This document shows positions 1 to 64,000 of a stretch of DNA of 64,000 nucleotides, one piece after another. Numbering within the stretch: the stretch's first letter is position 1; every line of letters begins with the position of its first letter. Under the pieces are notes generated by a model. The model was not told where the DNA came from, made no database searches, and worked only from the letters and a program-made list of their open reading frames with translations. This stretch comes from Planctomycetota bacterium (lineage in GTDB: Bacteria > Planctomycetota > UBA1135 > GCA-002686595), in contig JAJDET010000264.1 of the NCBI GenBank assembly GCA_029259655.1, positions 1-64,000 of the forward strand, written 5' to 3'. A program made the translations under genes and the position numbers.

Positions 1-202
1 CTAGCCCGGACTATTCATGAGCCGCGAGGCAGAACGCCTCGATTCGGGTCCTGCCGGTACCTTGCGCGTGCCGGCCCCGCAGGCGACCTTGACGGGTCGC
101 CGAGGACGCCGGTGCGTGCAAGGTGCCGGCAGGGGCCGAAAGGCCGGCGAAGCCGGCCGTTCGTGGTGTTCGGTCCGCGTGGTCATGAATAGTCCGGGCT
201 AG
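1..202. repeat. MITE-like segment: perfect 20-bp terminal inverted repeats (1-20 and 183-202) flanking ~160 bp
   Basis: ctagcccggactattcatga at 1-20 is the exact reverse complement of 183-202. The interior is not palindromic. The two short ORFs share only their IR-derived ends. Confidence 0.5.
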
Positions 203-1347
203 GTGAGAAGCTCCTTCACGCTCTCGCGACCGGAGCTAGGAGTCTCATCGGGCGGAGGTGTGGGGACCAGTACGTCAGCATCGTTGGTGCTCGGGTCGAA
301 CCTGATCTGACCACACACCAGCTGGGGCACGGCCGCGGGCCTGTCCGGATCACCGTGCTGCCCGATCCCGATGTCGAAGTAGGCATAGTCCCCTCTCAGG
401 CTCGAACCGTTTGGCGCCGGCAAGACCACGCAGAGTCCTCTCTTTGGGCTGCCGTCGACGTCGATTTGGTAGTCGAACATGACGCCGTCACCACCGGAGT
501 CCTGAACGAACGAGAGGTGGTCCGCCTTCCAGGGGACGGGATCCTGGTGGGCGATAGTCGTGTCGGCGTTCTCACCAGGGACCGTCGTCCACATGCGTTC
601 CCCGTTGAGGCACAACCCGCCGACCGGAGACCTCCGGAAACAGCAATTGCCCTCGTGCTTGTAGTTATTGCTCGAGGCGGTGACGGTGTACGTCCACGAC
701 CCGACCAGCCGTTTGAACAGTGCGTCCTGGGCCACGGCCTGGCGGAGAGCGCACGTCATGAAGGCGATGTCACAGTCTCCAGGACCGCCGGCTGCTACCA
801 CGGATTCCTCGATGGCATTGAGCCTCGAGAGCCGCTGCCGGTCTCTCCTCTTCACGATGAACGGGCCGACCAGGGCCAGAATGGTGAAGCCAGCCGCCAG
901 CGTCCACGTCGCTACGCCAGCCAGAGGATCGGTTCCCGCTGGAAAGAACTCCAGGAGCTCCTCGGAAGCCCTCGAGATCCTCTTCAGGATGATCGCGACC
1001 AAGGATGAGCGTTCCGGCGAGGGGAATTGCCTCTGCTCCGAGATCGTCCCAGCGATCAGGATCAAGAGGCCCCCACTCATGGCAGCGACGAGCTCGTCGG
1101 GCAGTAGCCAGATCAACACGATCGCTGCGGCGGTTCCGGCCGCAGCACCCGCAAGAGCGACCGGGAAAGTGAGAACCCAGTCCGTGGAGTCGGCCACGAA
1201 CATCGCGAACGACGCACTGGCAAGAGAGGCGGCGACTGCCGCCTTCCAGAGGAGCTGGAAGTGGTCCTTCATGGGCGATCGGAGGGTGGTTCGACCGACC
1301 CCGGCTCGGGATAACTGACCAGGAGGGGGTGGCGGCGTGTTCAGCAC
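199..1347 (-). CDS. hypothetical membrane protein (N-terminal TM helices plus a C-terminal soluble domain)
   Basis: 382-aa ORF with hydrophobic N-terminal segments. The real start may be the internal MKDHF (~1272). No recognisable family. Confidence 0.4.
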   Translation of the reverse strand: MLNTPPPPPGQLSRAGVGRTTLRSPMKDHFQLLWKAAVAASLASASFAMFVADSTDWVLTFPVALAGAAAGTAAAIVLIWLLPDELVAAMSGGLLILIAGTISEQRQFPSPERSSLVAIILKRISRASEELLEFFPAGTDPLAGVATWTLAAGFTILALVGPFIVKRRDRQRLSRLNAIEESVVAAGGPGDCDIAFMTCALRQAVAQDALFKRLVGSWTYTVTASSNNYKHEGNCCFRRSPVGGLCLNGERMWTTVPGENADTTIAHQDPVPWKADHLSFVQDSGGDGVMFDYQIDVDGSPKRGLCVVLPAPNGSSLRGDYAYFDIGIGQHGDPDRPAAVPQLVCGQIRFDPSTNDADVLVPTPPPDETPSSGRESVKELLT

Positions 1348-1551
1348 CGGAAGCAGCCCGACTCATCGCATCACCCGCGAGATTTCTATCGGGCGCGGCC
1401 CAAGTGGCCGTGAGCCGAGCTCTATCAATGCTTTAGGAGTTCAGCCCAGACGGCAGACGAAGACCGAAGGGGGCGCACGCCAGGGCTGAAGGGACGGCTC
1501 GCATCCTCACCGAGCACGACCGCCGGCTCGATTCGGCCCGAACTCCACGCC

Positions 1552-2730
1552 TCAGCGCGGGTCCGCGGCGCCGCGGCTGCGCAGCAGCTGACGCATCGCC
1601 TTGCGCGGCTTCATGTCCTTCGCGTGGAGGTAGAGCATCATGCTCGCCATCGAGTCCTGCTGCACGCCGGACGTGTTCTCGTAGACGCTGACGAGCTCGT
1701 ACTCGTGGCCCTTGAAGATCGGGATGCCCTCGACGCTCTTGATGTCCTCGACCTTGGCCAGCCCGATCTTCCCTTCGCCGGCCTGCGTGGCTTCGACCGA
1801 GAGCACCGTCTTGCCGGTCGTCAGGTCGCGCAACTCGAGCGTCTCGGCGAACGGGTGGAGGTGGGCCGCAACCATGTGGATGGTCGTGTCATAGGGCAAC
1901 ATGAGCATCCCGGTCACGAGCGTGTGGTACTCGTGGCGGCCCGGTTCCACGACCCAGTGCGCGGAGAAGCGGCGTCCCAGTCCGTCCTCGAGCAGGTGCT
2001 CGTCGGTGGCCGTGGGCGCCAGCGCACAGCCCGGTCCGTGGCGATCCTCGTCGACCGCGCGCTTGGGAAGGCCGTAGTAGCCGGAGTTTCCCTCGACGAG
2101 CGACAGTCCGGAGGCGCCGTTCTGGATGAGCGGCTTCAGCGGCTTCTCGAGGTCGCTGTCCTTCACGTAGTCGATGAAGACGCGCTGTCGCACTCTTAGC
2201 GTCTCGCCCACGATGTTGTGGTTCAGGACCTGCGTGGAGATGTCGAGCGGTTCGTTCGAGACCCACGGAATGCCGAACCCCTGCGGCATCTCGATGGCGA
2301 GCTGTCCCTGCGAAAGGACGGCCAGGCGGTCCCCCATCACCCTGAGTCCGGTGCCGAACTGTTCCCGATAGCTGGGGGGAGCATCGATGTTCGCGTGACA
2401 CATGAACTCCTCGGACAGCAGAGAGCCGTCCGGGTCCGTAACGGTGGCCTGGTAGCGAACGATCCACACCAGCTCGGGCTCGTCCTCCGGACTGCCCTCC
2501 ACGACGCGGATCGTGTCCTTCGCCATGGGACCTTCCATGGACTTGAAGATCTGGTCCACGGTGTAGACGGGAGACAGGTACTCGCGTCGATGCACGGGTG
2601 CGCCGCTGTGCACACCCGGGCCCCCGGCGCTCTCGGCCCGTTCACTTCCCGAGGGCGTTCCCGAGTCGGCCGAGCACCCGATCAGGGCAGCCAGGCCGAA
2701 CGAGACGACGGTGATGTGTGTTCGCTTCAT
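1552..2730 (-). CDS. hypothetical lipoprotein
   Basis: 392-aa ORF. N-terminus MKRTHITVVSFGLAALIGC has a lipobox-like LIGC. Several His-rich motifs (HLHPF, HEYH). Family not recognised. Confidence 0.5.
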   Translation of the reverse strand: MKRTHITVVSFGLAALIGCSADSGTPSGSERAESAGGPGVHSGAPVHRREYLSPVYTVDQIFKSMEGPMAKDTIRVVEGSPEDEPELVWIVRYQATVTDPDGSLLSEEFMCHANIDAPPSYREQFGTGLRVMGDRLAVLSQGQLAIEMPQGFGIPWVSNEPLDISTQVLNHNIVGETLRVRQRVFIDYVKDSDLEKPLKPLIQNGASGLSLVEGNSGYYGLPKRAVDEDRHGPGCALAPTATDEHLLEDGLGRRFSAHWVVEPGRHEYHTLVTGMLMLPYDTTIHMVAAHLHPFAETLELRDLTTGKTVLSVEATQAGEGKIGLAKVEDIKSVEGIPIFKGHEYELVSVYENTSGVQQDSMASMMLYLHAKDMKPRKAMRQLLRSRGAADPR

Positions 2731-2841
2731 GCTCTCCTTCGAGGAGGCAGTGTATCAGCGAGCCGACGGCGCCGGTTGTGCCGGCCTCGTCCACCCGCCG
2801 AAGGAGCCCGGGACCGGAATTGCCGGTAGGCTGATCGCCCC

Positions 2842-4986
2842 ATGTCGGTCGTGCTCTCGGTGCTGAGCCTTCTCTTGCTCTTCTTCTTGCCGGGGTACCT
2901 CGCCTTGCTGATCGCGAGGGGCGGCGAGGCGGAGCCCGGCCGCCTCTCGATCGTGGAAGCGATCTTCGTCGCGATCGTGTCGAGCGTGATCCTGACGACC
3001 GGTCTCTCCCTCGCGATGGGCTGGACGGACACGTTCTCGCCCCTGCGTCTGTTCCTCGTCGTCGCGACCCTCGCGCTGCCGCTGATTCTCACGGTCGTCG
3101 TTCGCCGGATCCCCTTGTTGCCGTGGACCACGTCGAGCCAGAGCCTCGTACCGTTCGGGCTGCTCGCGATCCTGGCCCTCGCGTACCTGCCCCCATCCGA
3201 ATTCGTCTTCGGCCGTCGGGACGACGGCACCTACGTGAACGCGGCGGCGCAACTCGCGAACGAGGGTGGGCTGCGGTTCGAGGACGACCTCCTGGCTCGC
3301 ATGTCGCCGGACGAGAGGCGGCTCCACTCCCCGCTCTACCTGCCCGGGTTCTACTTCACGGACCAGGAGCAGCGCGGTTCGATCGTCTCGCACGGCTTCC
3401 ACTTCTACCCCGCTTTCCTGGCCGCCCTCCATTCCGTGGGTGGGTTGTCGTTCGCGCTCGCCGGGCCCTGCTTCCTGACGCTGCTGTCGATCCTCGCCGC
3501 ATACCTGCTGGGTTCCATCCTTGCGGGTCACGGCGTCGGTGTACTGGTAGCTCTCCTGATCGGAATCCACCCGATGACCGTCTGGTTCTCGGGGGAGACG
3601 TTCTCCGAGGGAATGTGCGAGGCCCTGGTGCTGAGCTCGGCCGCCCTTCTCCTCCTGGGTTGGCGCGAAACCGCCGAGCCGCGCCGTTTCGGCGGCTTGC
3701 CCGCCTGTCTGCTCGCGCTCTCGGGTGTTGCCCTGTCGGCCGTTCACCTCACGAAAATCGAGTTCATCCTGTTGCCGGCGATCGTCGTGGTCTTCGCGTT
3801 CTGCGCCTGGGCGTACGGCCACATGAACTCGGCGAGATGGCTCTTTCCCGTCGGCTACCTGGTCGGTTTGCTGATCGCCCTGGCCCTCGCTTCGACGACG
3901 AACCGTCTCTACACGCTCGCCACGCTGAGCGTCTACGGCGAGCTCAACTCGACGCGGGCCGCCGCCAGCCTCGCTCTCGTACCGCTCGTGGGAGGAGCGC
4001 TGTTCTTCTTCCGGGACGCGCTGCGGAGAACGCTCCGCCGAGTGAGCCATGCCCGCGTCCTCTGGATCGCATGCGGCGTCACGCTGATCACCGTCGGTCT
4101 CCTCTACTCGATGGCGCCCGACCGCATTCCTCTGCGCACGCTGCGGGAGCCCTATCTCGAGATCTACGAGGGGAAACCGGAATGGCTCCCGCAGAGCCTG
4201 TTCCGGAGCGGTCGCAACCTTCAGGCTCTCGGCTTCTACCTGAGCGTTCCCGGCCTCTTCCTCGGTCTCCTGGGAGCGTTCCTGCTACTCGGGCGTCCCG
4301 CCGCGTTGCCGCTCGTCCCGACGCTGGTGCTCGCATGCGTCCAGACCGGGTTCTATGCCTATGCCACTTCGGTGGGACAGGGCCACATCGACTCGCACCG
4401 CAGGTTCCTCGTTCCGATACCCGTCCTGATTCTTTCCGCTGTCGTTCCCTTCTTCGTCCGCGCAGTGGGAGAACGGTTCGGGCGGATCGCCCGTGTCGCG
4501 GGTATCGCCGTGGCCGTCTATCTCGGTGCGCACTTCCTCCAGGCCTCGTGGCCCTTCCTCTGGAACCGTCCGTGGTGTGGTTCCGAGGCGACTATCCTCA
4601 GCGTCGCCGGTGAGGCTCCCGACAACGCCATCTGGCTGGCTTCGCGAACCGACGAGGACGCTGCCCGGCTCCTCGTCCCTCTTCAGTTCATCGCAGGGGC
4701 GAAGACCTTCCTCGTCGACGACGACATCGTCGACGGAGAGCGGCTCCCGACCCTGCTCACGAGACTTGGAGCGGAAGGCCTCACGCCGGTCGTGCTGCTC
4801 GGTCGGGAGCCGCCGGCGGAGTGGCTCCGAAGATGCCGGGAGGTCTTCGAGCCGTTCGAACCGCGGGTGATCGAGATCGTCGAACCGATCGTCGTCGGCC
4901 AGGTCCACCGCCTACCGGACACCTACGACTTCCGGCTGTGGCGCTATCACGTCTATTTGCACGAGGGCACGCGAGCGGGCGAGTAG
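2842..4986 (+). CDS. polytopic integral membrane protein, possibly a PMT/ArnT-like glycosyltransferase
   Basis: 714-aa ORF with >10 hydrophobic helices and loop regions. The overlapping antisense ORFs are artefacts. Confidence 0.5.
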   Translation: MSVVLSVLSLLLLFFLPGYLALLIARGGEAEPGRLSIVEAIFVAIVSSVILTTGLSLAMGWTDTFSPLRLFLVVATLALPLILTVVVRRIPLLPWTTSSQSLVPFGLLAILALAYLPPSEFVFGRRDDGTYVNAAAQLANEGGLRFEDDLLARMSPDERRLHSPLYLPGFYFTDQEQRGSIVSHGFHFYPAFLAALHSVGGLSFALAGPCFLTLLSILAAYLLGSILAGHGVGVLVALLIGIHPMTVWFSGETFSEGMCEALVLSSAALLLLGWRETAEPRRFGGLPACLLALSGVALSAVHLTKIEFILLPAIVVVFAFCAWAYGHMNSARWLFPVGYLVGLLIALALASTTNRLYTLATLSVYGELNSTRAAASLALVPLVGGALFFFRDALRRTLRRVSHARVLWIACGVTLITVGLLYSMAPDRIPLRTLREPYLEIYEGKPEWLPQSLFRSGRNLQALGFYLSVPGLFLGLLGAFLLLGRPAALPLVPTLVLACVQTGFYAYATSVGQGHIDSHRRFLVPIPVLILSAVVPFFVRAVGERFGRIARVAGIAVAVYLGAHFLQASWPFLWNRPWCGSEATILSVAGEAPDNAIWLASRTDEDAARLLVPLQFIAGAKTFLVDDDIVDGERLPTLLTRLGAEGLTPVVLLGREPPAEWLRRCREVFEPFEPRVIEIVEPIVVGQVHRLPDTYDFRLWRYHVYLHEGTRAGE

Positions 4987-4987
4987 C

Positions 4988-5917
4988 TCAATCTCCGTTC
5001 GCGGGCCAGAACCGGGACCAGGGATCCGCCCGCTCGTACGGACGCGCCGCTCCCGTGAAGGCGCGGGTCGTCGTCACGATCTTCAAGACCCGGCCCTTCG
5101 GATGGACGTGGACGTCGAAGAGCGGCTGCCGGTTGCCGACCAGCTTGCCCCGGAACCGGAAGATCCGGTCGCCGTCGGTGCTCTCTCGAGCGACGAGCGC
5201 GTGCTGGACGATGGGGCGATCCCGGAGAGCCTGTCGCGCGACCGTGAACAGCGACGCCTGAGGCTTCAGCTCGGGTTGCCCGACTTCGATTCGAATCGTC
5301 TCGGACTCGAACGGCACGTTTGCGGCTCCATCGAGCACGACGTGTCCGGCGACCTTCACCTCGTAGATCCCGGGCCGGGTGAAATCGGGAAGGGCCTCGG
5401 CTCTCCATGCGCCGCGCCGGCCATCGGGCTCGGTCGGGTCGATCAGCTCCTCCTCGTCCAGCCTGAAGTAGAAGGATGCAGACCCGAAGAACGGGAGACT
5501 GTTCGCGTGTGGCCGACCGCCGTCCGCCGTCAGGTGGAACACTTCTCCCGACGGCGTTGCGACGGCGAAGTCCATGGTCCCGATCGATTCCTTCACGAGC
5601 CACTGCTGGACCGCGAGGGCGCCGGCCTTGACGCGGCAATGCAACGCGATGTTCAGGGGATCGTCCGGGGCGAGCTGTGTGATGAACGGACGGAGGAGTG
5701 TCTCCGCCGCAGGATCGCCGGGCGTGCCGAGGCTCCTGGCGATCCGTCCCGGTGGAACCCGGTGCGGGATGGGGACCGCCTCCGCGAAGAGGACCTCGAC
5801 CGATGGCCTCGGAGGGAAGGCGTAGTAGGCGAGTCGCTGCAGATGGCCCTCCCGGATGGAAAACCACGCAGCCGCGCCCGCGGTGGCGAGAAGAGCGAGG
5901 GGCAGTCCGATCCTCAT
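4988..5917 (-). CDS. hypothetical secreted protein
   Basis: 309-aa ORF with signal-peptide-like N-terminus MRIGLPLALLATAGAAAW. Confidence 0.4.
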   Translation of the reverse strand: MRIGLPLALLATAGAAAWFSIREGHLQRLAYYAFPPRPSVEVLFAEAVPIPHRVPPGRIARSLGTPGDPAAETLLRPFITQLAPDDPLNIALHCRVKAGALAVQQWLVKESIGTMDFAVATPSGEVFHLTADGGRPHANSLPFFGSASFYFRLDEEELIDPTEPDGRRGAWRAEALPDFTRPGIYEVKVAGHVVLDGAANVPFESETIRIEVGQPELKPQASLFTVARQALRDRPIVQHALVARESTDGDRIFRFRGKLVGNRQPLFDVHVHPKGRVLKIVTTTRAFTGAARPYERADPWSRFWPANGD

Positions 5918-6018
5918 GACGGTTCAGGGGTAGGGCCGCTCGGATGTTACAGGGTTCGTCCGCGCTGACATCGCGGAGGAGAGTCCCGTCAATCCGGCTT
6001 GACGGGACCGTCGAGACC

Positions 6019-6038
6019 ATATATAACCCTTTGGTTAT
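6019..6038 (+). promoter_or_regulatory. putative ArsR operator: inverted repeat ATAACC-cttt-GGTTAT preceded by TATATA (-10-like), overlapping the ArsR ATG
   Basis: Perfect 6-bp inverted repeat at 6023-6028 and 6033-6038 with an AT-rich box just upstream. ArsR/SmtB repressors commonly autoregulate through such operators. Confidence 0.4.
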
Positions 6039-6396
6039 GCGTGAGGGCCAGCTCGATCTCGTCTTCTCCGCGCTCGCGGACCCGACACGGCGCGGGATGC
6101 TCGAGCAGCTCGCCGACGGAGAGACCAACGTCGGCACCCTCGCGGAGCCCCACGACATGTCGCAGCCGGCGGTGTCGAAGCACCTGCGCGTCCTCGAGCG
6201 GGCGGGATTGATCCAGCGCACGCGTTCGGGACGCGAGCACCGCATCCGGATCGACCCGCGTCCCATCGACGCCGCGAGCACGTGGATCGGGCGCTACGCC
6301 CGGTTCTGGAAGCAGCAGTTCGACGCCGTCGACGCCTACCTCGAGGCGCACGCGAAGAAGACAGGGAAGAACCCCGGAAAGAGACCCAAGCGATGA
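6037..6396 (+). CDS. ArsR/SmtB-family HTH transcriptional regulator
   Basis: MREGQLDLVFSALADPTRRGMLEQL...SQPAVSKHLRVLERAGLI is a classic ArsR winged HTH. Start taken at the ATG at 6037 inside the longer ORF. Confidence 0.8.
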   Translation: MREGQLDLVFSALADPTRRGMLEQLADGETNVGTLAEPHDMSQPAVSKHLRVLERAGLIQRTRSGREHRIRIDPRPIDAASTWIGRYARFWKQQFDAVDAYLEAHAKKTGKNPGKRPKR

Positions 6397-6875
6397 GTAC
6401 GGAAGTGAAGTTCGAGGACGGCAACCTGATCGTCACGCGCACCTACGACGCACCGAGAGAGCTGGTGTTCGAAGCCTGGGTCGAGACGAGCAAGGTCCAG
6501 CAGTGGTGGGGATGTGCCGAGTGCACGTCGGTTCGCTCGGAGATCGAGCTGAAGGTCGGCGGCAAGTACGACCATCACATGACGATCGAGGGAGCCGGCG
6601 AAGTACCCGGCTTCGCCACGCTCACGGAGTACGACCCTCCGTCGCGCCTCGCATTCACCTCCACCGGATCGGGCGGGCCCGGTCCCGACGCCGACATGAC
6701 CGTCACGGTCGAGTTCACCGAGGTGGACGGCGGAACACTCGTGCGGCTCGTGCATGCGGGCATCCCGGACATGAAGGTCCAGGGCGATGTCGAGCTGCGC
6801 GAGATCATCCGCGCGGGGTGGACAGCGGCGTTCGGCAAGCTCGGGAAGCTGCTGGGCGCTCCAATGCAGAGCTGA
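6393..6875 (+). CDS. SRPBCC / AHSA1-like (activator of Hsp90 ATPase homolog) domain protein
   Basis: Translation MSTEVKFEDGNLIVTRTYDAPRELVFEAWVETSKVQQWW. ATGA start/stop overlap with the ArsR gene. ArsR+SRPBCC is a common pair. Confidence 0.8.
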   Translation: MSTEVKFEDGNLIVTRTYDAPRELVFEAWVETSKVQQWWGCAECTSVRSEIELKVGGKYDHHMTIEGAGEVPGFATLTEYDPPSRLAFTSTGSGGPGPDADMTVTVEFTEVDGGTLVRLVHAGIPDMKVQGDVELREIIRAGWTAAFGKLGKLLGAPMQS

Positions 6876-6937
6876 CCCGGGGAGCCTCCTCCGGCATCGA
6901 GCTTGCGAATCGCTCCTGACTGGGCGAGATTCTGTGG

Positions 6938-8632
6938 GTGGTCGAGCGAACGATCCCACCGAACGCGCCTCTCCGGAGCGGCAAGCTCGGAGTCGCCGCC
7001 GGGCTCGTCTTCCTCTTCGCGTGCCTGACCGGCATGGCGCCCCCATCGTTCGCGCAGGGCGATCTCCAGGAGCAGGTCGGGCGTTTCCGGACGCAGGCGG
7101 CGACCCAGGAACGTCTCGATCTCGGAAGCTCCATCCTCGCGCGACTCGTCGACGAACCGGATGACGTCCTGGAGGCGGAAGTCCGGCTCGCGTTGGGAAT
7201 CGACCTCGTCGGATTCGAGCGGTTCGCAGAAGCGCGCGAGCACCTGGTGTTCGCGCTGGCGCTGGCTCGCCGCATCGAAGATTCCACGTCCCTTGCCCAC
7301 AGCGCGTGGGAGCTCGGGGTCGTGGCCTTCCGACTCGGCGAGTTCGCCTCGGGGATCGAATGGGCCGCGGAGGGTGCGGACGCCGCCGAGGCGATCGAAC
7401 GACTCGATCTCCTCTGGCGTTGCACCAACATCAAGGGGCTCATCGAGGAGCGCTCCGGCGACTATCCGGCTGCGCTCGACTCGTTCGCTCGCGGCCTCGA
7501 GGCCGCCGAGAAGGCCGGCGATCTCGGAGGGACGGCGACGCTCCACGGCAACATCGGCATCGCGCTGATGAACCTCGGCGACCTCGAGCGGGCCCGCGAT
7601 TCCTTCCTCCGTGCGCGCGAGTTGCAGGTCACGTCCGGCTCCCCATCGGGGTTGCCCTCGACCGTGGCGAACCTCGGAGACGTCAGCTTCCTGCTCGAAG
7701 ACCTGGACGCGGCCTACGAATTCCATGTCGAGGCGTTGCGCCTGCGGGAAGAGCTCGGGTCCGAGGTGGAGCTGGCGCTCTCCTACCACAGCCTCGGAGC
7801 CATTCACTACCAGCGCGGCGAGTACCGCCCGGCGCTGGGTCGTTTCGAACAGGCGCTCGGGCTCCGGCAACGCCTCGGCCTGATCCCCGAGCAAGCGGCG
7901 ACGCTGGCGGCCATGGCCCGCGTGTATGCCGCACTCGACGAGGACGACGAAGCCGCGCAGGCGGTCCAGAAGAGCCTCGAGATCACCGACGACCTCGACA
8001 TGCTGGGACGGCAACTGGGCATCCTCCAGTCGCTCGCAGTCGTCCTCGAGAAGCAGGGCAACCACGCCGAGGCGCTCGAGGCCTATCAAGACTTCTGGGC
8101 GCTCGAGCGCGAGCAACGCTCACGCGAGACTCGTGAACAGTACGCACGGTTCGAGGCCGAGCTGGACTCCAGGGAGAAGGAGCGCCGGATCGCCGCGTTG
8201 ACGCTGGAGGGAGAGCTTCGCGACCTGGCACTCGACAAGCACCGGCTGACGCGCAACTTCCTGCTGGTCGGATCGCTGCTGCTCGTCGTCGTCGCGCTCG
8301 CGGGTTGGAGCGCGTGGGCGGTCCTGCGTCGTACGAACCGGGCCCTGACGCTCGCCAACGTTGCAGTTCGGCAACACAGCGAGGATCTCGAGGCGGCATC
8401 CGAGCGCATCACGCGGCTCGAGGGCCTGCTCCCGATCTGTGCCCAGTGCAAGAGCATCCGAGACGAAGCGGGTGCCTGGCACGCCATCGAGGGCTACTTC
8501 GCGGACCGCGCGCAGGTGTCTTTCACGCACGGCTTGTGTCCGAGCTGCGTGGATGACTATCGCTCGGAAGCTCGACTCGCTCCCCCGCTCCCGAAGGCCG
8601 AGGAGCCCGGGAGCCGGGAATCACGAACGTGA
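6938..8632 (+). CDS. TPR-repeat protein with signal peptide, coiled coil, one TM helix and a C-terminal four-Cys zinc-ribbon-like domain
   Basis: Multiple TPR-like helical repeats. TM helix LLVGSLLLVVVALAGWSAWAVL. C-terminus ICAQCKSIRDEAGAWHAIEGYF...THGLCPSC. Confidence 0.65.
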   Translation: MVERTIPPNAPLRSGKLGVAAGLVFLFACLTGMAPPSFAQGDLQEQVGRFRTQAATQERLDLGSSILARLVDEPDDVLEAEVRLALGIDLVGFERFAEAREHLVFALALARRIEDSTSLAHSAWELGVVAFRLGEFASGIEWAAEGADAAEAIERLDLLWRCTNIKGLIEERSGDYPAALDSFARGLEAAEKAGDLGGTATLHGNIGIALMNLGDLERARDSFLRARELQVTSGSPSGLPSTVANLGDVSFLLEDLDAAYEFHVEALRLREELGSEVELALSYHSLGAIHYQRGEYRPALGRFEQALGLRQRLGLIPEQAATLAAMARVYAALDEDDEAAQAVQKSLEITDDLDMLGRQLGILQSLAVVLEKQGNHAEALEAYQDFWALEREQRSRETREQYARFEAELDSREKERRIAALTLEGELRDLALDKHRLTRNFLLVGSLLLVVVALAGWSAWAVLRRTNRALTLANVAVRQHSEDLEAASERITRLEGLLPICAQCKSIRDEAGAWHAIEGYFADRAQVSFTHGLCPSCVDDYRSEARLAPPLPKAEEPGSRESRT

Positions 8633-9034
8633 GTCGAGAGAGAGCTCGTTCCCGTCCGGGTCCGCGAACGCCGCGCTCGGGCCGGGCTCGAACGTCTCGG
8701 CCCAGCCCCACGCCTTGAGGAGGCGCCAGAGGTGTCCGGGGTGATAGCGCACGCCGGTACGCTTCGCGATCGCGTCGGCGATCTGCTCGACGGTCGTGTC
8801 GCGCGGGAGCGAGGCGAGCACGCGCGAGAGCTCCGCGCTCTCGAGCTTCGGAGGACGACCCGCCGGTTCGCCGCGCGCGAGCGCCCGTCGCCCATCCCTC
8901 TGCCACGCGCGTTGCCAGCGCATCGCTGTCGTGCGCGTCACGCCGAGCTCACGCGCGATCTGCGCCTGGGTCCAGCCGCGAGCGAAGAGGTCTGCGGCCC
9001 GCAACCGTCGCGTGAGAGAGGCCCGCTCTTCCAT
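8621..9034 (-). pseudogene. IS630-family transposase N-terminal HTH fragment (no DDE domain); remnant or domesticated DNA-binding protein
   Basis: MEERASLTRRLRAADLFARGWTQAQIARELGVTRTTAMRWQRAWQRDGRRALARGEPAGRPPKLE...HPGHLWRLLKAWGW matches the IS630 transposase N-terminal domain. The ORF then reads through into unrelated sequence and stops. Confidence 0.5.
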
Positions 9035-9135
9035 CGAGAGCGATCCTAGCGCGGATCGGCGGAGCACGGGTTGTCGCAGAATCGGGTTACACGCAGAATC
9101 CATTGGACCCCGTAGAGCGGGGCAGGAGGAAACCG

Positions 9136-9498
9136 ATGATCCAGGGCGTCCACGCCATGTTCTATTCGTCGCAGCCCGAAGAACTGCGCGCGTTCCTGCG
9201 CGACAAGCTGCAATTCCCGTTCACCGACGTCGGCCACGGATGGCTGATCTTCGACGCGCCGGAAGGCGACATCGGCGTCCATCCGGTGGAGGGGAGCCCG
9301 CCCACGGGCACCCACAGCATCTCGTTCTACTGCGACGACATCGAGGCCACGGTGGCCGAGCTCCGTGGACGAGGCGTGGAGTTCATCGGCGAGGTCGAGG
9401 ATCAGGGCTTCGGCCTGCTCATCAGCTTCGTGATGCCGGGCGACGTCAAGGTCGATCTCTATCAGCCCCACTACACGAAGAACTCGTCCAAAGCCTGA
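9136..9498 (+). CDS. VOC/glyoxalase-family protein
   Basis: MIQGVHAMFYSSQPEELRAFLRDKLQFPF...GVHPVEG shows a glyoxalase/bleomycin-resistance fold. AGGAGGA ribosome-binding site at 9124-9130. Confidence 0.75.
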   Translation: MIQGVHAMFYSSQPEELRAFLRDKLQFPFTDVGHGWLIFDAPEGDIGVHPVEGSPPTGTHSISFYCDDIEATVAELRGRGVEFIGEVEDQGFGLLISFVMPGDVKVDLYQPHYTKNSSKA

Positions 9499-9508
9499 GG
9501 AGACAGCC

Positions 9509-9889
9509 ATGTTCCGAGGTGGAATCACGACCCTGTATGTCTCCGACTTCGATCGCGCCATCGCGTTCTACACGGAGACGCTGCGTCTGGAGCTCCGGAA
9601 GCGCTACGAGTGCCACTGGGCCGAGATCGTCGCGGGCCAGGATCTCGTCATCGGCTTGCACCCCATCGAAGGGGCGAACGTGGACACGAGCACTCCGGGT
9701 CGCATGAAGATCGGCCTCCACGTCGACGGTTCGCTAGACGAAGCCGTGGAAGCCCTGGGTGCCCGCGGCGTCGTCTTCGACGGACCGATCGTCGAGGACG
9801 GCGGCGCGGTGCGACTGGCGTTCTTCACCGATCCGGACGGCAACCCGCTCTATCTCTTCGAGCTGGTCGAGGCCGCGACGCTCGCCTGA
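9509..9889 (+). CDS. VOC/glyoxalase-family protein (tandem paralog)
   Basis: MFRGGITTLYVSDFDRAIAFYTETLRLEL...GLHPIEG...FFTDPDGNPLYLFE. Confidence 0.8.
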   Translation: MFRGGITTLYVSDFDRAIAFYTETLRLELRKRYECHWAEIVAGQDLVIGLHPIEGANVDTSTPGRMKIGLHVDGSLDEAVEALGARGVVFDGPIVEDGGAVRLAFFTDPDGNPLYLFELVEAATLA

Positions 9890-9983
9890 TCGCACCGTCG
9901 CGCCGTCGTTCCTGCTGATGGGAACGCGTGCGGACCGGAGTCCAGGGTCTCCATGCCGTTCGAGGGCTACAATCGGCGTCGCC

Positions 9984-10580
9984 ATGAGCGCGGTCCGCAG
10001 CCTCTCTCTGGTCATCTCCATCAGCCTTCTTTCCAGCGGATGCCTGGCGCTGGTCAAGGAGTCGTACTACGCGATCCACTCCGACCCCGGTGACGTTCGG
10101 CGTCTGGAGGAGCCCTGGTATCTCGAACGGCGCGGCGCCGAGGTCGCCTCCGCTTCGAGCCTCGTCGGGCTGGACGTCGTCATCTGGGAGCACGCGACCT
10201 ACCCGGTCCTCTCCGGACCGCTGATCGCCTGCGTTCTCCCGGTCGGCGCCGTAGCTTGGATGTGGTACCAACCGTTGGGTCCTGGACCACAGATCTCGTT
10301 CGACGCGCGCGGACCACGGAACGAGCTCTCGATTCGACCCGAGGAGATCCGCCTGCGCCTGACCGATGGAACCCTGGTCTCGCCCTCGGACACCTACATC
10401 GATCGGATGCACTTCCGGACGGCGTTCGAGCTCCCCGGAGAGGAAGAGGAGGAGTTCGAGCTGCTCATCGAAGGGGTATCGATCGACGGAGAGAAAGAGA
10501 CCTTCGGTCCCCTCGCGATCAGGAGAAGGTCCGAGTGGGTATGGACCGTGCTCGACGTCGCGGGAAGGAGCGAGCGATGA
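9984..10580 (+). CDS. hypothetical lipoprotein
   Basis: MSAVRSLSLVISISLLSSGC lipobox. Start chosen downstream of the overlapping VOC gene. Confidence 0.55.
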   Translation: MSAVRSLSLVISISLLSSGCLALVKESYYAIHSDPGDVRRLEEPWYLERRGAEVASASSLVGLDVVIWEHATYPVLSGPLIACVLPVGAVAWMWYQPLGPGPQISFDARGPRNELSIRPEEIRLRLTDGTLVSPSDTYIDRMHFRTAFELPGEEEEEFELLIEGVSIDGEKETFGPLAIRRRSEWVWTVLDVAGRSER

Positions 10581-11182
10581 GATCGCGCTGGATCACGAAG
10601 CTCGTCCTGTGCGCGGCCTCGAGTAGCTGCGTCGCGGTGGGTCGCGAGTACTACTACGAGGTCGATTCTCCAGAGGTCGCCATCTCGTATGCCCCGGGCT
10701 GGGTGTTCGAGCCTCCGCGCCATCGAGTCGAGTCCGGCGAAGCCGTCTTGATGTTCCACGGCGACTACACCCAGGTCCTGATCTCCATGGGGCCGGCCCC
10801 GTTCTTCCCGGTGATCCCCGCATGGCCGCTCAGCCTCTTGTGGTACGCGCCGCTACCGGACGACGCCCTGGAGCTTCACTTCCGTTTGACAGGGCCGGAC
10901 GGGAGAACCGAGGTGCACCCGACGCGGATGGTGCTCCTCCTCGCGGACGGGACTCGCATCTCGCCCGAGACGAATCCGCTCGATCACTACCGGGACGAGT
11001 CCGACGAGATCGATTCACCCAGGCGAGTCTTCGGCTTTCGCACGACCTACGCCCTGCCCGAGAACGCCGGCAAGGAGTTCGAGCTCCTCCCCGAGGGCAT
11101 CTTGATCGACGACCTGGCGCCGGACTTTCCCCGCCTCGTCCTCCGACGCACGGCGGGCTGGAAGTACATCATCCCGGGCTGA
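10577..11182 (+). CDS. hypothetical lipoprotein, paralog of the upstream gene
   Basis: MRSRWITKLVLCAASSSC. Shares a C-terminal region with 9984-10580 (EEEEFELLIEGVSIDGE vs GKEFELLPEGILIDD). ATGA start/stop overlap. Confidence 0.55.
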   Translation: MRSRWITKLVLCAASSSCVAVGREYYYEVDSPEVAISYAPGWVFEPPRHRVESGEAVLMFHGDYTQVLISMGPAPFFPVIPAWPLSLLWYAPLPDDALELHFRLTGPDGRTEVHPTRMVLLLADGTRISPETNPLDHYRDESDEIDSPRRVFGFRTTYALPENAGKEFELLPEGILIDDLAPDFPRLVLRRTAGWKYIIPG

Positions 11183-11383
11183 GGACCACGTGATCGAGCG
11201 AGCCGCCGTCAGGCGGCTCACGTTCGCGTGAAAAGAAATAGAAGAACGATGTGACCTCTCGCGCGATCATGTCGTTATATGAAGTCGATGGCGAAGCAAC
11301 TGCACAACCAGCCCCGGCCCACGTCCTTCTTGGAGGTCGATCCGGCCGGCTGATCCTGGACAGAGGAGCCCGTTCTCCGATGA

Positions 11384-11411
11384 GCCCAGGATCGAGGTCC
11401 TGGGCTTTTTT
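11384..11411 (+). terminator. rho-independent terminator: stem GCCCAGGA/TCCTGGGC, loop tcgagg, then T6
   Basis: Perfect 8-bp GC-rich stem followed by TTTTTT. Confidence 0.6.
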
Positions 11412-11588
11412 CGTTTCGGAGAACGAGCAGAGAGGAACGCGATGCACATCCAGCGGAAACGTACAGAACAAGTGATAGGGAACGATTGGCGCGGGTTCTT
11501 GCCCGTCTGCCCGGTCGACCACCGGCAGTCGTTCAGAGCGAACGGCCTGGAGGATCGCGCACCCTAGCCCTGACTTCCGCGCATCGAC

Positions 11589-11619
11589 GCACGGGAAGCC
11601 CAGGGCACACCAGCCCTGG
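11589..11619 (+). terminator. rho-independent terminator: stem AGCCCAGGGC/GCCCTGGGCT, loop acacca, then T6
   Basis: Perfect 10-bp stem followed by TTTTTT. Near-identical design to the terminator at 11384. Confidence 0.6.
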
Positions 11620-11923
11620 GCTTTTTTCGTGCCCCTCCCGTTCGAGGTGACAAGGCAACAAGGCGGTTCGAACCGTTCGCGGTACCGGTCCGCCCGCACG
11701 ACGATCTGTGACAACCAGGTGAGATCACTAACGAGGCGGTCGACGACCCGTTCGTCGCCGCCCGTAGTTCAACGCCGATCAACGCCCGGGGGCGTGATCG
11801 GCGTGTCGGCCGGGCCGACGGAGAGTGGAGCTGGCTCGAGGGGGAGCTCGCAACGCATCGCGCAATACGCGTCCTCTCCGTCGGCCCGGGCAGTGGGGAG
11901 CCCAAGGGCGCATGGTGCGTGTA

Positions 11924-11998
11924 GTTCAGTGGCGGAGCGGGAGGGTGTGAGCCTCCAGACCAGGGTTCGATTCCCTGCACGCACCCCCATCGCCCGGT
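11924..11998 (+). tRNA. tRNA-His (anticodon GTG) with G-1
   Basis: Manual fold: acceptor GTGCGTG/CACGCAC with an extra 5' G, D-arm GTTC..GAGC, anticodon stem GGAGG/CCTCC with loop GTGTGAG, T-arm CAGGG-TTCGATT-CCCTG. Confidence 0.8.
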
Positions 11999-12015
11999 AG
12001 AACAGGGAGCGGTAG

Positions 12016-12091
12016 CTGAGACGGTGCAAGCGCTGGTTCGAAACACCGGAGACGAGGGTTCGATTCCTTCCCGCTCCGCCCAACAAACGCC
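12016..12091 (+). tRNA. atypical tRNA (best fit tRNA-Phe GAA), possibly a pseudogene
   Basis: Good acceptor GGAGCGG/CCGCTCC and T-arm GAGGG-TTCGATT-CCTTC. D-stem has a mismatch. The only workable anticodon stem is CTGGT/ACCGG with loop TCGAAAC, which places C at position 33. Confidence 0.4.
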
Positions 12092-12098
12092 TCCGTAG

Positions 12099-12174
12099 CT
12101 CAGCCGGCAGAGCAGCGGATTCTTAATCCGAAGGTCGCAGGTTCGATGCCTGCCGGGGGCACCAGCAAAACTCC
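12099..12174 (+). tRNA. tRNA-Lys (anticodon CTT)
   Basis: Acceptor GCCTCCG/CGGGGGC with A73 and CCA. D-arm GCTC..GAGC, anticodon loop TTCTTAA, T-arm GCAGG-TTCGATG-CCTGC. Confidence 0.8.
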
Positions 12175-12193
12175 CTTCCCACTTCCAGGGTGG

Positions 12194-12266
12194 TGTAGCG
12201 GAAGCACGCGAGGCTCTGAACCTCGCAGCCGGGGTTCGAATCCCTGCCCTGGATCCACCACCTCGA
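12194..12266 (+). tRNA. tRNA-Gln (anticodon CTG)
   Basis: U1-A72 acceptor TCCAGGG/CCCTGGA with CCA. Anticodon stem CGAGG/CCTCG with loop CTCTGAA. T-arm CGGGG-TTCGAAT-CCCTG. Confidence 0.8.
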
Positions 12267-12278
12267 TCGGCCCCGTCG

Positions 12279-12326
12279 TCCCGAGACGCGGTTTTCGATT
12301 CCCGTCGGGGTCGCCAGCACCTTCCC
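12279..12326 (+). other. tRNA-derived minihelix: intact acceptor stem plus T-arm and CCA, no D or anticodon arms
   Basis: GGCCCCG...CGGGGTC-G-CCA enclosing a T-arm-like GCGGTTTTCGATTCCCG. Only 30 nt lie between the acceptor halves. Confidence 0.45.
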
Positions 12327-12414
12327 CCTCGACGAAGAGCACTCACGGACGTCGTCCGGCGGCGCGCCCTCCACCCTCGAACGGGTCTCGGGAGGCGTGT
12401 TCCGCGACACGGGT

Positions 12415-12460
12415 TCGACCGGTGTCCGCGAGAGGCACGCTCGAAAGAGCACACGACGGT
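12415..12460 (+). other. tRNA-like remnant: outer stem GCGTG/CACGC enclosing a long hairpin that carries a GGGTTCGACC T-loop-like motif
   Basis: CGCGACAC-GGGTTCGACCG-GTGTCCGCG nested inside GCGTG...CACGC. Confidence 0.35.
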
Positions 12461-12473
12461 GAAACGTGAACTG

Positions 12474-12527
12474 GTAAGGCACGCACTGCGTGCTGGGGTT
12501 CAAATCCCTCCACGGGCCTGGATTGGC
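12474..12527 (+). other. degenerate tRNA-Gln-like remnant with a collapsed anticodon arm
   Basis: GGTAAGGCAC D-region like the intact tRNA-Gln. T-arm TGGGG-TTCAAAT-CCCTC. Anticodon arm reduced to CAC-TGC-GTG. Confidence 0.35.
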
Positions 12528-12877
12528 CCCTCCCCGCGATCCGGGGAAGCAACTCTCCGGTGAACCGGTCGAACCGGCGTCGGTCGGACGGCACGGGTCG
12601 TCCGACGACACCGCTGTAGACACCGCAGCGAGAGGCCTCGCAGTCGCGCAACCTCGAGCCGGCGCACCACGGCCTGACTCGTCCTCGCGCGGGATTCGAG
12701 ATCTCGATCCCGTCCCGATGATGGTCATGTCGCGGAAGACGTCGGCTCGATGGCGCGACTCCGCCGCCCGCGCGGAGGCTCGACCGAGAGTCTCTCCCCC
12801 GGATCGCACCACCAAACACGGCACGGGACGTCCCCGTGCTGCTTCTGTTCCGGCCGCAACGAGAGGAGGTGACGGCC

Positions 12878-14002
12878 ATGTTCTCCCGAGTCCGCATCAA
12901 GCAGAACGAAGTCGGTCTGTGGTTCCGCCACGGCGACTTCAAGAAGTTCCTCGAGCCGGGCGTGTACTTCGTCCCGGGTCGAATCTTCGGATTCGACGAG
13001 GTCGAAGTCTTCGACACGCTGAACGCTCGCTTCGAGCACCCGCTCCTGGACGTTCTCGTCGTGGACGAGGACCTGAAGGCGGAGCTCTTCGTCGTCGACC
13101 TCGTCGACGACGAGCGGGCGTTCGTGTGGAAGGACGGCCGCCTGTTCGACATCCTCGGACCGGGCCGCCACGCGTTCTGGAAGCGACCGTACGACCTCGA
13201 CTTCGAGGTGAAGACGATCGCCGATCCGCTCTTCGAGCACGATCGGATGAACGCGATCCTCCTGCACGCGAAGGCGTCCTACTTCCTGCAGCCGGTCCAC
13301 GTCGAGACCGGTGAGCGTGTGCTCTTCTTCCAGGAAGGTCGCCTCATCGGCACGGTCGACGAGGGCATGACCGTGTTCTGGAAGCAGGTCGCGGGCGTCA
13401 CGTGGAAGATCGTCGATCAGCGCGAGCAGGTCGCCGACGTCGCCGGACAGGAGATCATGACGTCCGACAAAGTCACGCTGCGCGTGAACCTCGTCGCCAC
13501 CTACCAGGTGAAGGACGCCGTGAAAGCCGTTGCCACGGTGGACGACTACGAGCAGGCCCTCTACCGGGAGGCCCAGCTCGCCCTGCGCAAGATCGTCGGT
13601 ACGCGAGCTCTCGACGCCCTCCTGACCGACAAGGAGGCCGTCGGCACCGAGGTCGCCGCCGCGATCGCGAAGCGCGCGACGGAGTTCGGGGTCGCAGTGA
13701 TCAGCGTCGGTCTGCGGGACATCATCCTGCCGGGCGACATGAAGACGATCCTGAACCAGGTCATCGAGGCCGAGAAGCAGGCCGAGGCGAACCTGATCCG
13801 TCGTCGCGAGGAGACCGCGGCCGCGCGCAGCCAGGCGAACACCGCTCGCCTGCTCGCGGCCAACCCGGCCCTCGCTCGCATGAAGGAGCTCGAGGCCGTC
13901 CAGGACATCTTGGCCGGTGCGAAGGCGACCTTCGTGTTCGGCAAGACGGACCTGGTCGGTCAGGTCCGGCAGCTCACCGAAACGAACGGTGAGGAGGATT
14001 GA
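12878..14002 (+). CDS. SPFH/band-7 (stomatin/slipin-like) domain protein
   Basis: Translation TSDKVTLRVNLVATYQVKDAVKAV...ALRKIVGTRALDALLTDKE...IEAEKQAEANLIRRREETAAA is typical SPFH with a coiled-coil tail. Confidence 0.8.
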   Translation: MFSRVRIKQNEVGLWFRHGDFKKFLEPGVYFVPGRIFGFDEVEVFDTLNARFEHPLLDVLVVDEDLKAELFVVDLVDDERAFVWKDGRLFDILGPGRHAFWKRPYDLDFEVKTIADPLFEHDRMNAILLHAKASYFLQPVHVETGERVLFFQEGRLIGTVDEGMTVFWKQVAGVTWKIVDQREQVADVAGQEIMTSDKVTLRVNLVATYQVKDAVKAVATVDDYEQALYREAQLALRKIVGTRALDALLTDKEAVGTEVAAAIAKRATEFGVAVISVGLRDIILPGDMKTILNQVIEAEKQAEANLIRRREETAAARSQANTARLLAANPALARMKELEAVQDILAGAKATFVFGKTDLVGQVRQLTETNGEED

Positions 14003-14003
14003 C

Positions 14004-14037
14004 GACGGGCGCCCCGGTCGCGAACGGGGCGCCCGTC
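14004..14037 (+). terminator. GC-rich hairpin 2 nt after the SPFH stop (13-bp perfect stem, no U-tract)
   Basis: GACGGGCGCCCCG-gtcgcgaa-CGGGGCGCCCGTC. Confidence 0.4.
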
Positions 14038-14328
14038 ATCGTTCGATCCGGACTGCAGCGTGCGCGTCGGGGGAATCTGGAGCCGCTGAATCTACGCGGA
14101 CAATCCGCTACCTAACAAACACCGACCCTCGTATTCCTGCTACGATCCCCCAGAGGCTAGGCGGCATCGTCGCAGCGCTCGAACTCTACGCGGGCCGCAT
14201 CCAGCGGCAATCCGGCCACGAACAGACATTCGAAGAGCGGCCGCGGGTCTCACGCGAGCCGTGGCTACCCGACGCGGCTCGCCCGTCGACAAGCACCTGT
14301 ACATCCGAGACTCCGAAGGGGATCTGCA

Positions 14329-15909
14329 TTGGGCCACGACTACGACGTGATCATCATCGGGAGCGGGTTCGCCGGCTCCATCCTGGCCTCCATCCTCGCC
14401 CGACACGGTGGGAAGGTGGCCGTGATCGACGCGACCTCCCACCCGCGCTACGCGATCGGCGAGTCGACGATCCCCCAGACGTCGCAGATCCTCTCGCTGA
14501 TCTCGCGCAAGTTCGACGTGCCCGAGATCGAGAACATCGGGCTCGGAGCTCCCAAGGGCATCCGCGAGAACATCACCACGAGCTGCGGCATCAAGCGCAC
14601 GTTCGGCTTCGCCTATCACGACCTGGGTCGCGAACACGACCCCCAGCAAGCCCACCAGTTCGGGAACACGTTCCGCGACGAGAACCACCTGTTCCGTCAG
14701 GACATCGATGCCTACCTCGCACAGGTCTCCGTGCGATACGGGGCGGACCTGTTGCTCAACACGCGCGTGCAGGACCTCCAGATCGACGAGGCCGGCGTCA
14801 CGATCACGACATCGACCGGCAAGACCCTGACCGGCCAGTACCTGGTCGACGGCAGCGGCTTCCGCAGCGTGGTCGCCGAGAAGTACGGGCTGCGCGAGGA
14901 CCCCTGCCGCTTCAGACACCGATCGCGCAGCATCTTCACGCACATGATCGACGTGACGCCCTTCGAGGACGTCGTCACCAACCACTGCTCGATCAAGTGG
15001 TCGCAGGGCACGCTCCACCACATCTTTCCGGGCGGCTGGGTCTGGGTGATTCCCTTCAACAACTGGGAGAAGTCCACCAACGACATCATCAGCATCGGTC
15101 TGACGGTCGACCCGGAGATGTACCCCAAGAACCGCGAGATCAGCCCCGAGGAGGAGTTCAGGAACTTCCTCGACGAGCACCTTCCCAGCGCGGCGCTGCA
15201 GTTCCCCAAGGCCAAGGCGGTCCAGACCTGGGTCAGCACCGAACGCTTGCAGTTCTCGTCGTCCAAGAGCGTCGGCACGCGCTTTTGCCTGTTGAGCCAC
15301 GCATCGGGCTTCCTCGACGCGCTCTATTCACGGGGACTCATCAACTCCTGCGAGCTCGTGCGCTCCCTGGCGACCCCGTTGCTGGAAGCGATCAAGGATG
15401 GCGACTGGTCGGATGAGCGCTTCGCGCCGATCGAGGACGTCCACAACCGAGTCCTCGGCTTCGCCGACCGAATCGTCCACTCGTCTTTCGCCTCCTGGAG
15501 CTCCTTCGAGGTCTGGGACTGGGTCGTCCGCATCTGGGCGGTCGCTGTCGGCGTCGCGGAGTCGAACCTGGGCAGCTACCTGATCTCGCGCGATCGCGCC
15601 GACTTCGAGCGGGCAAAGGACCCGCTCTTCTCCGAGTTCGAGCACGCCGGCTTCCGCGCGTTCTTCGAGGCTTCGGAGCCCTTCGTCCTCGACTTCCGTG
15701 ACGGGAAGATCACGGCGAAAGAGGCAGCCGAAGGACTACGAAAGACCATGGAGGCCTACGACTTCCGCATGAAGCTCCCCGACGGAAGCCACTGCACGGA
15801 ATGGGCCATCAAGAACCCGATGACGCGCAACTGGTACATCGGATCGGATGACTGCCGGAAGCGCTGGGAAGCCAAGGAGTCGGACCCGCATCTCATGCAG
15901 CCGGCATAG
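14329..15909 (+). CDS. flavin-dependent halogenase (tryptophan-halogenase family)
   Basis: N-terminal GxGxxG (VIIIGSGFAGS) and the family signature WxWxIP (GGWVWVIPF). TTG start with GAAGGGGA ribosome-binding site. Confidence 0.75.
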   Translation: MGHDYDVIIIGSGFAGSILASILARHGGKVAVIDATSHPRYAIGESTIPQTSQILSLISRKFDVPEIENIGLGAPKGIRENITTSCGIKRTFGFAYHDLGREHDPQQAHQFGNTFRDENHLFRQDIDAYLAQVSVRYGADLLLNTRVQDLQIDEAGVTITTSTGKTLTGQYLVDGSGFRSVVAEKYGLREDPCRFRHRSRSIFTHMIDVTPFEDVVTNHCSIKWSQGTLHHIFPGGWVWVIPFNNWEKSTNDIISIGLTVDPEMYPKNREISPEEEFRNFLDEHLPSAALQFPKAKAVQTWVSTERLQFSSSKSVGTRFCLLSHASGFLDALYSRGLINSCELVRSLATPLLEAIKDGDWSDERFAPIEDVHNRVLGFADRIVHSSFASWSSFEVWDWVVRIWAVAVGVAESNLGSYLISRDRADFERAKDPLFSEFEHAGFRAFFEASEPFVLDFRDGKITAKEAAEGLRKTMEAYDFRMKLPDGSHCTEWAIKNPMTRNWYIGSDDCRKRWEAKESDPHLMQPA

Positions 15910-15964
15910 CAGGAGGCACGAGATCGAAGCGGCCAAGCTGCTTCGATCGTCCGTTCGGCAGTCC

Positions 15965-16348
15965 CTACTCTTCCGCGAGCACGCGCTGGATCGCGAGGAT
16001 GATCTCCGACTTCCCGTAGTCGTGCCCGGGGATCTTCACGCGGACCTCACCGTTCGCGTCGAACCCCACGAGCCCGTGCCGCTGTTCGGCGAAGCCGTAG
16101 GACTCGATCTCGGCGGTGCGCCGGTTCGTCTCCTCGGCCGGGATGACGTTGAAGTCCACATGCCCCTCGTACTCCTTCGCGAGCTCGCCCACGGCGGCCT
16201 CGACTTTCACGCAGAAGGGTCATGTGTCGGCGATCATGAAGTAGCGGATCTCCGGGAGCGCAGCGGGCTCCGCGTCCAGCTTCGAGGCGGCGGACTGGCA
16301 TGCCCCGAGGAGCGCGATCCCGAGCAGGGCGGCGATGGCGGTTCTCAT
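15965..16348 (-). CDS. thioredoxin-fold lipoprotein with an in-frame TGA at the first position of the redox motif (T-U-P-F-C): candidate selenoprotein
   Basis: MRTAIAALLGIALLGACQS...IRYFMIADT-[TGA at 16220-16222]-PFCVKVEAAVGELAKEY... is continuous in one frame. The ORF track splits it at the TGA. Beta1-CxxC-alpha1 thioredoxin architecture. Confidence 0.55.
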
Positions 16349-16417
16349 GCCCAAGAGCCTACACCGACACCCGTCGCGACGTCCGAAGGGGGCGCTTCCT
16401 TAATGTAGTCTCCCCCG

Positions 16418-17617
16418 ATGGCCGCTCCGCTCCCCGCGCGCCTCGCCCTGGCCCTCGGCTCCGTCGCGGTGGTCGTCGGCGTGGGCTGGGTCGTCCTGGC
16501 GCGATCCGAGCCGGACGAGGTACCCACGGTCGAGCTCGTCGACACGCGCCTGGAGCGGGAGAGATTGCACGCGGCTCGCCTGGCCGCAGGCGGCGCGCGC
16601 GAGGTCCCGGACGACCTGGCCGAGCTCGGTCGCGACTTCGCACAGCAATTGCGCGAGCTCGCGAACGAGGAGGTGGTGAACGCTTTCTTCCCGGCCGTGA
16701 CGTCGGCGCTCTACGAGCCCGCCCCTGGCGTGTTCTTCCGCCTGGTTCCCGATACCACGGCCTGGAACGCCTTCGCGGAGCACCCCGACGAAGGCTTCCA
16801 CCGAGCGACGAACGACCGCGGCATGCGGGAGGACGACTCCACGATCGGCGCGGCACCGGACGTCTGCTGGCTCGTGATGGGCGACTCCCACGTCTCCAGC
16901 GTGTGCGGGAACGACGAGTCCTTTCCCAACCTGCTCGAGGCGACCCTCGGCGCGGAGGACCGGGCGCAGAGCGTCCGGGTGTGGAACGTCGCGCACGGCG
17001 CCTACGCCCTCGCGAACTACCTCGGGACCTTCGTCGGGTACGGAGACCTGGAGCCGGACGGCGTCGTCGTGGTGGTGTACGGCGGGAACGACTTCGACCT
17101 CGACCTGTGGCGTTACGTGTACGGGCAGGAGAGTCCACCGAGGATCTCCTACGCGCTGGAGAAGCTCTTCACCGTTCGGCCGAACGGGCGCGGGCTGTTC
17201 GCGCAGGAGATCGTCCAGGCCTGTCGATTCCTCGACGAGCCCGAGCTCGAGGAGACCGCGGCGAACGTCGCGGCGGCGACCTGCATCGAACTCGCGCGGC
17301 AGAGCTCCGAACGCGACGCGGCGTTCCTGGTCGTGTACCTCCCGCCCCCCTCGCGCGGCCAACCCGACCTGTACCGGGAGCTCTTGGAGAACGGCATGGC
17401 GAGGGTCGGAGCGCCAGCCGAGGGCCTCGCGAGCAGCGACCGTGTCGCCGACGCGTTCCTGGCACACCTCGCCGCCCACGGCGTGCGGGCGCTCGACCTG
17501 CGCCCGCGCTTCGCCCGCGAGGAGACGGGCCTCTACTGGAACACCGACCTGCACCTGAACCTCGCGGGCCACGAGGTCGTCGCGGAAGAGACACGCGCCG
17601 CGATCGACGAGCTCTAG
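16418..17617 (+). CDS. SGNH/GDSL-family hydrolase with an N-terminal membrane anchor
   Basis: LVMGDSHV (GDS block), GGND, and DLHLNLAGH (catalytic His) motifs. Confidence 0.7.
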   Translation: MAAPLPARLALALGSVAVVVGVGWVVLARSEPDEVPTVELVDTRLERERLHAARLAAGGAREVPDDLAELGRDFAQQLRELANEEVVNAFFPAVTSALYEPAPGVFFRLVPDTTAWNAFAEHPDEGFHRATNDRGMREDDSTIGAAPDVCWLVMGDSHVSSVCGNDESFPNLLEATLGAEDRAQSVRVWNVAHGAYALANYLGTFVGYGDLEPDGVVVVVYGGNDFDLDLWRYVYGQESPPRISYALEKLFTVRPNGRGLFAQEIVQACRFLDEPELEETAANVAAATCIELARQSSERDAAFLVVYLPPPSRGQPDLYRELLENGMARVGAPAEGLASSDRVADAFLAHLAAHGVRALDLRPRFAREETGLYWNTDLHLNLAGHEVVAEETRAAIDEL

Positions 17618-17630
17618 GATCCGGGACCCG

Positions 17631-19274
17631 TCAGCGGTTGCGCATGTCCGGCCGGTCTTCCCAGTCGGACGGTCTCCCCTCGCGCTGCTCCGCGACGATG
17701 GGGCCGGGCTTCGTGAACGCGAGCCGGAAGTTCTCCACGAGGTCGTGCTGGTTGTAGGCCTTCAATGCGATCTTCTCGAGCTCCTCGAGGTTCAGGACCA
17801 TCCACTCCGGCGCCTCCCCGCTCTCCACGTAGCGCCGGAACATCCCCCGGCCGATGGGATCGCCCTTGCGATACATGTCGATCATGTCGACGGCGAGCGG
17901 GAGCAGCCCCCACTTGTGGGCCGGCCGGTAGGAGGGCATGGGCGTGCGCGCGAGGAACGGATCCGTCAGACCGAGCGAGTTGACCATCCGTCGGTCGAAC
18001 TTCATGTACATGTCCACGCACCACCACTTGGTGTCCGCCTCGGCGACGGAGTATCCGACTCCGGACTCGCGCCAGGCGACCATCGCGTCGATGTTCGCGG
18101 TCTTGCTCCAGTATTCGTGCTGCAGCGGGGGCATGGCGCGGTGCGCAGCCGCGTCGTTGATCCCGGCGACCCTGCGGTGGTTCTCCTCGTGAGTGAACGG
18201 GTGCTTGTCGAGCTGCGCCGGATAAGCGCGCGCGAACAGGAGGAACAGGCTTATCCCGACCGGGAGCCCGGCCCAGCGCAGGCCGGGGGTCAGCCGGAGT
18301 GCGAGCCACTCGGGGACGCCTCCGAACGCGCAGGCGGCCAGACAGAACGGGAACGCCAGGTAGCGGTAGTGCCGCGGGTCACCGCCGATCGAGACGACGT
18401 AGGCCGTGATCACCGCGGCGAGCGCGACCATCACGAAGCGCTCCTCGAGCTTCAGCTCGGCGGCGCGCGACGATCGCAGGCGCAACCCGACCAGGAGCAA
18501 GAGGACGAGCGGCGCCATGACGTAGAAGTGATAGGTGGTGAGCGTCTCCTGGAGGTAGACGAGCCCCTGCTCCGTCATCAGCGTGCTCTTCAAGTAGAAG
18601 GTGTTCGGGAACGGATCGGCGTAGTAGCCCATCCTGAACACCTCCCAGAGGCCGGCAGTCAGCGCCGTGGAGACGAGAATCCAGCGCGGGAAGAAGCGCC
18701 GCCGTGCCCACGTCCAGAGGATCACCAGGATCAGGGGAAGCGCGAGCTCGGGTCGGACGAGCGGCGAGACACCCACCAGGAGCTGCCGGGTGCGCGACCT
18801 CGGCTCGAGGATGTAGAACGCGAAGATCACGCCGACGAGCTGGATCGCCGGCGTCTCCACGCCGGAGGTGAAGTACGTGTTCACGGCGTAGTTCGCCGCG
18901 AGGTAGAGGAGCGGCAGGTTCAGGAGGGACCGCCCCGGCGAGAGCTCGCGGTTGAGCCGAACGAGGACCCACCAGAAGAGCGCGAAGATCACGCAGCCCA
19001 CGCCCTGCACCATGAACCACCAGTCGAGGTGGAGCGCCCTGAGACCGAGCAGCATCAGCATCCATCCGGGACTACTGAAGCCCTCGACGTACTCCCCCTG
19101 GTTGTAGACCAGCCCGAGGTCGAGGAAGAGGAAGTTGTCGATGTAGCGGAAGTAGACGAACGCGTCGTCGAGCAGCCACCGATAGCGCAGCGTCAGCACG
19201 ATCCCGCCCACGAGGCACAGAAGCTCCAGGACGGTGGGCCGTCGTGAGCTGTCGGGGGCGGTAACCGTGTTCAC
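17631..19274 (-). CDS. polytopic membrane protein (possible glycosyl/acyl-transferase-like)
   Basis: 547-aa ORF with many TM helices. GTG start. Confidence 0.5.
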   Translation of the reverse strand: MNTVTAPDSSRRPTVLELLCLVGGIVLTLRYRWLLDDAFVYFRYIDNFLFLDLGLVYNQGEYVEGFSSPGWMLMLLGLRALHLDWWFMVQGVGCVIFALFWWVLVRLNRELSPGRSLLNLPLLYLAANYAVNTYFTSGVETPAIQLVGVIFAFYILEPRSRTRQLLVGVSPLVRPELALPLILVILWTWARRRFFPRWILVSTALTAGLWEVFRMGYYADPFPNTFYLKSTLMTEQGLVYLQETLTTYHFYVMAPLVLLLLVGLRLRSSRAAELKLEERFVMVALAAVITAYVVSIGGDPRHYRYLAFPFCLAACAFGGVPEWLALRLTPGLRWAGLPVGISLFLLFARAYPAQLDKHPFTHEENHRRVAGINDAAAHRAMPPLQHEYWSKTANIDAMVAWRESGVGYSVAEADTKWWCVDMYMKFDRRMVNSLGLTDPFLARTPMPSYRPAHKWGLLPLAVDMIDMYRKGDPIGRGMFRRYVESGEAPEWMVLNLEELEKIALKAYNQHDLVENFRLAFTKPGPIVAEQREGRPSDWEDRPDMRNR

Positions 19275-19365
19275 GGTGTTCGTCGATCGCGGGGGCAGTC
19301 AGCCGCGAGCGCGGGAATGATCCCCGAGCGGCCCGGAGCGCGCCAGACATTCCGCGCCTCCCCTC

Positions 19366-20958
19366 TCACGACTTGCGTCGTGGGCGCTCGATCCCCATCG
19401 CCTTCATCCGGGAGGCGAGCGTGTTCGGCTTCATGCCCAGGAGCTCCGATGCGCCGCCATCGCCGGAGACCTTCCAGTTCGAGCGCTCGAGCGCGGCGAC
19501 CGTGTTCGCCCGCACGAGCTCCGCGATCTCGGCCTCGGTGAGGACCTCGGACGCTTCGCCCCTCGCCTGTCCCGGTGTGGGCTTCACGCCGCCGACACCG
19601 ACGTCCAGGCGCAGGCGACCGTGTTCGGAAAGGATCACGGCGCGCTCGATCACGTTCTGGAGCTCGCGCACGTTGCCGGGCCAGTCGTAGGACTGGAGCC
19701 GCAAGAGGTCCCTCTTCCTCAAGGACGGTTTCGACGAGCTCGCAGCACTCGAGAGCTCGAGGAAGTGCGCGACGAGCGACGGGATGTCTTGCTTCCGATC
19801 GCGCAGGGCGGGGATCTCGACGGGCACGACGGTGAGTCGGTAGTAGAGGTCCTGTCGAAACCGGCCGGCGTCGACCTCGGACGACAGGTCGCGGTTCGTG
19901 GCCGCGATCACGCGCACGTCTACCTTCCGCTCGTGGTCCTCGCCGACGCGCGAGAACGCGCCCTCCTGCAGCACGCGCAACAGCTTGCCCTGCAGCTCGA
20001 TCGGAATCTCGCCGACCTCGTCGAGGAAGAGCGTCCCCTCGTGCGCGACCTGGAAGCGCCCGGCGCGCTCGCTCGCCGCGCCCGTGAAGGCTCCGGCGGT
20101 GTGGCCGAAGAACTCGCTCTCGCAGAGCTCGCGCGGGATCGATGCGCAGTTCACACGCACGATGGGCCCGTTGGCGCGCTGGCTGCGCTCGTGGATCGCG
20201 GACGCGACGAGCTCCTTCCCCGTACCCGACTCGCCCTCGATCAGGACGGTCGCGTCGGTCGGCGCCACGATCTCGACCTGGCGCAAGAGCTTCTGCATCG
20301 GGGGGCTCTCCCCGATGATTCCCTCGAACGCCTGCGTGACCTTGATCTCCTCGCGCAGGTAGTCGCGCTCGAGCTCGAGCTGATCTCGGAGGCACTCGAT
20401 CTCGTCGAAGGCACGGGCGTTCGCGATCGACACGGCGGCGTGGTCGGCGAAGACCCGCAGCCACTCGAACTCGCCTTCGTCGAGCTCCCGACGGCAGAAG
20501 ACACCCAGTACGCCCAGGATCTCCTGGCGGTAGACCAGGGGTTGACCTGCGAAGGCGCGCAGGCCCTCGCGCTCCGCCCACTCGGGATCGCGCAGCCACG
20601 GGCTCTCTCCGTTGCCGATCGGGAGCAGCTCCGCAACGCCGGTGGCCCCGATGCGTCCCACCTTCCGCTTGTTGAGCGGAAAGCGGCGGAACAAGCCGTC
20701 GAGATTGTCCCAGGCCTGGTGGTCGCCCGCGCTCGACGTGCCGCGACTCGCAGCGAGGTGGAGGCACTGTGTCCGGTCGGAACACTCCGCGCTCAGGTAG
20801 CACTCGTCGCACAGGTCGCCGGGCCCGATCAGCCAGATGCGCGCGAGCGCGACCGCGTCCTCGCTCGCCAGACCCTCCACGACCTTCGCGAGCACGTTCT
20901 CGACCGAGCAGGCCTCGGCGACGTGCAGCGAGATACGGCGGAGGGACCCGACGTCCAT
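19366..20958 (-). CDS. sigma-54-dependent transcriptional activator (GAF sensor + AAA+ + Fis-type HTH)
   Basis: GESGTGKE Walker A, GAFTGA, ESELFGH, Walker B LFLDEVGE, and C-terminal HTH. Confidence 0.9.
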   Translation of the reverse strand: MDVGSLRRISLHVAEACSVENVLAKVVEGLASEDAVALARIWLIGPGDLCDECYLSAECSDRTQCLHLAASRGTSSAGDHQAWDNLDGLFRRFPLNKRKVGRIGATGVAELLPIGNGESPWLRDPEWAEREGLRAFAGQPLVYRQEILGVLGVFCRRELDEGEFEWLRVFADHAAVSIANARAFDEIECLRDQLELERDYLREEIKVTQAFEGIIGESPPMQKLLRQVEIVAPTDATVLIEGESGTGKELVASAIHERSQRANGPIVRVNCASIPRELCESEFFGHTAGAFTGAASERAGRFQVAHEGTLFLDEVGEIPIELQGKLLRVLQEGAFSRVGEDHERKVDVRVIAATNRDLSSEVDAGRFRQDLYYRLTVVPVEIPALRDRKQDIPSLVAHFLELSSAASSSKPSLRKRDLLRLQSYDWPGNVRELQNVIERAVILSEHGRLRLDVGVGGVKPTPGQARGEASEVLTEAEIAELVRANTVAALERSNWKVSGDGGASELLGMKPNTLASRMKAMGIERPRRKS

Positions 20959-20972
20959 CGACGGAGCCTAAT

Positions 20973-21020
20973 GAGATCTCGTGGAAGGAATTCCGAGATC
21001 TCGGCAATAGCGAGATCTCG
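20973..21020. promoter_or_regulatory. three copies of the palindrome (C)GAGATCTCG: putative upstream activator sites
   Basis: GAGATCTCG at 20973-20981, 20995-21003 and 21012-21020, 70-115 bp upstream of the -24/-12 promoter. Confidence 0.55.
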
Positions 21021-21086
21021 GGGCGTCGCAGCGCTACCAGCAATGGGCTCAACCGTCTGCTTTGCAACGACTTGTGCTCGGTGCGT

Positions 21087-21102
21087 GCCCGATGGCACGG
21101 GC
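21087..21102 (+). promoter_or_regulatory. sigma-54 promoter TGGCAC-N5-GTGCA (GG-N10-GC spacing)
   Basis: TGGCACGGGCGGTGCA at 21087-21102, 47 nt upstream of the PNPOx ATG. Confidence 0.55.
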
Positions 21103-21148
21103 GGTGCACTCTCCGCTCCTCATGGCACACCCGTCCGAGACCGGAAGC

Positions 21149-21751
21149 ATGACACGCAAGTACCCCGCGCTCACCTTCACCGACTCGGTCAAGGCGACCC
21201 AGGAGCACTACGGGGTCCGCGCCAAGGCCGCCAAGGTCGAGCACTGGGCCATGGACGACGAGCTCCTGTCCCCGCGGGAGGCGAGCTTCATCGGTCGACG
21301 CGACGGTTTCTACATGGCGACCGTCAACGAGGACGGCTGGCCCTACCTGCAGTTCCGCGGCGGCCCGAAGGGGTTCCTGAAGGTGCTCGACGAGCGGACG
21401 CTCGGATACGCCGACTTCCGCGGGAACCTCCAGTACATCAGCACGGGAAACCTCCGGAAGGACGACCGCGTGTCGCTGTTCTTCATGGACTACGCGAACC
21501 GGGCGCGCCTCAAGCTGCTCGCCAGGACGGAGGTCTTCGATGCCGCCGATCGGCCCGATCTCGTCGATCGTCTCGAGGACCCGGAGTACGGCGCCCGCGT
21601 CGAGCGCGCCGTCCTGTTCCACGTCGTCGCCTTCGACTGGAACTGCCCCCAGCACATCACACCGCGCTTCACCGAAGAAGAGCTCCGCGAGCGGGACCAG
21701 CTCATCGTGAAGCGCACCGAACACCAATCGACTCCAGAATCCAGGCCCTGA
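21149..21751 (+). CDS. pyridoxamine 5'-phosphate oxidase-family (FMN-binding split-barrel) protein
   Basis: Translation [47 protein letters not shown] fits the PNPOx-like fold. Confidence 0.7.
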
Positions 21752-21764
21752 AAGGAACGCGACC

Positions 21765-22721
21765 ATGTACTCCCAACGAACCGCTCGCTTCGCCCTTCCG
21801 ATGGTCCTCGCGACCGCACTCGCACTGCCTTCACAGGCGCAGGACCTCGCGTCCGACGCCGTCCGCTACGGAACGGAAACGGTCGAGGGTGTCCAGCTCT
21901 TCTTCCGTGAGGCCGGCACGCCCGGTGCTCCGCAGATCGTCCTGCTCCACGGGTTTCCGACGTCCTCGCACATGTTTCGCAACCTGATCCCCGAGCTCGC
22001 TTCCGACTTCCACGTCATCGCTCCCGACTACCCGGGCTACGGGCTGAGCGCGATGCCGGCTGCAGGCGAGTTCGAGTACAGCTTCGAGAACATCGCCTCG
22101 CTGGTGAATCAACTGCTCGAGCGGCGGGGTTTCGAGAGCTACGCGATCTACCTCATGGACTACGGCGCTCCGATCGGATTCCGGATCGCGGAAGCGCACC
22201 CCGAGCGCGTCACCGGCCTGATCGTGCAGAACGGCAACGCCTACGAGGAGGGGTTGCGCGAGTTCTGGGACCCGATCAAGCGGTTCTGGAAGAGCGGGTC
22301 GGAGGAGCACGGGAACGAGCTTCGCGGGCTGCTGAGCCTGGGAGCCACGAAGTGGCAGTACCAGCACGGCACGCGTCGCCCCGAGACGATCAGCCCCGAC
22401 AACTGGCTCGTCGATCAGCCGCTCCTGGACCGCCCCGGCAACCAGGAGATCCAGCTCGCGATGTTCTACGACTACCGCACGAACGTCCCGCTCTACCCGC
22501 GCTGGCAACAGTACTTCCGCGATCACCAGCCGCCGACGCTGATCGTCTGGGGTCAGAACGACCCGATCTTCCCCTCCGAGGGTGCGCACCCCTACCTGCG
22601 TGACCTGCCCGATGCGGAGCTCCACCTGCTGGACACGGGACACTTCGCGCTCGAGGAAGAAGGTCCGCGCATCGCCTCGCTCATGCGGCGTTTCCTGCTG
22701 TCGGCGACGAGCCAGAACTGA
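21765..22721 (+). CDS. secreted alpha/beta hydrolase (epoxide-hydrolase/haloalkane-dehalogenase-like)
   Basis: Signal peptide, then [10 protein letters not shown] oxyanion-hole motif. Confidence 0.75.
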
Positions 22722-22792
22722 ACGCCTGGGCAGGGGCGCGCTCCCTCCGCACCCCTGCCTTCGTCTCTGCCCCGCGCGAGAAAGGTGCAGTC

Positions 22793-23734
22793 ATGAACAA
22801 GGTCCGAAGAGCTCATGTGGCGATGGTCGCGTCGACCCTCCTGGTCGCCACGTCCTTCCCGGTCGTTGCCTCGATCGCGGGAGCCATGGACAGCGTGGTG
22901 CTCACCGCTCTTCGGTTCGCTCTGGCGGCGCTGATCTTCCTGCCGCTCGTTGCGTTGCGCCATCGACTCGAGGTGCTCCCGACCTGGCGCGCGCTGATCC
23001 GCTACGCCGTCCTGAGCGCTCCTCTGATCGGGTTCTTCTTCGCCATGTTCGAGGCCCTTCGAACGACGACAGCCGTGAACACCGGCGCCCTGTTCACCTT
23101 CGCGCCGGGCTTCGCCGCGCTCTTCGCGCTCCTTTTCCTGGGAGAGCACCAGGGCGGCCGGCGCCTCCTCGCCCTGGTCGCCGGCATGCTCGGCGCGGTG
23201 TGGGTCGTGTTCCGCGGCGGGCTCGAGAGCTTGGTGGAGCTGGACCTGGCCCCGGGAGACGGTCTCTTCCTCGCCGGAACGGCATCCCTCGGGCTCTACA
23301 CCGTGCTGGTCAAGCGCCTGCATCGCGGCGAACCCATGGCGGTGATGACGTTCTGGACGCTCGTCACCGGGACGGGATGGCTCCTCGTGTTGGGCTGGGA
23401 CGAGCTCTTGCTCGTGCGCGCGAGTGAGCTCGACCTACGAGTGCTCGGTGCGATCTCCTACCTCGCGGTCTTCACCACGCTCACCACGTTCCTGCTCGCC
23501 CAGCGGGCCACCATGGTGATCGGGCCGACGCGGACGATGGCCTACACGTACCTGAACCCCGCGCTCGTCGTGCTCCTCACATGGGTGCTCGGGGGCACGG
23601 CCATCGGCTGGATGTCGCTTCCGGGCATCGCTCTGACGCTCGTGTCGATGGTCGAGCTCCAGCGACGCGAACCACCGCCGGCGGTACCGGCCACGCTACC
23701 CTGTTCGATCCCCGCCACCTCCTCGACGCCTTGA
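22793..23734 (+). CDS. EamA/DMT-superfamily transporter
   Basis: About 10 TM helices in two duplicated halves. Confidence 0.7.
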   Translation: MNKVRRAHVAMVASTLLVATSFPVVASIAGAMDSVVLTALRFALAALIFLPLVALRHRLEVLPTWRALIRYAVLSAPLIGFFFAMFEALRTTTAVNTGALFTFAPGFAALFALLFLGEHQGGRRLLALVAGMLGAVWVVFRGGLESLVELDLAPGDGLFLAGTASLGLYTVLVKRLHRGEPMAVMTFWTLVTGTGWLLVLGWDELLLVRASELDLRVLGAISYLAVFTTLTTFLLAQRATMVIGPTRTMAYTYLNPALVVLLTWVLGGTAIGWMSLPGIALTLVSMVELQRREPPPAVPATLPCSIPATSSTP

Positions 23735-23745
23735 CCCAACACTCC

Positions 23746-24354
23746 ATGGACATCTTCGAAGCCATTGCATCTCGCCGCGCCGTCAAGCACTTCGACCCGA
23801 ACCACCGCATGGACGAAGCGGAGACCACGCGGCTGATCGAGACCGCGATGCAGTCGCCGACTTCCTTCAACATCCAGCACTGGCGCTTCGTCGTCGTTCG
23901 GGATCCCGAGCTGCGCAAGGAGATCCGTGCGGTCGGCAACGATCAGGCGCAGATGACGGACGCTTCGCTACTGATCGTGATGACGGCGGACGTCATGGCA
24001 TGGAAGAAGGAGCCGCAGCGTTACTGGCGGAACGCCCCTGAAGCCGTCGCCGAGCTGCTCGTGAACTGGATGGGTCCCTTTCACGAGGGAAAACCCGAGC
24101 TGCAGCGCGACGAGGCTCAGCGCTCGATCGGCATCGCGATGCAGACGATCATGCTCGCAGCCCAGGGTATGGGTTACGACTCGTGCCCGATGATCGGCTT
24201 CGACAGCGATGCCGTGGCGAAGCTCATCCGGCTGCCCGAAGGCCACTGCATGGGTCCCATGGTCGCCGTGGGGAAGCGGACGAAGGACCCGTGGCCCAAG
24301 CCGGGGCAGCTCCCCATCTCCGAGGTCATGCTCACCGACAGGTTCCCGGCCTGA
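23746..24354 (+). CDS. nitroreductase-family protein
   Basis: MDIFEAIASRRAVKHFDPNH...SFNIQHWRFVVV is a typical NADH/nitroreductase N-terminus. Confidence 0.8.
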   Translation: MDIFEAIASRRAVKHFDPNHRMDEAETTRLIETAMQSPTSFNIQHWRFVVVRDPELRKEIRAVGNDQAQMTDASLLIVMTADVMAWKKEPQRYWRNAPEAVAELLVNWMGPFHEGKPELQRDEAQRSIGIAMQTIMLAAQGMGYDSCPMIGFDSDAVAKLIRLPEGHCMGPMVAVGKRTKDPWPKPGQLPISEVMLTDRFPA

Positions 24355-24360
24355 CGGGGT

Positions 24361-24960
24361 CTACTGTGACGGCTCCGTGGCGCGCGCGCTCTCGCGCTCG
24401 GCGAGGCGCGCCCACCAGGCCGCGACGTTCGGCGGGAGGTCGACGTCGAGCAGTGCGTGGAAGTGGAGGAACGGCAGGTAGGCGAGGTCGGCCCAGGTGA
24501 AACGGTCGGCGACGAGGTAGTCCTTCCCCTCGAGCTCGCGCTCGAGGATCGGGTAGTGGCAAGCGATCGCCTCCCGCGCGGCTGCCATCCGTTCGAGGTC
24601 CCAGCTCTCCTTCGGCTCGAGACGCCTCGGCCGCTGGATCCGGATGGCGTGGGGCGTGTACTCGAGGTCGCACAGCTTGACGTACATCACGACGCGCGCG
24701 CGGTCCGCGGGATCGTGGGGCACGAGAGGCGGCTCGGGAAACCGGGCTTCGAGATACTCGAGGATGGCGGTCGACTCGTAGAGAACGACCTGTCCGTCGA
24801 CGAGGGTCGGGATGCGGCCGTAGGGGTTGAGGGACCGGTACTCGGGTGTCTTCCGAGCGGCCGCATCGGTCTCCACCTCCTCGACGGTCACCCCCTTCTC
24901 GCGGAGCGCAATGCGAGCGCGGCGCGAGAAGGTGGAGTTGACCGCCGAGTAGAGCTTCAA
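24361..24960 (-). CDS. glutathione S-transferase
   Basis: MKLYSAVNSTFSRRARIALREKGV...LNPYGRIPTLVDG...LYESTAILEYL is the GST N-terminal thioredoxin-like domain. Confidence 0.85.
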   Translation of the reverse strand: MKLYSAVNSTFSRRARIALREKGVTVEEVETDAAARKTPEYRSLNPYGRIPTLVDGQVVLYESTAILEYLEARFPEPPLVPHDPADRARVVMYVKLCDLEYTPHAIRIQRPRRLEPKESWDLERMAAAREAIACHYPILERELEGKDYLVADRFTWADLAYLPFLHFHALLDVDLPPNVAAWWARLAERESARATEPSQ

Positions 24961-24966
24961 CGGCTC

Positions 24967-27432
24967 CTAGAACGGCACGATGTGGACGCTGTTCGTGAGG
25001 AAGGTCTCGCTCGACCCGAACACCAGCGACTGGAGGTAGAGGTCGAGGTTGGTCCAGAACGGATCGGTGGGGACGGTGGCCGTTCGCACGGCGAGGCGCG
25101 ACGCCGGGACGAATCCCTTGAACAGGAGGTAGTAGTTCGCGGGGTCCAGCAGGAAGTTCCCGGTCACGTTCGTGATCGGGATGTTGCCCGTCCCCGTGCT
25201 GAAGTAGTGGAGGAAGAAGTCGCCCTGCTGTCCCGAGAGGTTCAGCGTCAGCGAGGTCCCCTGCTCCTCCGACCCGTAGACGTTGAAGCGCGGGCGGTCG
25301 TCGTAGATCTCCACGACGACGTCGTCGACGGCGGCCTCGACCAGCGAGCCCGTCCCGGTGTCGGACGCGATGAAACGCAGCAGCATGTCCGCGGTCGGCG
25401 TCAGGAAGTCGTTCACGCGGAACTCGTGATGCGTCCACGCGCTGTCGGACACCGTCTCGGTCTCGAGCGTCGTCCAGTTCTGACCGGCATCGTTCGAGAT
25501 CTCGGCCACGAAGACGTCGTCGACGAAGGAGAGGTCGGCCCACCAGCGCCAGTAGCTGACGTACGCGACCGTCGCACCCGACAGGTCGAAGGGAGGCGAG
25601 AAGAGGGTCGTCGCCCCGCCGTCGACGTCATCGTTGCCCGCCGCGCCGCGACCGTTCCCGGTCACGAAGCACATGCTCGACGCACCCGCCGTGTGGTCGT
25701 CCTCGGGGTTCAGATCCTCGCCGCTGAAAGTCGTCCCCGTCGGGTCCGCACGCGTCCAGATTCCGGTCGTCGCCGTGTCACCCGTGTCGCCGACGCTCCA
25801 GCCGTGGTCCGCCTCGACGTTGTCGATGGCGAATGCGAAGCGTTCGCCCGTGATCACCTGAAAGTCACCGATGACGGTCGTCCCCTCGTAGTCCAGTTCG
25901 ACCTGGAACGGGATGACCGTCCCCGGAGCCGGGTTCCCGAGGATCGTCAGCGTGAAGGGCGTCGCCGCGTTCGTCGTGTCGCTGAAACCGGTGACGGCCC
26001 CGAAGTCGAACGTGGGCGCAGATGCCGCAGCATCGGGGCTGGTCGTCGTGACGCGCCCGATGACGTTCGTCCCCGGCGTCCCCCACCCGCTGTTTCGTGC
26101 CGTGACGACGACATCGATCGTCTCGCCGGGCTCGAAGAAGCCGTCTCCGTCCCCAGCGGGATCGCTCGTCTGGACGTCGCTCGCGCGCATGTACGCGCCC
26201 GCGGCGAGGGCCGTGCGGGCGAACGCCATCTGGTTCTCCATGGCGAGCGGGATGATGCGCGACGTGGCCGGCCAGAAGCCGTCGGTGTCGTTGCCGATCT
26301 CCGGCGTCCAGGCCATCGAGCCGTGGACTCCCTCGTCGTAGTCGTCAGTGACGCCGTTGGCCGGATAGAGCACCGTCCCGGGAACGTGCGCGTACTGGTT
26401 GAACTCGACGGCGAGGTCTCCGACCTCGATGTAGTCCGCGACGTTCGCGGGATCGAAGACGTCGTAGCCGTACGGACGGAGCCAGAGGTTCCCGTGGCAG
26501 TGGACCGTCAGCACGGTCACGAACGAGTGCGCCGCCATGAAGGTCTGCATCGCTGCCACCTCGCGCTCGCTCGCCGCCGCCGGACCTCGATACGTCTCAC
26601 TGTTCGCCGAACCGCTCGATCCGATGTTGTCGTAGCCCCACTGGAAGTCGTAGTTCCGGTTGAGGTCGACGCCGAAGATGCCGCCGCCGTTGTTGCGCCG
26701 GTTCTTGCGCCACAGACCCCCGCCGCCGGGGGCGATCGTCTCGTTGTAGACGTAGCCGTCCGGGTTCACGACGGGGACGAACCACTGCTCACGCTCGTCG
26801 ACGAGGTACGCGGCGAGGGGATCGGTAGCGTACTCCTCGGTGAGGAAGAGCACGTACCAGATGAGCGCGTGCATGCTCATCGGTTCGCGAGCGTGGTGCA
26901 TGGCGTCCATGCGGACCTCGGGCTCTCCCTCGCTCACACCAGGGTTGTCGGAAACCCTGAACGCCCACAGGTCCCGCCCCTGGAGGGTCGTCCCGAGGCT
27001 CTGGGGAACCGAGACGAGCGAGGGGTAGGCGGCCTGGATCTGGTTGATGACCGAGACCATCTCGCTGTAGGTGTAGTAGCCGCCCATCGACCCTGACCCG
27101 AAGGCCGGAGTCAGCCACTGTCCGAGCGTCGTCGCGCCGACCTGCGGCCCCGGATCCGCCGCGATCCGATCGGCGTAGAAGGACTGCAGGTCCTCGATCT
27201 CCACGCTGTAGGGCACGCCGAGCGCGTCGAGTCGGTCGAGGTCGTCCGCGTACGCGACGACGCGCGCCTCACGACCGTTGGGTGCGACCGAGATCATGTC
27301 GAGGTCGAGGGGCGCCAGCTCGAGGAGCGCTTTCCGACTCTCGAGCTCGATGCGGATCTGGCGTCCGCCGTCGGCGGGAGCCTGGACCTGGACAGGAAGG
27401 GGGATGAGGAGGAGGGCGGTGAGGGAGAGCAT
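24967..27432 (-). CDS. secreted M14-family zinc carboxypeptidase with a large C-terminal beta-rich extension
   Basis: Signal peptide, HHAREP (HxxE zinc ligands), carboxypeptidase-A-like core, then ~450 aa of Thr/Gly-rich domains. Confidence 0.75.
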   Translation of the reverse strand: MLSLTALLLIPLPVQVQAPADGGRQIRIELESRKALLELAPLDLDMISVAPNGREARVVAYADDLDRLDALGVPYSVEIEDLQSFYADRIAADPGPQVGATTLGQWLTPAFGSGSMGGYYTYSEMVSVINQIQAAYPSLVSVPQSLGTTLQGRDLWAFRVSDNPGVSEGEPEVRMDAMHHAREPMSMHALIWYVLFLTEEYATDPLAAYLVDEREQWFVPVVNPDGYVYNETIAPGGGGLWRKNRRNNGGGIFGVDLNRNYDFQWGYDNIGSSGSANSETYRGPAAASEREVAAMQTFMAAHSFVTVLTVHCHGNLWLRPYGYDVFDPANVADYIEVGDLAVEFNQYAHVPGTVLYPANGVTDDYDEGVHGSMAWTPEIGNDTDGFWPATSRIIPLAMENQMAFARTALAAGAYMRASDVQTSDPAGDGDGFFEPGETIDVVVTARNSGWGTPGTNVIGRVTTTSPDAAASAPTFDFGAVTGFSDTTNAATPFTLTILGNPAPGTVIPFQVELDYEGTTVIGDFQVITGERFAFAIDNVEADHGWSVGDTGDTATTGIWTRADPTGTTFSGEDLNPEDDHTAGASSMCFVTGNGRGAAGNDDVDGGATTLFSPPFDLSGATVAYVSYWRWWADLSFVDDVFVAEISNDAGQNWTTLETETVSDSAWTHHEFRVNDFLTPTADMLLRFIASDTGTGSLVEAAVDDVVVEIYDDRPRFNVYGSEEQGTSLTLNLSGQQGDFFLHYFSTGTGNIPITNVTGNFLLDPANYYLLFKGFVPASRLAVRTATVPTDPFWTNLDLYLQSLVFGSSETFLTNSVHIVPF

Positions 27433-27628
27433 TCGCGGGGCCTCGGGGAGGGGGTGAGGGCGAGGGTGGAGGGGCGAGGACGGTCTCCGGCGGCCGGAAG
27501 TGCCCCCATTCTATGGGAACTGTCCTGAGGGCGGCCTGGAGCCTGCGCACATATGGAATGGAGCGGCCCCGTCCCGTCCCTATCATCTGCACCCCCCTCG
27601 ACCGGCAACCGCTGCCAGGAGCCCCCCC

Positions 27629-27856
27629 GTGAAGATCACCATCGAATACTGCGTCCGCTGACACTACCTCCCGCAGGCGACCGGTCTGGCCGCCGAGATC
27701 GAGACGGCTTTCCCCGACAGCAAGATCGACGTCAAGCTCGTCAAGGGCGACAACGGCGCGTTCGAGGTGTCGCGCAACGGGAAGCTCGTCTACTCGAAGT
27801 TCGAGACGGGACGCTTCCCGGCGTATCAGGAGATCCCGCCGCTCTTGCTCGACTAG
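27629..27856 (+). CDS. SelW-like (Rdx family) protein with C-V-R-[TGA] motif: candidate selenoprotein
   Basis: VKITIEYCVR-[TGA at 27659-27661]-HYLPQATGLAAEIETAFP...GAFEVSRNGKLVYSKFETGRFPAYQEI matches the Rdx/SelW pattern (IEYCxxU, G.FEV, SK..GrFP). GTG start with AGGAG ribosome-binding site. Missing from the ORF track because of the TGA. Confidence 0.6.
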
Positions 27857-27857
27857 A

Positions 27858-28475
27858 GTGACGACGCCCGCCTACCGGATCGAGACGGAACGCGCGGTCC
27901 TTCGCTGCTGGTCGCCGGACGATGCCGGGCTGGTGCGCGAGTCGCTCGACGCCTCGGACCGGAGCCTCCGGCCCTGGATCCCGTTCATGAAGCACGAGCC
28001 CCGGTCCCTCGAGGAGACGGGCGAGTGGCTGCGCGGGCGCCGGACGTGGTTCGACGAGGACGAGCACTACTGCTATGGGGTGTTCACTCCCGACGAGTCC
28101 GCGTTGATCGGCGAGACGATGCTGCTCAAGCGGAGCGGCCCGGACGCCCTCGAGATCGGCTACTGGATCGACGTGCGGCAGACGGGGAACGGCTTCGCGA
28201 CCGAGGCCGCCGCGGCGATGACGCGCATCGCCTTCGAGATCGCGGGAGCGGAGCTCGTCGAGATCTGCTGTGCGCCCGAGAACGAGGCTAGCGCGGCCGT
28301 TCCTGCGAAGCTCGGCTACGAACACGAGGCGACGCTGAAGCGACGCTACGTCGACTGCGACGACGCGCGTCACGACTTCATGATTTGGTCCCTGTTCGCC
28401 GAGGACTACGACCGTTCGCCGGCGCGTGAGCTCGAGCTCCGCGCTTTCGACGCGAGCAGGCGAACGCTCCTCTGA
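27858..28475 (+). CDS. GNAT-family N-acetyltransferase (RimJ/RimL-like)
   Basis: Translation IGYWIDVRQTGNGFATEAAAAMTRIAF is GNAT motif A. Start is 2 nt after the SelW-like stop. Confidence 0.8.
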   Translation: MTTPAYRIETERAVLRCWSPDDAGLVRESLDASDRSLRPWIPFMKHEPRSLEETGEWLRGRRTWFDEDEHYCYGVFTPDESALIGETMLLKRSGPDALEIGYWIDVRQTGNGFATEAAAAMTRIAFEIAGAELVEICCAPENEASAAVPAKLGYEHEATLKRRYVDCDDARHDFMIWSLFAEDYDRSPARELELRAFDASRRTLL

Positions 28476-28505
28476 GCCGTACAATCTCATCCCCACCGAG
28501 GAGCC

Positions 28506-30707
28506 ATGATCGACACCCGCGCGAGAGCGAGGGCGCCCCTCCGCTCACGGCGCGGGTGGGTCGCCCGAATCGGAAGAGTCGCCGTCGCAGGCATGCTCAT
28601 CTCGGCAGGAGCTGCTGCCGAGGAGCCGGTCTATTCGATCACCGCCGTGCCGCCCGGAACCGAGCGGCCGGTGATCGACGGCCTGCTCGACGACCCGGCC
28701 TGGCGGAGCGCGCAACCGCTCTCCGCGCTGCGGCAGGTCGTCCCGGTCGCCGGCGCGGTTCCGACCGAGGAGACGGAGATCCGCTTGCTCTTCGACGAGC
28801 GCTCCATTTTCGTGCTGCTCGACTGCCGCGACTCCGATCCTGAACGCATCCGCGCCACGCAGTTGAAGCGCGACGCTCGTCTCGGCCCCGACGACCGCGT
28901 CGAGCTGTTCTTCGACACCTTCCTCGATCGGCGAAACGCGTTCTGGTTCCAGATCGGCGCGGGCGGTTCCAAGGGCGACGCCCTGATCGCGCGCAACGGC
29001 TCGCGCTTCAACAAGGACTGGGACGGGATCTGGTACGGGCAGTCACGTGTGACCGAGCGCGGCTGGCAGGCGGAGCTCGAGATCCCGCTGGCGACGCTCA
29101 ACTTCGACCAGGCCGGCACGAGCTGGGGCTTCAACGTGCGTCGCTTCATCCGGCGTCGCGAGGAAGAGGCACGCTGGGCGAGCCCGACGCCGCGACTCCA
29201 GTTCTTCTCGGTCGCGCACGCCGGGACGCTCCAGGGCCTCGCCGGTCTCCAGCAGGGCCTCGGGCTCGATGTGGTGCCCTTCGTCGTCGGGGACTGGCTC
29301 CGCGACCGAACGACGCTGGAGCAAGACCTCGAGGAGGACGTCGGGCTCGACCTCTTCTACAAGGTGACGCCCAGCACGAAGGTCTCGCTCTCCATCAACA
29401 CGGACTTCGCGGAGACCGAGGTCGACGACCGGCAGATCAACCTCACGCGCTTCGACCTGTTCTTCCCCGAGAAGCGCGACTTCTTCCTCGAGGACTCGAG
29501 CACCTTCGAGTTCGGACCCGACAACCGCGACGCAGTCCCCTTCTTCAGCCGCCGCATCGGCCTCGACGACAACGACAACGAGGTGCCCTTGCGGACTGCC
29601 GTGAAGGTCACGACGCAGACGGACTCGTTCAGCGCCGGGATTCTCGACGTCCAGACGTCGGACACGAGCTCGATCGACTCCAGGAACCTCCTCGCCGCGC
29701 GCTTCTCGAAGAACATCTTCGATCAGTCCGATATCGGACTCGTGTACACACGAGGAAACCCCACCGAGAACACCGACCAGGACCAGACCGTGGGCGTCGA
29801 CATGAACCTGCGGACGGATTCGTTCCTGGGCGACAAGAACCTGCGCTTCACGACGTTCGTGCAGGAGAGCCGCAACGAGGGTTCACGCGGCAGTGACGAC
29901 GCGGCGTGGTTCGCGTCGGTCGACTACCCCAACGACGAGATCGACCTCTCGTTCCAGTACCTGGGGGTCGACGACGACTTCGAACCCGAGCTCGGGCGGG
30001 CGCCGCGAACGGGTATCCGCAGCTACTTCGCGGACCTCAACTACCGCCCGCGCCTCTACGGCGACATCCGTCAGCTCCGCTTCAGCCTCGAGCCGAGACT
30101 CGTCACCAACGAGGGCAACGACACCGAGTCGGTCGAGATCGAGATCCAGCCGGTCGGGATCCTGTGGGAGTCGGGCGATCAGCTCGAGCTCAAGCTCACC
30201 CCGCGACGCGAAGTCCTCGATGCGGACTTCAACCTTCAGGGCGTGATCGTCCCGGCGGGCTCCTACGACTTCCGGAGGTTCGAGATCGAGTTCGAGAGCT
30301 CGAACAAGCGCCAGATCGAGCTCGCGGCTTCCTACGTCTTCGGCTCGTTCTTCGACGGCTACCGCCAGGACGTCAATCTCGGCGTCGGCATCCGGGCGAG
30401 CTCGCGCGTCCTGGTGGACATCGAGTACGAGTTCAACGACGTCGACCTCGACGGTGGCAGCTTCGACGTGCACGTCGCCAGGACTCGTGTCGAGCTCCAG
30501 TTCACGCCGCGCGTCTCGTGGTCGAACTTCTTCCAGTACGACAACCTCTCCGACCAGCTCGGCCTGAACAGCCGGATGTGGTGGATCGTCGAGCCGGGTC
30601 GCGAGCTGTTCTTCGTCGTCAACCAGGGCTGGGAAGCGGGCGGGGGCGACTACGCTCCGGTCGTGACGGAGCTCACGGCGAAGGTGGGCTACACCTTTCG
30701 CTATTGA
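28506..30707 (+). CDS. secreted protein with a CBM9/DOMON-like N-terminal domain and a large beta-rich C-terminal region (DUF5916-like)
   Basis: Signal peptide. DGLLDDPAWRSAQP...LDCRDSDPERI...AFWFQIGAGG resembles carbohydrate-binding family-9-like domains. Confidence 0.5.
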   Translation: MIDTRARARAPLRSRRGWVARIGRVAVAGMLISAGAAAEEPVYSITAVPPGTERPVIDGLLDDPAWRSAQPLSALRQVVPVAGAVPTEETEIRLLFDERSIFVLLDCRDSDPERIRATQLKRDARLGPDDRVELFFDTFLDRRNAFWFQIGAGGSKGDALIARNGSRFNKDWDGIWYGQSRVTERGWQAELEIPLATLNFDQAGTSWGFNVRRFIRRREEEARWASPTPRLQFFSVAHAGTLQGLAGLQQGLGLDVVPFVVGDWLRDRTTLEQDLEEDVGLDLFYKVTPSTKVSLSINTDFAETEVDDRQINLTRFDLFFPEKRDFFLEDSSTFEFGPDNRDAVPFFSRRIGLDDNDNEVPLRTAVKVTTQTDSFSAGILDVQTSDTSSIDSRNLLAARFSKNIFDQSDIGLVYTRGNPTENTDQDQTVGVDMNLRTDSFLGDKNLRFTTFVQESRNEGSRGSDDAAWFASVDYPNDEIDLSFQYLGVDDDFEPELGRAPRTGIRSYFADLNYRPRLYGDIRQLRFSLEPRLVTNEGNDTESVEIEIQPVGILWESGDQLELKLTPRREVLDADFNLQGVIVPAGSYDFRRFEIEFESSNKRQIELAASYVFGSFFDGYRQDVNLGVGIRASSRVLVDIEYEFNDVDLDGGSFDVHVARTRVELQFTPRVSWSNFFQYDNLSDQLGLNSRMWWIVEPGRELFFVVNQGWEAGGGDYAPVVTELTAKVGYTFRY

Positions 30708-30719
30708 GCCGGCGGCGGC

Positions 30720-31610
30720 TCAGGTCTTCGACGCCTCGAAGATGCTCGCGATCGAGCTGTCCAGCATCGCGTTGAACTCGGCGTCGCTCTGCTTCGCCGA
30801 GAGTCCCTCCGAGAGCGCGCGCGAGAAGCTCGCGATCATCCCGTGGTTGCGGGTGAGCCGCGCGTTCGCCTCTTCGCGGGAGTAGCCGCCGGAGAGGGCG
30901 ACGACGCGCACGACGCTCGGGTGGGCGATGCACTCGGAGTAGAAGTTGTCCTGCTCGGGAAGGGTCAGCTTCAGCATCACCTTCTCGTCGGCGCCGAGCC
31001 CGTTGAGGTGTCCGAGAATGTTCTCCTTGAGGAGGTTCTCGGCCTGGGCCTTCTCGGGGCTGTGGATGTCGACCTCGGGTTCGATGATCGGGACCAGCCC
31101 GGCAGCGCAGATGCGGCGGCCGATCTCGAACTGCTGATCGACGACGGCCTTCACGCCGGCGGGGTTCGCCAGCTTGATGACCGAACGCATCTTCGTGCCG
31201 AAGACGCCGTTCTTCTTCGCGCGCTCGAGCAGCGGGTCGAGATCGGGCATCGGCTTCATCACCTGGACACCGTCCTTCTCGTCCGCCAGGCCCTTGTCGA
31301 CCTTGAGGAACGGAATGATCTGCTTCTCGCCCCACAGGAACTGTGCGGTGCCCTTGCCCTGGATCTCGCGATCCATGGTGTTCTCGAACAGGATCGCGCC
31401 GAGGATCCGGTTTCCTCCGAAGCTCGGGCTCGTGATGATCCGGGTGCGCATCTCGTGCACCTTGGCGAACATCTCCTCGTCGCCCGAGTACTCGCTCTCG
31501 TCGATCCCGTACAGGCTCAAGGCCTTCGGTGTGCTGCCGCCGCTCTGGTCGAGGGCCGCGATGAAGCCGTCCGTGGTCTGGGCTTTCTTGAGTTGCTGAT
31601 CGAAGGTCAT
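30720..31610 (-). CDS. fda: fructose-bisphosphate aldolase, class I (Staphylococcus Fda type)
   Basis: [31 protein letters not shown]...FLKVDKGL...[11 protein letters not shown] is near-identical in motif order to class I Fda. Confidence 0.9.
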
Positions 31611-31962
31611 GGCACTTGCGGGAGACGGGGCTCGAGGGACGGGCTCATGGACCGGAAGAGGACCGGCCGGAGCCCGATGGGGCAAAGAGGATAACGTCGG
31701 TTCCCGGAGTCCGCGACGGGAGTTCCACGACCGTCGATAGGAGCCCCCGCGCCCCCCGCGCCCATCGGACGGCTCCGCGCCTCATTCACGATCGTGCCCT
31801 GGGGCTGTGCCCGGCCGGCCCGACACCCACGGCCGAGAAACCGACGTCGGATCCGGGTTACGCGCCGCGGTGGCCGCGATACGGTTCCTGACCCGCGCCC
31901 GCCGAAGGCGATTCCCGGGGGCAGGTCGTTGCGCCGTGCCCTTCAGCGGCCCTGCTCCCGAG

Positions 31963-34389
31963 ATGAACTGCGACGACAACGAGCACCTCGACGAGGAGGC
32001 GCTGCTCGAGCAGGTCGGGGAGGTTCGCCGGCTCGCTCGGTTCCTCGTGCGGGATCCCAACCTGGCCGAGGACATCCTCCAGGACACCTACCTGCTCGCG
32101 CTCGAGCGTCCCCCTTCACGGGCCAGAAGGGGAATCGAGCTCTGGGCTTGGTTGCGTCGCGTCGTGCGGACGATGGCACGCCAGCACTTCCGCACGGAGC
32201 GCCGGCGAAGGGTCCGTGAACAGCGCGCCTCCGGCCCGGAGCGAGCGCCGTCCTTCGTCGACGAACTGCTCGTCGCGGAGCGAGCCGCAACGGTCCGCTC
32301 GATTCTCTGCGAGCTGCCGGAGCCCTACGGGTCGACGTTGCAGCTCCGGCTCCTGGAGGGAATGGAGCCCAAGGACATCGCGCGTCTCCAGGGGATCCCC
32401 CCGGCGACCGTCCGGATGCGGCTGACGCGAGGACTGCGCAAGGTGCAGGCGGAGCTCGAGGCGCGGCGTGAGCGCCGGTCGGCCGGCGGGCTGCTCGCGT
32501 TCCTCGGTCTTCCGCGGAGACGAGACATGGTGCCGATCTTCGGCGGTGCCGCCGTCTTCACGGGCGTGGCCGTCGTGGGGGCCGTCCTCCTGTCGGATGC
32601 TCGGGATCTCGGATCGACGTCCGAGCCGGAAGCCCTCGCCGTCCACGCGGTCGATGCCGGAAGCCCAGAACGCGTCGAGTCATTCTCTCGCTCGTCGCGA
32701 CGCCCCGTCGCCGTCGACCACCCGGTCGACGAGACCGCGAACGCCGGTGACTCGACGATCCGGGGGATCGCTCTCTGGCCCGACGGCCGGCCGGCCGCCG
32801 GAGTGACGCTCGAGCTCGTCGGAAGTGAACGGCCGGAGGACCTCGAGCCGATTCGGGGGGTCTCCGCGCCGGACGGCTCCTTCTCGCTCCGAGCGCGTTT
32901 CCCCGACACGGGCGTCGCGTGGGTCACCTCGGGGGAATCGGAGCGAGCCGCAATCCTCGCGGGACCCGTCAACCAGGACTCCCTCCTCGGCCTAACTGTC
33001 GTGGTGCTGGCCGACGTCACGAGCCTGACCGGGATCGTCGTCGATGGAGCCGGGAGCCCCGTGCGGGATGCGACTGTGCGATGGCACCCGCCGGCGGACC
33101 TGAAGCACCGGCTCGGCGTCTCCGCAACGTTCTCGAAGGCGACGGAAATCAGGGCGGAGACCGACGATCACGGCGAGTTCACGCTCGAGACCGTGCCCGT
33201 CTGCGAGGGCTCATCCCTCTCCGTTCGCGCAGAGAGGTTCCCTCCTGCGGACGTGCCCGTCGACGCACCCTGGGAGCGGATCGTCGTGCGCCTCGGCGAC
33301 CGCGAACCCTTCCGGGGTCGTGTCGTCGGCCCGCGTGGTGAACCGCTCGAAGGGGCCACCGTGTGCACGGGCCTGGAGCGCTGCTCCACCCTCGCGGACG
33401 GCTCGTTCGAGCTGACGCTCGCCGCGGATGCGACGGACGTCCGCATCGCGAAGTCGGGCTTCGCGCCGCTGACCCTCCAGGCACCGGGCGAGGACGCCCC
33501 ACCGTTCGTGGAGCTCCAGCTCGAGGGAGCTCGCCCGGCCATCCGCGGGCGCGTGGTGGATACGGTCGGGCTCGGGATCGCGGGCATCCGGGTGCAAGCC
33601 GTCGACCTGGAAGCCGCCCATTGGGACGGCAAGACGCTGTGGTCCCTGGAGGGTCTCTGCTCCTCGCCTCCGCGACCGGTTCCGGAACCCGCCGTCACCG
33701 GGTCCGACGGAGAGTTCAGTCTGGCCGGTCTGCACAGGCGTCCGTACCGCGTCCTCGCCGTCGATCCGCGCTTCCTGCACGCGACGGAGGCGACGTTCCA
33801 GCCGGGCGACGGCCCTCGCGAGCTCGTCATGTCCCACGCGGAACACGCGCTCGACGTCGCGGGGCGCATCACCGACATGAAGGGGGTGCCGGTCGTGGGC
33901 GCTTCGGTGTGGGTCATGCGGACGACCTCGAAGATCCTCGACGACGGCGCCGAGCTCCACGCGGAGTACATGCTCCGGGACCCGGTTCGATCCACGCCGG
34001 AGGGGACCTTCGAGCTGAAAGACGTCCCCCTGGACGCCTGGATCCACGCCGAGGCGACGTCCTTCTTCCCCGTGCGCATGGAGCCGGCCGCGATCGTCGA
34101 GCTCGTCCCGCCCCGCCGTTGCGAGTTGATCCTCGAAGACGCGCCGGAGAACGTGCGCTACGTCCGCATCGCGGACGCGGAGGACCGACCGTTGCCCGTT
34201 CTCGGCCTCGAGAACTCGACGGCCCTGCCGCGCGTCGTCGACGGGCGCACGTCCGTGCTGGTCGTCGGGGAGCAGGCCGCGCGCATGGAGCTCCTCGACG
34301 GAGAAGAGCGACTCCTCGGGGCGCTGCCCCTGCTCCTCGACCCGACGGCGGTCAACCGCGTCACAGGGGCCGGACTCGTCGAGCGCTGA
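31963..34389 (+). CDS. ECF sigma-70-family factor fused to a TM helix and an ~600-aa extracytoplasmic region of carboxypeptidase-regulatory-like repeats
   Basis: Sigma region 2 (EDILQDTYLLALE) and region 4 (LEGMEPKDIARLQGIPPATVRMRLTRGLRKV), then TM VPIFGGAAVFTGVAVVGAVLL, then repeated G(R/I)VVD/GxxG..A.V beta-sandwich modules, all in one ORF. Confidence 0.65.
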   Translation: MNCDDNEHLDEEALLEQVGEVRRLARFLVRDPNLAEDILQDTYLLALERPPSRARRGIELWAWLRRVVRTMARQHFRTERRRRVREQRASGPERAPSFVDELLVAERAATVRSILCELPEPYGSTLQLRLLEGMEPKDIARLQGIPPATVRMRLTRGLRKVQAELEARRERRSAGGLLAFLGLPRRRDMVPIFGGAAVFTGVAVVGAVLLSDARDLGSTSEPEALAVHAVDAGSPERVESFSRSSRRPVAVDHPVDETANAGDSTIRGIALWPDGRPAAGVTLELVGSERPEDLEPIRGVSAPDGSFSLRARFPDTGVAWVTSGESERAAILAGPVNQDSLLGLTVVVLADVTSLTGIVVDGAGSPVRDATVRWHPPADLKHRLGVSATFSKATEIRAETDDHGEFTLETVPVCEGSSLSVRAERFPPADVPVDAPWERIVVRLGDREPFRGRVVGPRGEPLEGATVCTGLERCSTLADGSFELTLAADATDVRIAKSGFAPLTLQAPGEDAPPFVELQLEGARPAIRGRVVDTVGLGIAGIRVQAVDLEAAHWDGKTLWSLEGLCSSPPRPVPEPAVTGSDGEFSLAGLHRRPYRVLAVDPRFLHATEATFQPGDGPRELVMSHAEHALDVAGRITDMKGVPVVGASVWVMRTTSKILDDGAELHAEYMLRDPVRSTPEGTFELKDVPLDAWIHAEATSFFPVRMEPAAIVELVPPRRCELILEDAPENVRYVRIADAEDRPLPVLGLENSTALPRVVDGRTSVLVVGEQAARMELLDGEERLLGALPLLLDPTAVNRVTGAGLVER

Positions 34390-34464
34390 GCCCCAGGGCT
34401 CGAGCTGGCCCAGCTCGAACGCACGGTCGCGCCTTCCTGTACTTGCCGAGGTGCGGGTCGCGGG

Positions 34465-34902
34465 TCATCTCGGCGGCGGGTACGTACAGTTCGAGCTCCA
34501 GCCCCGCGTCGAGGTGTTCACGGGCCGCAACCGCTCGTAGTGCATCGTGAACTCGACTCTCCAGGTCTCGCCGCCATCCGCGGAGACCAGGAAATCCGAG
34601 TCGAACGACGAGGCCCTCACGTCCCGGAACGTGACTCGTGCGCCGACACCGGGTCGACCGCGAACCACCGGCTGATCGAGGATCATGACCTCTCCATCGA
34701 GCGCCCCGGTCATCACATCGTGGTCCCCGAGCGGGCTCATGAAGGTCGCGCACCACGAGCCCAGGTGCTCGGAGAACAAGAACTCGGTCAGAGCGCCCGG
34801 CGACTCCATTCTGAGTACCTGACCCATCAACCTGCGCCGCCCGGTCGTGGTCCAGGTCGACGAGTCCGACGAGGTGAGCCGATCCCCGACGAGGAAGTCC
34901 AT
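34465..34902 (-). CDS. hypothetical protein
   Basis: 145-aa ORF of moderate complexity, convergent with the sigma gene. No family recognised. Confidence 0.3.
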   Translation of the reverse strand: MDFLVGDRLTSSDSSTWTTTGRRRLMGQVLRMESPGALTEFLFSEHLGSWCATFMSPLGDHDVMTGALDGEVMILDQPVVRGRPGVGARVTFRDVRASSFDSDFLVSADGGETWRVEFTMHYERLRPVNTSTRGWSSNCTYPPPR

Positions 34903-35049
34903 GTGCGCCCGCGGTGGAAGCGAGGGGAGGTCGATCGCTCCGTCATCCGGAGGGCCTCCGAAGCGACGAGCGCAACCGGCATTTCCGCGAACCTACCCGG
35001 CGGTGCTACAGTCTTGGCGCGCCGCCCGTACCACTCCGTTGCAATCCCG

Positions 35050-35499
35050 GTGAAACTCCAAGACCCGGTCGAGGTCATCCTCAAAGAGAAGGGGAGAGAG
35101 GTGTACTCCATCACCTCCGGGGGCACCGTCTACGAGGCGCTCGTGATGATGGAGGAGCGCCAGGTCGGGGCCCTGCTCGTCATGGACGACTCGGAGCTGG
35201 TCGGCATCCTTTCGGAGCGCGACTACGCGCGCAAGGTGATCCTGGCCGGGCGGTCGTCGAAGAAGATGATGGTCCGCGAGATCATGTCCAGCCCGGTCAT
35301 CAGCGTTCAGCTGAAGACCACGGTCGACGAGTGCATGCAGCACATGACGGACGGACGTTGCCGCCACCTTCCGGTACTCGAAGGAGACAGGGTCGTCGGG
35401 TTGGTGTCGCTCGGCGACCTCGTCAACTGGGTCATGACCAAGCAGGACCGCAGGATCAACGACCTCGAGGGCTACATCTCGGGCGACTATCCGGGTTGA
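35050..35499 (+). CDS. CBS-domain pair protein
   Basis: Two CBS motifs: VYEALVMMEERQVGALLVMDDSELVGILSERD and VDECMQHMTDGRCRHLPVLEGDRVVGLVSLGDL. GTG start. Confidence 0.7.
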   Translation: MKLQDPVEVILKEKGREVYSITSGGTVYEALVMMEERQVGALLVMDDSELVGILSERDYARKVILAGRSSKKMMVREIMSSPVISVQLKTTVDECMQHMTDGRCRHLPVLEGDRVVGLVSLGDLVNWVMTKQDRRINDLEGYISGDYPG

Positions 35500-35530
35500 T
35501 GCCACCTCGCTCGACCAACCGGGGGCCGAC

Positions 35531-38500
35531 TCAGAGAGGGTCGCCGGAGAGTACCCATCCCGCCCAGTCGCGCAGCTCGGCACCTTCGTCGCGCAGTGCG
35601 CGCTTGGCCTGCCACAGAGCCTCGACCTTCGGCACGCCCTCGAGCCAGAGCTTGGCGTAGAAGAGCTCCATGAGACGCCGCGTCATGGCGTCGTCGACCT
35701 TCCAGAGGCTCGTGATCGCCGTTCGCACGCCCGCTGCGTGGAGAGCTGCCTGCAGCGACTGGACGCCCTGCCCCGCGCGCCGGATGCCGACGCCCGTCTC
35801 GCACGCGCTGAGCACGGCGAGCTCGCACGCCGAGAGATCGACACCGGCCAGCTCCTCCGCGGTCAGGATGCCAGGTACGCGGCCCTGGGAATCGCGGCCG
35901 CGGTTGGCACCGGAGAAGGCGAGACCGCAGAGGGTCATCGGCGCGAAACCGGTCGCCGTCGCACGCGGGTCGAGCGCGTTCCACGGATCGGATTCCCGCT
36001 CCGAGTCGGCGTCGAGGGTCGACGGAACGCTGTCCGGTGCGAACCAGCCGTGGGTCGCGACGTGCAGGTACGACTTGCCGGGCGCTTGCGCGTGAAAGCC
36101 GGCCTTGGTCGCGTACTCGCCGAGGAGGACGAGAGGCCGGCGCTCGAAGGCCTCCTCGAAGAGAGCGCCGACCGCGTTCGCCTCCGCGCGCGTTTCGGCG
36201 AGCGGAGCGAACTTCGTCTGCGCCCCCGCGCTGCGCGTTCCGTGATCGACGGGAGCCGAAGACTCCCCGTCCGGGGAGTGGAGGCCGGTCCCGTCGAACG
36301 CCGCGTCTCCCAGGACCAGGAGCGCCGGCTCGGGCTCGGATCGGCGGGACGACACGACGAGGCGCGCGAACGAGACCTCGATCACGATCCGGTGGCGGTC
36401 ACCGACCCGCACGAGGCGCCCGCCCTCCGGCGGCCGGTCGAGCGGCAACGCGTCCAGCGGCACGACGTGGAGAAAGTCGTCCAGGCAGACGTAGAGGGTC
36501 GTGCCTTCCTCGAGCAGGTTGAGCACCGGGTCGAGGACGTACGCACGCAGGCGCCTCCCGGCCTCGTTCAGGTCGGGCTGGGGCGCGCCCGGATGTCCGA
36601 CACCCAGGCCGCGCGAGACCATCGGCTCCCCGGCGGCTTCGCGCCAGAGCTCCGCGAGCTCCTCGATCCGGGCCGCCGATCCGAGATCCACCTCGATCAG
36701 GGATCCGTCCGGACGCAGAACGTGTGCCGCCATGACCTCGCCCACGGAGCGGAACTCTCGCCATGCGTGGTGACGGAGGAACCCGACCGCGACGGAGCCG
36801 TCGGGCAACGCGCGCGCCACGTCGTCACTCTCGACGGAGCCGGCGAAGACGCCGCTCGCTACGCGATCGTCGCGTACCTCGCGTTCCAGCATGTCGCGCT
36901 CGCGCACGACCTCGAAGATCTCGGCGGCGTACTCCCCCAGCGTCTCGCCCCCACGAGGTCCACCCGCGACCAGGTCGGAGAGTCGCGCGCGCTGAGCGGC
37001 GACACGCTCGGACTGCGAGCTCGCGACCAGGCGACAGCCGGCCATGTTGGAGACCGCGCGCAGCGTCTCGGCCAGATCGAAACGCGCTTCCGCGAGACCG
37101 TCTGCACTGGCCCCACGGGTCAGGTAGCGCACGATCCTGTGGCGGTGCGACTCCCACCTCGCGATCTCCCGCGCTTCGCGAGGTGAGAGCGCCCACGCGA
37201 TCTCGAGCTGACGCCGAACGCCGCGCGCCAGATCCCGTCCGAGCCGGTGCGCTTCCTCGGTCTCCCCCTGTTCCAGTAGGATCAGAGCAAGGTTCTGGCG
37301 GGATCCGAGGAGGTCCGGGTGGTCCTCGGGCAACGTCCGCTCGCGAATGGCGAGGACCTCCGCCAGGAGCGCGCGCGCACGATCGACCTCGCCGATGTTG
37401 CGAAGCGTGATGGCGAGGTTTTCCCGTGCGCCCAGGAGGTTCGGGTGACCTGGGGGAAGCGTCCGCTCGAAACCCTCGAGCACGGACTCCTCCAGCTCCC
37501 GTGCTGCCGCGTGCTGCCTCATCCGCTTCAACAGACCCGCGAGTATCCCGCGGGCACGCAGGAGATCGGGATCGTCCCCGGACCGCGACTGCTCGATGCC
37601 GGCGAGCCCCGCCTCGAGGAGCCGGCGGGCCGCGTCGCGCTCGCCGAGATCGACCAGGATCCCGCTGAGATTGATGCGAGTCCGGAAGAGGTCCACGTGT
37701 TCACTCGGGAGCGTGCGCTCATAGCCGGCGAGTGCGCGTTCCGTCATGGCCCGCGCGGCGACGAGGTCGCCGATCGCGCGCAGGGTCAATCCCAGGTTCG
37801 CGTACGCCGGGAGCCGGCGCGCTTCGTCATTTCCCGCACGCTCGAGCACCGCGAGAGCCGATTCCTGCAGCGCGCGCGCGCGTGACAGATCGCCCAGCGC
37901 CTTGACGGTGTCCGCGAGATCGAGCCGCGCGCCGATAGCGAGCGGATGATCGCCCGCGACGTCGCGTTCGTACCCGGCGAGCACGCTCTCCTGCAATTCG
38001 AGAGCTTCGGGGAGCTGGCCAAGCTCGAAGAGAGTCGCTCCGAGCTTCGCGCGAACGCCGAGGATATCGGGATGCCCCGCAGGAAGGGTCTGCTCGCATG
38101 CGGCGAGAATCGACTCCTGGAGGTCGCGCGCGCGGTCCAGCTCTCCGAGCTTCAGGAGCGTCGTGGAGAGGTTCAGTCTCAGGCGGAGGACCATCGGGTT
38201 CTCGTCGGGCAAGGCCTCGCCCAGATCCGCCAGCGCCCGCTCCTGCAACCTGAGCGCTCCGTCGAGATCGCCCAGCGCGCGCATCGTCAACGCGACGTTC
38301 CCGCGTATGCGCGCGAGGCTGGGGTCGCCAGGACGGTACGCGCGCTCGGCGCTGGAGAGCAGCCCGTCCTCGAGCGCGAGTGCACCCTGGAGATCGCCCA
38401 GACTCTTCAGGGTGAGGGCCAGGTTCTCCCGCGCGCTGAGCGACATCGGGTGCTCTTCGCCGAGCGTGCGCACGAACCCGTCGAGCGTCGCCTCCTGCAA

Positions 38501-39046
38501 CGGACGAGCGCCGGCGAAGTCGCGGAGCTCGTACAGGGTGGCCGCAAGGTTCGAGCGAGCCCGGAGCAGATCGGGGTCGTCGTCGGGACGCGTGCGCTCG
38601 TAGTTCGCGAGGATCTCCTCCTCGAGCCCGCGTGCGCCGTGGAGGTCGCCGCTGGACGCCAGCGCCGTGGCGAGGATCGTCTTCGCGCGCAGGAGCGAGG
38701 GGTCGTCGGGGGGATGCAAGCGCTCGCGGTGCGAGACGATGCGAGCGAATGCCTCGCGGGCTCCCTCGAGGTGCCCGACGTTCCACGCGAGCACGCCCGC
38801 GCGCCAGAGCAACTCGAAAGCCTCGCCACTTTGCTCGTCGAGGGGGATCGCCTCCAGCGTCTCGAGCGCCGCTGCAAGGTCTGCACGCGCCGCTGCGGCG
38901 TCACCGGCTCCCAGCGCGCTCGCCGCACGCTCGAGCACGCGCTCGACGGAGGACAGGTCGACCGGGTGCTCGTCCGTCGCGCCTTCTTGACCGATCAGGG
39001 GTCCCGAGACCGCGAGGGCGATCAGAACAACGTTCGCGAGGGCCAT
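35531..39046 (-). CDS. secreted TPR-repeat protein with a C-terminal CHAT (caspase-like) protease domain
   Basis: Signal peptide, then >15 TPR units. C-terminal YLHVATHG (His) and AVLSACETG (Cys) form the CHAT catalytic dyad. Confidence 0.85.
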   Translation of the reverse strand: MALANVVLIALAVSGPLIGQEGATDEHPVDLSSVERVLERAASALGAGDAAAARADLAAALETLEAIPLDEQSGEAFELLWRAGVLAWNVGHLEGAREAFARIVSHRERLHPPDDPSLLRAKTILATALASSGDLHGARGLEEEILANYERTRPDDDPDLLRARSNLAATLYELRDFAGARPLQEATLDGFVRTLGEEHPMSLSARENLALTLKSLGDLQGALALEDGLLSSAERAYRPGDPSLARIRGNVALTMRALGDLDGALRLQERALADLGEALPDENPMVLRLRLNLSTTLLKLGELDRARDLQESILAACEQTLPAGHPDILGVRAKLGATLFELGQLPEALELQESVLAGYERDVAGDHPLAIGARLDLADTVKALGDLSRARALQESALAVLERAGNDEARRLPAYANLGLTLRAIGDLVAARAMTERALAGYERTLPSEHVDLFRTRINLSGILVDLGERDAARRLLEAGLAGIEQSRSGDDPDLLRARGILAGLLKRMRQHAAARELEESVLEGFERTLPPGHPNLLGARENLAITLRNIGEVDRARALLAEVLAIRERTLPEDHPDLLGSRQNLALILLEQGETEEAHRLGRDLARGVRRQLEIAWALSPREAREIARWESHRHRIVRYLTRGASADGLAEARFDLAETLRAVSNMAGCRLVASSQSERVAAQRARLSDLVAGGPRGGETLGEYAAEIFEVVRERDMLEREVRDDRVASGVFAGSVESDDVARALPDGSVAVGFLRHHAWREFRSVGEVMAAHVLRPDGSLIEVDLGSAARIEELAELWREAAGEPMVSRGLGVGHPGAPQPDLNEAGRRLRAYVLDPVLNLLEEGTTLYVCLDDFLHVVPLDALPLDRPPEGGRLVRVGDRHRIVIEVSFARLVVSSRRSEPEPALLVLGDAAFDGTGLHSPDGESSAPVDHGTRSAGAQTKFAPLAETRAEANAVGALFEEAFERRPLVLLGEYATKAGFHAQAPGKSYLHVATHGWFAPDSVPSTLDADSERESDPWNALDPRATATGFAPMTLCGLAFSGANRGRDSQGRVPGILTAEELAGVDLSACELAVLSACETGVGIRRAGQGVQSLQAALHAAGVRTAITSLWKVDDAMTRRLMELFYAKLWLEGVPKVEALWQAKRALRDEGAELRDWAGWVLSGDPL

Positions 39047-39106
39047 CTCGTCCTGCTCCTGCCGCGATTCTATCCGCGAGCACGAGAACTCGCGGGGAAC
39101 CGGATC

Positions 39107-40699
39107 CTAGCGAGCCGAGACGAGCACGACGAGCAGGAGCAAGTTGGTCACCGCGTGCGCAACGATCGCCCCGCCGAGTCCCCGTCGCGACCGGATCGCG
39201 AAGTAGGCCGCACCGGCAACCGCGCCGGCGAGCCAGCGCTCGTGCGCGAGGCCGAAGAGCACCGAGGACACCGCGCACACCAGTGGCGCGAGGCGACCCC
39301 GCGCCCCGCCCAGACGGTCGACCAGGTAGCCGCGGAACGCCAGCTCCTCGACCAGAGGCACGACGAGCGCAGACCCCGCGAATCTCGCGACGAGCCAGCC
39401 GACGGTCTCGGCGTCGAGCACTCCCCGTACCCGGGCGAGGTGTTCCGGCGGCACGAGCGGCTCGCCCGCGAGGCCGGCGCTCGCGAGCCAGAACACGAAC
39501 ACCGCAGCGCCGCAGAAGAGCGCCGGCGCGCTCGGGCGAAGATCGATCTTCGAGTAGCGCCGTCGGTAGGCGAACACCACCAGCAAGGGCGCGAGGAACC
39601 GCAGCCACTCGACGTCACCCGGCCGCGCGCTGGCCGTCGCCAGGAGCAGGCCGGCGCCCAGAAAGACGACGAGGGGCAAGAGGAACGTCGATCCGTCGCC
39701 CGGCGGAACGCGATCGGACGCGGGCTCGCGGCGGAAGAAGCTCGCGCGCCGCGCGAGCACCGCCAGCCCGATCGCAAGTCCGCAGAAGAGCACCCACCCT
39801 GCACGCGAGTGGAAGGCACCTACCGCGAGCTCGGGCGAGACCGTGTCACCGATCAGCACGAGCGCTGCGATGCGGACGACGTTCGCGCCGAACGAGAGGA
39901 GTGTCCCCAGCGGCAAGAGCAACAGGGCGTGCGGAAAGCGAAGCTCGTCTCGTCGCAACCAGAGGTGCACGCAGAGAAACACCCACAGGAGGCCCATACC
40001 CTCATAGCCGGAACACCCGGCGCCGATCCTCACGACGAAGTCCGGTGTTCCAACCGCCAGCTCGTCCACGTCGACGAGAACGTCACCCGTGGCGATGCCC
40101 AGGACCACGGCGACGCTCCTCAGCGTGAGCGCGCCGAGCATGCGCCACAAGGGCGCGTCCCCCGCGCTTCCGGCGGAATAGGCGGCGAGGCCGACGACCA
40201 CGCCCGTCGCCATGGCGCACGTGCGCCGGCGCACGGGGAACAAGAGCGCGCGGACCGGTACCGCCAGCGCGAGGATGGAGAGCGCTGTCGAGGCCCCGGT
40301 CGCCGCCCAGACGAGGAGCAGGAACCAGGTCGCGAGCGTGTCCCCGCCACGCGCGTCGAAGAGGTGCCAGGTGAGCGCGCTGAAGACCGTCACGGCCGCG
40401 ACGTGCGCGACGAGGAGCTGCCGGTTCGGTGTCTCGGACGACCTCGCATCCAGGAACGCACGCAGGTCCGTCCTCCCCGACGTCGCGGCCCACGCGGCAC
40501 CGACCGCGAGCGCAGCCGGGAACGCGACCGCGCTGTGTGCGAGGAGTCGCGCCCAGACGTGCGAGCTGGCGCGCAGCGCTGCGGTGTCGAACACGCTCGT
40601 GAGCGCGATCCCCTCGAGCGCGAGGATCGTGCACGCGAGCGCGAGTCGCAGTGCTCCCCCACGCTCCGCGGAGTGCACGAGGACGGGGGGGGCTTCCAC
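39107..40699 (-). CDS. exosortase-family transpeptidase fused to a CPBP/CAAX (Abi) intramembrane protease; XrtE-like
   Basis: N-terminal half carries exosortase motifs (Cys in RIGAGCSGYEG, Asn/Arg in FGANVVRIAAL). C-terminal half carries CPBP motifs EELAFRGY, FGLAHE and HAVTN. Confidence 0.7.
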   Translation of the reverse strand: MEAPPVLVHSAERGGALRLALACTILALEGIALTSVFDTAALRASSHVWARLLAHSAVAFPAALAVGAAWAATSGRTDLRAFLDARSSETPNRQLLVAHVAAVTVFSALTWHLFDARGGDTLATWFLLLVWAATGASTALSILALAVPVRALLFPVRRRTCAMATGVVVGLAAYSAGSAGDAPLWRMLGALTLRSVAVVLGIATGDVLVDVDELAVGTPDFVVRIGAGCSGYEGMGLLWVFLCVHLWLRRDELRFPHALLLLPLGTLLSFGANVVRIAALVLIGDTVSPELAVGAFHSRAGWVLFCGLAIGLAVLARRASFFRREPASDRVPPGDGSTFLLPLVVFLGAGLLLATASARPGDVEWLRFLAPLLVVFAYRRRYSKIDLRPSAPALFCGAAVFVFWLASAGLAGEPLVPPEHLARVRGVLDAETVGWLVARFAGSALVVPLVEELAFRGYLVDRLGGARGRLAPLVCAVSSVLFGLAHERWLAGAVAGAAYFAIRSRRGLGGAIVAHAVTNLLLLVVLVSAR

Positions 40700-40709
40700 G
40701 GCGTCGCCG

Positions 40710-40922
40710 TCAGGTCTGGGGCGGTGCCGTCTCCGACCGGGAGGACCTCGACCGGATCGCCGGCGCGATCAGGAGCAGGGCCGCGATCACGAGGACGATC
40801 GCCTCCCGCGACCCGCTCGGGTCGATCTCGGGAACGATGGCCTTCGTCAGGTGCCTCCGGCCGAGCTGTGCCGACACGGGAGACGCCAGGAGAAAGGCCG
40901 CCAGGAGGATGCGGCGGAACAT
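40710..40922 (-). CDS. VPEID-CTERM sorting-signal mini-protein (candidate exosortase substrate)
   Basis: Signal peptide MFRRILLAAFLLASPVSA. Only ~11 residues then VPEID. Then TM IVLVIAALLLIAPAI and basic tail RSRSSRS. Ends 10 nt upstream of the exosortase gene. Confidence 0.6.
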   Translation of the reverse strand: MFRRILLAAFLLASPVSAQLGRRHLTKAIVPEIDPSGSREAIVLVIAALLLIAPAIRSRSSRSETAPPQT

Positions 40923-41054
40923 CGGGGGGGGGCTGACAGGGGCTCATCCGAGCCTCCGTCAAGGACGTTCTCGGACGACACCCGCATCCCCTGAACCGAA
41001 ACGGTGAGAAAGGCGAGTCGTGCCCTCTCGTTCCCGATCGAGTTGGATTCTCCC

Positions 41055-42338
41055 CTACCGAGCCAGACGGAAGCCCGCGAACATCCAGCGCTGGTGTGGG
41101 TAGAAGAAGTTGCGGTACGTCCGGCGCAGGTGACTCTCCGGCGTGACGCAGCACCCGCCGCGCAGGACGAGCTGGTTGATCATGAACTTGCCGTTGTACT
41201 CGCCGAGCTCGCCCTCGAAGGGCTCGTAGCCGGGGTAGGGCGCGTAGGGGCTGCGCGTCCACTCCCACACGTCGCCGAAGAGCTGTCCGAGCGAATCGCC
41301 CTCGGGCGCGGAGGACAACCGACGCGGGTGGTACGCACCGGACTCCAGGAACGTCCCGGTCGCAGCGTGTCCCTCGGCCGCGCGCTCCCACTCGAGCTCC
41401 GACGGCAGCCGGCAGCCGGCCCACGTGGCGTAGGCGTCGGCCTCGTAGTAGCTGACGTGGCAGACCGGCTCGCCCGGGTCTATATCGCGAAGCCCGCCGA
41501 GCGTCATCGCGCTTCCCGTGTCGGGTTCCCAGTAGAGCGGTGCGCGCCAGTCCTCCCGCTGCACATGGTCCCAGCCGTCCGCGAGCCAGAGCTCCGAGCG
41601 TCGGTAGCCTCCGTCGTCGACGAAAGCGCTGTACTCGCCGCACGTGACCGGACGCGAGGCGAGCTCGAACGGCTCGAGTCGCGCGGTGTGCCGCGGGCGC
41701 TCGTTGTCGTAGGCGAACCCGCTCCCCTCGTGGCCGATCTCCACGTCCCCACCGTCGAACGAGCGCCACTCGACCGCCGGGACGGCCACCACGGGAATCA
41801 GCGTGCCGGTCGGCGAGGGCCGGCGCCCGTAGGCGGGGCGCATCGGGTTCCCCGCGAGCACGTGCTTCACGTCCATGAGCAGGAGCTCCTGGTGCTGCTG
41901 CTCGTGGTGCATGCCGATGGTCAGGACCGGCGCCACACTCTCGACGCACTCGCGCGAGCCGTCCTCGAGGAGCGCGGTCATCGCCTCGTCGACGTGACGG
42001 CGGTAGTCGCGCACTTCGTCCACGGTCGGCCGCGACAGGAGCCCGCGGCGCGAGCGAGGGAAAGGGTCTCCCAGCGACTGGTAGTAGGAGTTGAAGATCG
42101 CCGAGAAGCGCTCGTCGAAGAGGGAGTACTGCGCGCCGCTCCGCTCGAGCACGAGGGTCTCGAAGAACCACGTGACGTGGGCCAGGTGCCACTTGGTCGG
42201 ACTGACGTCGGGCATGGTCTGCACCACCATGTCCTCCGTCTCGAGAGGCTCGCATAGCGCTTCGGTCACGGACCGCACGCGCTCGTAGGCACGAAGCAGC
42301 TCGCCGCGCTCCTGAGTGATCGGAATCGAGAGAGTCAT
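41055..42338 (-). CDS. egtB: EgtB-like sulfoxide synthase (DinB_2 + FGE-sulfatase domains), ergothioneine/ovothiol-type
   Basis: N-terminal DinB-like HLAHVTWFFE...HHEQQHQELL iron-binding motifs plus a C-terminal FGE-like domain (WEWT...PYPGY). Confidence 0.7.
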   Translation of the reverse strand: MTLSIPITQERGELLRAYERVRSVTEALCEPLETEDMVVQTMPDVSPTKWHLAHVTWFFETLVLERSGAQYSLFDERFSAIFNSYYQSLGDPFPRSRRGLLSRPTVDEVRDYRRHVDEAMTALLEDGSRECVESVAPVLTIGMHHEQQHQELLLMDVKHVLAGNPMRPAYGRRPSPTGTLIPVVAVPAVEWRSFDGGDVEIGHEGSGFAYDNERPRHTARLEPFELASRPVTCGEYSAFVDDGGYRRSELWLADGWDHVQREDWRAPLYWEPDTGSAMTLGGLRDIDPGEPVCHVSYYEADAYATWAGCRLPSELEWERAAEGHAATGTFLESGAYHPRRLSSAPEGDSLGQLFGDVWEWTRSPYAPYPGYEPFEGELGEYNGKFMINQLVLRGGCCVTPESHLRRTYRNFFYPHQRWMFAGFRLAR

Positions 42339-42449
42339 GGTCTTTCGTCGTCGCGGAGGGTCTCCGGAACACCTGTCGGCAGATGGGGTCGGTTGCGAGC
42401 GACGAGTCTAGCGAAGCTGCGCTGCATGTCTTGACCTACAATCCGCCGG

Positions 42450-43421
42450 ATGAGCCCTCTCGCGATGCTTCTTGCCTCACTCCGGAAGGAACCCGACCGC
42501 GCCGCCGCGACGGGCTTCGTCATCAGCCTGGCTATCGGCTGTGGCAAGGTTGGGGACGAGCCGGACGGACCGGGGCGACTCGAGAGCTCGGGCGGGATGG
42601 AGCTCGTGCTCGTCCCCGCAGGCGAGTTCCTGATGGGATCCAGGGACGCCGGCATGCACCGGGAGCAAGAGCTCCCGCGCCACCGAGTCGTCGTCACCCG
42701 CCCGTTCTACATCGGCGTGACGGAAGTCACGGTCGGTCAGTTCGCGGAGTTCGTCGAGGCGACCGACTATCGCACCGAGGCCGAACGCGACCCGCAGGGC
42801 GGCTTCGGCTTCGACCTCGGCACGGGCTCGCCCCTCCAGACCGGGGGACTCTCGTGGCGTGACCCGGGCTTCGAGCAGACGAACGAGCACCCGGTCGTGC
42901 AGGTCAGCTGGATCGACGCGGAGGCGTTCTGCCAGTGGCTCTCCGAGCGCGACGATCGTCGCTACCGCCTCCCCACGGAAGCCGAGTGGGAGTACGCGGC
43001 TCGCGCGGGGACAACGACGCGCTGGTTCTTCGGCGAAGACCCTTCGGAGCTCTCCGAGTTCGCGAACATCGCAGACGCCTCGCTTCCGGCTGCCTTCCCC
43101 GAAGTCGACTGGGCGGCGGAATGGGACGACGGGCACGCGTTCACGTCCCCGGTCGGCCGCCGTCGGGCCAATCCATGGGGACTCCACGACGTGATAGGCA
43201 ACGTCTGGGAATGGTGCGCCGACTGGCACGACGCCGACTACTACGCGGCTTCGCCGGAGAGGGATCCACAGGGACCCGACGAGGGGCGCATGCGCGCGGT
43301 TCGCGGGGGTGGCTGGTACGACCCCGTGCAGCGCACGCGCTCTGCGCAGCGCGCCTGGTTCTCTCCGGTCTTCCGCTACTGCCAGCTGAGCGGATTCCGG
43401 GTCGTGTGCGAGGTCCAGTAG
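42450..43421 (+). CDS. formylglycine-generating-enzyme (FGE/SUMF1) family lipoprotein
   Basis: Lipobox AIGCG. MVLVPAGEFLMGS...HPVVQVSWIDAEAFCQWL...RLPTEAEWEYAARAG is typical FGE-sulfatase. Confidence 0.8.
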   Translation: MSPLAMLLASLRKEPDRAAATGFVISLAIGCGKVGDEPDGPGRLESSGGMELVLVPAGEFLMGSRDAGMHREQELPRHRVVVTRPFYIGVTEVTVGQFAEFVEATDYRTEAERDPQGGFGFDLGTGSPLQTGGLSWRDPGFEQTNEHPVVQVSWIDAEAFCQWLSERDDRRYRLPTEAEWEYAARAGTTTRWFFGEDPSELSEFANIADASLPAAFPEVDWAAEWDDGHAFTSPVGRRRANPWGLHDVIGNVWEWCADWHDADYYAASPERDPQGPDEGRMRAVRGGGWYDPVQRTRSAQRAWFSPVFRYCQLSGFRVVCEVQ

Positions 43422-43444
43422 ACTGACGAGAGGAGCTCACGAAC

Positions 43445-43828
43445 ATGGAAAGCCGTCATCCCTGTGGCGTCTGCGCCGCTCTCCTCCTCACGCTCGCGGC
43501 GTCCGGGTGCCTCTCGCTCGACTACGACCTCTCCGGCGTGCCGGTTCCGGTGAGCGCCAAGTCCGTGGACCCGGGGAGCGCCGCAGAGGTCGAGCCGTTC
43601 CGGATCGAGACGCGGAACACGCTCTGGATCCACGGCCTCCTGGGGCGCAACACTCCCGACATCGGCGCGCTCGTCGCCGAGCAGGCGGCAGGCTGGGACG
43701 AGATCGCCGGCTTCCGCGTACAGCAGCGGAGCGGGGTGTCCCACTGGCTGCTCGCGCACCTGTCGCTGACCCTGATCCGCATGCGCAAGGTCGTCATCGA
43801 GGGCCAGCTCGTGCGGGAGCTCCCCTGA
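43445..43828 (+). CDS. small hypothetical lipoprotein
   Basis: MESRHPCGVCAALLLTLAASGC lipobox. Confidence 0.45.
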   Translation: MESRHPCGVCAALLLTLAASGCLSLDYDLSGVPVPVSAKSVDPGSAAEVEPFRIETRNTLWIHGLLGRNTPDIGALVAEQAAGWDEIAGFRVQQRSGVSHWLLAHLSLTLIRMRKVVIEGQLVRELP

Positions 43829-43847
43829 CTCGATCGAACCGACGGCG

Positions 43848-45110
43848 TCAGGGGCAGATCTCGATCCGGACGCCGTTCGAGAGGGCGAAACCCATCGGCT
43901 GGGTCGCATCCGGGGCGAGAGCCTGGAAGTACACCGCGACACCGGTCAGGACGGGGTCGACGGGCATCGGGACGGTGAATGCGTCGGTACCGCTCTTGAA
44001 CTCCGCACCGAACACGGGCTCCGTCAGGTCGACGAGCCCGATCCCGCCGAGCAGCGGCTCGCCGGCCTCGGCGCGCGACGAGACGCACCACCACCCGGTC
44101 TCGGGAACGGACTTCGGTGCGAGGTCCACCGACCCGCCGAGCGCCGGATCGCCGACCGCCGTGAGCTCGAGCGTGTTGACTGCGCTCGCACCGGCGCCGT
44201 ACTCGGTGATTCCGCAGGTCGGACCGAAGACGGCGCGCGCGGCCACGTCCTGCAACAGGGCGGCGTCCGCCAGGTCGATCGGACCGGCGTAGGAGATCCC
44301 GACCGGGCTCTCGCCGAAGATCTTCGCGTAGAACACGCACGCGGCGAGGTAGCTGCCCTCGTGCGTGGGGTGCGACGCGTCGGCCTGGTGCAGGGCGATG
44401 CCCGGATGGAGCGCTCGACTCACGCGCCACGCTTCGCCGACCGGCGCGACCGGAGCGCCGATCAACGCTCCGACGTCGGCATAGGCGGCGGTCACCTCGT
44501 CCTGCATCTCCTCGAAGCTCGCGAAGACGGGACTGCAGTCGTTGCTCCCGCAGAACTGCCCGCCGTTCTGCCTTCCCCAGGTCTGGAACAAGAGCGTGGT
44601 CGTCGCCGGGTCGTTCGCCTTGATCGAAGCGTCGAGGCTCTGGGCCCCGGGCATCATGAAGTTGTCGCGCTTGAACGGGATCGTCGGCGTCGTGCTCTGT
44701 TCCTGCAGGACGACGTAGTCCCAGGCCTCCGACGCGATCATGGCCAGGGAGGTCGGGTTCGTGGAGTGCTGCCCGTTGCCTGCCTGCGGCTCACCCAGCG
44801 TGTTGCCACCGGGCGTGTGCTTGGCGTCGGTGACCTGACGACCTCGGTCGGCGGCGAGGTTCCGGAAGAGGATCGCCAGCTCGTTCTGGGCCGTGTAGCT
44901 GTTGCCGAGGAAGAGCACCTTGGTCTCCACGGCGGGCGGCGGGTTCCCCCCGCCGATCCCTCCGCCTCCACCCCCGGTCCCCGGAGGCGGAACCGGCGGC
45001 CCCACCGGGACCGAGCCCGACGAAGACCCGCCGTTGCAGGACGTGAACGCGAGGAGGAGTCCGAGGAGGAGGACCCCGGACGCCTGGGAGGTGGTGGTGG
45101 ACGAGGACAC
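43848..45110 (-). CDS. SGNH-like (DUF4886-type) lipoprotein; paralog of 48632-49789
   Basis: Lipobox FTSC, low-complexity Gly/Pro linker, then KVLFLGNSYT...WDYVVLQEQS...FQTWGR...SHP, shared with the paralog. Confidence 0.6.
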   Translation of the reverse strand: MSSSTTTSQASGVLLLGLLLAFTSCNGGSSSGSVPVGPPVPPPGTGGGGGGIGGGNPPPAVETKVLFLGNSYTAQNELAILFRNLAADRGRQVTDAKHTPGGNTLGEPQAGNGQHSTNPTSLAMIASEAWDYVVLQEQSTTPTIPFKRDNFMMPGAQSLDASIKANDPATTTLLFQTWGRQNGGQFCGSNDCSPVFASFEEMQDEVTAAYADVGALIGAPVAPVGEAWRVSRALHPGIALHQADASHPTHEGSYLAACVFYAKIFGESPVGISYAGPIDLADAALLQDVAARAVFGPTCGITEYGAGASAVNTLELTAVGDPALGGSVDLAPKSVPETGWWCVSSRAEAGEPLLGGIGLVDLTEPVFGAEFKSGTDAFTVPMPVDPVLTGVAVYFQALAPDATQPMGFALSNGVRIEICP

Positions 45111-45185
45111 GCCGGTTGAACTCTAGCTCGCTCGCGAGCGGTCGTTACGCCGCACGGCGCGCCATCGGAAAGCGTTTCGGACCGG

Positions 45186-46754
45186 TCAGCCGTGCAGCTC
45201 GTCCAGGCACGCGCGCACGACGGCCGGACGGTCGACCTTTCCGTTGGCCGTGAGCGGCATCGCGCCCTCCCAGGCGTGAATGCGCGCGGGAACCATGTAC
45301 GTCGGCATGTTCGAGGCGCAGTGGATCGCGAGGGAGTCGACGTCGACCGGGCCGGCCCCGGGCCGGGCGGCCACGGCCAGGTGGACGCGCTGCCCGAGCT
45401 CGTCGTCCTCGACTCCGAACGCCACGGCCTCTCCGATGAGCCCGCTCGCCTGCGCCACCTCCTCGACCTCGGTCGGAGAGAGCCGGAAGCCGCTCGACTT
45501 GATCATCCCGTCCATGCGCCCGACGAACCACAGGAAGCCGTCCTCGTCGCGACGGACCAGGTCGCCGCTGTGGCAAACGGGCTCGTCACCGATCCGCGCG
45601 GCGAGGTGGCGGTTGGGCCGGATCCGCGCACGCGTCTCCTCCTCGCGGCCCCAGTAGCCACGGCTGACGAGCGCGCCGCGGTGGACGAGCTCGCCCTCTT
45701 CGCCGGGCCCGCAGATTCCGTTCTCCGGATGCACGACGAAGATCTCGACGTCGGGGATCGCGCGTCCGATCGAGCCGAGTTTCTCCTCGAAGAGCGCGGG
45801 CGGAAGGTAGGTGGAGCGGAAGGCCTCGGTCAGCCCGTACATGAGATAGATGTCGACCCCCGGCAGGACGTGCGGCATGACCTCGAGCACGGGCTCGGGG
45901 ATCTTGCCGCCCGTGTTCGTGACGTAGCGCAGGTGCGGGAGCTCCGTCTTCGCCTCCTCGAGGAAGCGAATGATCGGAATCCATGCCGGGGGTACGGCGG
46001 CGATCCCGGTCACGCGTTGCTCGACGGCCGTCCGCACGACCTCGCTCGGCATGGGCACGCGCTGCAGGACTACGGTGGCCCCGACGAGGAACCCGGTCGT
46101 GAGCTGCGACAGCCCGGCGTCGAAGTTGAAGGCGAGCAGCGCGAGGATCCGGTCCTCGGCCGTGTTCTCGAGGTACGTCGCGACGATGCGCGCGCCGTCG
46201 ACGACGTTCCTGTGCGTGACCATGACGCCCTTCGGCTTGCCCGTGGAGCCGGAGGTGTAGAGGAGCGCGGCGAGATCGTTTCCGACGGGGGCGGGGGCAT
46301 CCACGCTCGCGCCGTTCTCGAGCGAGCTCCACGTCGTGCAGCGCGCGTCGTCCCGCCCCTTCCCGTGAACGAGCAGCGCCTCGAGCTCGTCGGCGAGCGG
46401 CGCCGCGAGGATCGCTTTCGCCTTGCGCGTGTCCGTGATCAGGTGGCGGATCCCGCAGTCTCGAACGACGAACTCGAGCTGCACCGAAGTCCACTGGTAG
46501 TGCACGTCGACCCAGACAGCCCCGATGCGCGCGGCCGCGAAGATCCCGACGACTTCCTCGACGCTCTTGTGCAGGTGGATTCCCACGCGGTCGCCGCGAC
46601 GCACGCCGCGCGCGAGGAGCCAGGCCGCGACCGCGTCGACTCGTTGCGCCAGCTCGGCGTAGGAGACCTCCGCGTCACCGAGGACGAGCGCGGTGTGCGC
46701 GCTCCGCTCTCCGAGGTTCTTGCGCAAGAGGTCGTGGACGTTGAAGGGGATCAA
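45186..46754 (-). CDS. AMP-dependent synthetase/ligase (adenylation enzyme, DltA-like role)
   Basis: LLYTSGSTGKPKGV core motif, YGLTE, GELVHRGALVSRGYW, and C-terminal lysine loop. Confidence 0.85.
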   Translation of the reverse strand: MIPFNVHDLLRKNLGERSAHTALVLGDAEVSYAELAQRVDAVAAWLLARGVRRGDRVGIHLHKSVEEVVGIFAAARIGAVWVDVHYQWTSVQLEFVVRDCGIRHLITDTRKAKAILAAPLADELEALLVHGKGRDDARCTTWSSLENGASVDAPAPVGNDLAALLYTSGSTGKPKGVMVTHRNVVDGARIVATYLENTAEDRILALLAFNFDAGLSQLTTGFLVGATVVLQRVPMPSEVVRTAVEQRVTGIAAVPPAWIPIIRFLEEAKTELPHLRYVTNTGGKIPEPVLEVMPHVLPGVDIYLMYGLTEAFRSTYLPPALFEEKLGSIGRAIPDVEIFVVHPENGICGPGEEGELVHRGALVSRGYWGREEETRARIRPNRHLAARIGDEPVCHSGDLVRRDEDGFLWFVGRMDGMIKSSGFRLSPTEVEEVAQASGLIGEAVAFGVEDDELGQRVHLAVAARPGAGPVDVDSLAIHCASNMPTYMVPARIHAWEGAMPLTANGKVDRPAVVRACLDELHG

Positions 46755-46835
46755 GGTGTTTCTCCGCCAGGTCGCGGATCATGCTAGTTTTCGGCGCCCG
46801 CCCGGCAAGAGCGGGAGTCCCGCCGCGGACAGCCG

Positions 46836-48020
46836 ATGGTCCTACTGACTTCCTTCTGGTGCGTCCTCTTCGCCTCGGCCGCACTGTTCTGGTTCCTGCC
46901 GCCTCGCGCGCGCCTCCCGTTCTTGTCCCTGGTCTCGATCGGCTTCCTCGGCTGGCTCACCTGGCTGCCCGTCGCGATCCTGCTCGTGTGGGTCGTCCTC
47001 TTCTGGTTCGGGGTCCGCGGCCCCGAACCCGGCTCCGAGGGAAAGCCCCATCGCTCGTTCCACTACCTCCTGATCCTGGGCGTCCTGGGACAGCTGGCCT
47101 GGTTCAAGTACCTGCCCCCCCTCGTCGCTGCGCTCGCCAGCACCGAGATCGAAGCGCTCGTCATCGTTCCGCTCGGGATGAGCTTCTTCACGTTCAAGCT
47201 CGTGCACTACGCGTTCGAGGTCTCGCGCGGAACGGTCCAGCGCGCCGGCTTCGCTCAGTTCACGAGCTACATGTTTCTCTTCCCGATCTTCACGGCGGGG
47301 CCGATCGAGCGGTACGACCACTACCTGGCGAACCAGGAATCGCGCTGGTCGCTCGAGTCCTGGAGCGAGGGGTTGCTGCGCATCGCCAAGGGCGTGATCA
47401 AGCGCTTCTTCGCCGCCGAGGTCCTGCTCCGGCCCGTGATCGACGACCTCACGGTGGACGTCCTCGCAGACCTGTCGGTGTTGTCGGTGTGGGAGGTCTG
47501 GTCCTATCTCGCGCTGACGTTTCTGTACATCTACATGGACTTCAGCGCCTACTCCGACATCGGCATCGGGGGAAGCCGGCTGTTCGGGCTGCGCATCGCC
47601 GAGAACTTCCGCTTCCCGCTCATCGCGTGCGACATCGGAGACTTCTGGAAGCGCTGGCACATGAGCCTCTCGCGGTGGTGCCAGTCCTACGTCTACCTGC
47701 CGACCATGGGAGTGACGCGAAAACCGTACCTCGCGACCTATGCGACCTTCCTCGTCATGGGGTTGTGGCACGCCGGCACCCTGAACCGGATCGGCTGGGG
47801 CATGTACCACGCGACGGGAACGGCGGTGTTCATCGCCTGGACACAGGTGAAGCGACGGCGGCGCTGGAAGAAGACGTTCCAGCGGCCGCTGCTCCGCTAC
47901 TCGGGGATCCCCATCACGATGATGTTCATCACGGGCAGCGCGGCGTTCCTCGCGGCCGAGGCGGAAGGCCAGGGCCTGTCGGCCTCCATCCGGATCCTGG
48001 GGCGACTGTTCGCCCTCTGA
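46836..48020 (+). CDS. MBOAT-family membrane O-acyltransferase (DltB/AlgI-like)
   Basis: About 10 TM helices. FTAGPIERY. Invariant His in GLWHAG. Confidence 0.85.
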   Translation: MVLLTSFWCVLFASAALFWFLPPRARLPFLSLVSIGFLGWLTWLPVAILLVWVVLFWFGVRGPEPGSEGKPHRSFHYLLILGVLGQLAWFKYLPPLVAALASTEIEALVIVPLGMSFFTFKLVHYAFEVSRGTVQRAGFAQFTSYMFLFPIFTAGPIERYDHYLANQESRWSLESWSEGLLRIAKGVIKRFFAAEVLLRPVIDDLTVDVLADLSVLSVWEVWSYLALTFLYIYMDFSAYSDIGIGGSRLFGLRIAENFRFPLIACDIGDFWKRWHMSLSRWCQSYVYLPTMGVTRKPYLATYATFLVMGLWHAGTLNRIGWGMYHATGTAVFIAWTQVKRRRRWKKTFQRPLLRYSGIPITMMFITGSAAFLAAEAEGQGLSASIRILGRLFAL

Positions 48021-48076
48021 CCCCCCCGGAGCGGCGCGTGAGCCCTTGCGGGCGCCTCGGTCCACGAACGGCAGCC

Positions 48077-48110
48077 TTGGCCGCCCCGGACCGCTAACTA
48101 CAATATAATG
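48077..48110 (+). promoter_or_regulatory. sigma-70-like promoter in an AT-rich island: TTGGCC-16nt-TACAAT
   Basis: ctaactacaatataatgtgttatgg is strikingly AT-rich for this genome. The -35/-10 spacing is 16 nt. Confidence 0.35.
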
Positions 48111-48178
48111 TGTTATGGTTCGGGGGCGGACCCGAGGGGCTCTCCCGGCCTCGCCCGTCGGGAACGACTCACCTCACC

Positions 48179-48337
48179 ATGGCGAACGGAGGCATCGGCT
48201 CGGCCGCCCCGCACATCGGGCGGTGGCTGGGAATCCTGCTCCAGGGCTTGGTCCTGGGGATCCTCCTGTTCGCGGCCACGCTCTCCCTGCTCCTCGTTCA
48301 GTCGGGAGCGCGGGTCTTCCGCTACGAGAACTTCTGA
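48179..48337 (+). CDS. DltX-like single-TM micro-protein ending ...FRYENF
   Basis: 52 aa: MANGGIGSAAPHIGRWLGILLQGLVLGILLFAATLSLLLVQSGARVFRYENF. One TM helix and a C-terminal F-x-Y-x-x-F motif like DltX (FIYNEF). Sits between the MBOAT and carrier genes. Confidence 0.5.
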   Translation: MANGGIGSAAPHIGRWLGILLQGLVLGILLFAATLSLLLVQSGARVFRYENF

Positions 48338-48350
48338 AGCAGGCATCCAG

Positions 48351-48596
48351 GTGCTCTTCTCCCCGAAACAGCTGGTCTCGTTCATCGTCGAGCGCTTCGA
48401 GCTCGAGAACGACGAGGTCGACGAGACCACGTCGCTCTTCAACGACGGGCTGCTCGACTCCTTCCACCTGCTCGAGCTCGTCCACCACTTCGAGGCCAAG
48501 CTGGGGATCAAGGTCGCGCCGCTGGAGATGACCCTCGAGAACTTCGACACGGTGGCCCGCACCGTTCGCTACCTCGAGTCGAAGAAGGCGTCATGA
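48351..48596 (+). CDS. acyl/peptidyl carrier protein (DltC-like)
   Basis: 81 aa with phosphopantetheine-attachment motif LLDSFHLLEL. GTG start. Confidence 0.65.
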   Translation: MLFSPKQLVSFIVERFELENDEVDETTSLFNDGLLDSFHLLELVHHFEAKLGIKVAPLEMTLENFDTVARTVRYLESKKAS

Positions 48597-48631
48597 CCAC
48601 TCGTTTTCGAGACTCCCTCTAGACTGCGTTC

Positions 48632-49789
48632 ATGGGACTGCTCCTCACCACGCTGGTACTCGCCGCCGCACCCGTTCAGAGTCCGGAGACGACCAAAGTG
48701 CTGTTCCTGGGGAACAGCTACTTCAGGACGATCCCCGAGTACTTCGAGAGCTTCGCCAACGCGGGTGGGCACACCGTGCTCGTCGATAGCTACGCCCCCG
48801 GAGGGAACACGCTGGGCTCGCCGCAGGGCGGGATGACGCAGGCCCACTCGGTGAACTCCGCGTCTCTGTCCAAGATCGCATCCGAGCCCTGGGACTTCGT
48901 CGTCCTGCAGGAACAGAGCGCGACGCCCGTGATCGAGTTCACCAAGAACTCCTTCATGAAGCCGGGCGCCATGAGCCTCGACGCTTCGATCAAGGCCAAC
49001 CACCCCAAGACGCGCACCGCGATGTTCCAGACGTGGGGTCGAAAGGATGGCGGGCAATTCTGCTGGAACACGGAGTGCAGCCCGTTGTTCCCGGACTTCG
49101 ATTCGATGCAGGACGTGTTGACCTCCGCCTACGTGGAGGTCAGCCGGTTGATCGGCGCCGGCATGATCCCGGCCGGGGAGACGTGGCGCGCCGTCATGGA
49201 GGCCGTCCCCACGGTGAACCTGTTCAGCGAGGACGGGTCTCACCCGAACCCCGTAGGCAGCTACGTCGGCGCCTGCGCGGTCTACGCGTATTTCTTCAGG
49301 GAGCCGCCCCGGGGCTTCTACCTCGTCGACCTGAGCATGGAGACGCAGCTCCTCCTCCAGGACATCGCGACCGAGGTCGTGCTGGGCAAGGTCTGCGAGT
49401 CCGTCACGAGCCTCCAGTATCAACCGAGCAGCGCGGGCCCGTTCACGCTCGAGGGACACCTCGGGGCCGCGGGGACCGGCTCCCGCGGAAGCGACCTCGT
49501 GCTGACGCCGACGCACCTCCCCGAGGGAGCGCCCGGGGCATGGATCGTCTCGAGTCTGAACCCGGTTCGAATCGAGCTCGACGTGCTCGACTTCGATCCC
49601 CTCCGATCGCTCTTCCCGCCGCGCTTCGTCCCCGCCGGGAGCTCGATCGCGATTCCCATCCCGGACTTCCCCGAGCTCGAGGGTTGGAGTGCGCAGTTCC
49701 AGGCGGCCGCGAAAGCGCCGGGCCCGAGCAGCGTCTCGCTCTCGCGTGGGCTCGAGCTCACTTTCTGGGCCTGCTGGAAAGAGCTGTAG
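48632..49789 (+). CDS. SGNH-like (DUF4886-type) secreted protein; paralog of 43848-45110
   Basis: Signal peptide. KVLFLGNSYF...WDFVVLQEQS...FQTWGRKDGGQFC...SHPNP aligns with the paralog. Confidence 0.6.
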   Translation: MGLLLTTLVLAAAPVQSPETTKVLFLGNSYFRTIPEYFESFANAGGHTVLVDSYAPGGNTLGSPQGGMTQAHSVNSASLSKIASEPWDFVVLQEQSATPVIEFTKNSFMKPGAMSLDASIKANHPKTRTAMFQTWGRKDGGQFCWNTECSPLFPDFDSMQDVLTSAYVEVSRLIGAGMIPAGETWRAVMEAVPTVNLFSEDGSHPNPVGSYVGACAVYAYFFREPPRGFYLVDLSMETQLLLQDIATEVVLGKVCESVTSLQYQPSSAGPFTLEGHLGAAGTGSRGSDLVLTPTHLPEGAPGAWIVSSLNPVRIELDVLDFDPLRSLFPPRFVPAGSSIAIPIPDFPELEGWSAQFQAAAKAPGPSSVSLSRGLELTFWACWKEL

Positions 49790-49908
49790 GCTCGACGCGG
49801 ATTCGCGCACAACGGCACCGCGGACGCCGACGGAGCACTTTCTCGGCTTTCGTTGAGGCCGCCGATACCGTTCGGCGCACGCTGAAGTGAAGCGCCTGGA
49901 GCCTCCCA

Positions 49909-51024
49909 ATGATCGCCGCCCTTCTCCTCGCCGCAGGCCCGCTCGTCCCCCATCTGTCGGACCCTCCGTCCAGGACCGAACCCGCCCTGCGCGGACTCGA
50001 TCCCGTGCTGCTCTGCGAGGAGAGCGCGGAGACTCCGGGTCGCCAGGACCTGCAGGTCACGCACGGCCGCTTCACCTACTGCTTCTCCGGGGCAGAGACG
50101 CGCGTGCGTTTCCTCGACGACCCCGAGCGCTTCGGCATCCAGTGGGGCGGCGGCTGCGGCGCGATGGGTCCGCTCTCCGGAATCGGGAGCCCCGAGCGCT
50201 GGGCCGTCCACGCCGGCCGTATCTACATCTTCGCCTCGGACGGTTGCCGCGAGGGTTTCCTGGACGCGCCCGAGCGCTTCGTGGTCGCGCCGGCCGAGCC
50301 CCCGACCTTCCCGGAAGAAGAAGGTGAGGTGCGGTGGAAAGCTGGAGCAGCCATGCTCCTGCAAGCGGTCCGCGCGCACGGTGGCGTCCAGGCGATCGAC
50401 GCCCCGCGCGCCCTCAGGCTCGTCTACCAGGGGACGCAGGACGACTGGACGCACCGGATCGAGCTCGTCTTCACGCGCGATGCGCTCGAGCGCAGCTCCA
50501 TCTGGACTCCGCCCGCGGACGGGGCTGCGAGAGAGGTCACGCGGTGGGTGCTGGCGGAATCCGCCTTCGTCGACGAGGGCGGAGCTGTCTTCCCGGTAAC
50601 GAGCCCGGATCAGGTTCTCGACCTGCGTCGCTTCGCGCACAGAGAGCCGATCGCGCTCCTGTGGGCAAGTGCCGGCTCTGACCTCCTCGCCGCGTGGACC
50701 GGCACGAGCAAGCTCCCCGGCAATCCGGGGGTCCGGGTCGTGGACGTCATCGTCCACCACGCCGGCCTCGTGACCACGCTCCACCTCGATCCGGAGTCTT
50801 GCAAGATCCTCGGGCTCTCCTGGCGTGGCCGCGCGATCGACGGCGTGACGCGCGACGTCGTCGAGGTCTTCACCGACTGGCGCGACGTCGGCGGTGCGCT
50901 CATCCCCACCGGACGGACGGTGATGGTGGATGGAGAGGTGACCCCCTCCCTGGCACTCACCTGGAACACCGCCGAGCTCCTGGCCCGGGTTCCGGCTCAC
51001 TCCTTCGAACGAGGTGTGCGATGA
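49909..51024 (+). CDS. secreted protein with two YHS/TRASH-like metal-binding modules
   Basis: RFTYCFSGAETRVRFLDDPERF and RIYIFASDGCREGFLDAPERF resemble YHS domains (YYFCS..C...F..DPEKY). Confidence 0.45.
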   Translation: MIAALLLAAGPLVPHLSDPPSRTEPALRGLDPVLLCEESAETPGRQDLQVTHGRFTYCFSGAETRVRFLDDPERFGIQWGGGCGAMGPLSGIGSPERWAVHAGRIYIFASDGCREGFLDAPERFVVAPAEPPTFPEEEGEVRWKAGAAMLLQAVRAHGGVQAIDAPRALRLVYQGTQDDWTHRIELVFTRDALERSSIWTPPADGAAREVTRWVLAESAFVDEGGAVFPVTSPDQVLDLRRFAHREPIALLWASAGSDLLAAWTGTSKLPGNPGVRVVDVIVHHAGLVTTLHLDPESCKILGLSWRGRAIDGVTRDVVEVFTDWRDVGGALIPTGRTVMVDGEVTPSLALTWNTAELLARVPAHSFERGVR

Positions 51025-51482
51025 AGTCGACTTCCCTGGAAGCGCGTGTACGACGACTCGAACGACGGAACCGGCTCTGGAGCGCCCTGGCATTCGGTGG
51101 CCTGGGGCTCTTCCTGCTCTCCGCCCTCCGCCCCCAGGAGGAGTCCATCGCCGCGAAGCGTTTCGAGCTCGTGGACGACACCGGTCGGCTGCGCGCCGCG
51201 CTTGCGATCGACGAGGACGGATCCGCGGGTCTCTTCGTGCGCGATACTGAGGGGCGCGTGCGCGCCTCCCTGACCCAGGACCAGGAACAAGGGGCCCTCT
51301 ACTTCCTGGACGAGGACGGCACGATTCGCCTCGGCGCGGCCCAGTACGCCCACGGCGGCGGTGGGTTCGCGCTCCACGGTTCGGAGAGCAAGGGAGCTGC
51401 CGTGCTCTACCTGAAGGAGCGCACCGGCTCGCTCACGTTCTACGACGCGGAGGGAAACGTCAGCGAAGCGCTTCCGCGGTAG
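51021..51482 (+). CDS. hypothetical membrane-anchored protein
   Basis: ATGA overlap with the upstream gene. TM LWSALAFGGLGLFLLSAL. Confidence 0.45.
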   Translation: MKSTSLEARVRRLERRNRLWSALAFGGLGLFLLSALRPQEESIAAKRFELVDDTGRLRAALAIDEDGSAGLFVRDTEGRVRASLTQDQEQGALYFLDEDGTIRLGAAQYAHGGGGFALHGSESKGAAVLYLKERTGSLTFYDAEGNVSEALPR

Positions 51483-51499
51483 GGCTTCGTGGTTGAGCC

Positions 51500-52834
51500 C
51501 TACTCCTTCGAGAGCGAGGCCAGCTCGAGGTGAAACTCGCCGACCTGCTCATCGGAGATCAGGAAACCGACGCTGCGCACCTGGCCGGGGTCGAGCTCTG
51601 GAGCATCGCGGACCACGCGACCGCGCCAGACGGGCACGAACTCGTCGATGGCGAACGTGCGCTCCATCCAGACACCGGCTTCGGTCGGGAACGCGACCTG
51701 GTAGCTGACACCGTCGAAGTCGCCGGTGGTCCGCAGACGGAGCTTGTACGACTTGCCGTCGCCCCGGAAAGTCAACCGGAGCGCTTCGGCGCCCTCCAGC
51801 CCCAGGTCGGCCGCCGACGAGCGCACGGATGCGAACCCGCCGTTGTTCTCGAGCGAGACGTTGCCGGTGAAGACGCAGCTCCCTCGATCGGTCCACACGA
51901 ACCGGCTCGAGGAGACACCGCCCATCACGGCGTCGTCTACGGGTCCCCAGCGACGGACCTCGTCCTTGTCGCCGAAGTCGATCACGAGCGCGCTCCGGGA
52001 AGCGGCAGCGGCGGAGCTCACGGGAATCTGGACCTCGAAGAAGCGCCGGGCCGTCGCGACCATCGGGCTGTTGTAGCCCATCGTTCGGACTTCACCCGCG
52101 AACTCGAGATCGCCGCGCTCCTCGACCCAGCGCAGGAGGAGATCCCGCGCCTCGTCGATGGCGTCGGGCGTCATCGCACCCCGGCACCCGATGCTGACGA
52201 CGGTGGACGGCTTCGCATCCACGACCTCGACTTCACCGTCGTGCCCGGCTTCACCGAGCTCGGGCGATCCGTAGAGGAACGCCATGCGCGTCTCGTTCAG
52301 CTCGTCGCTCACCGTTGCGTAGGTCGTCTCGACCGGCGCCGTCATCGCGATCTCGTTCTGCTGGATGTGGCGGAAGAGCTTCCAGAAGGCGCCGTCCGAG
52401 CGGGACCCGCTCATTCCGGCTCGCACCATCCGGTAGCGGGGGTACTCCTTGAGCTGGATCTCGCGCACGGGCGTCGGATCCGGGAAGCCCTCGGGCAGGT
52501 CCGCTTCAATGAGGGGCTCGAAACCCAGGTCGTCCGCGGCCCGCTCGAGCTCCTGTGTGAGCTGAACCTGCGCAGCGTCCGGATCGGTCACGGCCCGCCA
52601 GCGGGCGTCCTGGACGATTTCGCGCAGGGAGGCTCCGAAGGAGCTGCCGTCCAGTTCCTCGCTCGCCCCGCGACCCGCTTCGACGAGGTCGGAGAACCCC
52701 GGCTCGCAGGTGTGTCCGTGCGCCTCCGCTTCGATGAGCGCGGCTCGCAGGAGCCGTGACGAGCTCTCGCGCGGGTCTCCCGAGGTGGTATCGGAGTGCA
52801 TGGCGGCCGTAGAGAGCAGGATCGCAACGATCAT
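51500..52834 (-). CDS. SOUL heme-binding-like domain fused to a CIA30-like domain; secreted
   Basis: KEYPRYRMVRAG...NEIAMTAPV...RMAFLYG is SOUL/HBP-like. C-terminal VMGGVSSS...SLENNGGFASV is CIA30-like. Confidence 0.6.
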   Translation of the reverse strand: MIVAILLSTAAMHSDTTSGDPRESSSRLLRAALIEAEAHGHTCEPGFSDLVEAGRGASEELDGSSFGASLREIVQDARWRAVTDPDAAQVQLTQELERAADDLGFEPLIEADLPEGFPDPTPVREIQLKEYPRYRMVRAGMSGSRSDGAFWKLFRHIQQNEIAMTAPVETTYATVSDELNETRMAFLYGSPELGEAGHDGEVEVVDAKPSTVVSIGCRGAMTPDAIDEARDLLLRWVEERGDLEFAGEVRTMGYNSPMVATARRFFEVQIPVSSAAAASRSALVIDFGDKDEVRRWGPVDDAVMGGVSSSRFVWTDRGSCVFTGNVSLENNGGFASVRSSAADLGLEGAEALRLTFRGDGKSYKLRLRTTGDFDGVSYQVAFPTEAGVWMERTFAIDEFVPVWRGRVVRDAPELDPGQVRSVGFLISDEQVGEFHLELASLSKE

Positions 52835-52929
52835 GGGTGGTAGACCCCTCCTTGCCGGACTCTTCGCCGGGGAGAGCGTCCGGATGCAACTTTCGGGATC
52901 TCCTCCTCCCGGCTAGGGTGTGTCGTCCC

Positions 52930-54664
<1,735 letters not shown>

Positions 54665-54675
<11 letters not shown>

Positions 54676-55357
54676 CGTCGGACTTCGCAACGCGTACGTC
54701 TCGGAGGTCCTCGCCCTCGACCCCGCCGTCGATCTCGAGCGGATCATTGCGCTGCGCCGCCGGTTCCTCGAGGGTGCCCGGGGGCCGGCTCTGTCCGAGC
54801 GACGCCGAGCGACGGGAACGGTAGAGACCGAAGAGTCGGTCCGGGAGCGAGCGGATCGCATCCTGACCGGGATCCGCGAGGGCTTCTGGAACGCGGACAG
54901 GGCACAGACCCAGGCTCGGCTCATCGCACTCGACCTCGAAGAGCTGCCGGATCTCGCTCGATACCGCGACCGACTGCTCCTGGTGACGGAGCTCCGGGAG
55001 GATGCTGACGAGCTCCTCGAGCACCCCGAGGTCGACGAATCGTTCGCGAGCGCGTTGCGCGCGATCCTCGTCGCTCCGGAGCGGATCGCCGTTCAGCTCA
55101 GACAGCGCTACATCCAGTCGTCGACTCGAGGTTCGGCGATCAGCACGAACAAGAGAGCTCTCCGGGCGGTGCGGGCCGAGTATCCGGAGCTCCACGAGCT
55201 CGAGAAGCCTTGGTTCAAGAAGATCTCGAGCGCCAAGAAGGACCGGAAGGACTCGCGCGCCTTGCGCGGCGGATTGGGCTGCATCGGTATCTACTTCCTG
55301 ATCAAGCTCGGTGCCTACGTGATCGGAGCCATCGCCAAGTGGCTCGAGGGAAGCTGA
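54665..55357 (+). CDS. hypothetical protein with a C-terminal TM helix, in the Hsp70 operon
   Basis: Overlaps the Hsp70 stop by 11 nt. C-terminal LGCIGIYFLIKLGAYVIGAIA. Confidence 0.45.
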
Positions 55358-55361
55358 TCCA

Positions 55362-56939
55362 GTGACCGACCCCGACGTCGATTGGAGCCACCTGCCCGAC
55401 GACCCTCTGAGCTTCTTCGGACTCGAGGCCGACTTCGAGCGTCGCGATCTCAAGCGCGCGTACACGCGGCTGATCCGCCACTACAAGCCCGAGCGGTACC
55501 CGGACGAGTTCAAGAGGGTTCGGGCCGCCTACGATCAGCTCGACGAGCGCCTGCGCTACCTCGGCGGAGGGTTCGAGGTCGCGACGCCCCCGACCCTCGT
55601 TCCGGACCGGGAGCGGGAGCGAGCTCCGTCGGTGAACGTCGTCGCGCTCCTGCGCGACAAGGGGCCGGCAGGAACGCGCACGGCGTTGCGGGAGACCGAG
55701 ACGCTCGACCCGCGAGGTTGGTGTCACCTGGCACTCCTCGAGGAGGTCTTCGAGGCGAGCCCCCTGGCGCTCGGCCGAACGCTGATCGAGGCGATCCTCC
55801 GGACCGGCGGAGATTCCGAGCCCATGCAGCTCCTGCGCGCGGTGATCCACGAGGGACTGCCGCCGCGGGACGCCGCGACTCTGGTGAGGGAGATGACCGC
55901 CCTGGTCCGGGGACCCCGCCCGCTCCTGGAATCCGGCGTGTACTGGTACCTCACGGAACCGCTCTGGGTCGACCTGGTGACCCTTCTGAAGTTCCCGAGC
56001 TTCGCCCAGCTCCTCGATCAATGCACAGCGGAGGTCGGATTGGCCGGTCATTCCGGGCAGCTCGTGCTCCTGACCACACTCCTCCGCCGGGCGGCCTTCC
56101 GCGCGGAAGAGGAGTGGATCGACGAGGCGCGAGATGAGCTCGCCGAGTCCTATCTCCGCCTCGACCCGTGGCACCAGGAAGACGTCGACCTGATCGAGTG
56201 GCTGTTCCACTACCGCGCCGAGAGGGAGGAGTTCCGCGCGGGGCACGAGCTGCGCGAGACGCTCGACCGCGCGCTGGTCGCGATCGTGGAGGGCGACGAG
56301 GTTCGCGCCGACCGCATCTTCCTGGAGGCACAGGTCGCATGTCTGGACCAGCGCGAAGAGCTCTTCGAGGCGTTCCCACTCGGTGCGAACGGAGGCACGG
56401 CCACCGAGCTGATCCACTGGTACGCGGCCGAAGTCGAGAGCAGGCGTGGCGTCGAACACGAGCCGAGCACGTCGGGCACGAAGATCGCCACGGAGTTCGC
56501 GCACCGGGTCGCGCGTCGCTCGGCGAGAACCCCGACCGGTCGCGTCCAGAGCTTCGTGACGGGAATCGTCTCGGTAGTGGTGCTGGCCTGCGTCATCGTT
56601 CCATGGCCGATCACGATCGGGCTCGGAGCTCCAGAGAATCCCTTCCTCTGGCTCATCCCGATCGCAACGACTGCGTTGGCCGTCGTCGGGTTCTTCCGGG
56701 GCTGGATCGGCCGCGTGATCGGTTTCTTCGAAGGCCCTTTCGAGCGCCGCCTGCACCGAGTCCTCTGGCGCGAGATGACGGCCGACTTCCTCTCGGAGAC
56801 GCACATCCCGTTGACGCAGGTCATGAGCGTGATAAGAGGCTTCAAGAAGCCCGACTTCCACCTGATCGACTACGTCAACCAGGTCGAAGACGACGAGGCC
56901 CTTTTCCTCTACTCGACGGCGATGCGTTTCGCGGAGTGA
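55362..56939 (+). CDS. J-domain-like membrane protein with degenerate HPD (YKPE)
   Basis: LSFFGLEADFERRDLKRAYTRLIRHYKPERYPDEFKRVRAAYDQL is J-domain helices II-III with HPD replaced by KPE. Large middle domain plus C-terminal TM helices. Confidence 0.55.
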   Translation: MTDPDVDWSHLPDDPLSFFGLEADFERRDLKRAYTRLIRHYKPERYPDEFKRVRAAYDQLDERLRYLGGGFEVATPPTLVPDRERERAPSVNVVALLRDKGPAGTRTALRETETLDPRGWCHLALLEEVFEASPLALGRTLIEAILRTGGDSEPMQLLRAVIHEGLPPRDAATLVREMTALVRGPRPLLESGVYWYLTEPLWVDLVTLLKFPSFAQLLDQCTAEVGLAGHSGQLVLLTTLLRRAAFRAEEEWIDEARDELAESYLRLDPWHQEDVDLIEWLFHYRAEREEFRAGHELRETLDRALVAIVEGDEVRADRIFLEAQVACLDQREELFEAFPLGANGGTATELIHWYAAEVESRRGVEHEPSTSGTKIATEFAHRVARRSARTPTGRVQSFVTGIVSVVVLACVIVPWPITIGLGAPENPFLWLIPIATTALAVVGFFRGWIGRVIGFFEGPFERRLHRVLWREMTADFLSETHIPLTQVMSVIRGFKKPDFHLIDYVNQVEDDEALFLYSTAMRFAE

Positions 56940-56976
56940 CGGCTCGCTCGAGGTGCAGCGGGCGCCGCCGGAGGCC

Positions 56977-57987
56977 TCAGGGCGACGGGCTCGAGTACGA
57001 CATCAGCGCCTTCATGTAGTTGAGGCGCTCGAAGCCCGCGGGGTTCGGGCAGTTCTCGTGGTTCATGCTGCCCTTCATCTGCGTCACCGACTGGAACTCG
57101 TGCTCCTCGATCCAGGTGCGCATCTCCGTCAGCGTGTCGCTCAGGAACGAAGGCCCGTGCAGGATCGCCGCGGAGGCGACCATCACGACGTCCGCTCCGG
57201 CGAGGATGAGCTTGAGCGCGTCCTCCGCACCGTGGGCACCACCGGTCGCGGCCAGCGAGAGGTCCGACCGGCAACTGAGGATGGCGATCCAGCGCAGCGG
57301 CATTCGCATCTCGGACGGACGGCTGAGCTCGAGGCGCGGTACGACATCCATCGTCTCGAGATCGATGTCGGGCTCGAGGAAGCGGTTGAACAGCACGAGC
57401 CCGGCCGCTCCGGCGTCACGGATCTTGGTCGCGAAGTTGACCGGCGCGCTCAGGTTGGCACCGACCTTGACCGAAACGGGAATTTCGACGGCCTGCGTGA
57501 CCGTTGCCACTTGCTCGGTGTACAGGTTCTCGACGTTCTCCGCGGTGAGCGAGGGGTCCGTCGGCACGTGGACGATGTTCAGCTCGATCGCGTTTGCCCC
57601 GGCGGATTCGATGAGCTTGGCGTGGCGCTCCCAGCCCTCCTTCGAGATGCCGTTCAAGCTCGCGAGCACCGGGATCTCGAGCGCCGCACGCATCCGCTCG
57701 ACGAGCCGCAGGTATCCGCCCGGTCCCGTGTTGTAGGCCTGAAGCTCGGGCATGTAGCCCGAGGCCTCGGAGTAGCTCTCGGCACCGAAGTCGTGCAGGC
57801 GTGCGAGCTCGAGCTCCTCGTGCTCGATCTGCTCCTGGAAGAGCGAGGGGAGGACGATCGCGCCTGCGCCCGCCTCTTCGAGCCGCAGGGCCGAGTCGAC
57901 CTTGCCCGTCAGGGGACTGGACGACGCGACCAGCGGACTCACGAGCTCCAGGCCCAGGTAGGTGGTCGAGAGGTCGGTCGAGCTCAT
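56977..57987 (-). CDS. dihydroorotate-dehydrogenase/dihydropyrimidine-dehydrogenase-family FMN TIM-barrel oxidoreductase
   Basis: MSSTDLSTTYLGLELVSPLVASSSPLTGK...GAGAIVLPSLF. Start set at the ATG that forms an ATGA overlap with the PFOR stop. Confidence 0.7.
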   Translation of the reverse strand: MSSTDLSTTYLGLELVSPLVASSSPLTGKVDSALRLEEAGAGAIVLPSLFQEQIEHEELELARLHDFGAESYSEASGYMPELQAYNTGPGGYLRLVERMRAALEIPVLASLNGISKEGWERHAKLIESAGANAIELNIVHVPTDPSLTAENVENLYTEQVATVTQAVEIPVSVKVGANLSAPVNFATKIRDAGAAGLVLFNRFLEPDIDLETMDVVPRLELSRPSEMRMPLRWIAILSCRSDLSLAATGGAHGAEDALKLILAGADVVMVASAAILHGPSFLSDTLTEMRTWIEEHEFQSVTQMKGSMNHENCPNPAGFERLNYMKALMSYSSPSP

Positions 57988-60900
57988 CGGGGGTTCTCCT
58001 GGGGCTCGTTCGCGTCGAAGCCCATCTTCGCCATCTGCTCGTAGATGCTCCACTGCTCGTCGATGTCGCGCTGCGCGCGGGCCATCAGTGCCTCGGCGCC
58101 GTCCGGGTTCGCGTGGTTGAGCATCGCGAAGCGCGCTTCCTTCGACGCGAACTCGCTGAAGGGCTTCGTGGGCTTGCGGCTATCGAGCTGGAAGGGGTTC
58201 TCGCCCTCGAGCTCGCGGCGCGGGTCGAAGCGGAAGAGCGGCCAGAAGCCGGTCTGGGTCGCCACTTTCTGGTGCGCCATCGCGCCGCTCATCTCGATGC
58301 CGTGCGCGATGCAGTGGCTGTAGGCGATGACCAGCGACGGCCCCGGATAGTCCTCGGCTTCCGCGAGAGCCCGGATCGTCTGACGCGGGTTCGAGCCCAT
58401 CGCGATCTGCGCCACGTAGACGTCGCCGTAGGCCATCGCGATCCGGCCGAGATCCTTCTTGCGCGTGGAGCGGCCGCCCGCGGCGAACTTCGCCACCGCC
58501 GCGCGCGGCGTCGCCTTGGACGCCTGGCCGCCGGTGTTGGAGTACACGCCCGTGTCGAGCACGATCATGTTCACGCGTCGGCCCGAGGCGAGCACGTGGT
58601 CGAGGCCGCCGAAGCCGATGTCGTAGGCCCACCCGTCTCCCCCGACGATCCAGACGCTCCGCGGCACGAGTCCCTCGGCCAGCTCGTCGAGGTCGCGCAC
58701 GCCCGGTCGGCCCACGTGCTCTCCGAGCAGCCCCCGCAGGCGCTCGACCTCGTCGCGGCGCTCGTGGATCGCCTCGGCGTCGCGAGCGCAGCGCACGAGC
58801 AGCGACTTCGCCAGCTCGGGATCGAGCTCTGCACCGATGTCGCGCAGGATCGAGCGCGCGTGGTTTCCGTGGGCTTCATAGGCCAGACGCATGCCGAGTC
58901 CGAACTCGGCGTTGTCCTCGAACAGCGAGTTGGACCACGCCGGCCCGCGACCCTCGGCGTTCGTGGACCAGGGAGTCGTCGGCAGGTTCCCGCCGTAGAT
59001 CGAGGAGCAACCGGTCGCGTTCGCGACGACGAGCCGCTCGCCGAAGAGCTGTGTCAGGAGCTTGAGGTAGGGCGTCTCGCCGCAACCCGCGCACGCACCC
59101 GAGAACTCGAAGAGCGGTTCGAGGAGCTGTGTTCCCTTGACGGTGTCTGCATCGACGCTTCGCGGATCGACCTCGGGCAAGTCGAGGAAGAACGCGAAGC
59201 TCTCGCGCTCTGCGGCGAGGTGGGGCTCGCGCGGCTCCATGTCGATCGCCTTGTGCTTGGCGACCTCCTTGCTGCGCGCCGGACAGACCTGGACGCAGAT
59301 ACCGCATCCGGTGCAGTCGTCCGGTGCGACCTGGATCGTCATGTCGCGTCCCGGAAGCGCCTTGTCCGTCCACGTGGTGGCCTTGAAGCTCGCCGGAGCG
59401 CCCTCCAGCGATTCCTCCGGATAGGCCTTCATGCGGATCGCCGCGTGCGGGCAGACCAGCGGGCAGAGGCCGCACTGTGTGCAGATCTCCGGATCCCAGA
59501 TGGGAATCTCGTGCGCGATGCCCCGCTTCTCCCACTGCGCCGTGGCGACGGGAAAGGTGCCGTCGACGGGCAGCGCGCTGACGGGCAAGAGGTCGCCCTT
59601 GCCCGCGATCATCATCCCTGTCACGCGCTGCACGAAGTCGGGAGCGGCCGCCGGCACGGGCGGCAGGCGGCGAAGGTCGCCGGCCGGTCGCGCGGGCACG
59701 TCCACTTCCTGCAACCCCTCCAGAGCCCGGTCGACCGCGCGGAAATTGCGCTCGAGAACCGTGGCCCCGCGCTTGCCGTAGGACTCGCGAATCGAGGCCT
59801 TCACGCGCTCCACTGCCTCCTCGGCGGAGCACAGGCCCGAGAGCGCGAAGAAGCAGACCTGCATCACGGTGTTGATGCGCCCCCCGAGCCCCGCCTCGCG
59901 CGCGACGCCGGCCCCGTCGACGACGAAGAACCGCAGCTCCTTCCTCAGGATCTCCTCCTGGACCTCGACCGGGAGGTGCGCCCACACCTCGCCCGGTGCA
60001 TGCGTCGTGTTGAGCAGGAAGGTGGCGCCTGTCTGGGCGCGCTCGAGCACGTCGATGCGCTCGAGGAAGGAGAACTGATGGCAGGCGACGAAGCCCGCGA
60101 GCTGGATCAGGTAGGAGCTCCCGATCGGCCGGGGACCGAACCGCAGGTGCGACACGGTGACCGAGCCCGCCTTCTTCGAGTCGTACACGAAGTAGCCCTG
60201 GGAGTAGGTGTCGGGCTGCTGGGCGATGATCTTCACCGAGCTCTTGGACGCACCGACGGTGCCGTCGCTGCCCAGGCCGTAGAAGATGGCGCGCGTCACG
60301 TCGTCGGCCTCGATCGAGAGCTCGCGGTCCCACTCCAGACTCGTGTGCGCGACGTCGTCCACGATGCCGACGGTGAAGTGGCGCTTGGGCTCGTCGCGTG
60401 CGAGCTCGTCGAAGACGGCCAGCGCCATCGCCGGCGTGAACTCCTTCGAGGACAGGCCATAGCGACCGCCGATGACGCGCGGGACGTCGTCGATCACGCC
60501 GTCCATCCGCGCCTCGGCCAGCGCCGTGACCACGTCCTGGTAGAGCGGCTCTCCGACGGCGCCCGGTTCCTTCGTGCGATCGAGGACGGCCACTGCGCGG
60601 ACCGTCGGGGGGAGCGCGGCCACGAGCTCCGCGGCGGGGAACGGGCGGAACAGGCGAACCTTGACGAACCCGAGCTTCTCACCCTCCTCCACTCTTCGTT
60701 CGACAAGCTCCTGCACGGCTCCGCAACCGGAGCCCATCAGCACGATCACACGCTCCGCCTCCGGGTGACCCACGTAGTCCACCAGGTCGTAGCGTCGTCC
60801 GGTGAGCTCGGCGAAGCGCTCCATGGCGTCGCGGACGCGACCGGGAAGCGCGTCGTAGTACGGGTTGATCGCCTCGCGCGCCTGGAAGAACACGTCCGGG

Positions 60901-61562
60901 TTCTGGGCGCTCCCGCGCAGCACCGGGCGGTCGGGATCGAGCGAGCGCGAGCGATGTGCCATGACCCATTCGCGGCGGATCATGGCGTGGATGTCCTCGT
61001 CCGACAGGGCGCAAATCTTCGCGACCTCGTGCGAGGTGCGGAAGCCGTCGAAGAAGTGCACGAACGGAATCCGTGATTCGAGCGACACGGCCTGGGAGAT
61101 CAGCGCGAAGTCGTGAGCCTCCTGGACGTCGTTCGAGCACAACATCGCCCAACCGGTCGAGCGCACCGCCATGACGTCGCTGTGGTCGCCGAAGATCGAC
61201 AACGCGTGCGTCGCGATAGTCCGGGCGGCGACGTGGATGACCGCCGGCGAGAGCTCGCCCGCGATCTTGAACATGTTGGGGATCATCAGGAGCAGGCCCT
61301 GCGACGCGGTAAAGGTCGTCGTCAGTGCGCCCCCCTGCAGCGCTCCGTGCACGACGCCCGCGGCGCCGGCCTCGCTCTGCATCTCGATCACGGAGGGTAC
61401 GGACCCGTAGGCGTTCGGGCGTCCGGCCGACGACCACGCGTCGGAGAGCTCCCCCATCGGGGAAGCGGGCGTGATCGGGTAGATCGCGATCACCTCGTTC
61501 GTACGGTAGGCGACGGAAGCCGTCGCCTCGTTGCCGTCGACGGTCATGAACCGTTCTGTCAT
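57984..61562 (-). CDS. nifJ: pyruvate:ferredoxin (flavodoxin) oxidoreductase, single-polypeptide type
   Basis: 1192 aa. N-terminus MTVDGNEATASVAYRTNEVIAIYPITPASPMGE. Two 4Fe-4S CxxCxxCxxxCP motifs. TPP-binding C-terminal domain. Confidence 0.95.
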   Translation of the reverse strand: MTERFMTVDGNEATASVAYRTNEVIAIYPITPASPMGELSDAWSSAGRPNAYGSVPSVIEMQSEAGAAGVVHGALQGGALTTTFTASQGLLLMIPNMFKIAGELSPAVIHVAARTIATHALSIFGDHSDVMAVRSTGWAMLCSNDVQEAHDFALISQAVSLESRIPFVHFFDGFRTSHEVAKICALSDEDIHAMIRREWVMAHRSRSLDPDRPVLRGSAQNPDVFFQAREAINPYYDALPGRVRDAMERFAELTGRRYDLVDYVGHPEAERVIVLMGSGCGAVQELVERRVEEGEKLGFVKVRLFRPFPAAELVAALPPTVRAVAVLDRTKEPGAVGEPLYQDVVTALAEARMDGVIDDVPRVIGGRYGLSSKEFTPAMALAVFDELARDEPKRHFTVGIVDDVAHTSLEWDRELSIEADDVTRAIFYGLGSDGTVGASKSSVKIIAQQPDTYSQGYFVYDSKKAGSVTVSHLRFGPRPIGSSYLIQLAGFVACHQFSFLERIDVLERAQTGATFLLNTTHAPGEVWAHLPVEVQEEILRKELRFFVVDGAGVAREAGLGGRINTVMQVCFFALSGLCSAEEAVERVKASIRESYGKRGATVLERNFRAVDRALEGLQEVDVPARPAGDLRRLPPVPAAAPDFVQRVTGMMIAGKGDLLPVSALPVDGTFPVATAQWEKRGIAHEIPIWDPEICTQCGLCPLVCPHAAIRMKAYPEESLEGAPASFKATTWTDKALPGRDMTIQVAPDDCTGCGICVQVCPARSKEVAKHKAIDMEPREPHLAAERESFAFFLDLPEVDPRSVDADTVKGTQLLEPLFEFSGACAGCGETPYLKLLTQLFGERLVVANATGCSSIYGGNLPTTPWSTNAEGRGPAWSNSLFEDNAEFGLGMRLAYEAHGNHARSILRDIGAELDPELAKSLLVRCARDAEAIHERRDEVERLRGLLGEHVGRPGVRDLDELAEGLVPRSVWIVGGDGWAYDIGFGGLDHVLASGRRVNMIVLDTGVYSNTGGQASKATPRAAVAKFAAGGRSTRKKDLGRIAMAYGDVYVAQIAMGSNPRQTIRALAEAEDYPGPSLVIAYSHCIAHGIEMSGAMAHQKVATQTGFWPLFRFDPRRELEGENPFQLDSRKPTKPFSEFASKEARFAMLNHANPDGAEALMARAQRDIDEQWSIYEQMAKMGFDANEPQENPR

Positions 61563-61664
61563 CGGACTCCTCTTCTTCGAGGCGCCCCGCGGAGAGAGTT
61601 CGGAACGTGGCGCTACCCTCGGATGGTAGCCGCTCGTCGGAGCGGGAACGGTTGCCGGTCGTTC

Positions 61665-62840
61665 CTAATCGGCGAGCCAGGTCTCGTGCACGTGAACCCA
61701 CTCGAGCCCGTTTGGAGCGTCCTTGGCGCGGCGGAATACGGCACTGCTCGTACGCCCCCGGGGTCCTTCTTCGCGCTCCTGCCACTCTTCGTACGTAGCG
61801 ATCCAGTGTCGATCATCGAAGGCGCGGCTCTCCTCGTTGCGCGTCCAGATCCGCATTCCGCTCCCGCGCGCCGAGCCGTGCGCGGCACGCAGCTTCACGA
61901 GGAGCGCATCGCGACGCGTCCGGACCCCGTCTGGACCGATGATCTCGAAGTCCGGCGCGAGGACGTCGGCGAAGCGCGCGTAGGTCTCGTCGTCGTCGGG
62001 CACGGAGCCCGCGAACCACGCCTCGAAGAAGCGGTGCAGCTCGCCGATCTCCCTGAGGCAGGCCTCGTTCACGTTCTCCTCCGTCGTCGGTAGATAGGGC
62101 GTGACGTCGAGAAGCTCGACGTCATCTCGCTCGCGCAGGCGGTCGAGGAACCAGTACTTGTGCCCCGAACCGAAGGTCACGAGCAGTCGCCGCCCAGGGC
62201 GCTCATCGATCGCTCGATCGATCAGCGTCATGTGTCCGCGGTTGATGTTTGTCCAGCCGCCCGGGCCGATCACATCGTTCAGAAACTCGTCGTAGGGTGC
62301 GAGCTGGCGCCGCGTCCACTCGTCGTACGCGGTCGAGTGGATGACGAGAGGGTCGTCGTCCGGACCGGGTGGTGGCTCCGCCTCGGCCGCGGCGCTCGCG
62401 CGCGCGTAGCCCAGCCGCTCCTCTTCGAACGCGGCCTCGCTCTCGAACGCGTCGATGCGCGCGCTCCTCTGGTCCGCCATCTCGCGCGTCCAGGCAGCGC
62501 ACGGGACGATCTCGAACCCCATCTCCGTGGAGAGCGGAAGGAGGACGTCGGTGTACTCGGGGAAGACGCTCAGGCGGTCGTCCTCGATCACACCGCGCTC
62601 GGTCCAGTCCTTCCAGATGCGCTCCCAGCGGTCGGACGGAATCTCGGTCAGGACCGCGTCGGGCGCGATGCGCCGGATCGTCGCGCGCAGCTCGTCGAGC
62701 CCCCAGCGCTCGCTCCGGCGATGAGCGCCGTGGATCGTCCCGAGTACGGCGACTTCGGTGCGCGTAGTCGCCGGAGCGACCTCGGGGACGGGCGCCTGGA
62801 AGGCGGCGGTGGTTGCGAGCAAGGCGCCGATGAGGATCAT
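61665..62840 (-). CDS. secreted TraB/GumN-family-like protein with a C-terminal SnoaL/NTF2-like domain
   Basis: Signal peptide. VAVLGTIHGAHRR...PDAVLTEI resembles the TraB/GumN GTxH motif. Low certainty. Confidence 0.45.
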   Translation of the reverse strand: MILIGALLATTAAFQAPVPEVAPATTRTEVAVLGTIHGAHRRSERWGLDELRATIRRIAPDAVLTEIPSDRWERIWKDWTERGVIEDDRLSVFPEYTDVLLPLSTEMGFEIVPCAAWTREMADQRSARIDAFESEAAFEEERLGYARASAAAEAEPPPGPDDDPLVIHSTAYDEWTRRQLAPYDEFLNDVIGPGGWTNINRGHMTLIDRAIDERPGRRLLVTFGSGHKYWFLDRLRERDDVELLDVTPYLPTTEENVNEACLREIGELHRFFEAWFAGSVPDDDETYARFADVLAPDFEIIGPDGVRTRRDALLVKLRAAHGSARGSGMRIWTRNEESRAFDDRHWIATYEEWQEREEGPRGRTSSAVFRRAKDAPNGLEWVHVHETWLAD

Positions 62841-62954
62841 GCCCAGAGGCTATCCACGGACGCGAAGGTCCGAAACGGCGAGACTCCCCGGAACCGTTCG
62901 CGGATCGCCCGATGCTCAGGCGCTGGCCGAGAGTCCTTGCTAGCCTGACCGGGG

Positions 62955-64000
62955 ATGAACGGAAATCGAACCACGTCGTCGGCCGCGACGGCCGTCCACT
63001 TCGCAGCGCTGCTCGCATCGGTCGGCGTCGTGATCGGTGCGGGGCGCGGTCTCGGAGAGGTCCTCGCCCAGGGTTGGCTCGACCTCGGATTTCACCGAAC
63101 CGTGTTCACGACCCTGCGGGACGAGGCGCTGAATCGGGCCGTCGCGATGGGAATCGGCGGCGCGGCGGTAGCCGCTCTGGTGTGCGTGCTCCGACTCGTC
63201 GTGCCCAGGAGCCGGCGGGTTCTCTCGCTCTCGCTGATCTCCGACATCGCTCTCGACAAGACGGTGCGGCTCCGCGCACTGATCTTCACGCTGGCGCTGG
63301 GTTGCGTCCTGATGGCGCGCTCGACGAGTCTCCTCGGGAACCTGCGCCTCGTGTACACGAGTGCCGCGCTGAGCGTGGTGGTGTTCCTCTCGGCGGCGAT
63401 CCTGGTCTCTGCATGGGTCGCGGGCCGGGTCCGCGATCCCCGCGCGGCGAGCTTCTCGGCGACCTTCGGGGCGATCTACGCGTGTGGGGCGGGCGCGCTC
63501 GTCGGCGCTCTGCAGCAGAACATCGGCGGCGGCCTCGGCCTCCTCCAGGTGGAAAACGTCTGCGGGAACGTCGGAGTCGCGATCGGTGTCGTGCTCGCGT
63601 TCATCGGTCTCCGCTCGCTCGCGCGAGAGCGCCGGCGCTTCGGTACGACGCTCTCCTGGGGGCCCCTTCTCATCCTCCTCGCCGCGTGGGGAGCGAGCTC
63701 GTTCCTGGCCCGCCCAGCACTCGTGGCGCGGAATCCAAAGAGCGTGATCCTGATCGGGATCGACACGCTGCGCGCCGACTACACGAACCTCGAGGGCGTC
63801 CCGGCGAACGGTCGCGACCTCACACCCAACATGCGCCGGGTGGCCGAGGGCGGCGTGTCGTTTCGCTCGGCCCTGTCGCAGGCGCCCTGGACGATGCCCG
63901 CCTTTGCCTCGATCTTCACCGGGCGCTACCCACGCGAGCACGGGGCTTCACATCTCCTGGCCTGGCTCGACAAGCGCGAGCTCGCACTTGCGGAGATCCT
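62955..64000 (+). CDS. membrane-anchored sulfatase/alkaline-phosphatase-superfamily protein (LtaS/EptA-like); 3'-partial at window end
   Basis: Five-TM N-terminus, then VILIGIDTLRADY and FTGRYPREHG sulfatase-family motifs. The reading frame continues past 64000. Confidence 0.7.
   Translation, partial: MNGNRTTSSAATAVHFAALLASVGVVIGAGRGLGEVLAQGWLDLGFHRTVFTTLRDEALNRAVAMGIGGAAVAALVCVLRLVVPRSRRVLSLSLISDIALDKTVRLRALIFTLALGCVLMARSTSLLGNLRLVYTSAALSVVVFLSAAILVSAWVAGRVRDPRAASFSATFGAIYACGAGALVGALQQNIGGGLGLLQVENVCGNVGVAIGVVLAFIGLRSLARERRRFGTTLSWGPLLILLAAWGASSFLARPALVARNPKSVILIGIDTLRADYTNLEGVPANGRDLTPNMRRVAEGGVSFRSALSQAPWTMPAFASIFTGRYPREHGASHLLAWLDKRELALAEI

Follow-up and report, generated by a model that had tools for sequence, protein, structure and literature searches.

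The closest described system to the locus reported here is the b7a-tRNA, short for 'band 7-associated tRNA', a non-decoding tRNA-like RNA predicted by Burroughs and Aravind in 2016 and summarized in bioRxiv 10.1101/312249. The bioRxiv text covers the b7a-tRNA, its Band-7 protein, the link to RtcB and a predicted role in RNA repair, describes the b7a-tRNA, by now a ten-year-old prediction, as unvalidated, and treats it as functionally analogous to the Y RNA systems. Long tRNA arrays form a second relevant group. They have been linked to an HNH endonuclease and to rtcB (PMC8421152), and Tran et al. (2016, PMC4758250), who speak of 'tRNA array units', define them by 20 or more tRNA genes with two or more per kb.

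We analysed a stretch of DNA of 64,000 nucleotides (the window) in which 1.7 kb of non-coding sequence (11183–12877) precedes a Band-7 gene. We conclude that the window probably holds a reduced version of a Band-7-associated RNA locus, with this region as its upstream part. The locus and its relatives supply concrete boundaries for the RNA: conserved structured elements flank the tRNA-like gene. In Planctomycetota, Acidobacteriota, Desulfobacterota and others, the system is tied to long tRNA arrays, RtcB and HNH endonucleases.

The tRNA array and its decay

The whole 64 kb contains four tRNA genes, all on the + strand, on which ARAGORN and Rfam agree; their RF00005 scores (52.8–64.1 bits) lie well above the gathering score of 29. 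They encode tRNA-His(GTG) with G-1 present (11914–11989; 52.8 bits; 75% identity to the tRNA-His of the related locus L086), tRNA-Phe(GAA) with an unencoded CCA (12006–12080; 57.5 bits), tRNA-Lys(CTT) with an encoded CCA (12089–12164; 64.1 bits; about 83–84% identity to the L086 tRNA-Lys) and tRNA-Gln(CTG), again with an encoded CCA (12184–12257; 59.2 bits). The four genes span 344 nt and are separated by spacers of 8–19 nt. GGTTCRA is concentrated in this part of the window, with 8 of its 23 + strand matches in the 64 kb falling at 11600–12600. Rfam returned no further tRNA match within 11300–12900 at E values up to 10, where everything besides the tRNAs was a chance match. A mascRNA hit (19.8 bits) on 12455–12517 was of this kind, and a YrlA hit (17.7 bits, E 1.7) fell on a stretch that is truly tRNA-Phe and tRNA-Lys. 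Lowering the ARAGORN thresholds produced 11–31 overlapping calls on both strands, which were discarded as noise.

A previous reading made from the sequence only had listed the same four genes and had described the one with a possible Phe-GAA anticodon as atypical, with C33 and a mispaired D-stem. Both features are present: C33 lies at 12039 in the anticodon loop UCGAAAC, and the D-stem is mispaired at G13–A22. U33 is found in the His, Lys and Gln tRNAs of the window, and the Phe genes of 7/7 relatives carry T33 where the window has C33. The U33-to-C change in the window is derived. The score of 57.5 bits means that the Rfam tRNA model treats the atypical gene normally.

The array of the window is homologous to that of L086, whose Band-7 protein is 66% identical to that of the window and whose Band-7 gene is preceded by His-Phe-Ala-Met-Gln-Thr-Arg-Lys-Pro-Glu. 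Its His and Phe genes are 72% identical to those of the window over 173 nt. Compared with L086, the window keeps His, Phe, Lys, Gln and a truncated Glu, with C33 in Phe. The earlier suggestion of a decaying array is supported, with loss as well as decay. The two closest protein relatives (74% and 69%) lie on contigs that end 300–530 nt upstream of Band-7, which prevents comparison of the array at short distance. In L085 (67% identical) a protein gene separates the tRNA-like gene from Band-7, and the upstream region does not align. Locus L084 begins with an assembly-type palindrome.

Three degenerate tRNA copies had been proposed to follow the array. Three tRNA-like pieces do follow it, but just one of them, at 12269–12316 (+ strand), is a degenerate tRNA; the other two are conserved structured RNA, described below. 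Model R1, which describes the tRNA-like RNA, matches 12269–12316 (11.1 bits, E 0.007) with a deletion of 34 positions in which the D and anticodon arms are gone, and the piece aligns to an intact tRNA-Glu(TTC) at the same array position in L086 (6280–6355). It is a tRNA-Glu(UUC) pseudogene from which about 28 nt, comprising the 3′ part of the D-arm and the anticodon arm, have been deleted. What remains is CCA and an acceptor stem of 7 bp, together with a damaged T-arm that carries a bulge and a loop of 9 nt. The minihelix of acceptor stem, T-arm and CCA noted before is real, but it lies here and not at 12279–12326. Minihelices are substrates of RNase P and CCA-adding enzymes, and this one, with its 7-bp acceptor stem followed by CCA within a tRNA transcription unit, could be imagined as a functional small RNA in its own right, serving as substrate or decoy for these enzymes or for an anticodon-independent enzyme. 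We regard this as very unlikely. The minihelix is specific to the lineage of the window and occurs in no relative (L086 has a full tRNA-Glu, L087 nothing at this place), its bulged T-arm lacks a canonical T-loop, and its folding energy equals that of shuffled sequences (z = +0.39).

The sequence-only reading had also pointed to repeated targeting of tRNA 3′ ends by integrases or mobile elements; on this view the fragments are scars of tyrosine integrases, or of other mobile elements, that repeatedly integrated and excised there. The Glu pseudogene does retain its 3′ half, the portion of a tRNA gene duplicated by integrases, an HNH homing endonuclease is present in relatives, and PMC8421152 reports horizontal spread of long tRNA arrays. 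However, the 5′ acceptor strand is retained in the pseudogene as well, so that its origin was an internal deletion and not att duplication. About 20 flanking ORFs gave no match to a Pfam integrase family (many of them match nothing at all), the 20 largest direct-repeat families of the window include no tRNA 3′-end repeat, and GC content shows no break; among these ORFs and repeat families there is neither a duplicated tRNA 3′ end nor an integrase island. Since the pieces also sit at fixed, conserved positions in relatives of several phyla, we consider an origin by integration highly improbable. A phage origin was rejected, as blastn against phages matched the tRNAs alone and tblastn with Band-7 found no phage. 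PADLOC gave no match to a defence system.

Upstream of the array, the region between an intrinsic terminator (11597–11634) and tRNA-His (11635–11913, + strand) presumably supplies the array transcript with its promoter or 5′ leader. It contains GTTCG/CCGTTCG repeats (11638, 11673 and 11748) and two long GC-rich hairpins (11771–11805 and 11806–11893), with a folding z-score of −3.07 for the region. L086 has comparable long hairpins 5′ of its tRNA-His, and a weak blastn match links 11662–11703 to L087. The tRNA fragments that had been noted here exist as sequences, namely GTAGTTCA at 11764, which recurs in the window only at 11921 within tRNA-His, and GGTTCGAAC at 11665. Their tRNA origin is doubtful: a possible tRNA 5′ remnant at 11758–11819 reaches 8.2 bits (E 0.05) with model R1, and GGTTCGAACC (11665–11674) is a palindrome inside a run of GTTCG repeats.

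Conserved elements around a tRNA-like gene

The piece at 12346–12432 (+ strand), the second of the supposed degenerate copies, is a conserved hairpin element. It is 77% identical to its counterpart in L086 and 84% identical to that in L087, and an alignment of 13 sequences has 21 invariant columns and compensatory changes in 11 of the 24 predicted pairs. The invariant blocks are GTCCGGCGGC and GTTCCGCGACACGGGTTC (12399–12416). We define this upstream element by an 18-nt motif, GTYCCGNGWNWCGGRYTC, in a long hairpin 12–40 nt 5′ of the tRNA-like gene. Each of 16 related loci has a single copy of the motif, in every case just 5′ of the tRNA-like gene, and the only exact match in the window is at 12399–12416. 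The T-loop-like GGTTCGA at 12412 is coincidental, because most relatives have TTCTATC instead. Scanning a metagenome for GTCCGGCGGCGCGC-N(25-45)-CCGCGACACGGGTTC gave no matches.

A tRNA-like gene precedes Band-7 on the same strand in 46 loci identified by ARAGORN and in about 14 more identified by R1. The distance to Band-7 is 283–842 nt in 45 of the 46 ARAGORN loci and 1289 nt in L057. Pairing in the cloverleaf is 89.8%, a value inflated by selection of the set with a cloverleaf finder; changes on both sides are seen in 18 of 21 pairs, and none of 500 shuffles reached as high a value. The anticodon loops vary from 3 to 8 nt, 30 loops of seven nt contain 21 different triplets, and genes called 'Leu' or 'Ser' lack the long variable arm, all of which indicates that the RNA does not decode. 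For annotation, this means that tRNA finders miss the elements or assign odd anticodons (ATC, ATG, AAT, AAA, or 2- and 4-base ones), and that the adjoining T-arm-bearing elements may be taken for tRNA debris.

The window has no full cloverleaf within 600 nt upstream of Band-7 (ARAGORN, Rfam and R1, the last with partial matches only), and the closest true tRNAs are 620–960 nt upstream. What is found instead, at the expected distance 3′ of the upstream motif, is a putative remnant 5′ half of the tRNA-like gene (12430–12470, + strand) with a D hairpin GCTC-GAAA-GAGC (12439–12450) and an anticodon-arm-like hairpin (12452–12468). Its own T-arm and 3′ acceptor strand are absent. R1 gives partial matches at 12439–12468 (model positions 10–43, 7.6 bits) and at 12496–12508 (9.6 bits), the latter within the next element. 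We suggest from these matches that only the 5′ half of the tRNA-like gene was kept in the window and that it became joined to the T-arm of the element that follows, a reading based on four sequences; R1 scores the fused form at 18.2 bits over its full length in L087 (E about 1e-3) and at 15.6 bits in L082.

That element, at 12471–12571 (+ strand), corresponds to the third supposed degenerate copy. It consists of CTGGTAAG, hairpin H1 (12479–12493), a T-arm (12495–12509), hairpin H2 (12514–12529) and the motif CCGCGATCCGGGG (12533–12545). We define the downstream element, represented by model R3, by its place between the tRNA-like gene and Band-7 and by its parts, CTGGYA, a hairpin, a T-arm, a second hairpin and a CGCGGGTCGGGG-type motif. 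R3 was built from 17 sequences, excluding the clade of the window, and its alignment was model-based because MAFFT misaligned H1. With this model 12471–12571 is the best match in the window, full-length at 41.6 bits (E 2e-7). In the R3 alignment 86% of cells are paired, a value reached by 0 of 500 shuffles. Model R2, which includes the clade of the window, found more members in loci beyond its training set. The 'CTGGCA' of Phycisphaeraceae was also considered as the −24 box of a sigma-54 promoter and was rejected, as the −12 element is absent.

Could all the non-tRNA material simply be the neutral debris of a shrinking array, with nothing functional between tRNA-Gln and the start of Band-7? 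The window lacks at least six of the L086 tRNAs, its Glu gene is truncated, its Phe gene carries C33 and its tRNAs are only 66–83% identical to those of L086. In addition, single-sequence folding of the three pieces is no better than that of shuffles (z from +0.39 to −0.52), although such scores are uninformative at 65% GC. Against this stand the positions and sequences of 12346–12432 and 12471–12571, which are kept in relatives whose Band-7 proteins are only about 50–65% identical, the compensatory changes in the stems of both elements, and their persistence in loci without a tRNA array (L087, L010, L016 and L033 among them). In our judgement the R3 match (E 2e-7) and the recurrence of the upstream motif largely refute neutral debris for 12346–12432 and 12471–12571, and as an account of the whole region it is unlikely. 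The sequence-only reading had granted that the remnants would be noise if the atypical tRNA scored normally and the remnants had no counterparts or expression; the Phe gene does score normally, but two remnants have counterparts. Its further suggestion of functional tRNA-like minihelices survives in part. Structured RNA is conserved in two pieces, neither of which has the form of an acceptor plus T-arm minihelix, and the true minihelix, the Glu pseudogene, is lineage-specific.

The leader, the Band-7 gene and its neighbours

The remaining non-coding leader (12572–12877, + strand) contains a terminator-like hairpin (12819–12841) with the tail CTTCTGTTCC, and a small hairpin (12852–12856 with 12873–12877) that encloses the Shine-Dalgarno sequence. 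A small leader ORF was rejected, as 46 loci share no conserved ORF between the tRNA-like gene and Band-7; the longest are 24–33 aa in several loci (L038, L050, L054, L060 and L072). The corresponding region of Phycisphaeraceae forms a domain of ~250 nt with covariation support. The window fits 23 of the 38 gap-free pairs of this 3′ leader structure, and we therefore rejected its transfer to the clade of the window.

The Band-7/SPFH gene ('slipin family'; 12878–14002, + strand) encodes 374 aa and matches Pfam Band_7 (2.5e-35), whereas NCBIfam reports only weak HflK/HflC similarity at this locus. We saw no hydrophobic membrane-anchor segment on reading the protein sequence. Homologues that are 40–74% identical occur in Planctomycetota, Acidobacteriota, Desulfobacterota, Lentisphaerota and Gammaproteobacteria. 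A GC-rich hairpin (14003–14037, + strand) directly follows the stop codon and presumably ends the transcription unit. The window has no tRNA-like match downstream of Band-7.

Inside the arrays of relatives, RtcB (Pfam 2.9e-65) and an HNH endonuclease are encoded, and tblastn with the RtcB of L002 placed RtcB next to Band-7 in 24 loci of several phyla. The same query found no RtcB in the 64-kb window, nor does the window contain an HNH gene. Its Band-7 protein is 62–66% identical to Phycisphaeraceae proteins with RtcB about 1.2 kb away, which places it in the same family. The order of elements in the window is shared with distant relatives, all on one strand, with accessory tRNAs ranging from none to more than 30.

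The leader also raises the question of whether the conserved elements are purely cis-acting, as an attenuator- or riboswitch-like 5′ leader that tunes Band-7 expression to tRNA status or to a processing enzyme. In the window and in L087, L003, L004, L006, L007, L012, L039 and L009, a terminator-like hairpin with a pyrimidine-rich tail lies 34–43 nt before the ATG. A small hairpin encloses the Shine-Dalgarno sequence or includes it in its pairing, and the region is too tight for a separate promoter. A sigma-54-like TGGCAC-N5-TCGCA is found some 300 nt upstream of the E. coli homologue, and this, too, implies a long leader. Neither a ligand nor a sensor is apparent, however, and the tRNA-like gene is treated as a separate ncRNA in the part of bioRxiv 10.1101/312249 that deals with it. 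A purely cis-acting role seems improbable to us, and regulation by the leader would be compatible with a Band-7-associated RNA locus and not opposed to it.

A model of the locus and its relation to known systems

From the observed conservation, covariation and gene neighbourhood we infer transcription, processing and function. In relatives the locus comprises, in order, accessory tRNAs, the hairpin element, a tRNA-like gene whose anticodon loop is free, the hairpin plus T-arm element, a long structured leader and Band-7. The reduced version in the window retains four accessory tRNAs (one weakened by C33), the Glu pseudogene, an intact upstream element, the putative fused tRNA-like half, an intact downstream element and Band-7. 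A single transcript could run from about 11635 to the hairpin at 14003–14037, from which RNase P and RNase Z would free the tRNAs. The structured RNA would either remain part of the Band-7 mRNA as its 5′ leader or have its end at the terminator-like hairpin, which lies 36 nt ahead of the ATG. By analogy with what has been proposed for Y RNA and Ro60, it may act together with the Band-7 protein, as scaffold or decoy, when tRNAs are damaged and repaired. Should the RNA bind the SPFH protein, the two would be a second pair of scaffold protein and tRNA mimic in RNA repair, besides Ro60/Y RNA, and this would be a new role for an SPFH protein that is apparently not membrane-bound.

We put forward a broader proposal more tentatively. 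The b7a-tRNA could be one module of a multi-domain structured RNA of ~600 nt that is conserved 5′ of apparently anchor-less Band-7 genes across several phyla, with long tRNA arrays, RtcB and HNH genes repeatedly gathered around it. Its modules may be the 5′ hairpin element, the cloverleaf, the hairpin plus T-arm element, the ~250-nt long-range domain and the terminator-like hairpin before the start codon. Were this true, there would be a large, still undescribed RNA–protein system for tRNA damage, and the window would show that part of the cloverleaf can go missing with the flanking modules retained.

The locus can be set against four known systems. The window shares with tRNA pseudogenes and integrase att scars a truly truncated tRNA gene at 12269–12316, but this pseudogene keeps both acceptor strands, and no integrase or att repeat was found among the about 20 flanking ORFs and the largest repeat families. 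It resembles long tRNA arrays in its co-oriented, tightly spaced (8–19 nt) tRNA genes and pseudogenes, and the HNH and RtcB embedded in the arrays of its relatives recall those reported around cyanobacterial arrays (PMC8421152). Relatives carry 25–35 tRNAs per 10 kb, and L002 and L077 (35 each), L045 (33) and L007 (30) are long arrays as defined by Tran et al. (2016); the window, with four tRNAs, is far below 20. A Band-7 gene and a b7a-type RNA inside such arrays are not described in PMC8421152 or PMC4758250. Like YrlA/Y RNA with Ro60 (Rsr) in rtcBA operons, the family places a non-decoding tRNA-like RNA beside a putative scaffold protein and RtcB, but no TROVE/Ro60 protein is present here and the partner is an SPFH protein. 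The b7a-tRNA system shares with the locus a Band-7 gene that has tRNA-like RNA immediately before it on its own strand, and the proteins 40–74% identical to that of the window come from genes with a cloverleaf tRNA-like gene upstream and, in 24 loci, RtcB nearby. In the window the tRNA-like gene lacks a full cloverleaf, with a D hairpin and an anticodon-arm-like hairpin left and a probable fusion to the next T-arm, and RtcB is missing from the 64 kb. The summary of that system in bioRxiv 10.1101/312249, in its available part, mentions neither the flanking elements nor the link to long arrays.

tRNA genes and the sequence before them

Across the 64 kb of the window, ARAGORN and Rfam identify the same tRNA genes, exactly four and all + strand: tRNA-His(GTG) at 11914-11989, tRNA-Phe(GAA) at 12006-12080, tRNA-Lys(CTT) at 12089-12164 and tRNA-Gln(CTG) at 12184-12257. 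Rfam, whose gathering score is 29, gives them 52.8-64.1 bits. The Phe gene is indeed atypical, as the sequence-only reading had claimed: its anticodon loop, UCGAAAC, carries C33 (at 12039) and its D-stem a G13-A22 mismatch, despite which it scored 57.5 bits in Rfam. Since seven of seven Phe genes from related loci have T33, the C33 is a derived change. With E allowed to rise to 10, Rfam added no other tRNA between 11300 and 12900. Extra tRNA calls made by ARAGORN at a lowered threshold were rejected as noise.

The cluster is located within a 1.7-kb non-coding gap and shows no break in GC content (63-72% across the window). Two genes of unknown function end at 11182, 5′ of the gap. On its 3′ side is the Band-7/SPFH gene (12878-14002, + strand, 374 aa, Pfam 2.5e-35), which has its closest homologues (60-74% identity) among metagenomic Planctomycetota, Phycisphaerae included. 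Phages were considered as a source of the cluster or the Band-7 gene and excluded. In the closest relative (L082, 74% identical), an AbiEii/AbiEi toxin-antitoxin pair (1738-3329) lies directly 3′ of Band-7 on the opposite strand. Elsewhere in the window, a minus-strand ORF (35531-39046, 1171 aa) contains direct repeats of 126/252-nt period at 37338-38638 (families D1 and D2) and probably encodes a repeat protein.

Upstream of tRNA-His, the motifs previously taken for tRNA fragments are present, but their origin in tRNAs is less secure. GTAGTTCA occurs in the window only at 11764 and inside tRNA-His (11921), which makes the former a plausible remnant of a tRNA 5′ end; R1, our covariance model of the tRNA-like gene associated with Band-7 (see below), gave it only 8.2 bits (E 0.05), and it has no counterpart in L086, the best comparator for the window locus. 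GGTTCGAACC at 11665 is a palindrome among GTTCG/CCGTTCG repeats and matches L087 weakly. The window has two long hairpins (11771-11893) in front of tRNA-His, as does L086, and we infer that this region is a promoter or 5′ leader of the cluster and not tRNA debris. Just 5′ of the cluster lie two tandem units, each a short ORF (24 aa, 11281-11355; 41 aa, 11443-11568) followed by a near-identical intrinsic terminator (11382-11412 and 11597-11634; GCCCAGG...CCTGGGCTTTTTTCG). The terminator-like pieces match L087 5382-5428 and L086 4750-4806 in blastn, and the units may be small proteins or sRNAs.

The tRNA-like gene upstream of Band-7

Our comparison set comprised 80 genomic loci with Band-7 relatives and six from metagenome assemblies. 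With or without a tRNA array, Band-7 is preceded by a single co-directional tRNA-like gene; the distance from this gene to the Band-7 start, measured in 46 loci, is 283-842 nt in 45 of them and 1289 nt in L057. ARAGORN called it in 46 loci, and R1, which was built from such ARAGORN-called sequences, adds about 14 in loci negative by ARAGORN. The identities assigned are incoherent (ATC, ATG, AAT, AAA, AAG, and ‘anticodons’ of two or four bases), the ‘Leu’ and ‘Ser’ calls are without a long variable arm, and the anticodon loop ranges from 3 to 8 nt, with 21 different triplets among 30 seven-nt loops. The cloverleaf has strong support: 89.8% of cells are paired, compared with 34.5-42.7% when the partners are slid, a figure inflated by the choice of the set with a cloverleaf finder; neither the conserved location nor the compensatory changes depend on how the set was chosen. 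Both sides change in 18 of 21 pairs, and the observed values were reached by 0 of 500 shuffles. We conclude that the gene upstream of Band-7 is predicted, from comparative sequence data, to encode a non-decoding tRNA-shaped RNA.

Examination of the first 110 nt 3′ of this gene revealed two full tandem tRNA-like genes before Band-7 in L004, L017, L025, L027, L030, L068, L070, L071 and L073. At other loci, a reduced element consisting of CTGGYA, a hairpin and a T-arm occupies the second position; together these arrangements suggest that the element may derive from a second tRNA-like copy. No conserved ORF separates the tRNA-like gene from Band-7 in 46 loci, and in several of these (L038, L050, L054, L060, L072) the longest one present is only 24-33 aa.

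The leader of the window

Three degenerate tRNA copies had been proposed after the four tRNA genes, and only the first of them is a decayed tRNA. This piece (12269-12316) is the counterpart of the L086 tRNA-Glu(TTC), the final gene ahead of the leader. It retains both acceptor strands (the 5′ one reads GGCCCCG) and CCA, has a bulge and a 9-nt loop in its T-arm, and is missing about 28 nt (the 3′ part of the D-arm and the anticodon arm); R1 scored it at 11.1 bits (E 0.007). The truncation is found in no relative, which marks the piece as a lineage-specific pseudogene.

The second piece (12346-12432) is, as far as can be told, not tRNA-derived. Its identity is 84% (over 64 nt) with L087, a locus devoid of tRNA genes, and 77% with L086. 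Ten Phycisphaeraceae loci can also be aligned to it, and in these it follows the final tRNA of the array and precedes the tRNA-like gene. In the alignment 21 columns are invariant, including GTCCGGCGGC and GTTCCGCGACACGGGTTC, and RNAalifold predicts a long irregular hairpin with compensatory changes in 11 of 24 pairs. The motif GTYCCGNGWNWCGGRYTC, present once in the window, occurs once per locus in 16 loci (one Holophagae genome included), always on the + strand and just 5′ of the tRNA-like gene. The GGTTCGA that had attracted attention here is TTCTATC in most relatives.

The third piece (12471-12571) belongs, by its match to covariance models, to a conserved element 3′ of the tRNA-like gene, in the order CTGG(C/T)A, hairpin, T-arm, second hairpin and a CGCGGGTCGGGG-type motif; in roughly half the loci the first hairpin is capped by a GNRA tetraloop. 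R3, a model of this element built from 17 sequences all outside the window's clade, matches the piece over its full length at 41.6 bits (E 2e-7), the best match in the whole window, and also matches L086, L082 and L087 at the equivalent place. A second model that includes the window's clade, R2, found further members in loci beyond its own training set. Our literature search, which covered the 2016 prediction of band 7-associated tRNAs (b7a-tRNAs; Burroughs and Aravind) only as summarised in a later preprint, found no description of the two elements flanking the tRNA-like gene, which may be new.

Between these two elements the window has only two hairpins, one like a D-arm (GCTC-GAAA-GAGC, 12439-12450, + strand) and one like an anticodon arm (12452-12468, + strand), which R1 matches at model positions 10-43 with 7.6 bits. 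The tRNA-like gene has no T-arm or 3′ acceptor strand of its own here; the next T-arm is that of the third piece. L087 and L082 share this layout (R1 18.2 bits, full length through the shared T-arm, and 15.6 bits), and L086 is more diverged. Judging from four sequences, the 5′ half of the tRNA-like gene would have become joined to the next element through a deletion in the ancestor of the clade.

The rest of the leader (~330 nt) folds into a long-range domain in Phycisphaeraceae, with 86.6% of cells paired (39-44% with the partners slid), both sides changing in 30 of 50 pairs and the observed values reached by 0 of 500 shuffles, a test biased by deriving the structure from the same alignment. 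The window row fits only 23 of 38 gap-free pairs, and we therefore do not claim the domain for it. A terminator-like hairpin with a pyrimidine-rich tail (12819-12841, + strand) ends 36 nt before the ATG, and the Shine-Dalgarno sequence lies within a small hairpin; relatives have comparable features. Next to the Band-7 stop codon, on its 3′ side, is a GC-rich hairpin, and no tRNA remnant was found downstream of the gene.

Arrays, integrases and known systems

In many lineages the Band-7 gene sits within very large co-oriented tRNA arrays (35 tRNAs in about 10 kb in both L002 and L077; 33 in L045, 30 in L007, 24 in L060). The array of L086, whose Band-7 protein is 66% identical, reads His-Phe-Ala-Met-Gln-Thr-Arg-Lys-Pro-Glu, leader, Band-7, Arg-Leu-Gly-Asn; in blastn the window's His and Phe genes match it at 72% over 173 nt and Lys at 84%, and Gln aligns too. 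Between its Arg and Lys genes (6000-6084) lies an ARAGORN-negative tRNA-like sequence, with the acceptor pair GGTCCCGA/TCGGGACC then GCCA, a T-arm GCGAG-TGCAAGT-CTCGT and a loop TTGTCAA; degenerate members are therefore present in relatives' arrays too. Gaps in the arrays code for the RNA ligase RtcB (Pfam 2.9e-65) and for an HNH endonuclease, RtcB adjoining Band-7 in 24 loci (Planctomycetota, Acidobacteriota, Desulfobacterota, Lentisphaerota and one gammaproteobacterium among them). Another array-linked gene, of unassigned function, encodes a ~195-aa protein with no Pfam hit; it recurs in five loci (L045 3453-4040, L085 5958-6473, L004 7432-7956, L009 3715-4248, L057 5193-5519), either inside an array or in the interval separating the tRNA-like gene from Band-7.

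One reading proposed earlier was that the degenerate pieces are scars of integrases acting at tRNA 3′ ends. This is unlikely: about 20 flanking ORFs yielded no match to integrase families, a tRNA 3′-end repeat is not among the window's main direct repeats, the tRNA-Glu pseudogene keeps both acceptor strands, and the layout of the elements is conserved across phyla. The sequence-only reading was largely right, beyond chance, in what it observed, and partly right in its interpretation. The locus is probably a reduced, partly decayed Band-7-associated tRNA-like RNA locus with accessory tRNAs, of a kind that is known and unvalidated.

An island between rluF/DUF3811 and lysC is present in 1425 of 5426 complete E. 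coli genomes, about a quarter. Its products are a slipin-family protein with 35% identity to that of the window, a nucleotidyltransferase and a zeta-toxin-family kinase. Upstream it has a 530-nt gap with a sigma-54-like TGGCAC-N5-TCGCA, a GCGTGTTCCG motif resembling window 12396-12405 and a lone T-arm TGGGTTCGATTCCCA (L088, CP061233.1, 4686-5001); the gap lacks a full tRNA-like cloverleaf and gave no hit in Rfam.

Horizontally spreading long tRNA arrays (‘L-arrays’) have been described in cyanobacteria and noted in Planctomycetes, with a link to an HNH endonuclease and co-regulation with rtcB (PMC8421152, PMC4758250); our literature search found no link of tRNA arrays to Band-7/SPFH proteins. 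On inspection of the translation, the N-terminal 145 aa of the window's Band-7 protein (12878-13300) show no evident hydrophobic membrane segment, and three W..G.....L.PG...FW repeats precede the SPFH domain, an N-terminus that differs from those of membrane-anchored HflK/C or stomatin. The b7a-tRNA, mentioned in our search only in a later preprint (bioRxiv 10.1101/312249), is described there as closely similar to authentic tRNA, experimentally unvalidated and probably analogous to YrlA/Y RNA with Ro60.

Follow-up and report, generated by a model that had tools for sequence, protein, structure and literature searches.

A probable selenocysteine-containing thioredoxin-fold lipoprotein of Planctomycetota that standard annotation reports as a fragment

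The minus strand of the 64-kb stretch of DNA analysed here, referred to below as the window, very probably encodes at positions 16348..15965 a prelipoprotein of 127 residues whose codon UGA43 is read as selenocysteine (Sec), giving a thioredoxin-fold oxidoreductase of the cell envelope. Its specific redox role is less certain than this overall reading. We classify the protein and its relatives as a new family among the bacterial UxxC thioredoxin-fold selenoproteins with an intragenic SECIS element, possibly overlapping with the GOS group 'Trx-like 3'. Lipoprotein anchoring, the loss of cis-Pro and an apparent predominance of Sec over Cys forms are its less common features.

The complete gene (15965..16348, minus strand) comprises 127 codons including Sec43, from ATG at 16348-16346 to the stop codon TAG at 15967-15965, and is conserved over its full length in homologs. 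A preliminary description of this DNA had proposed one reading frame leading from a lipoprotein signal through a TGA, and the frame is indeed continuous: it reads MRTAIAALLGIALLGAC-QSAASKLDAEPAALPEIRYFMIADT, then TGA at 16222-16220, then PFCVKVEAAVGELAKEY and on to a terminal AEE, with this TGA as the only internal one; the residues between the TGA and the TAG are PFCVKVEAAVGELAKEYEGHVDFNVIPAEETNRRTAEIESYGFAEQRHGLVGFDANGEVRVKIPGHDYGKSEIILAIQRVLAEE. ORF finders and gene callers report, instead of the whole gene, a C-terminal fragment of 81 amino acids with a GTG start (15965..16210, minus strand), as had been noted before, and the mechanical ORF list contains a second piece of 44 amino acids (16220..16354, minus strand). 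Database entry P0001 is a 75-residue version of the C-terminal fragment. The window contains 458 TGAs in frame that are flanked on both sides by 25 or more open codons. Six of them passed relaxed composition thresholds, and the TGA at 16222-16220 has the cleanest coding composition of those six on both flanks (GC3 0.93/0.95, GC2 0.53/0.38). Of the remaining five, at least four are antisense to confident genes, and none is protein-like. Together with the conservation of its flanks, this composition scan indicates that the internal TGA is not a chance feature. A filtered read-through scan, from which low-complexity off-frame matches were removed, found no second selenoprotein in the window.

The N-terminus carries a lipoprotein signal peptide, MRTAIAALLGIALLGA, followed by the lipobox Cys (16298..16348, minus strand). 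Inspection of the sequence reveals an n-region with Arg2, a hydrophobic core and the lipobox L-G-A-C, in which Cys17 is encoded at 16300-16298. We looked for a positive residue at the N-terminus, a hydrophobic core and a lipobox of the form [LVI][ASTVI][GAS]-C within the first ~35 residues; the window protein has all of these features of a signal peptidase II substrate, so that processing and lipidation are predicted. The strict lipobox expression also matches 12 of the 13 Sec forms whose N-terminus is complete and 19 of the 23 Cys forms.

The remainder of the protein, approximately residues 32-127 (15968..16255, minus strand), forms a thioredoxin-fold domain with the succession β1 (IRYFMIA), α1, β2 (VDFNVIP), α2, β3 (GLVGF), β4 (VRVKIP) and α3. 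This β-α-β-α-β-β-α core, with a CxxC-type motif at the N-terminus of helix 1, assigns it to the thioredoxin-fold superfamily. The redox motif U-P-F-C (Sec43 and Cys46; 16211..16222, minus strand) aligns with the N-terminus of helix α1, which bears out the earlier proposal that the TGA takes the place of the first Cys of a CxxC-type motif. The predicted structure used for comparison is that of a Cys-form homolog 33% identical to the window protein; in this model the CxxC residues 49-52 come directly before a helix spanning residues 51-67. Two further sites are conserved throughout the family. His91-Gly92 (16073..16078, minus strand) is located just before β3, is invariant in the alignment of 36 sequences and, as placed by the Cys-form model, probably corresponds to the cis-Pro loop of thioredoxin. 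Gly108-His109 (16022..16027, minus strand), part of a P-G-H motif, follows β4 directly; its Gly is invariant and its His is present in at least 90% of the aligned sequences. Judged from the model, the family is a divergent minimal thioredoxin fold that has a glutaredoxin-like CP[YF]C or UPFC motif and no cis-Pro.

These features suggest how the protein might be made and how it could work. A hairpin 18-40 nucleotides past UGA43 would offer the apical G-U of its small loop to SelB-GTP-Sec-tRNA(Sec), leading to insertion of Sec at UGA43 in place of termination, as the comparative evidence described below suggests. The signal peptide would direct export, after which Cys17 of the lipobox would be lipidated and become the new N-terminus. 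A short linker rich in Ala and Pro would then tether the thioredoxin-fold domain of ~95 residues to the membrane on its extracytoplasmic side. Sec43, at the exposed N-terminal position of U-P-F-C, would be the attacking nucleophile and Cys46 would resolve the intermediate to a selenenylsulfide, so that the protein may alternate between a selenol/thiol and a selenenylsulfide state. The most likely role, going by fold and motif, is that of an envelope thiol/selenol-disulfide oxidoreductase acting as reductant, by analogy to the membrane-tethered envelope oxidoreductases of the TlpA, ResA and Etrx type.

A different use of the same site has to be weighed against this role. Here the protein would still be a selenoprotein, but Sec43, Cys46 and the two conserved His would build a metal or metalloid site (for instance for Cu, Zn, Hg, or selenite/arsenate chemistry) instead of serving general disulfide exchange. 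The invariance or near invariance of the His-Gly before β3 and the Gly-His after β4 in 36 sequences is compatible with such a site, and thioredoxin homology would place both His in loops flanking the active site. One Cys form, P0072, has a His-rich tail (GHSHGDHGHKH), and there is a precedent in the Sco-type thioredoxin-fold proteins, which bind copper through two Cys and one His. On the other hand, a CxxC motif with Pro at its second position is typical of redox-active thioredoxin and glutaredoxin sites, no metal-homeostasis genes are conserved nearby, and neither His is absolute: the His of His-Gly is Ser in one Sec-form paralog, and that of Gly-His is Ser in the Cys forms P0118 and P0151. 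We regard a metal or metalloid site as unlikely, although it is the main rival as to function. A related proposal, which we consider quite improbable, is that this undescribed family of very small envelope-anchored selenoproteins contains Sec by default and that the HG/PGH pair, having replaced the cis-Pro loop, forms together with Sec and Cys a specialised site for a metal or metalloid or for a new surface redox reaction, and not for generic disulfide exchange.

Evidence for Sec at position 43 comes from the homologs. A search among 5.8 billion proteins returned seven relatives, all of 74-82 amino acids and covering only the C-terminal 60%, which suggested that they are truncated in the same way as the window gene. 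In all six independent homologs whose contigs were read through the junction (61-68% identity in the C-terminal part), TGA was found at the same codon, in the context ...[IV]RY[FY][MV]IAD[AT]-TGA-PFC..., and a lipoprotein signal peptide lies upstream wherever the N-terminus is present. When one genome per GTDB species was scanned, with the narrower A2 alignment as query because the alignment of 36 sequences was too diverse, 11 further loci of 45-62% identity emerged, nearly all labelled as Planctomycetota metagenome-assembled genomes (MAGs), and all 11 carry the TGA. These nearest relatives suggest that the window DNA, too, comes from a planctomycete. Similarly, a profile search against 1.84 billion cluster representatives yielded 134 matches, among them ~106-115 short fragments that start just past the motif and 12 full-length Cys forms. 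Three of the most distant fragments, read at the DNA level, proved to be Sec forms with the motifs SEG-TGA-MKC, NPH-TGA-PFC and IPG-TGA-PFC.

The last of these belongs to a low-GC organism whose public record has Trp at the TGA: at L029 (NCBI GCA_044232415.1, contig JAZHCE012047116.1, 443-844) the protein P0107 is given with Trp where the DNA reads TGA, evidently because the translation in the record used a code in which TGA means Trp. Another locus, L025 of the Planctomycetota MAG ALOHA_ZT_45, contains two paralogs ~3 kb apart (6590-7042 and 10001-10249), both with a Sec-TGA; their motifs are U-P-P-C and U-P-M-C, and the upstream copy has Ser-Gly for the conserved His-Gly. In total, all 21 homologs read at the DNA level have TGA at the identical codon. 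Their protein identities range from 33 to 72%, and the assemblies from which they come are independent, with 11 Planctomycetota MAG loci and the one low-GC organism among them.

The second half of the pattern is provided by relatives that use Cys. At the column of the TGA, 23 full-length relatives have Cys, in the motifs CPYC (17 sequences), CPFC (two), CPDC (two), CPLC (one) and CMAC (one), and this is the alignment with Cys homologs that the preliminary description had called for. Between independent homologs the codons on either side of the TGA vary synonymously and the amino acids are conserved, from which it follows that both flanks are translated in this frame. An operational criterion for a new selenoprotein is an in-frame TGA conserved in at least two homologous sequences together with the existence of Cys homologs (PMC1088965); the window family offers 21 distinct TGA genes and 23 Cys forms whose CxxC aligns with UxxC.

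Bacterial Sec insertion also requires attention to the RNA downstream of the UGA. The preliminary description had pointed to the interval 16219-16170 as the place to search for a SECIS element, and a SECIS-like hairpin lies within it (16180..16202, minus strand): CGAG-GC-CGCC-[GUG]-GGCG-AG-CUCG folds locally with a minimum free energy (MFE) of -12.1 kcal/mol and leaves GUG unpaired. The apical GUG is at 16192-16190, 27 nucleotides after the UGA, and the upper stem pairs 16196-16193 with 16189-16186. The published bSECIS model asks for an apical loop of 3-9 nucleotides with G in one of its first two positions, an upper stem of 4-16 base pairs, a distance of 16-37 nucleotides between UGA and loop, and an MFE of at most -7.5 kcal/mol (PMC13188914, Fig. 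2A). The window hairpin agrees with all four (GUG loop, CGCC/GGCG stem, 27 nucleotides, -12.1 kcal/mol). In this 68% GC DNA, however, ~19% of ordinary in-frame codons in window genes pass crude SECIS criteria as well, so the hairpin alone is not strong evidence; the strictest form of these criteria was passed by 12 of 20 family members.

Comparison across the family is more telling. In every one of the 21 Sec forms, even in those with no more than 33-38% identity, GUG is found exactly 27 nucleotides past the UGA, and it sits at the apex in all 20 sequences folded singly. The three apical pairs are formed in all 20, and double changes occur at five of the six stem pairs, a result that none of 500 shuffles reached; this covariation became clear only once three distant members had been added. 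The low-GC member, for example, has the stem GACCAU/AUGGUC where others have GCCGC/GCGGC. The lower stem differs in register between lineages, which is why RNAalifold recovered only the apex, as a 3-bp consensus from 17 sequences. The constraint is also visible in the coding sequence. Degenerate codons that encode an invariant amino acid use the identical codon in four of four cases inside the hairpin compared with 11 of 31 elsewhere (close set, p = 0.026), and at codon +10 all Sec forms have Val-GUG, whereas 22 of the 23 Cys forms have Ile, Leu or Met. The sole exception among the latter, P0080, retains the AAV signature and looks, by its sequence, like a recent convert from Sec to Cys. No SECIS model in Rfam matches the window hairpin, as is to be expected given that bacterial SECIS elements differ greatly between families (PMC13188914).

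A full-length product could in principle also arise if the UGA were read through by a near-cognate tRNA (Trp, Cys or Arg) or by inefficient termination with RF2, the hairpin acting as a stimulator and the product being free of selenium. Hairpins 3' of stop codons can stimulate read-through, and selA, selB, selD and a tRNA-Sec are all absent from the 64-kb window and from ~170 kb of sequence at related loci, as would suit a product made without Sec. Complete sets of Sec-insertion genes have been reported in several Planctomycetes (PMC4807772). We consider selenium-free read-through very unlikely, as the TGA coincides exactly with the catalytic Cys of the homologs, the diagnostic Sec/Cys pattern. 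Moreover, a change of one nucleotide to TGC or TGT would give Cys efficiently, yet 21 lineages retain TGA, and an apical G-U loop at a fixed 27 nucleotides fits the SelB-type SECIS model and not a generic roadblock.

One in-frame stop in one assembly would ordinarily point to a pseudogene, and gene callers treat the gene as such, but a nonsense mutation or a base-call error in a gene for a Cys-type thioredoxin-like lipoprotein is effectively refuted. The preliminary description would have taken a plain nonsense mutation in orthologs as a sign of decay; instead 21 distinct genes, obtained from independent samples by independent assemblers, share the TGA, with identities of 33-72% that exclude copies of one sequence. 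Purifying selection acts on either side of it, the gene has no other disruptions, and a second assembly of this organism (L014) has the identical sequence. Equally refuted for the window are a reassigned TGA (genetic code 4 or 25), for which the Trp deposited in the GCA_044232415.1 record might speak, and a division into two genes, a 42-residue lipopeptide and an independent 81-residue protein, for which gene callers find start codons: TGA ends 23 of the 34 confident window genes (TAG 11, TAA 0; window GC 67.6%) as well as the family genes of L003 and L010 and so is not reassigned, and the called starts vary between homologs in position and type (MKVE, MGEL, VGEL, MAAV) and, according to the structural model, would cut the fold after β1 and remove the active site.

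With Sec insertion as the preferred reading, the question arises how the family relates to known selenoproteins. With Cys substituted for Sec, the window protein and 18 further members were run against NCBIfam 20.0 and Pfam; none of the 19 reached a curated cutoff. UxxC forms of thioredoxin and glutaredoxin (PF00085 and PF00462) have been catalogued already (PMC13188914, Table 1). They share with the window family the thioredoxin fold, the position of Sec as first residue of UxxC at the N-terminus of helix 1, a SECIS element inside the ORF just downstream, and the existence of Cys homologs; the CP[YF]C-type motif is, in addition, the classic glutaredoxin motif. They differ in being cytoplasmic, whereas the window family is predicted to be exported and lipid-anchored, and the latter also lacks WCGPC, cis-Pro (replaced by His-Gly) and the glutathione-binding motifs TVP and GG, and its Sec forms appear dominant. 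The window protein scores 13.1-13.6 bits against the PF00085 cutoff of 23.5, with UPFC/CPYC as motif and His-Gly at the expected cis-Pro position, and 15.4-16.1 bits against the PF00462 cutoff of 22.9, which no member reached (best E 3.8e-4). With regard to the glutaredoxin motif alone there is agreement, UPFC in the window and CPYC in 17 of 23 Cys forms, while HG and PGH stand in place of TVP and GG.

Thioredoxin-fold selenoproteins outside the cytoplasm are less uncommon than the preliminary description had supposed, since extracytoplasmic UxxC proteins of the DsbA-like, DsbG-like and thiol:disulfide interchange types were predicted earlier (PMC13188914, Table 1). These groups (PF01323, NF041057 and PF13098) resemble the window family as secreted or periplasmic UxxC thioredoxin-fold proteins, likewise at the level of prediction. 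They differ from it in that no HMM match is significant and in that the window family consists of a minimal domain of ~95 residues, lipid-anchored instead of soluble, without the helical insertion of DsbA or the dimerisation domain of DsbG/DsbC. Cys proteins of similar topology such as TlpA, ResA, StoA and CcmG/DsbE possess cis-Pro and extra TlpA-type elements and are usually encoded in cytochrome-maturation or Msr operons; pneumococcal Etrx is a membrane-anchored thioredoxin-family lipoprotein of the Cys type. Compared to the TlpA/ResA type, the window family has Sec, HG for cis-Pro, no match to Redoxin/AhpC-TSA models and no conserved operon.

The best NCBIfam match is SaoT (NF040730), a small thioredoxin-like (seleno)protein with UxxC. 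It amounts to 17-18 bits against a cutoff of 65, over ~30 residues around the motif, and the Sao gene neighbourhood is absent here. The NCBIfam selenoprotein models, including GOS_C (NF045500), HUIPC (NF047660), VPGU (NF041383), UXX-star and DsbG-like (NF041057), mostly gave no match at E <= 1, and the rest matched single members with E > 0.05. Neither GOS_C nor "Grx-like" is a candidate for the identity of the family, both being clearly different proteins. Closer in description is 'Trx-like 3', one of the loose groups defined in the 2008 GOS survey, a marine-enriched UxxC group with weak similarity to cd02950 that is listed with 212 Sec and 183 Cys sequences (PMC2398784, Table 2). The two share, going by that description, the distant UxxC motif, weak domain similarity, a high ratio of Sec to Cys forms and a marine occurrence; the signature peptides of the window family are not found in the portion of Dataset S1 searched, a portion that holds no Trx-like sections (PMC2398784). 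Should the two be the same, the family would have been seen before and never characterised or modelled.

A 2026 review counts 119 prokaryotic selenoprotein families and subfamilies, most of them tied to NCBIfam or Pfam models (PMC13188914), and recognition of the window family would add one to these ~119. A selenoprotein of the UxxC thioredoxin-fold class is unsurprising in itself, as new families in this class are found regularly. A literature search found no mention of a UPFC selenoprotein or of such selenoproteins in Planctomycetota, and the database entries for the family are all unnamed or "hypothetical protein" and have no Pfam domain. The family is centred on Planctomycetota, and its Sec forms appear to outnumber the Cys forms by a wide margin (~9 Sec-type clusters for each Cys-type one). 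Due to this predominance, databases hold it only as fragments of 70-80 amino acids: public protein collections contain more than 100 family clusters, almost all of them 70-80-residue "hypothetical" proteins without the active site, and one record with a wrong Trp. The window gene is a clean and well-supported case in which standard annotation destroys a real gene. It would extend the documented use of selenium in Planctomycetota, including marine lineages. The family further provides natural Sec/Cys pairs and a compact SECIS whose constraint on the protein shows directly in the Val-GUG at +10; families with a Sec majority are rare and can help in addressing why selenium is kept.

The genes around the selenoprotein gene are a halogenase-like FAD enzyme (14329-15909, plus strand), which is convergent with it, a divergent SGNH/AlgX-like gene (16418-17617), and, nearby, a 547-residue membrane protein and a Band-7 gene. 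None of these neighbours has a counterpart at any other family locus, and the selenoprotein gene therefore looks free-standing. The halogenase to which the preliminary description drew attention is present; its adjacency is probably coincidental and probably without relevance, as it is absent from the other family loci. An IscS/NifS-like cysteine desulfurase, scoring below equivalog cutoffs, occurs near the family gene in three loci only, directly upstream in L001 (212-1378) and about 4 kb downstream in L023 (14242-15408) and L024 (~14175-15386). It looks like a generic housekeeping gene, and its proximity is probably a coincidence too.

Elsewhere in the window, a tight cluster of four tRNA genes (11914-12257, plus strand) comprises His-GTG, Phe-GAA, Lys-CTT and Gln-CTG and no tRNA-Sec. 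A YHS-domain protein (49891-51024, plus strand) scores 42.9 bits against the cutoff of 70 for the NCBIfam model 'YHS domain-containing (seleno)protein'; being a Cys form (WGGGCGAMG instead of GxU), it is uninformative about Sec decoding in this genome. The gene at 41055-42407 (minus strand) combines DinB_2 and FGE-sulfatase domains and reaches 567 bits for ergothioneine EgtB (cutoff 360) and 357 for the selenoneine synthase SenA (cutoff 420); an ORF with an FGE-sulfatase domain only (42435-43421, plus strand) adjoins this EgtB-like gene divergently. The segment 43848-49789 contains a DUF4886 gene and an AMP-binding enzyme (both minus strand) followed by an MBOAT protein, a PP-binding carrier protein and a second DUF4886 gene (all plus strand), which suggests a module for acylation of a surface polymer similar to Dlt or alginate acetylation. 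A very large TPR-CHAT protein of 1191 amino acids is encoded beside an exosortase/Rce1-like fusion membrane protein (35531-40768, minus strand). Finally, a full-length pyruvate:ferredoxin oxidoreductase with POR_N, POR, EKR and 4Fe-4S domains (57984-61664, minus strand) hints at an anaerobic or facultative metabolism of the host.

Follow-up and report, generated by a model that had tools for sequence, protein, structure and literature searches.

A SelW-like gene of a planctomycete contig that very probably encodes a selenoprotein, with a conserved SECIS hairpin inside its reading frame

A family of bacterial SelW-like selenoproteins has been known since 2005, and in eukaryotes the SECIS element is located in the 3' UTR and has a structure that is different from that of its bacterial counterpart. 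Among Sargasso Sea sequences, SelW-like proteins formed the most abundant selenoprotein family, with 48 genes containing selenocysteine (Sec) and 7 Cys homologues (PMC1088965), and they held the same rank in the GOS collection, where 427 Sec genes were counted alongside 56 Cys homologues (PMC2398784); in reviews from 2022 and 2026, SelW-like is entered as PF10262, with a CxxU motif and one Sec. The bacterial SECIS has been described as displaying a small apical loop that contains a G (Zhang and Gladyshev, PMC1088965), and in the element of E. coli fdhF the nucleotides U17, G23 and U24 are conserved, with G23 and U24 serving as key positions of the loop, and U17 and G23 described as SelB contacts (PMC8659212). 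For eukaryotic SELENOW, both an interaction with glutathione and a redox role have been proposed (PMC1088965).

The window considered here (that is, the whole stretch of 64,000 nucleotides that was analysed) contains a SelW-like gene that, very probably, is a true selenoprotein gene whose SECIS is functional. A preliminary description had placed such a gene at 27629-27856, with a CxxU motif and its TGA at 27659-27661, and both the coordinates and a match to Pfam PF10262 agree with that placement. The features of the gene are as follows:

27617-27621, + strand: Shine-Dalgarno-like AGGAG, read from the sequence, 7 nt 5' of the GTG start
27629-27856, + strand: SelW-like / Rdx-family gene, very probably for a selenoprotein; 75 codons plus TAG, CxxU at residues 8-11
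27650-27652, + strand: TGC, Cys8 (resolving Cys of CxxU); TGC or TGT in 79 of the best 80 of 183 relatives
27659-27661, + strand: UGA predicted to be read as Sec, residue 11; TGA in all of the best 80 of 183 relatives, at the second Cys of CxxC homologues
27676-27694, + strand: SECIS hairpin; 7-pair stem, loop GGUCU at 27683-27687, beginning 14 nt after the UGA

When set beside the bacterial SelW-like family, the window gene is alike in a domain that occupies its whole length, in its N-terminal CxxU motif and single Sec, in its size of approximately 75 residues, and in the location of its SECIS inside the coding region just past the UGA; it differs in its GTG start, in the His that follows Sec, and in an A.C mismatch within the hairpin stem, none of which is essential. 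Eukaryotic SELENOW belongs to the same family and displays the same CxxU motif, but the window SECIS is a bacterial-type hairpin in the ORF, in contrast to the 3' UTR element of SELENOW. Solved structures of Cys-form Rdx proteins are homologous over residues 2-71 and carry their redox motif at the same place, with CxxC where the window protein has CxxU, and are longer (103-117 residues).

The hairpin itself may be compared with the E. coli fdhF SECIS, a 43-mer of which is present in 5,419 of 5,426 E. coli genomes. Both are hairpins in the coding sequence directly past the UGA, and the loop GGUCU is identical in the two, occupying nucleotides 22-26 in fdhF and 25-29 in the window gene as counted from the U of the UGA. 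The stem begins 11 nt after the UGA in fdhF and 14 nt after it in the window, such that the window loop is 3 nt (one codon) farther away; and while fdhF displays a bulged U17, the hairpin family of the window has no conserved bulged U, its stem being a plain 7-pair helix, with no extended lower helix conserved; the missing bulge and the longer distance were counted against the SECIS. Among the features that characterize the fdhF type (an 11-nt distance, a bulged U17, and G23/U24), only the loop GGUCU is therefore common to both. As judged from its sequence, the window element would work like the fdhF SECIS, and yet is a different element; its loop is small and contains G, in keeping with the general bacterial description.

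The reading frame extends from GTG 27629-27631 to TAG 27854-27856 with a sole internal TGA (27659-27661), and is translated as VKITIEYCVR-U-HYLPQATGLAAEIETAFPDSKIDVKLVKGDNGAFEVSRNGKLVYSKFETGRFPAYQEIPPLLLD, where U denotes the TGA codon; the peptide across the motif reads IEYCVR-U-NYLPQATGLVAELK. Homologues start at the same place, mostly with ATG, the GTG being that of the window copy. The residue after Sec, which is His in the window copy, is Asn in nearly all relatives, and was counted against the Sec reading. A scan of 27300-28700 for promoters and terminators found none. In public gene calls, the gene is uncalled in L081 (corresponding to window 26686-28707), while the database entries P0001-P0003 cover only its post-TGA part; a truncated planctomycete homologue of 53 aa (HED65293.1; L063/P0002) bears the NCBI name 'SelT/SelW/SelH family protein'.

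Profile searches, conducted with U replaced by C, firmly establish the family to which the protein belongs. Pfam Rdx (PF10262) was matched at E=3.7e-22, with 78.8 bits against a cut-off of 22.6 and with residues 2-69 aligned to positions 1-68 of 74 in the profile, and the match is therefore not due to chance; NCBIfam TIGR02174 ('SelT/SelW/SelH family protein') was matched with 65.1 bits against a cut-off of 34.2. The Rdx/SelW pattern that had been recognized in the sequence thus passes both curated thresholds, and alignment to CxxC homologues agrees with it. The best-scoring NCBIfam model was NF041051 (SelTWH_Campy; 85.4 bits, E=2.3e-24, residues 3-72 aligned to positions 1-68 of 70), for which the curated cut-off for equivalog membership is 88 bits; the window gene thus falls outside of that equivalog and belongs to the broader SelT/SelW/SelH subfamily alone.

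A search of the PDB returned seven Rdx-family chains matching residues 2-71, at E-values from 1.7e-9 to 8e-4: the best was human MIEN1 (C17orf37; 2LJK, E=1.7e-9), followed by Agrobacterium Atu0228 (2FA8, 7.7e-8), and the others were 3DEX, 2OJL, 2OKA, 2OBK and 2P0G. The segment I-E-Y-C8-V-R-U11 aligns with CEPC of 2LJK and with CTQC of 2FA8, C8 and U11 corresponding to the two cysteines of their CxxC. This homology to seven solved chains provides indirect support for a thioredoxin-like fold. An exhaustive HMMER search using the post-TGA part of the protein gave 127 cluster representatives, including 18 full-length CxxC proteins, 15 that read CxxW, and approximately 90 truncated entries that start just past the TGA; the CxxW entries are the product of the TGA having been translated under an alternative code (4 or 25). 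Homologues with Cys-x-x-Cys occur in metagenomes as well as in solved structures, and a lack of Cys homologues, which the preliminary description had named as grounds for rejecting the gene, is contradicted by those 18 representatives and by the CxxC structures of the PDB.

In order to follow the UGA across relatives, one genome per species was scanned, which confirmed 183 relatives; the 80 best loci among them were retained. Planctomycetota MAGs account for nearly all of those 80; the cultured Rohdeia mirabilis Pla163 contributes an orthologue (in L003), and a few loci are from Gemmatimonadota, Acidobacteriota, Desulfobulbia and others. The codon aligned to 27659-27661 is TGA in every one of the best 80, at protein identities across the TGA of 46-73%, and the first codon of the motif is TGC or TGT in all of them save L077, where it is also TGA. 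In these loci the frame past the TGA can be recognized up to a stop codon located approximately 60-68 codons further on; in the window, 64 codons follow the TGA, intact and conserved. A frame that was not conserved past the TGA had likewise been named as grounds for rejection, and the retention of both TGA and frame by all 80 related loci contradicts it. The planctomycete-centred SelW-like clade appears to be Sec-only, with TGA in 80 of 80 sampled members.

It is highly improbable that this UGA is decoded in some other way, whether through a reassigned code in which UGA denotes Trp or Gly, or through near-cognate read-through that would give Cys or Trp. Some database entries of the family do show W at that position (the CxxW entries, which were translated with code 4 or 25), and the 64-kb window contains no Sec machinery: Pfam scans of 40 of its ORFs found no SelA, SelB or SelD, and ARAGORN found no tRNA-Sec in it, reporting only tRNA-His, -Phe, -Lys and -Gln, and this lack was counted against the Sec reading. 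However, TGA is the commonest stop codon of the confident window genes, ending approximately 27 of approximately 38 such high-GC3 genes, including that of a GNAT protein and others that are Pfam-complete, and there is therefore no TGA-sense code here. Furthermore, the UGA occupies the position of the family's redox-active Cys/Sec, and the hairpin downstream of it, with its fdhF-type GGUCU loop and its loss in Cys forms, suits decoding that depends on SelB.

Decoding of UGA as Sec is supported independently by a second gene of the window, which was found by a GC3 screen for coding sequence that flanks a TGA on both sides:

15965-16348, - strand: thioredoxin-like UxxC lipoprotein, second selenoprotein gene of the window; UGA at 16220-16222, from ATG at 16348 to TAG at 15965

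Its predicted product reads MRTAIAALLGIALLGAC (lipobox; LLGAC)...RYFMIADT-U-PFC-VKVE..., and matched no Pfam family, and only weakly the NCBIfam models for thioredoxins of the SaoT and MJ0307 types. The homologues of this protein in databases are all fragments of 74-82 residues that begin past the TGA; at the DNA level, four different homologues (L134, L138, L139 and L140; 62-70% identity) conserve the TGA and both of its flanking frames, and encode a signal peptide upstream of the TGA. Gene callers split every copy, including that of the window (L133), into two small ORFs. It had been claimed beforehand that the window harbors a second Sec codon and that Sec usage is no artefact: the former corresponds to the minus-strand TGA at 16220-16222, conserved in four homologues, and the latter draws its independent support from that conservation. 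The screen also returned candidates at 23943 (-), 29723 (-), 34465 (-), 37883 (+) and 61114 (+), all of which were rejected as shadow frames of real genes.

The preliminary description had further proposed a hairpin with a GU-containing loop approximately 15 nt past the TGA of the SelW-like gene, and considered it to be compatible with a bacterial SECIS. The hairpin is located at 27676-27694, its exact distance being 14 nt, and RNAalifold, covariation, a covariance model and a Cys-form control all agree with its identification as a SECIS. In the window copy (GGCGACC-GGUCU-GGCCGCC), six of the seven pairs are formed and one is an A.C mismatch, which is common to 18 of the 79 distinct sequences of the alignment and was counted against the SECIS. 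That alignment consists of the window and 80 relatives, and spans 60 nt free of gaps. From it RNAalifold, unaided, predicts the same helix, and standard pairs account for 95.3% of the cells of the 7-pair helix, versus 15-52% when the partners are slid by 1-3 columns. Five of the seven pairs display double-sided changes, with 60 compensated cells as compared to 18 in shuffled alignments, and none of 500 shuffles reached 60; within the loop, G35 is invariant and U36 is present at 90% or more.

A covariance model (R1; 23 nt), constructed from the 80 relatives with the window left out and run unfiltered on both strands of the 64 kb, gave a single strong match, exactly at 27674-27696 (38.7 bits, E=8.6e-8), the next reaching 19.8 bits. 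That second match (window 80-103) is not a SECIS, lacking a suitably placed in-frame UGA and forming the tip of a long palindrome. No Rfam model matched the SECIS, a point counted against it; at the gathering threshold Rfam found only four tRNAs in the window, and the matches around the gene were at chance level.

The homologues with Cys in place of Sec provide a control. The hairpin is absent from the six Cys-form Rdx genes that were sampled, unlike the window gene: those six CxxC homologues pair at 4, 5, 2, 2, 4 and 1 of the 7 positions, with the GGUCU loop missing from five, whereas at least 6 of the 7 pairs are formed in 79 of the 80 Sec forms. Because the Cys forms lose the pairing and the Sec forms keep it, the hairpin is tied to the UGA. 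A Cys-form (CSAC) Rdx gene at L142:301-534, found also in L143, displays a GGTCT loop and five of seven stem pairs at the SECIS position, and resembles a fossil SECIS such as would remain after a recent change of Sec to Cys; fossil elements of that kind have been described in other families (PMC1794560).

That the hairpin might simply reflect conservation of the peptide QA(T/A/V)GL(A/V/T)AE, with some other signal driving Sec insertion, appears extremely improbable. The stem is located wholly inside highly conserved codons, and the folding energy of the single sequence past the UGA is no better than that of shuffled sequences (z=+1.19 and +0.78); that measure is uninformative, however, in sequence of 67% GC, and covariation was relied upon for that reason. 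Columns 27 and 45, which join the third base of a Gln codon with the third base of an Ala codon, are GC in 41 sequences, AU in 19, GU in 11 and CG in 3, while columns 30 and 42, which join the third base of an Ala codon with the third base three codons on, are GC in 64, CG in 8, UA in 3, AU in 1 and GU in 2. All changes in columns 30 and 45 are between Ala codons and hence synonymous, as are most of those in columns 27 and 42; since the covarying pairs join mostly synonymous third-codon positions, selection upon the protein cannot readily explain them. The alternations of amino acids at T..A, A..A, V..T and T..V are the same covariation as it occurs at first and second codon positions. In addition, the Cys-form P0022, with the similar peptide PQATALASE, does not keep the pairing. 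Selection thus acts upon the structure of the hairpin, which is linked to the UGA forms.

The idea that the gene is a pseudogene, or that an assembly or sequencing error has turned a Cys codon (TGC/TGT) into TGA and left a peptide of only 10 residues, is scarcely credible: the change from TGC to TGA would need a single base, and the ORF is absent or truncated in gene calls (P0001-P0003), but it is effectively refuted by the recurrence of TGA at that codon in every one of 80 loci, which come from different genomes, and it is also opposed by the 64 intact and conserved codons past the TGA, by a covarying hairpin that is tied to TGA forms, and by an identical 2,022-bp contig (window 26686-28707, TGA included) in the read-level assembly of run SRR15505512, which may share the window's source.

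On the reading of the gene as that of a SelW-like selenoprotein, translation would begin at GTG 27629, downstream of AGGAG, and at UGA 27659-27661 the hairpin at 27676-27694 would recruit SelB.GTP.Sec-tRNA(Sec), leading to insertion of Sec instead of termination. Homology to solved Rdx structures suggests a thioredoxin-like fold whose first helix opens with Cys8-x-x-Sec11, and in which Cys8 and Sec11 would cycle between selenol/thiol and selenenylsulfide; the product may thus be a small thiol/selenol oxidoreductase, whose reductant is probably glutathione or thioredoxin. For this gene and its product, binding by SelB, actual Sec insertion and redox chemistry are what we infer from those features.

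The window gene adds nothing new in kind, SelW-like CxxU proteins being among the commonest of bacterial selenoproteins. It and the UxxC lipoprotein gene matter for annotation, as standard gene callers omit them or break them in two, and the pair marks the organism as a user of selenocysteine. The SECIS of the SelW-like gene offers a clean comparative demonstration, which combines covariation at third-codon positions with the absence of the hairpin from Cys forms.

The SelW-like gene is flanked by the following genes:

24967-27432, - strand: M14 carboxypeptidase, divergent neighbour; Pfam Peptidase_M14, E=8e-59
27858-28475, + strand: GNAT (Acetyltransf_3, RimJ/RimL-like); Pfam E=2.3e-25, GTG start, TGA stop

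The stop of the SelW-like gene had been described as abutting the start of the GNAT gene, and this is so, a single base separating TAG 27856 from GTG 27858. A conserved SelW-like/GNAT operon was rejected, as tblastn of 3 kb of flank on each side found it in none of the 80 loci, and the adjacency therefore carries no functional weight. Similar searches for the DUF5916/CBM9 protein (733 aa), the aldolase and the GST had no match in the 3-kb flanks of the SelW-like gene across the 80 loci; in the window, the glutathione S-transferase gene (24361-24960, -) comes after the M14 peptidase gene, two genes away from the SelW-like gene. Residues approximately 490-697 of the M14 carboxypeptidase have tblastn matches in 14 loci, and a divergent, upstream, large secreted peptidase that has its C-terminal domain in common with the window M14 protein occurs in 35 of 81 loci. 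In the window the divergent secreted peptidase is an M14 carboxypeptidase, whereas L051, to give one example, has an HExxH metalloprotease there. Pyruvate kinase is found downstream of the SelW-like gene in 26 loci, and a MinD/ParA-like ATPase recurs near it in 23; no functional link between these recurrent neighbours (peptidase, pyruvate kinase or ATPase) and the SelW-like gene is evident.

The comparison of relatives also drew attention to SelW-like genes with TGA at both positions of the motif. One is L077 (3001-3219), from a Planctomycetota MAG near the window clade, and two cluster representatives read WGMW (P0012 and P0106). An exact-pattern scan of metagenome contigs for TAYTGAGGNATGTGAAAYTAY gave 51 loci, with approximately 30 full SelW-like ORFs of the form Y-U-G-M-U-N-Y. 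The loci with this UxxU arrangement are as follows:

UxxU loci: L077, L083, L085-L087, L090, L091, L094, L100, L101, L105, L107, L110-L115, L118-L120, L122-L131

With L077 included, the set consists of 29 complete ORFs, which reduce to 26 different DNA sequences and 24 different proteins (median identity between pairs, 75%), and a single UxxU protein cluster has 43 members. The contigs are mostly from marine metagenomes, at 39-58% GC, with normal coding density and with TGA as a stop; past the second TGA, the genes retain a hairpin whose loop contains GU. For the SelW-like family, UxxU is absent from the prokaryotic reviews of 2022 and 2026 and from the GOS paper (PMC2398784), and the reported UxxU forms of SELENOW are so far confined to two eukaryotes, amphioxus and Ostreococcus (PMC7539508). 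We would give even odds to the proposition that the SelW-like family has a bacterial subgroup, absent from those reviews of prokaryotic selenoproteomes, in which the resolving Cys has also been replaced by Sec. If both UGAs are decoded, one downstream hairpin would serve two UGA codons at a spacing of 9 nt, and a diselenide would be expected in the protein; such a subgroup would test how strict the spacing of the bacterial SECIS must be for decoding.

Several other features of the window may be recorded. Its four tRNA genes form a cluster at 11914-12257 (+; His-GTG, Phe-GAA, Lys-CTT and Gln-CTG). Positions 1-203 form a near-perfect palindrome of 200 nt with exact terminal inverted repeats of 20 bp (1-20 and 183-202), which folds to -168 kcal/mol (z=-17.4 versus shuffled sequences); found at the very start of the window, it could be a fold-back artefact of assembly at the contig end or a real palindromic element. 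A protein that combines DinB_2 and FGE-sulfatase domains, in an EgtB-like architecture, is encoded at 41055-42338 (-) and adjoins an FGE-sulfatase-domain protein at 42450-43421 (+); this architecture is known from enzymes that form C-S or C-Se bonds of the ergothioneine or selenoneine type. A YHS-domain protein (49909-51024, +) is encoded without an in-frame TGA, YHS-domain proteins being among the predicted families of prokaryotic selenoproteins (PMC9312934). Finally, at 35531-40699 (-), a TPR and CHAT-domain protein of 1171 aa is encoded directly downstream of an exosortase/CAAX-protease-like membrane protein, in the same frame.

Follow-up and report, generated by a model that had tools for sequence, protein, structure and literature searches.

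A six-gene cassette with Dlt-like roles in a diderm bacterium

A contig from a Planctomycetota bacterium (JAJDET010000264.1, assembly GCA_029259655.1) carries six genes whose roles recall the Dlt pathway, which raises the question of whether a diderm without teichoic acids passes acyl groups outwards through a small tyrosine-bearing peptide. We consider it likely that these genes encode an MBOAT/SGNH acylation system that depends on a carrier protein and modifies an envelope or exopolysaccharide polymer outside the cytoplasm, Dlt-like in its working and built from different protein families.

The cassette was confirmed at positions 43848-49789 of the analyzed stretch (64,000 nucleotides, hereafter the window). 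The reverse strand encodes a DUF4886 protein of the SGNH clan (paralog 1; 43848-45110, 420 aa; PF16227 at 41.2 bits, cut-off 26.7) and an adenylate-forming ligase (45186-46754, 522 aa; AMP-binding at 264 bits plus AMP-binding_C). The forward strand encodes a short DltB-type MBOAT (46836-48020, 394 aa; PF03062, 74 bits), a single-pass membrane microprotein (48179-48337, 52 aa), a stand-alone carrier protein with a GTG start (48351-48596, 81 aa; PF00550 (PP-binding), 30.7 bits, above cut-off) and a second DUF4886 protein (paralog 2; 48632-49789, 385 aa; PF16227, 28.4 bits). All five Dlt-role parts proposed in a first-pass annotation were therefore recovered, among them the 52-aa single-TM microprotein ending in FRYENF and the carrier protein with LLDSF.

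Between the start codons of the divergent ligase and MBOAT genes lie 81 bp (46755-46835), in which a consensus scan detected no sigma70-like match. The sole such match in 43400-50200 (0.2 expected), by consensus only, was TTGGCC-16-TACAAT at 48077-48104 (+). The match falls in an AT-rich island ahead of the microprotein gene and could serve as an internal promoter from which the microprotein, carrier-protein and DUF4886 genes are read. No glycosyltransferase was found near the cassette within the window; other cassette loci lie in a glycan-biosynthesis context (glycosyltransferases, PIG-L, NeuB, sulfotransferases).

From this anatomy and the established Dlt and PatAB mechanisms, we infer the following route. 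The ligase would adenylate a carboxylic or amino acid and attach it through a thioester bond to the phosphopantetheine arm of the carrier protein (81 aa), which would then dock at the cytoplasmic face of the MBOAT. There, His312, with His275, would pass the acyl group via a tunnel to Tyr49 of the microprotein, located in the C-terminal FRYENF hexapeptide, the single TM helix placing this tail on the periplasmic side. The acyl-Tyr tail would swing over to a periplasmic SGNH protein, one of the DUF4886 paralogs, and present its acyl group at the Ser-His-Asp site; this protein would then hand the group on to a hydroxyl on the acceptor glycopolymer. The other paralog may act as a further transferase or, as an esterase, remove acyl groups.

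DUF4886 proteins in the SGNH position

The DUF4886 family (PF16227; structures 4I8I and 4S1P) is part of the SGNH clan and has no known function (PMC9487903). Both window paralogs, 43% identical to each other over 364 aa, are members and keep the catalytic Ser, Asp and His, but differ from the family in their added C-terminal beta domain and their location in an MBOAT/carrier-protein cassette. The signal peptide of paralog 1 contains a lipobox-like Cys (..LAFTSC); a Gly/Pro-rich tether and an SGNH domain (GNSY ... DASHP) come next, followed by a C-terminal beta-sandwich-type domain. Blocks I and V of this protein aligned with those of 4S1P (E 1.2e-8), and we regard it as a candidate partner in the periplasm, for acyl transfer or as an esterase. 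In paralog 2, a signal peptide that lacks Cys precedes the SGNH domain (Ser29, Asp201, His204), and a beta domain forms the C-terminal part; G27, N28, S29, Y30, D201 and H204 were invariant in 40 homologues. Its AF2 model (pLDDT 86.5) gave 4I8I as the best fold match (E 3e-12); PatB was among the other SGNH esterases and acyltransferases that came next. The two proteins had been annotated as paralogous SGNH-like lipoproteins; paralogy and SGNH character hold, whereas only paralog 1 is a likely lipoprotein.

In most microprotein loci, a different, TM-anchored protein of ~370 aa with a GxS...DxxH signature occupies the SGNH position. The window lacks this protein, and the role of DUF4886 is therefore the weakest link in our reading. 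The relay might operate as described while the DUF4886 proteins act as trimming esterases or unrelated secreted enzymes, the transferase, for example of the TM-anchored family, being encoded elsewhere. Ape1, for instance, trims the modification next to PatA/PatB. In line with such an arrangement, full-length DUF4886 homologues (40-45% identity) also occur far from any MBOAT in unrelated contexts, many DUF4886 relatives are PKD/T9SS-tagged secreted enzymes, and one related locus, L081, has both DUF4886 and the TM-anchored kind. We nevertheless judge it unlikely: no member of the TM-anchored family lies within reach in the window or in locus L107, and in the window, L081 and L107, despite their different gene orders, DUF4886 genes are interleaved with those for the microprotein, carrier protein and MBOAT, with ends overlapping or abutting. 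The cassette also offers the first testable functional context for DUF4886.

Ligase, carrier protein and the neighboring exosortase system

The best NCBIfam model for the ligase was TIGR03098, an 'exosortase A system-associated' ligase, at 560.5 bits against a cut-off of 592. Its nearest PDB relatives were NRPS A domains, and DltA was absent both from the best 25 NCBIfam families and from the best 60 PDB matches. Its pocket is not conserved between orthologues, a point against our reading. In every related locus that is long enough to tell, a ligase adjoins the carrier protein, and the ligase is presumed to load it. The phosphopantetheine Ser of the carrier protein lies in GLLDSF, a motif kept as G[LIT][LI]DSF in related loci, and all NCBIfam ACP and DltC models fell below cut-off on this protein, including in the DltC search that the first-pass annotation had proposed as a check.

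XrtE (TIGR04162, 215 bits, above cut-off) and a 70-aa VPEID-CTERM ORF are both encoded 3 kb upstream of the cassette. Together with the ligase match and the TIGR03099-type decarboxylase found next to the carrier protein in loci L084 and L111, this could indicate that the cassette is part of exosortase E/VPEID-CTERM sorting, with the acyl or aminoacyl group destined for sorted proteins, or for the moiety onto which exosortases transfer these proteins, instead of a polysaccharide. We hold this to be very improbable, as three unrelated genes separate both systems and an exosortase adjoined the cassette in none of at least 20 related loci examined. Further, although the ligase resembles one half of the exosortase-A-associated TIGR03098/TIGR03099 pair, whose NCBIfam model descriptions, as far as consulted, name exosortase A association only, it scores below the TIGR03098 cut-off and no TIGR03099-type decarboxylase was found in the window.

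A conserved microprotein beside an MBOAT that lacks the tyrosine motif

The microprotein (MANGGIGSAAPHIGRWLGILLQGLVLGILLFAATLSLLLVQSGARVFRYENF, then a stop codon) has a single TM and ends in GARVFRYENF. Of the 1695 stops in the six frames of the window, one directly follows F.Y..F (0.003 expected); it lies between the MBOAT and carrier-protein genes, and F.Y..F occurs nowhere else in any frame. The GC3 of the ORF (0.92) is as in real genes of the region, and the 52-aa protein is also annotated publicly on the source contig (P0121). Values of pN/pS vs. orthologues (0.27-0.42) indicate that purifying selection acts on it.

The first-pass annotation would have been undermined by a microprotein, or a terminal motif, that is not conserved. 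The microprotein was present in 8/8 genomes reached via MBOAT homologues (Planctomycetota-like, Nitrospirota, Acidobacteriota and Hydrogenedentes), and the family comprises ~145 cluster representatives at 50% identity. Across phyla, the motif is always terminal (F(-6) in 144/145, Y(-4) in 144/145, a last residue F/Y/W in 143/145) while the remainder of the peptide varies. Each of the 15 metagenome loci that were located by the peptide alone and extend far enough downstream has a short MBOAT directly after the peptide, and then ligase and carrier protein.

Bacillus thuringiensis DltX and the microprotein align end to end and are alike in length, topology plan and terminal motif. Profile methods, however, reveal no homology between the microprotein and DltX: Pfam DltX, the other model proposed as a check, matched 0/100 family members, and hhalign against B. 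thuringiensis DltX returned E 0.039 (probability 1.3%). We presume that it is an acyl-shuttle peptide with Tyr49 as acyl acceptor. Its C-terminus is assumed to lie on the periplasmic side; the tail holds two Arg, and the positive-inside rule is therefore indecisive on topology.

The MBOAT itself ends in ..RILGRLFAL, without the fused tyrosine motif of long AlgI/PatA-type MBOATs. A grouping with AlgI or wax-ester-type enzymes, which would have spoken against the original proposal, was not seen, as NCBIfam, PDB and fold comparisons all led to DltB. The sole NCBIfam match was DltB TIGR04091 (153 bits, where the cut-off is 375), and the PDB sequence matches were to DltB 6BUG/8JEM only (E 2e-25); the RWHMSLS and WH motifs coincide in the alignment. 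The AF2 model (pLDDT 85.8) matched DltB best over its full length (TM 0.75-0.76). H124, H275, H312, W271, W274, W311 and W321 were invariant in 26 homologues, and the active-site His/aromatic cluster matches that of DltB (DltB residues from PMC11035591). The MBOAT is thus DltB-like in sequence, fold and active-site cluster, but is not a DltB equivalog.

The closest 120 MBOAT homologues (322-431 aa) all lack a terminal Tyr motif, whereas 78/80 distant long MBOATs carry a fused terminal F[IL]YF[QR]F. As far as these sequences go, the choice between a motif fused to the MBOAT and one on a separate peptide is strictly either/or. The Tyr motif that the mechanism needs (PMC12148441) is thus missing from the enzyme and sits on the neighboring peptide. 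The opposite reading, in which the microprotein plays only a structural or regulatory part or its ORF is spurious, FRYENF is incidental and the MBOAT transfers directly to the acceptor, could draw on the undetected DltX homology and on an older DltB model with direct transfer (PMC11035591). We give it hardly any credence in view of the nearly invariant terminal aromatic-tyrosine motif in an otherwise variable peptide, the pN/pS of ~0.3, the either/or distribution and the tyrosine relay experimentally shown for DltX and PatA (PMC12148441).

Comparison with known acylation systems

The Dlt pathway of Firmicutes (DltX-DltA-DltB-DltC-DltD; mechanism of Schultz, Snow & Walker 2023, as summarized in PMC12148441) matches the cassette in its five roles. 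Both have a ligase that adenylates, a small carrier protein whose phosphopantetheine site reads DS(F/M), an MBOAT of only ~400 aa that bears no Tyr motif itself and has the DltB fold and His/aromatic cluster, a single-TM microprotein of ~50 aa ending in F-x-Y-x-x-F, and an extracytoplasmic SGNH-fold protein. The pathway differs in gene order and host, in its motif (FIYNEF vs. FRY(E/Q)xF) and in its SGNH partner, DltD being N-terminally TM-anchored and DUF4886 a lipoprotein or secreted; the cassette ligase is of the TIGR03098/NRPS-A type. The Dlt roles assigned in the first pass can be kept as functional analogies, since, judged by sequence family, no cassette protein is a member of DltA, DltX, DltC or DltD.

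True dlt operons occur in a few Gram-negatives (Dickeya, Pectobacterium), as cited in PMC5541007, and are likewise Dlt-type systems in diderms, with a small upstream ORF of DltX-like topology. They consist of dltABCD orthologues, whereas the cassette family is distinct throughout and spread over environmental phyla. That the cassette is a genuine dlt operon acquired from Firmicutes, which would D-alanylate an envelope polymer as happens in Dickeya or Bordetella, is the least credible reading, for although the five roles are alike and DltB is the nearest characterized relative of the MBOAT, the ligase is not DltA, the DltB, DltC and DltX models score below threshold or find no match, the SGNH partner is DUF4886, the GC3 of the cassette is native to the genome and the family ranges widely over environmental diderm phyla.

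PatA/PatB, AlgI/AlgJ/AlgX and WssH resemble the carrier-protein-dependent system proposed here in pairing a diderm MBOAT with a periplasmic SGNH transferase, and PatA/PatB-type systems also use a C-terminal FxYxxF tyrosine as acyl shuttle (PMC12148441). PatA/PatB carries out peptidoglycan O-acetylation; the fused-type MBOATs are ~470-500 aa long, bear the motif on two extra C-terminal helices and take acetyl-CoA as donor, with neither ligase nor carrier protein. The first-pass expectation that the cassette would generalize the tyrosine relay beyond Firmicutes is borne out insofar as the microprotein is conserved in diderm phyla, but its significance was overstated: the relay had already been extended to Gram-negatives through the fused motif of PatA (PMC12148441), and a small DltX-like ORF accompanying true dlt operons had been noted in a few of them, as cited in PMC5541007. 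What the cassette would add is a motif on a separate peptide and a carrier-protein donor, a split form of the mechanism that appears widespread outside Firmicutes.

Organization of the cassette

The cassette consists of six genes arranged on either side of an 81-bp divergent gap that separates the ligase and MBOAT genes. On the reverse strand lie the genes for a 420-aa DUF4886 protein (43848–45110) and a 522-aa adenylate-forming ligase with an AMP-binding match (45186–46754), and on the forward strand those for a 394-aa MBOAT ending in LFAL (46836–48020), a 52-aa microprotein ending in GARVFRYENF and a stop (48179–48337), an 81-aa PP-binding carrier protein that starts at a GTG codon and contains GLLDSF (48351–48596) and a 385-aa DUF4886 paralog (48632–49789). 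GC3 was 0.90–0.93 across the six genes, matching the coding signature of the genome. Rfam and tRNA scans gave no match in the cassette region, and no glycosyltransferase was found near the cassette in the window.

With regard to transcription, no promoter-like site was found in the 81-bp gap. The only sigma70-like consensus match of the region was located at 48077–48104, upstream of the microprotein gene, where an internal promoter may serve the genes for microprotein, carrier protein and DUF4886. In this genome of 68% GC, the match belongs to an AT-rich island (CTAACTACAATATAATGTGTTATGG, 48095–48120) in the spacer that separates the MBOAT and microprotein genes.

The microprotein and its C-terminal motif are conserved

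A reading of the 52-aa ORF as a chance product was rejected. The pattern F.Y..F directly followed by a stop occurred once, against 0.003 occurrences expected from the 1695 six-frame stops of the window, and the six frames contained no further F.Y..F of any kind. The ORF showed a GC3 of 0.92 and a GC2 of 0.37, and pN/pS over the last 38 codons was 0.27–0.42 relative to the orthologues at L081 and L107, two related loci outside the window. Further, the public annotation of the source contig includes the 52-aa protein.

The first-pass annotation had proposed a DltX-like microprotein with a C-terminal FxYxxF motif, and both the peptide and the motif proved to be conserved. Firstly, eight loci with 41–70% MBOAT identity were chosen from more than 1620 homologues of about 390–400 aa, and a small ORF ending in FRY[EQ]xF and a stop adjoined the MBOAT in seven of them. 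Gene finders missed several of these ORFs, which were uncalled in L081 and in the related locus L111. At the eighth locus (L087), the MBOAT and carrier protein form a paralogous pair a few kb from the L081 cassette on the same contig. Its short MBOAT and carrier protein (8001–9446) have no microprotein or ligase of their own, and the neighbors encode two Lipase_GDSL_2-type proteins, an acyltransferase_3 and a PMT_2 glycosyltransferase.

Secondly, scanning metagenome contigs with G[AVG][RKH][VIL]FRY[EQ][NGA]F yielded 19 confirmed loci, in all of which (19/19) the stop codon directly followed the motif. A short MBOAT started at most about 115 nt (typically 4–50 nt) past the peptide in 15 of the 15 loci with downstream sequence. 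At every locus where the contig extended further, genes for a ligase and a carrier protein came next. Finally, a word-indexed homologue search with the 52-aa peptide returned three matches, and a profile of three peptides run against 1.84 billion cluster representatives retrieved 153 proteins at E ≤ 0.001. Among the 150 matches listed, 145 were small (33–87 aa) and nearly all of these aligned through the last residue, with F at position −6 in 144/145, Y at −4 in 144/145, a terminal F, Y or W in 143/145 and the consensus F-R-Y-Q-G-F. This family of approximately 45-aa FRY(Q/E)xF microproteins is absent from Pfam and NCBIfam.

The microprotein is built like DltX: its N-terminus is short and basic, its single TM helix is followed by a tail of 12 residues, and the F-x-Y-x-x-F hexapeptide (FRYENF) sits at the extreme C-terminus. 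Its alignment with B. thuringiensis DltX, whose sequence was taken from PMC5541007, runs end to end and brings F, Y and F into register. The Pfam DltX model (PF12459/DUF3687) matched neither the window peptide (E ≤ 1) nor, at E ≤ 10, a single one of the 100 family members searched. The hhalign match of the microprotein family to B. thuringiensis DltX was not significant either (E 0.039, probability 1.3%).

A different peptide was observed in an uncultured bacterium (CAZQAE010000003.1), where a 38-aa peptide (MKPSIFRDIIYGALLFLLLVMIVIMGGKAPQFVYVMF) comes after a short MBOAT with the ending RLFGLLGG. Copies of the peptide lie at 4330–4445 and 6868–6981, one of them 2.4 kb upstream of the other. 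With the motif FVYVMF, it represents another, third type of split Tyr-motif microprotein.

The MBOAT is nearest to DltB and lacks a fused motif

The MBOAT is nearest to DltB by sequence and fold, yet it is not an equivalog. The DltB model TIGR04091 was its sole NCBIfam match (153 bits, E 1.3e-44, with the cut-off of 375 not reached), and DltB was its sole sequence relative in the PDB (E 2e-25). In a confident structural model of the MBOAT (pLDDT 85.8), the best full-length fold match was again DltB, with a TM-score of 0.75–0.76. H275 (RWHMSLS) aligned with DltB His289 and H312 (WHAG) with DltB His336, and both residues, as well as the aromatic cluster, were invariant in 26 MBOAT homologues. 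The His and aromatic cluster line the outer funnel of DltB (PMC11035591), and the MBOAT carries the invariant catalytic His of the shuttle class (PMC12148441).

In the established relay, the FxYxxF tyrosine has to be carried by DltX or else by the MBOAT itself as a fused motif (PMC12148441, which summarises Schultz et al. 2023). A terminal aromatic-x-Y-x-x-aromatic motif was found in 0/120 of the closest MBOAT homologues, whereas 78 of 80 distant long MBOATs, among the matches listed, ended in F[IL]YF[QR]F and a stop. These long proteins (28–39% identity), collected with patterns generic to all AlgI/DltB-type MBOATs, served as an outgroup for comparing the fused motif and not for synteny. This difference places the window MBOAT with the DltB type, in which the architecture is split and the motif sits on a separate peptide encoded alongside. 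The peptide neighbored the MBOAT in 15 of 15 metagenome loci and in 8 of 8 genomes reached from MBOAT homologues. The DltB role assigned to it in the first-pass annotation was thus upheld.

Ligase and carrier protein as a predicted, probably variable donor module

The ligase matched best to TIGR03098, a function-unknown family named "exosortase A system-associated" (560.5 bits, below the cut-off of 592.35). DltA models were absent from the 25 best-ranked NCBIfam families and DltA chains from the 60 best PDB matches, and NRPS adenylation domains were the nearest solved relatives. The DltA role originally proposed stands as regards an adenylate-forming ligase, but not as regards membership of the DltA family. 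No TIGR03099 decarboxylase was found in the window, so that the pairing of a TIGR03098 ligase with an adjacent TIGR03099 decarboxylase is not present here.

The pocket segments of the ligase were mapped by motif to residues ~205–215 and ~305–315. In PheA numbering (GrsA), this motif mapping gives the pocket as D235, A236, S239, A278, T299, T301, M322, R330, S331. The A4 Asp binds the alpha-amino group in amino-acid-activating adenylation domains. This residue (presumably D235) was present in the window and in the related loci L081, L083 and L084, and absent in orthologues of 52–57% identity. The Arg-Ser pair after YGLTE (R330-S331, in YGLTEAFRS) was kept wherever a related locus encodes a TIGR03098-like ligase. 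D235 is not conserved among orthologues. Any specific substrate call for the ligase was rejected.

A ligase and a carrier protein were present in all related loci with enough sequence. L083 uses a DltA/NRPS-type domain as its ligase, and L084 and L111 add a TIGR03099-type PLP decarboxylase, that of L084 scoring 326 bits against the TIGR03099 cut-off of 478. Given these differences and the variable A4 Asp, the acyl group cannot be named and probably varies among loci. In L084 (Luteitalea sp. TBR-22), the stretch 9456–13182 contains the TIGR03099-like PLP decarboxylase together with a sulfotransferase; in L111, a decarboxylase, an NRPS module and a PEP mutase were observed at 5550–10643. These extras hint at elaborate acyl groups, possibly amino- or phosphonate-bearing.

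The carrier protein matched the generic PP-binding family (30.7 bits vs. 20.8) and fell below all DltC/ACP equivalog cut-offs, with 25.6 bits for TIGR01688 (cut-off 52) and 37.4 bits for NF003464 (cut-off 68). In HMM searches, neither the microprotein nor the carrier protein belongs to the DltX or DltC family; the two would be functional analogues. A ligase and a stand-alone carrier protein beside the MBOAT constitute a carrier-protein-dependent donor, in which loading is predicted.

DUF4886 and A4-family proteins as candidate SGNH partners

Both DUF4886 proteins exceeded the PF16227 gathering score of 26.7 bits (41.2 bits for the reverse-strand and 28.4 bits for the forward-strand protein) and share 43% identity over 364 residues. 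DUF4886 is an SGNH-clan family without known function (PMC9487903). The residues G-N-S-Y (with S29), D201 and H204 were invariant in 40 homologues; the best PDB matches were 4S1P and 4I8I, and a structural model (pLDDT 86.5) retrieved 4I8I as the top fold match, followed by other SGNH esterases and transferases including PatB. An extracytoplasmic SGNH fold with a Ser-His-Asp triad makes DUF4886 a candidate partner, and neither protein is a DltD-family (PF04914) SGNH protein with an N-terminal TM anchor. The first-pass annotation had described two paralogous SGNH-like lipoproteins; paralogy and clan were confirmed, but, although both proteins have signal peptides, a lipobox-like Cys occurs in the first only, the second having a plain signal peptide.

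In the closest clade (window, L081 and L107; MBOATs 67–70% identical, motif FRYENF), the genes for DUF4886, microprotein, carrier protein and MBOAT are intermingled, with a different order at each of the three loci, which argues for functional linkage of DUF4886 to the cassette. At all FRYQ[GA]F loci, by contrast, a TM-anchored protein of about 370 aa is encoded directly upstream of the microprotein. Genes of this family, designated A4, occupied that position in L083–L085, L088, L093, L099, L102, L104–L106, L108, L111 and L081, the last of which carries both kinds of partner; the window contains no A4 member. Of the five-part arrangement described in the first-pass annotation, microprotein, MBOAT, ligase and carrier protein recur together, and the FRYQ[GA]F loci have the A4 family in place of DUF4886.

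The A4 family, which has an N-terminal TM anchor and an invariant G(x)S, E and D-x-x-H, occupies the DltD position. It had no sequence match in Pfam, NCBIfam or the PDB, and its profile matched neither DltD nor any other PDB sequence. Its SGNH nature is suggested by sub-threshold GDSL_2 matches, the only such similarity seen, together with the GxS/DxxH motifs. In L104–L106, the presumed nucleophile Ser is Ala (GTAAMRE). As other loci employ the A4 family and full-length DUF4886 homologues also occur without an MBOAT nearby, DUF4886 as final transferase is the least secure step. Ape1 is an esterase in PatA/PatB clusters, and by analogy one DUF4886 paralog could be an esterase.

Host and neighboring genes

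The nearest named DUF4886 homologues belong to Planctomycetota, and together with the presence of an exosortase they are the basis for the probable placement of the host there; a diderm host is well supported. An exosortase E/CPBP-protease fusion is encoded on the reverse strand at 39107–40699 (TIGR04162, 215.5 bits, cut-off 150). Directly upstream of it, also on the reverse strand (40710–40922), a 70-aa ORF has a signal peptide and a mature part of only about 10 residues, along with a VPEID motif, a TM helix and a basic tail, and is a minimal VPEID-CTERM substrate. This pair lies 3 kb from a cassette whose ligase best matches an "exosortase A-associated" model. Between exosortase and cassette (41055–43421) are two FGE-sulfatase-domain proteins, one with a DinB_2 (EgtB-like) domain. 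The window also contains four tRNA genes (His-GTG, Phe-GAA, Lys-CTT and Gln-CTG; 11914–12257, forward strand), a sigma-70 region 2/4 domain fused to CarboxypepD_reg repeats (31807–34389, forward) and a 1171-aa TPR-CHAT protein (35531–39046, reverse).

Proposed mechanism and comparison with known systems

In the mechanism we propose, the ligase would load the carrier protein, and His312 of the MBOAT would hand the acyl group to Tyr49 in the microprotein tail on the periplasmic side; by analogy with the established relay, this Tyr step is probable. The SGNH serine would then accept the acyl group from Tyr49, a step for which we consider the case for DUF4886 evenly balanced, and the group would finally be attached to a glycan hydroxyl, the glycan being secreted or part of the envelope. 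Other loci are set among glycan genes (GT2, GT4, PIG-L, NeuB, sulfotransferases, APS kinase and GT87), which suggests a polysaccharide acceptor.

The cassette and its relatives may represent a phylum-spanning, previously undescribed class of modular polymer-acylation cassettes in diderms. Its invariant core would be a short DltB-type MBOAT with the approximately 45-aa FRY(Q/E)xF Tyr-shuttle microprotein, and its interchangeable parts a loading module (a ligase of the TIGR03098 or DltA/NRPS type, to which a PLP decarboxylase may be added) and a periplasmic transferase (DUF4886 or the A4 family). Taken as a whole, this proposal has in our view an even chance of being right. If true, differing acyl or aminoacyl groups would be placed on differing exopolysaccharides or envelope glycans, and DUF4886 and the exosortase-associated ligase/decarboxylase pair would gain their first mechanistic context. 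The results offer a first functional handle for DUF4886 and TIGR03098/TIGR03099 genes and point to uncharacterised modifications, probably other than acetyl, on glycans that are secreted or belong to the envelope. Judging by the numbers of MBOAT homologues (>1600) and microprotein clusters (about 145), a split, carrier-protein-fed form of the proposed Tyr relay is common in environmental Gram-negative phyla, its conserved microprotein often overlooked by gene callers.

A natural-product cluster was rejected. A true dlt operon was likewise rejected: the functions are alike, yet the DltA, DltB (equivalog), DltC, DltD and DltX memberships all fail. The first-pass annotation had expected a DltX-like peptide outside Firmicutes to generalise the relay. 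The split form is indeed widespread, but the relay had already been extended to Gram-negatives through the fused motif (PMC12148441), and a few Gram-negatives are known to possess true dlt operons preceded by a small ORF (PMC5541007); both points temper the novelty. Our full-text literature search found no description of this microprotein/MBOAT family. From PatA/AlgI-type systems, the cassette differs by its carrier protein, its ligase and its separate shuttle peptide. In 2025, the groups that established the mechanism stated that MBOAT pathways outside Dlt have none of these features, neither a carrier protein nor a microprotein like DltX (PMC12148441), and the cassette and its relatives run counter to that statement.
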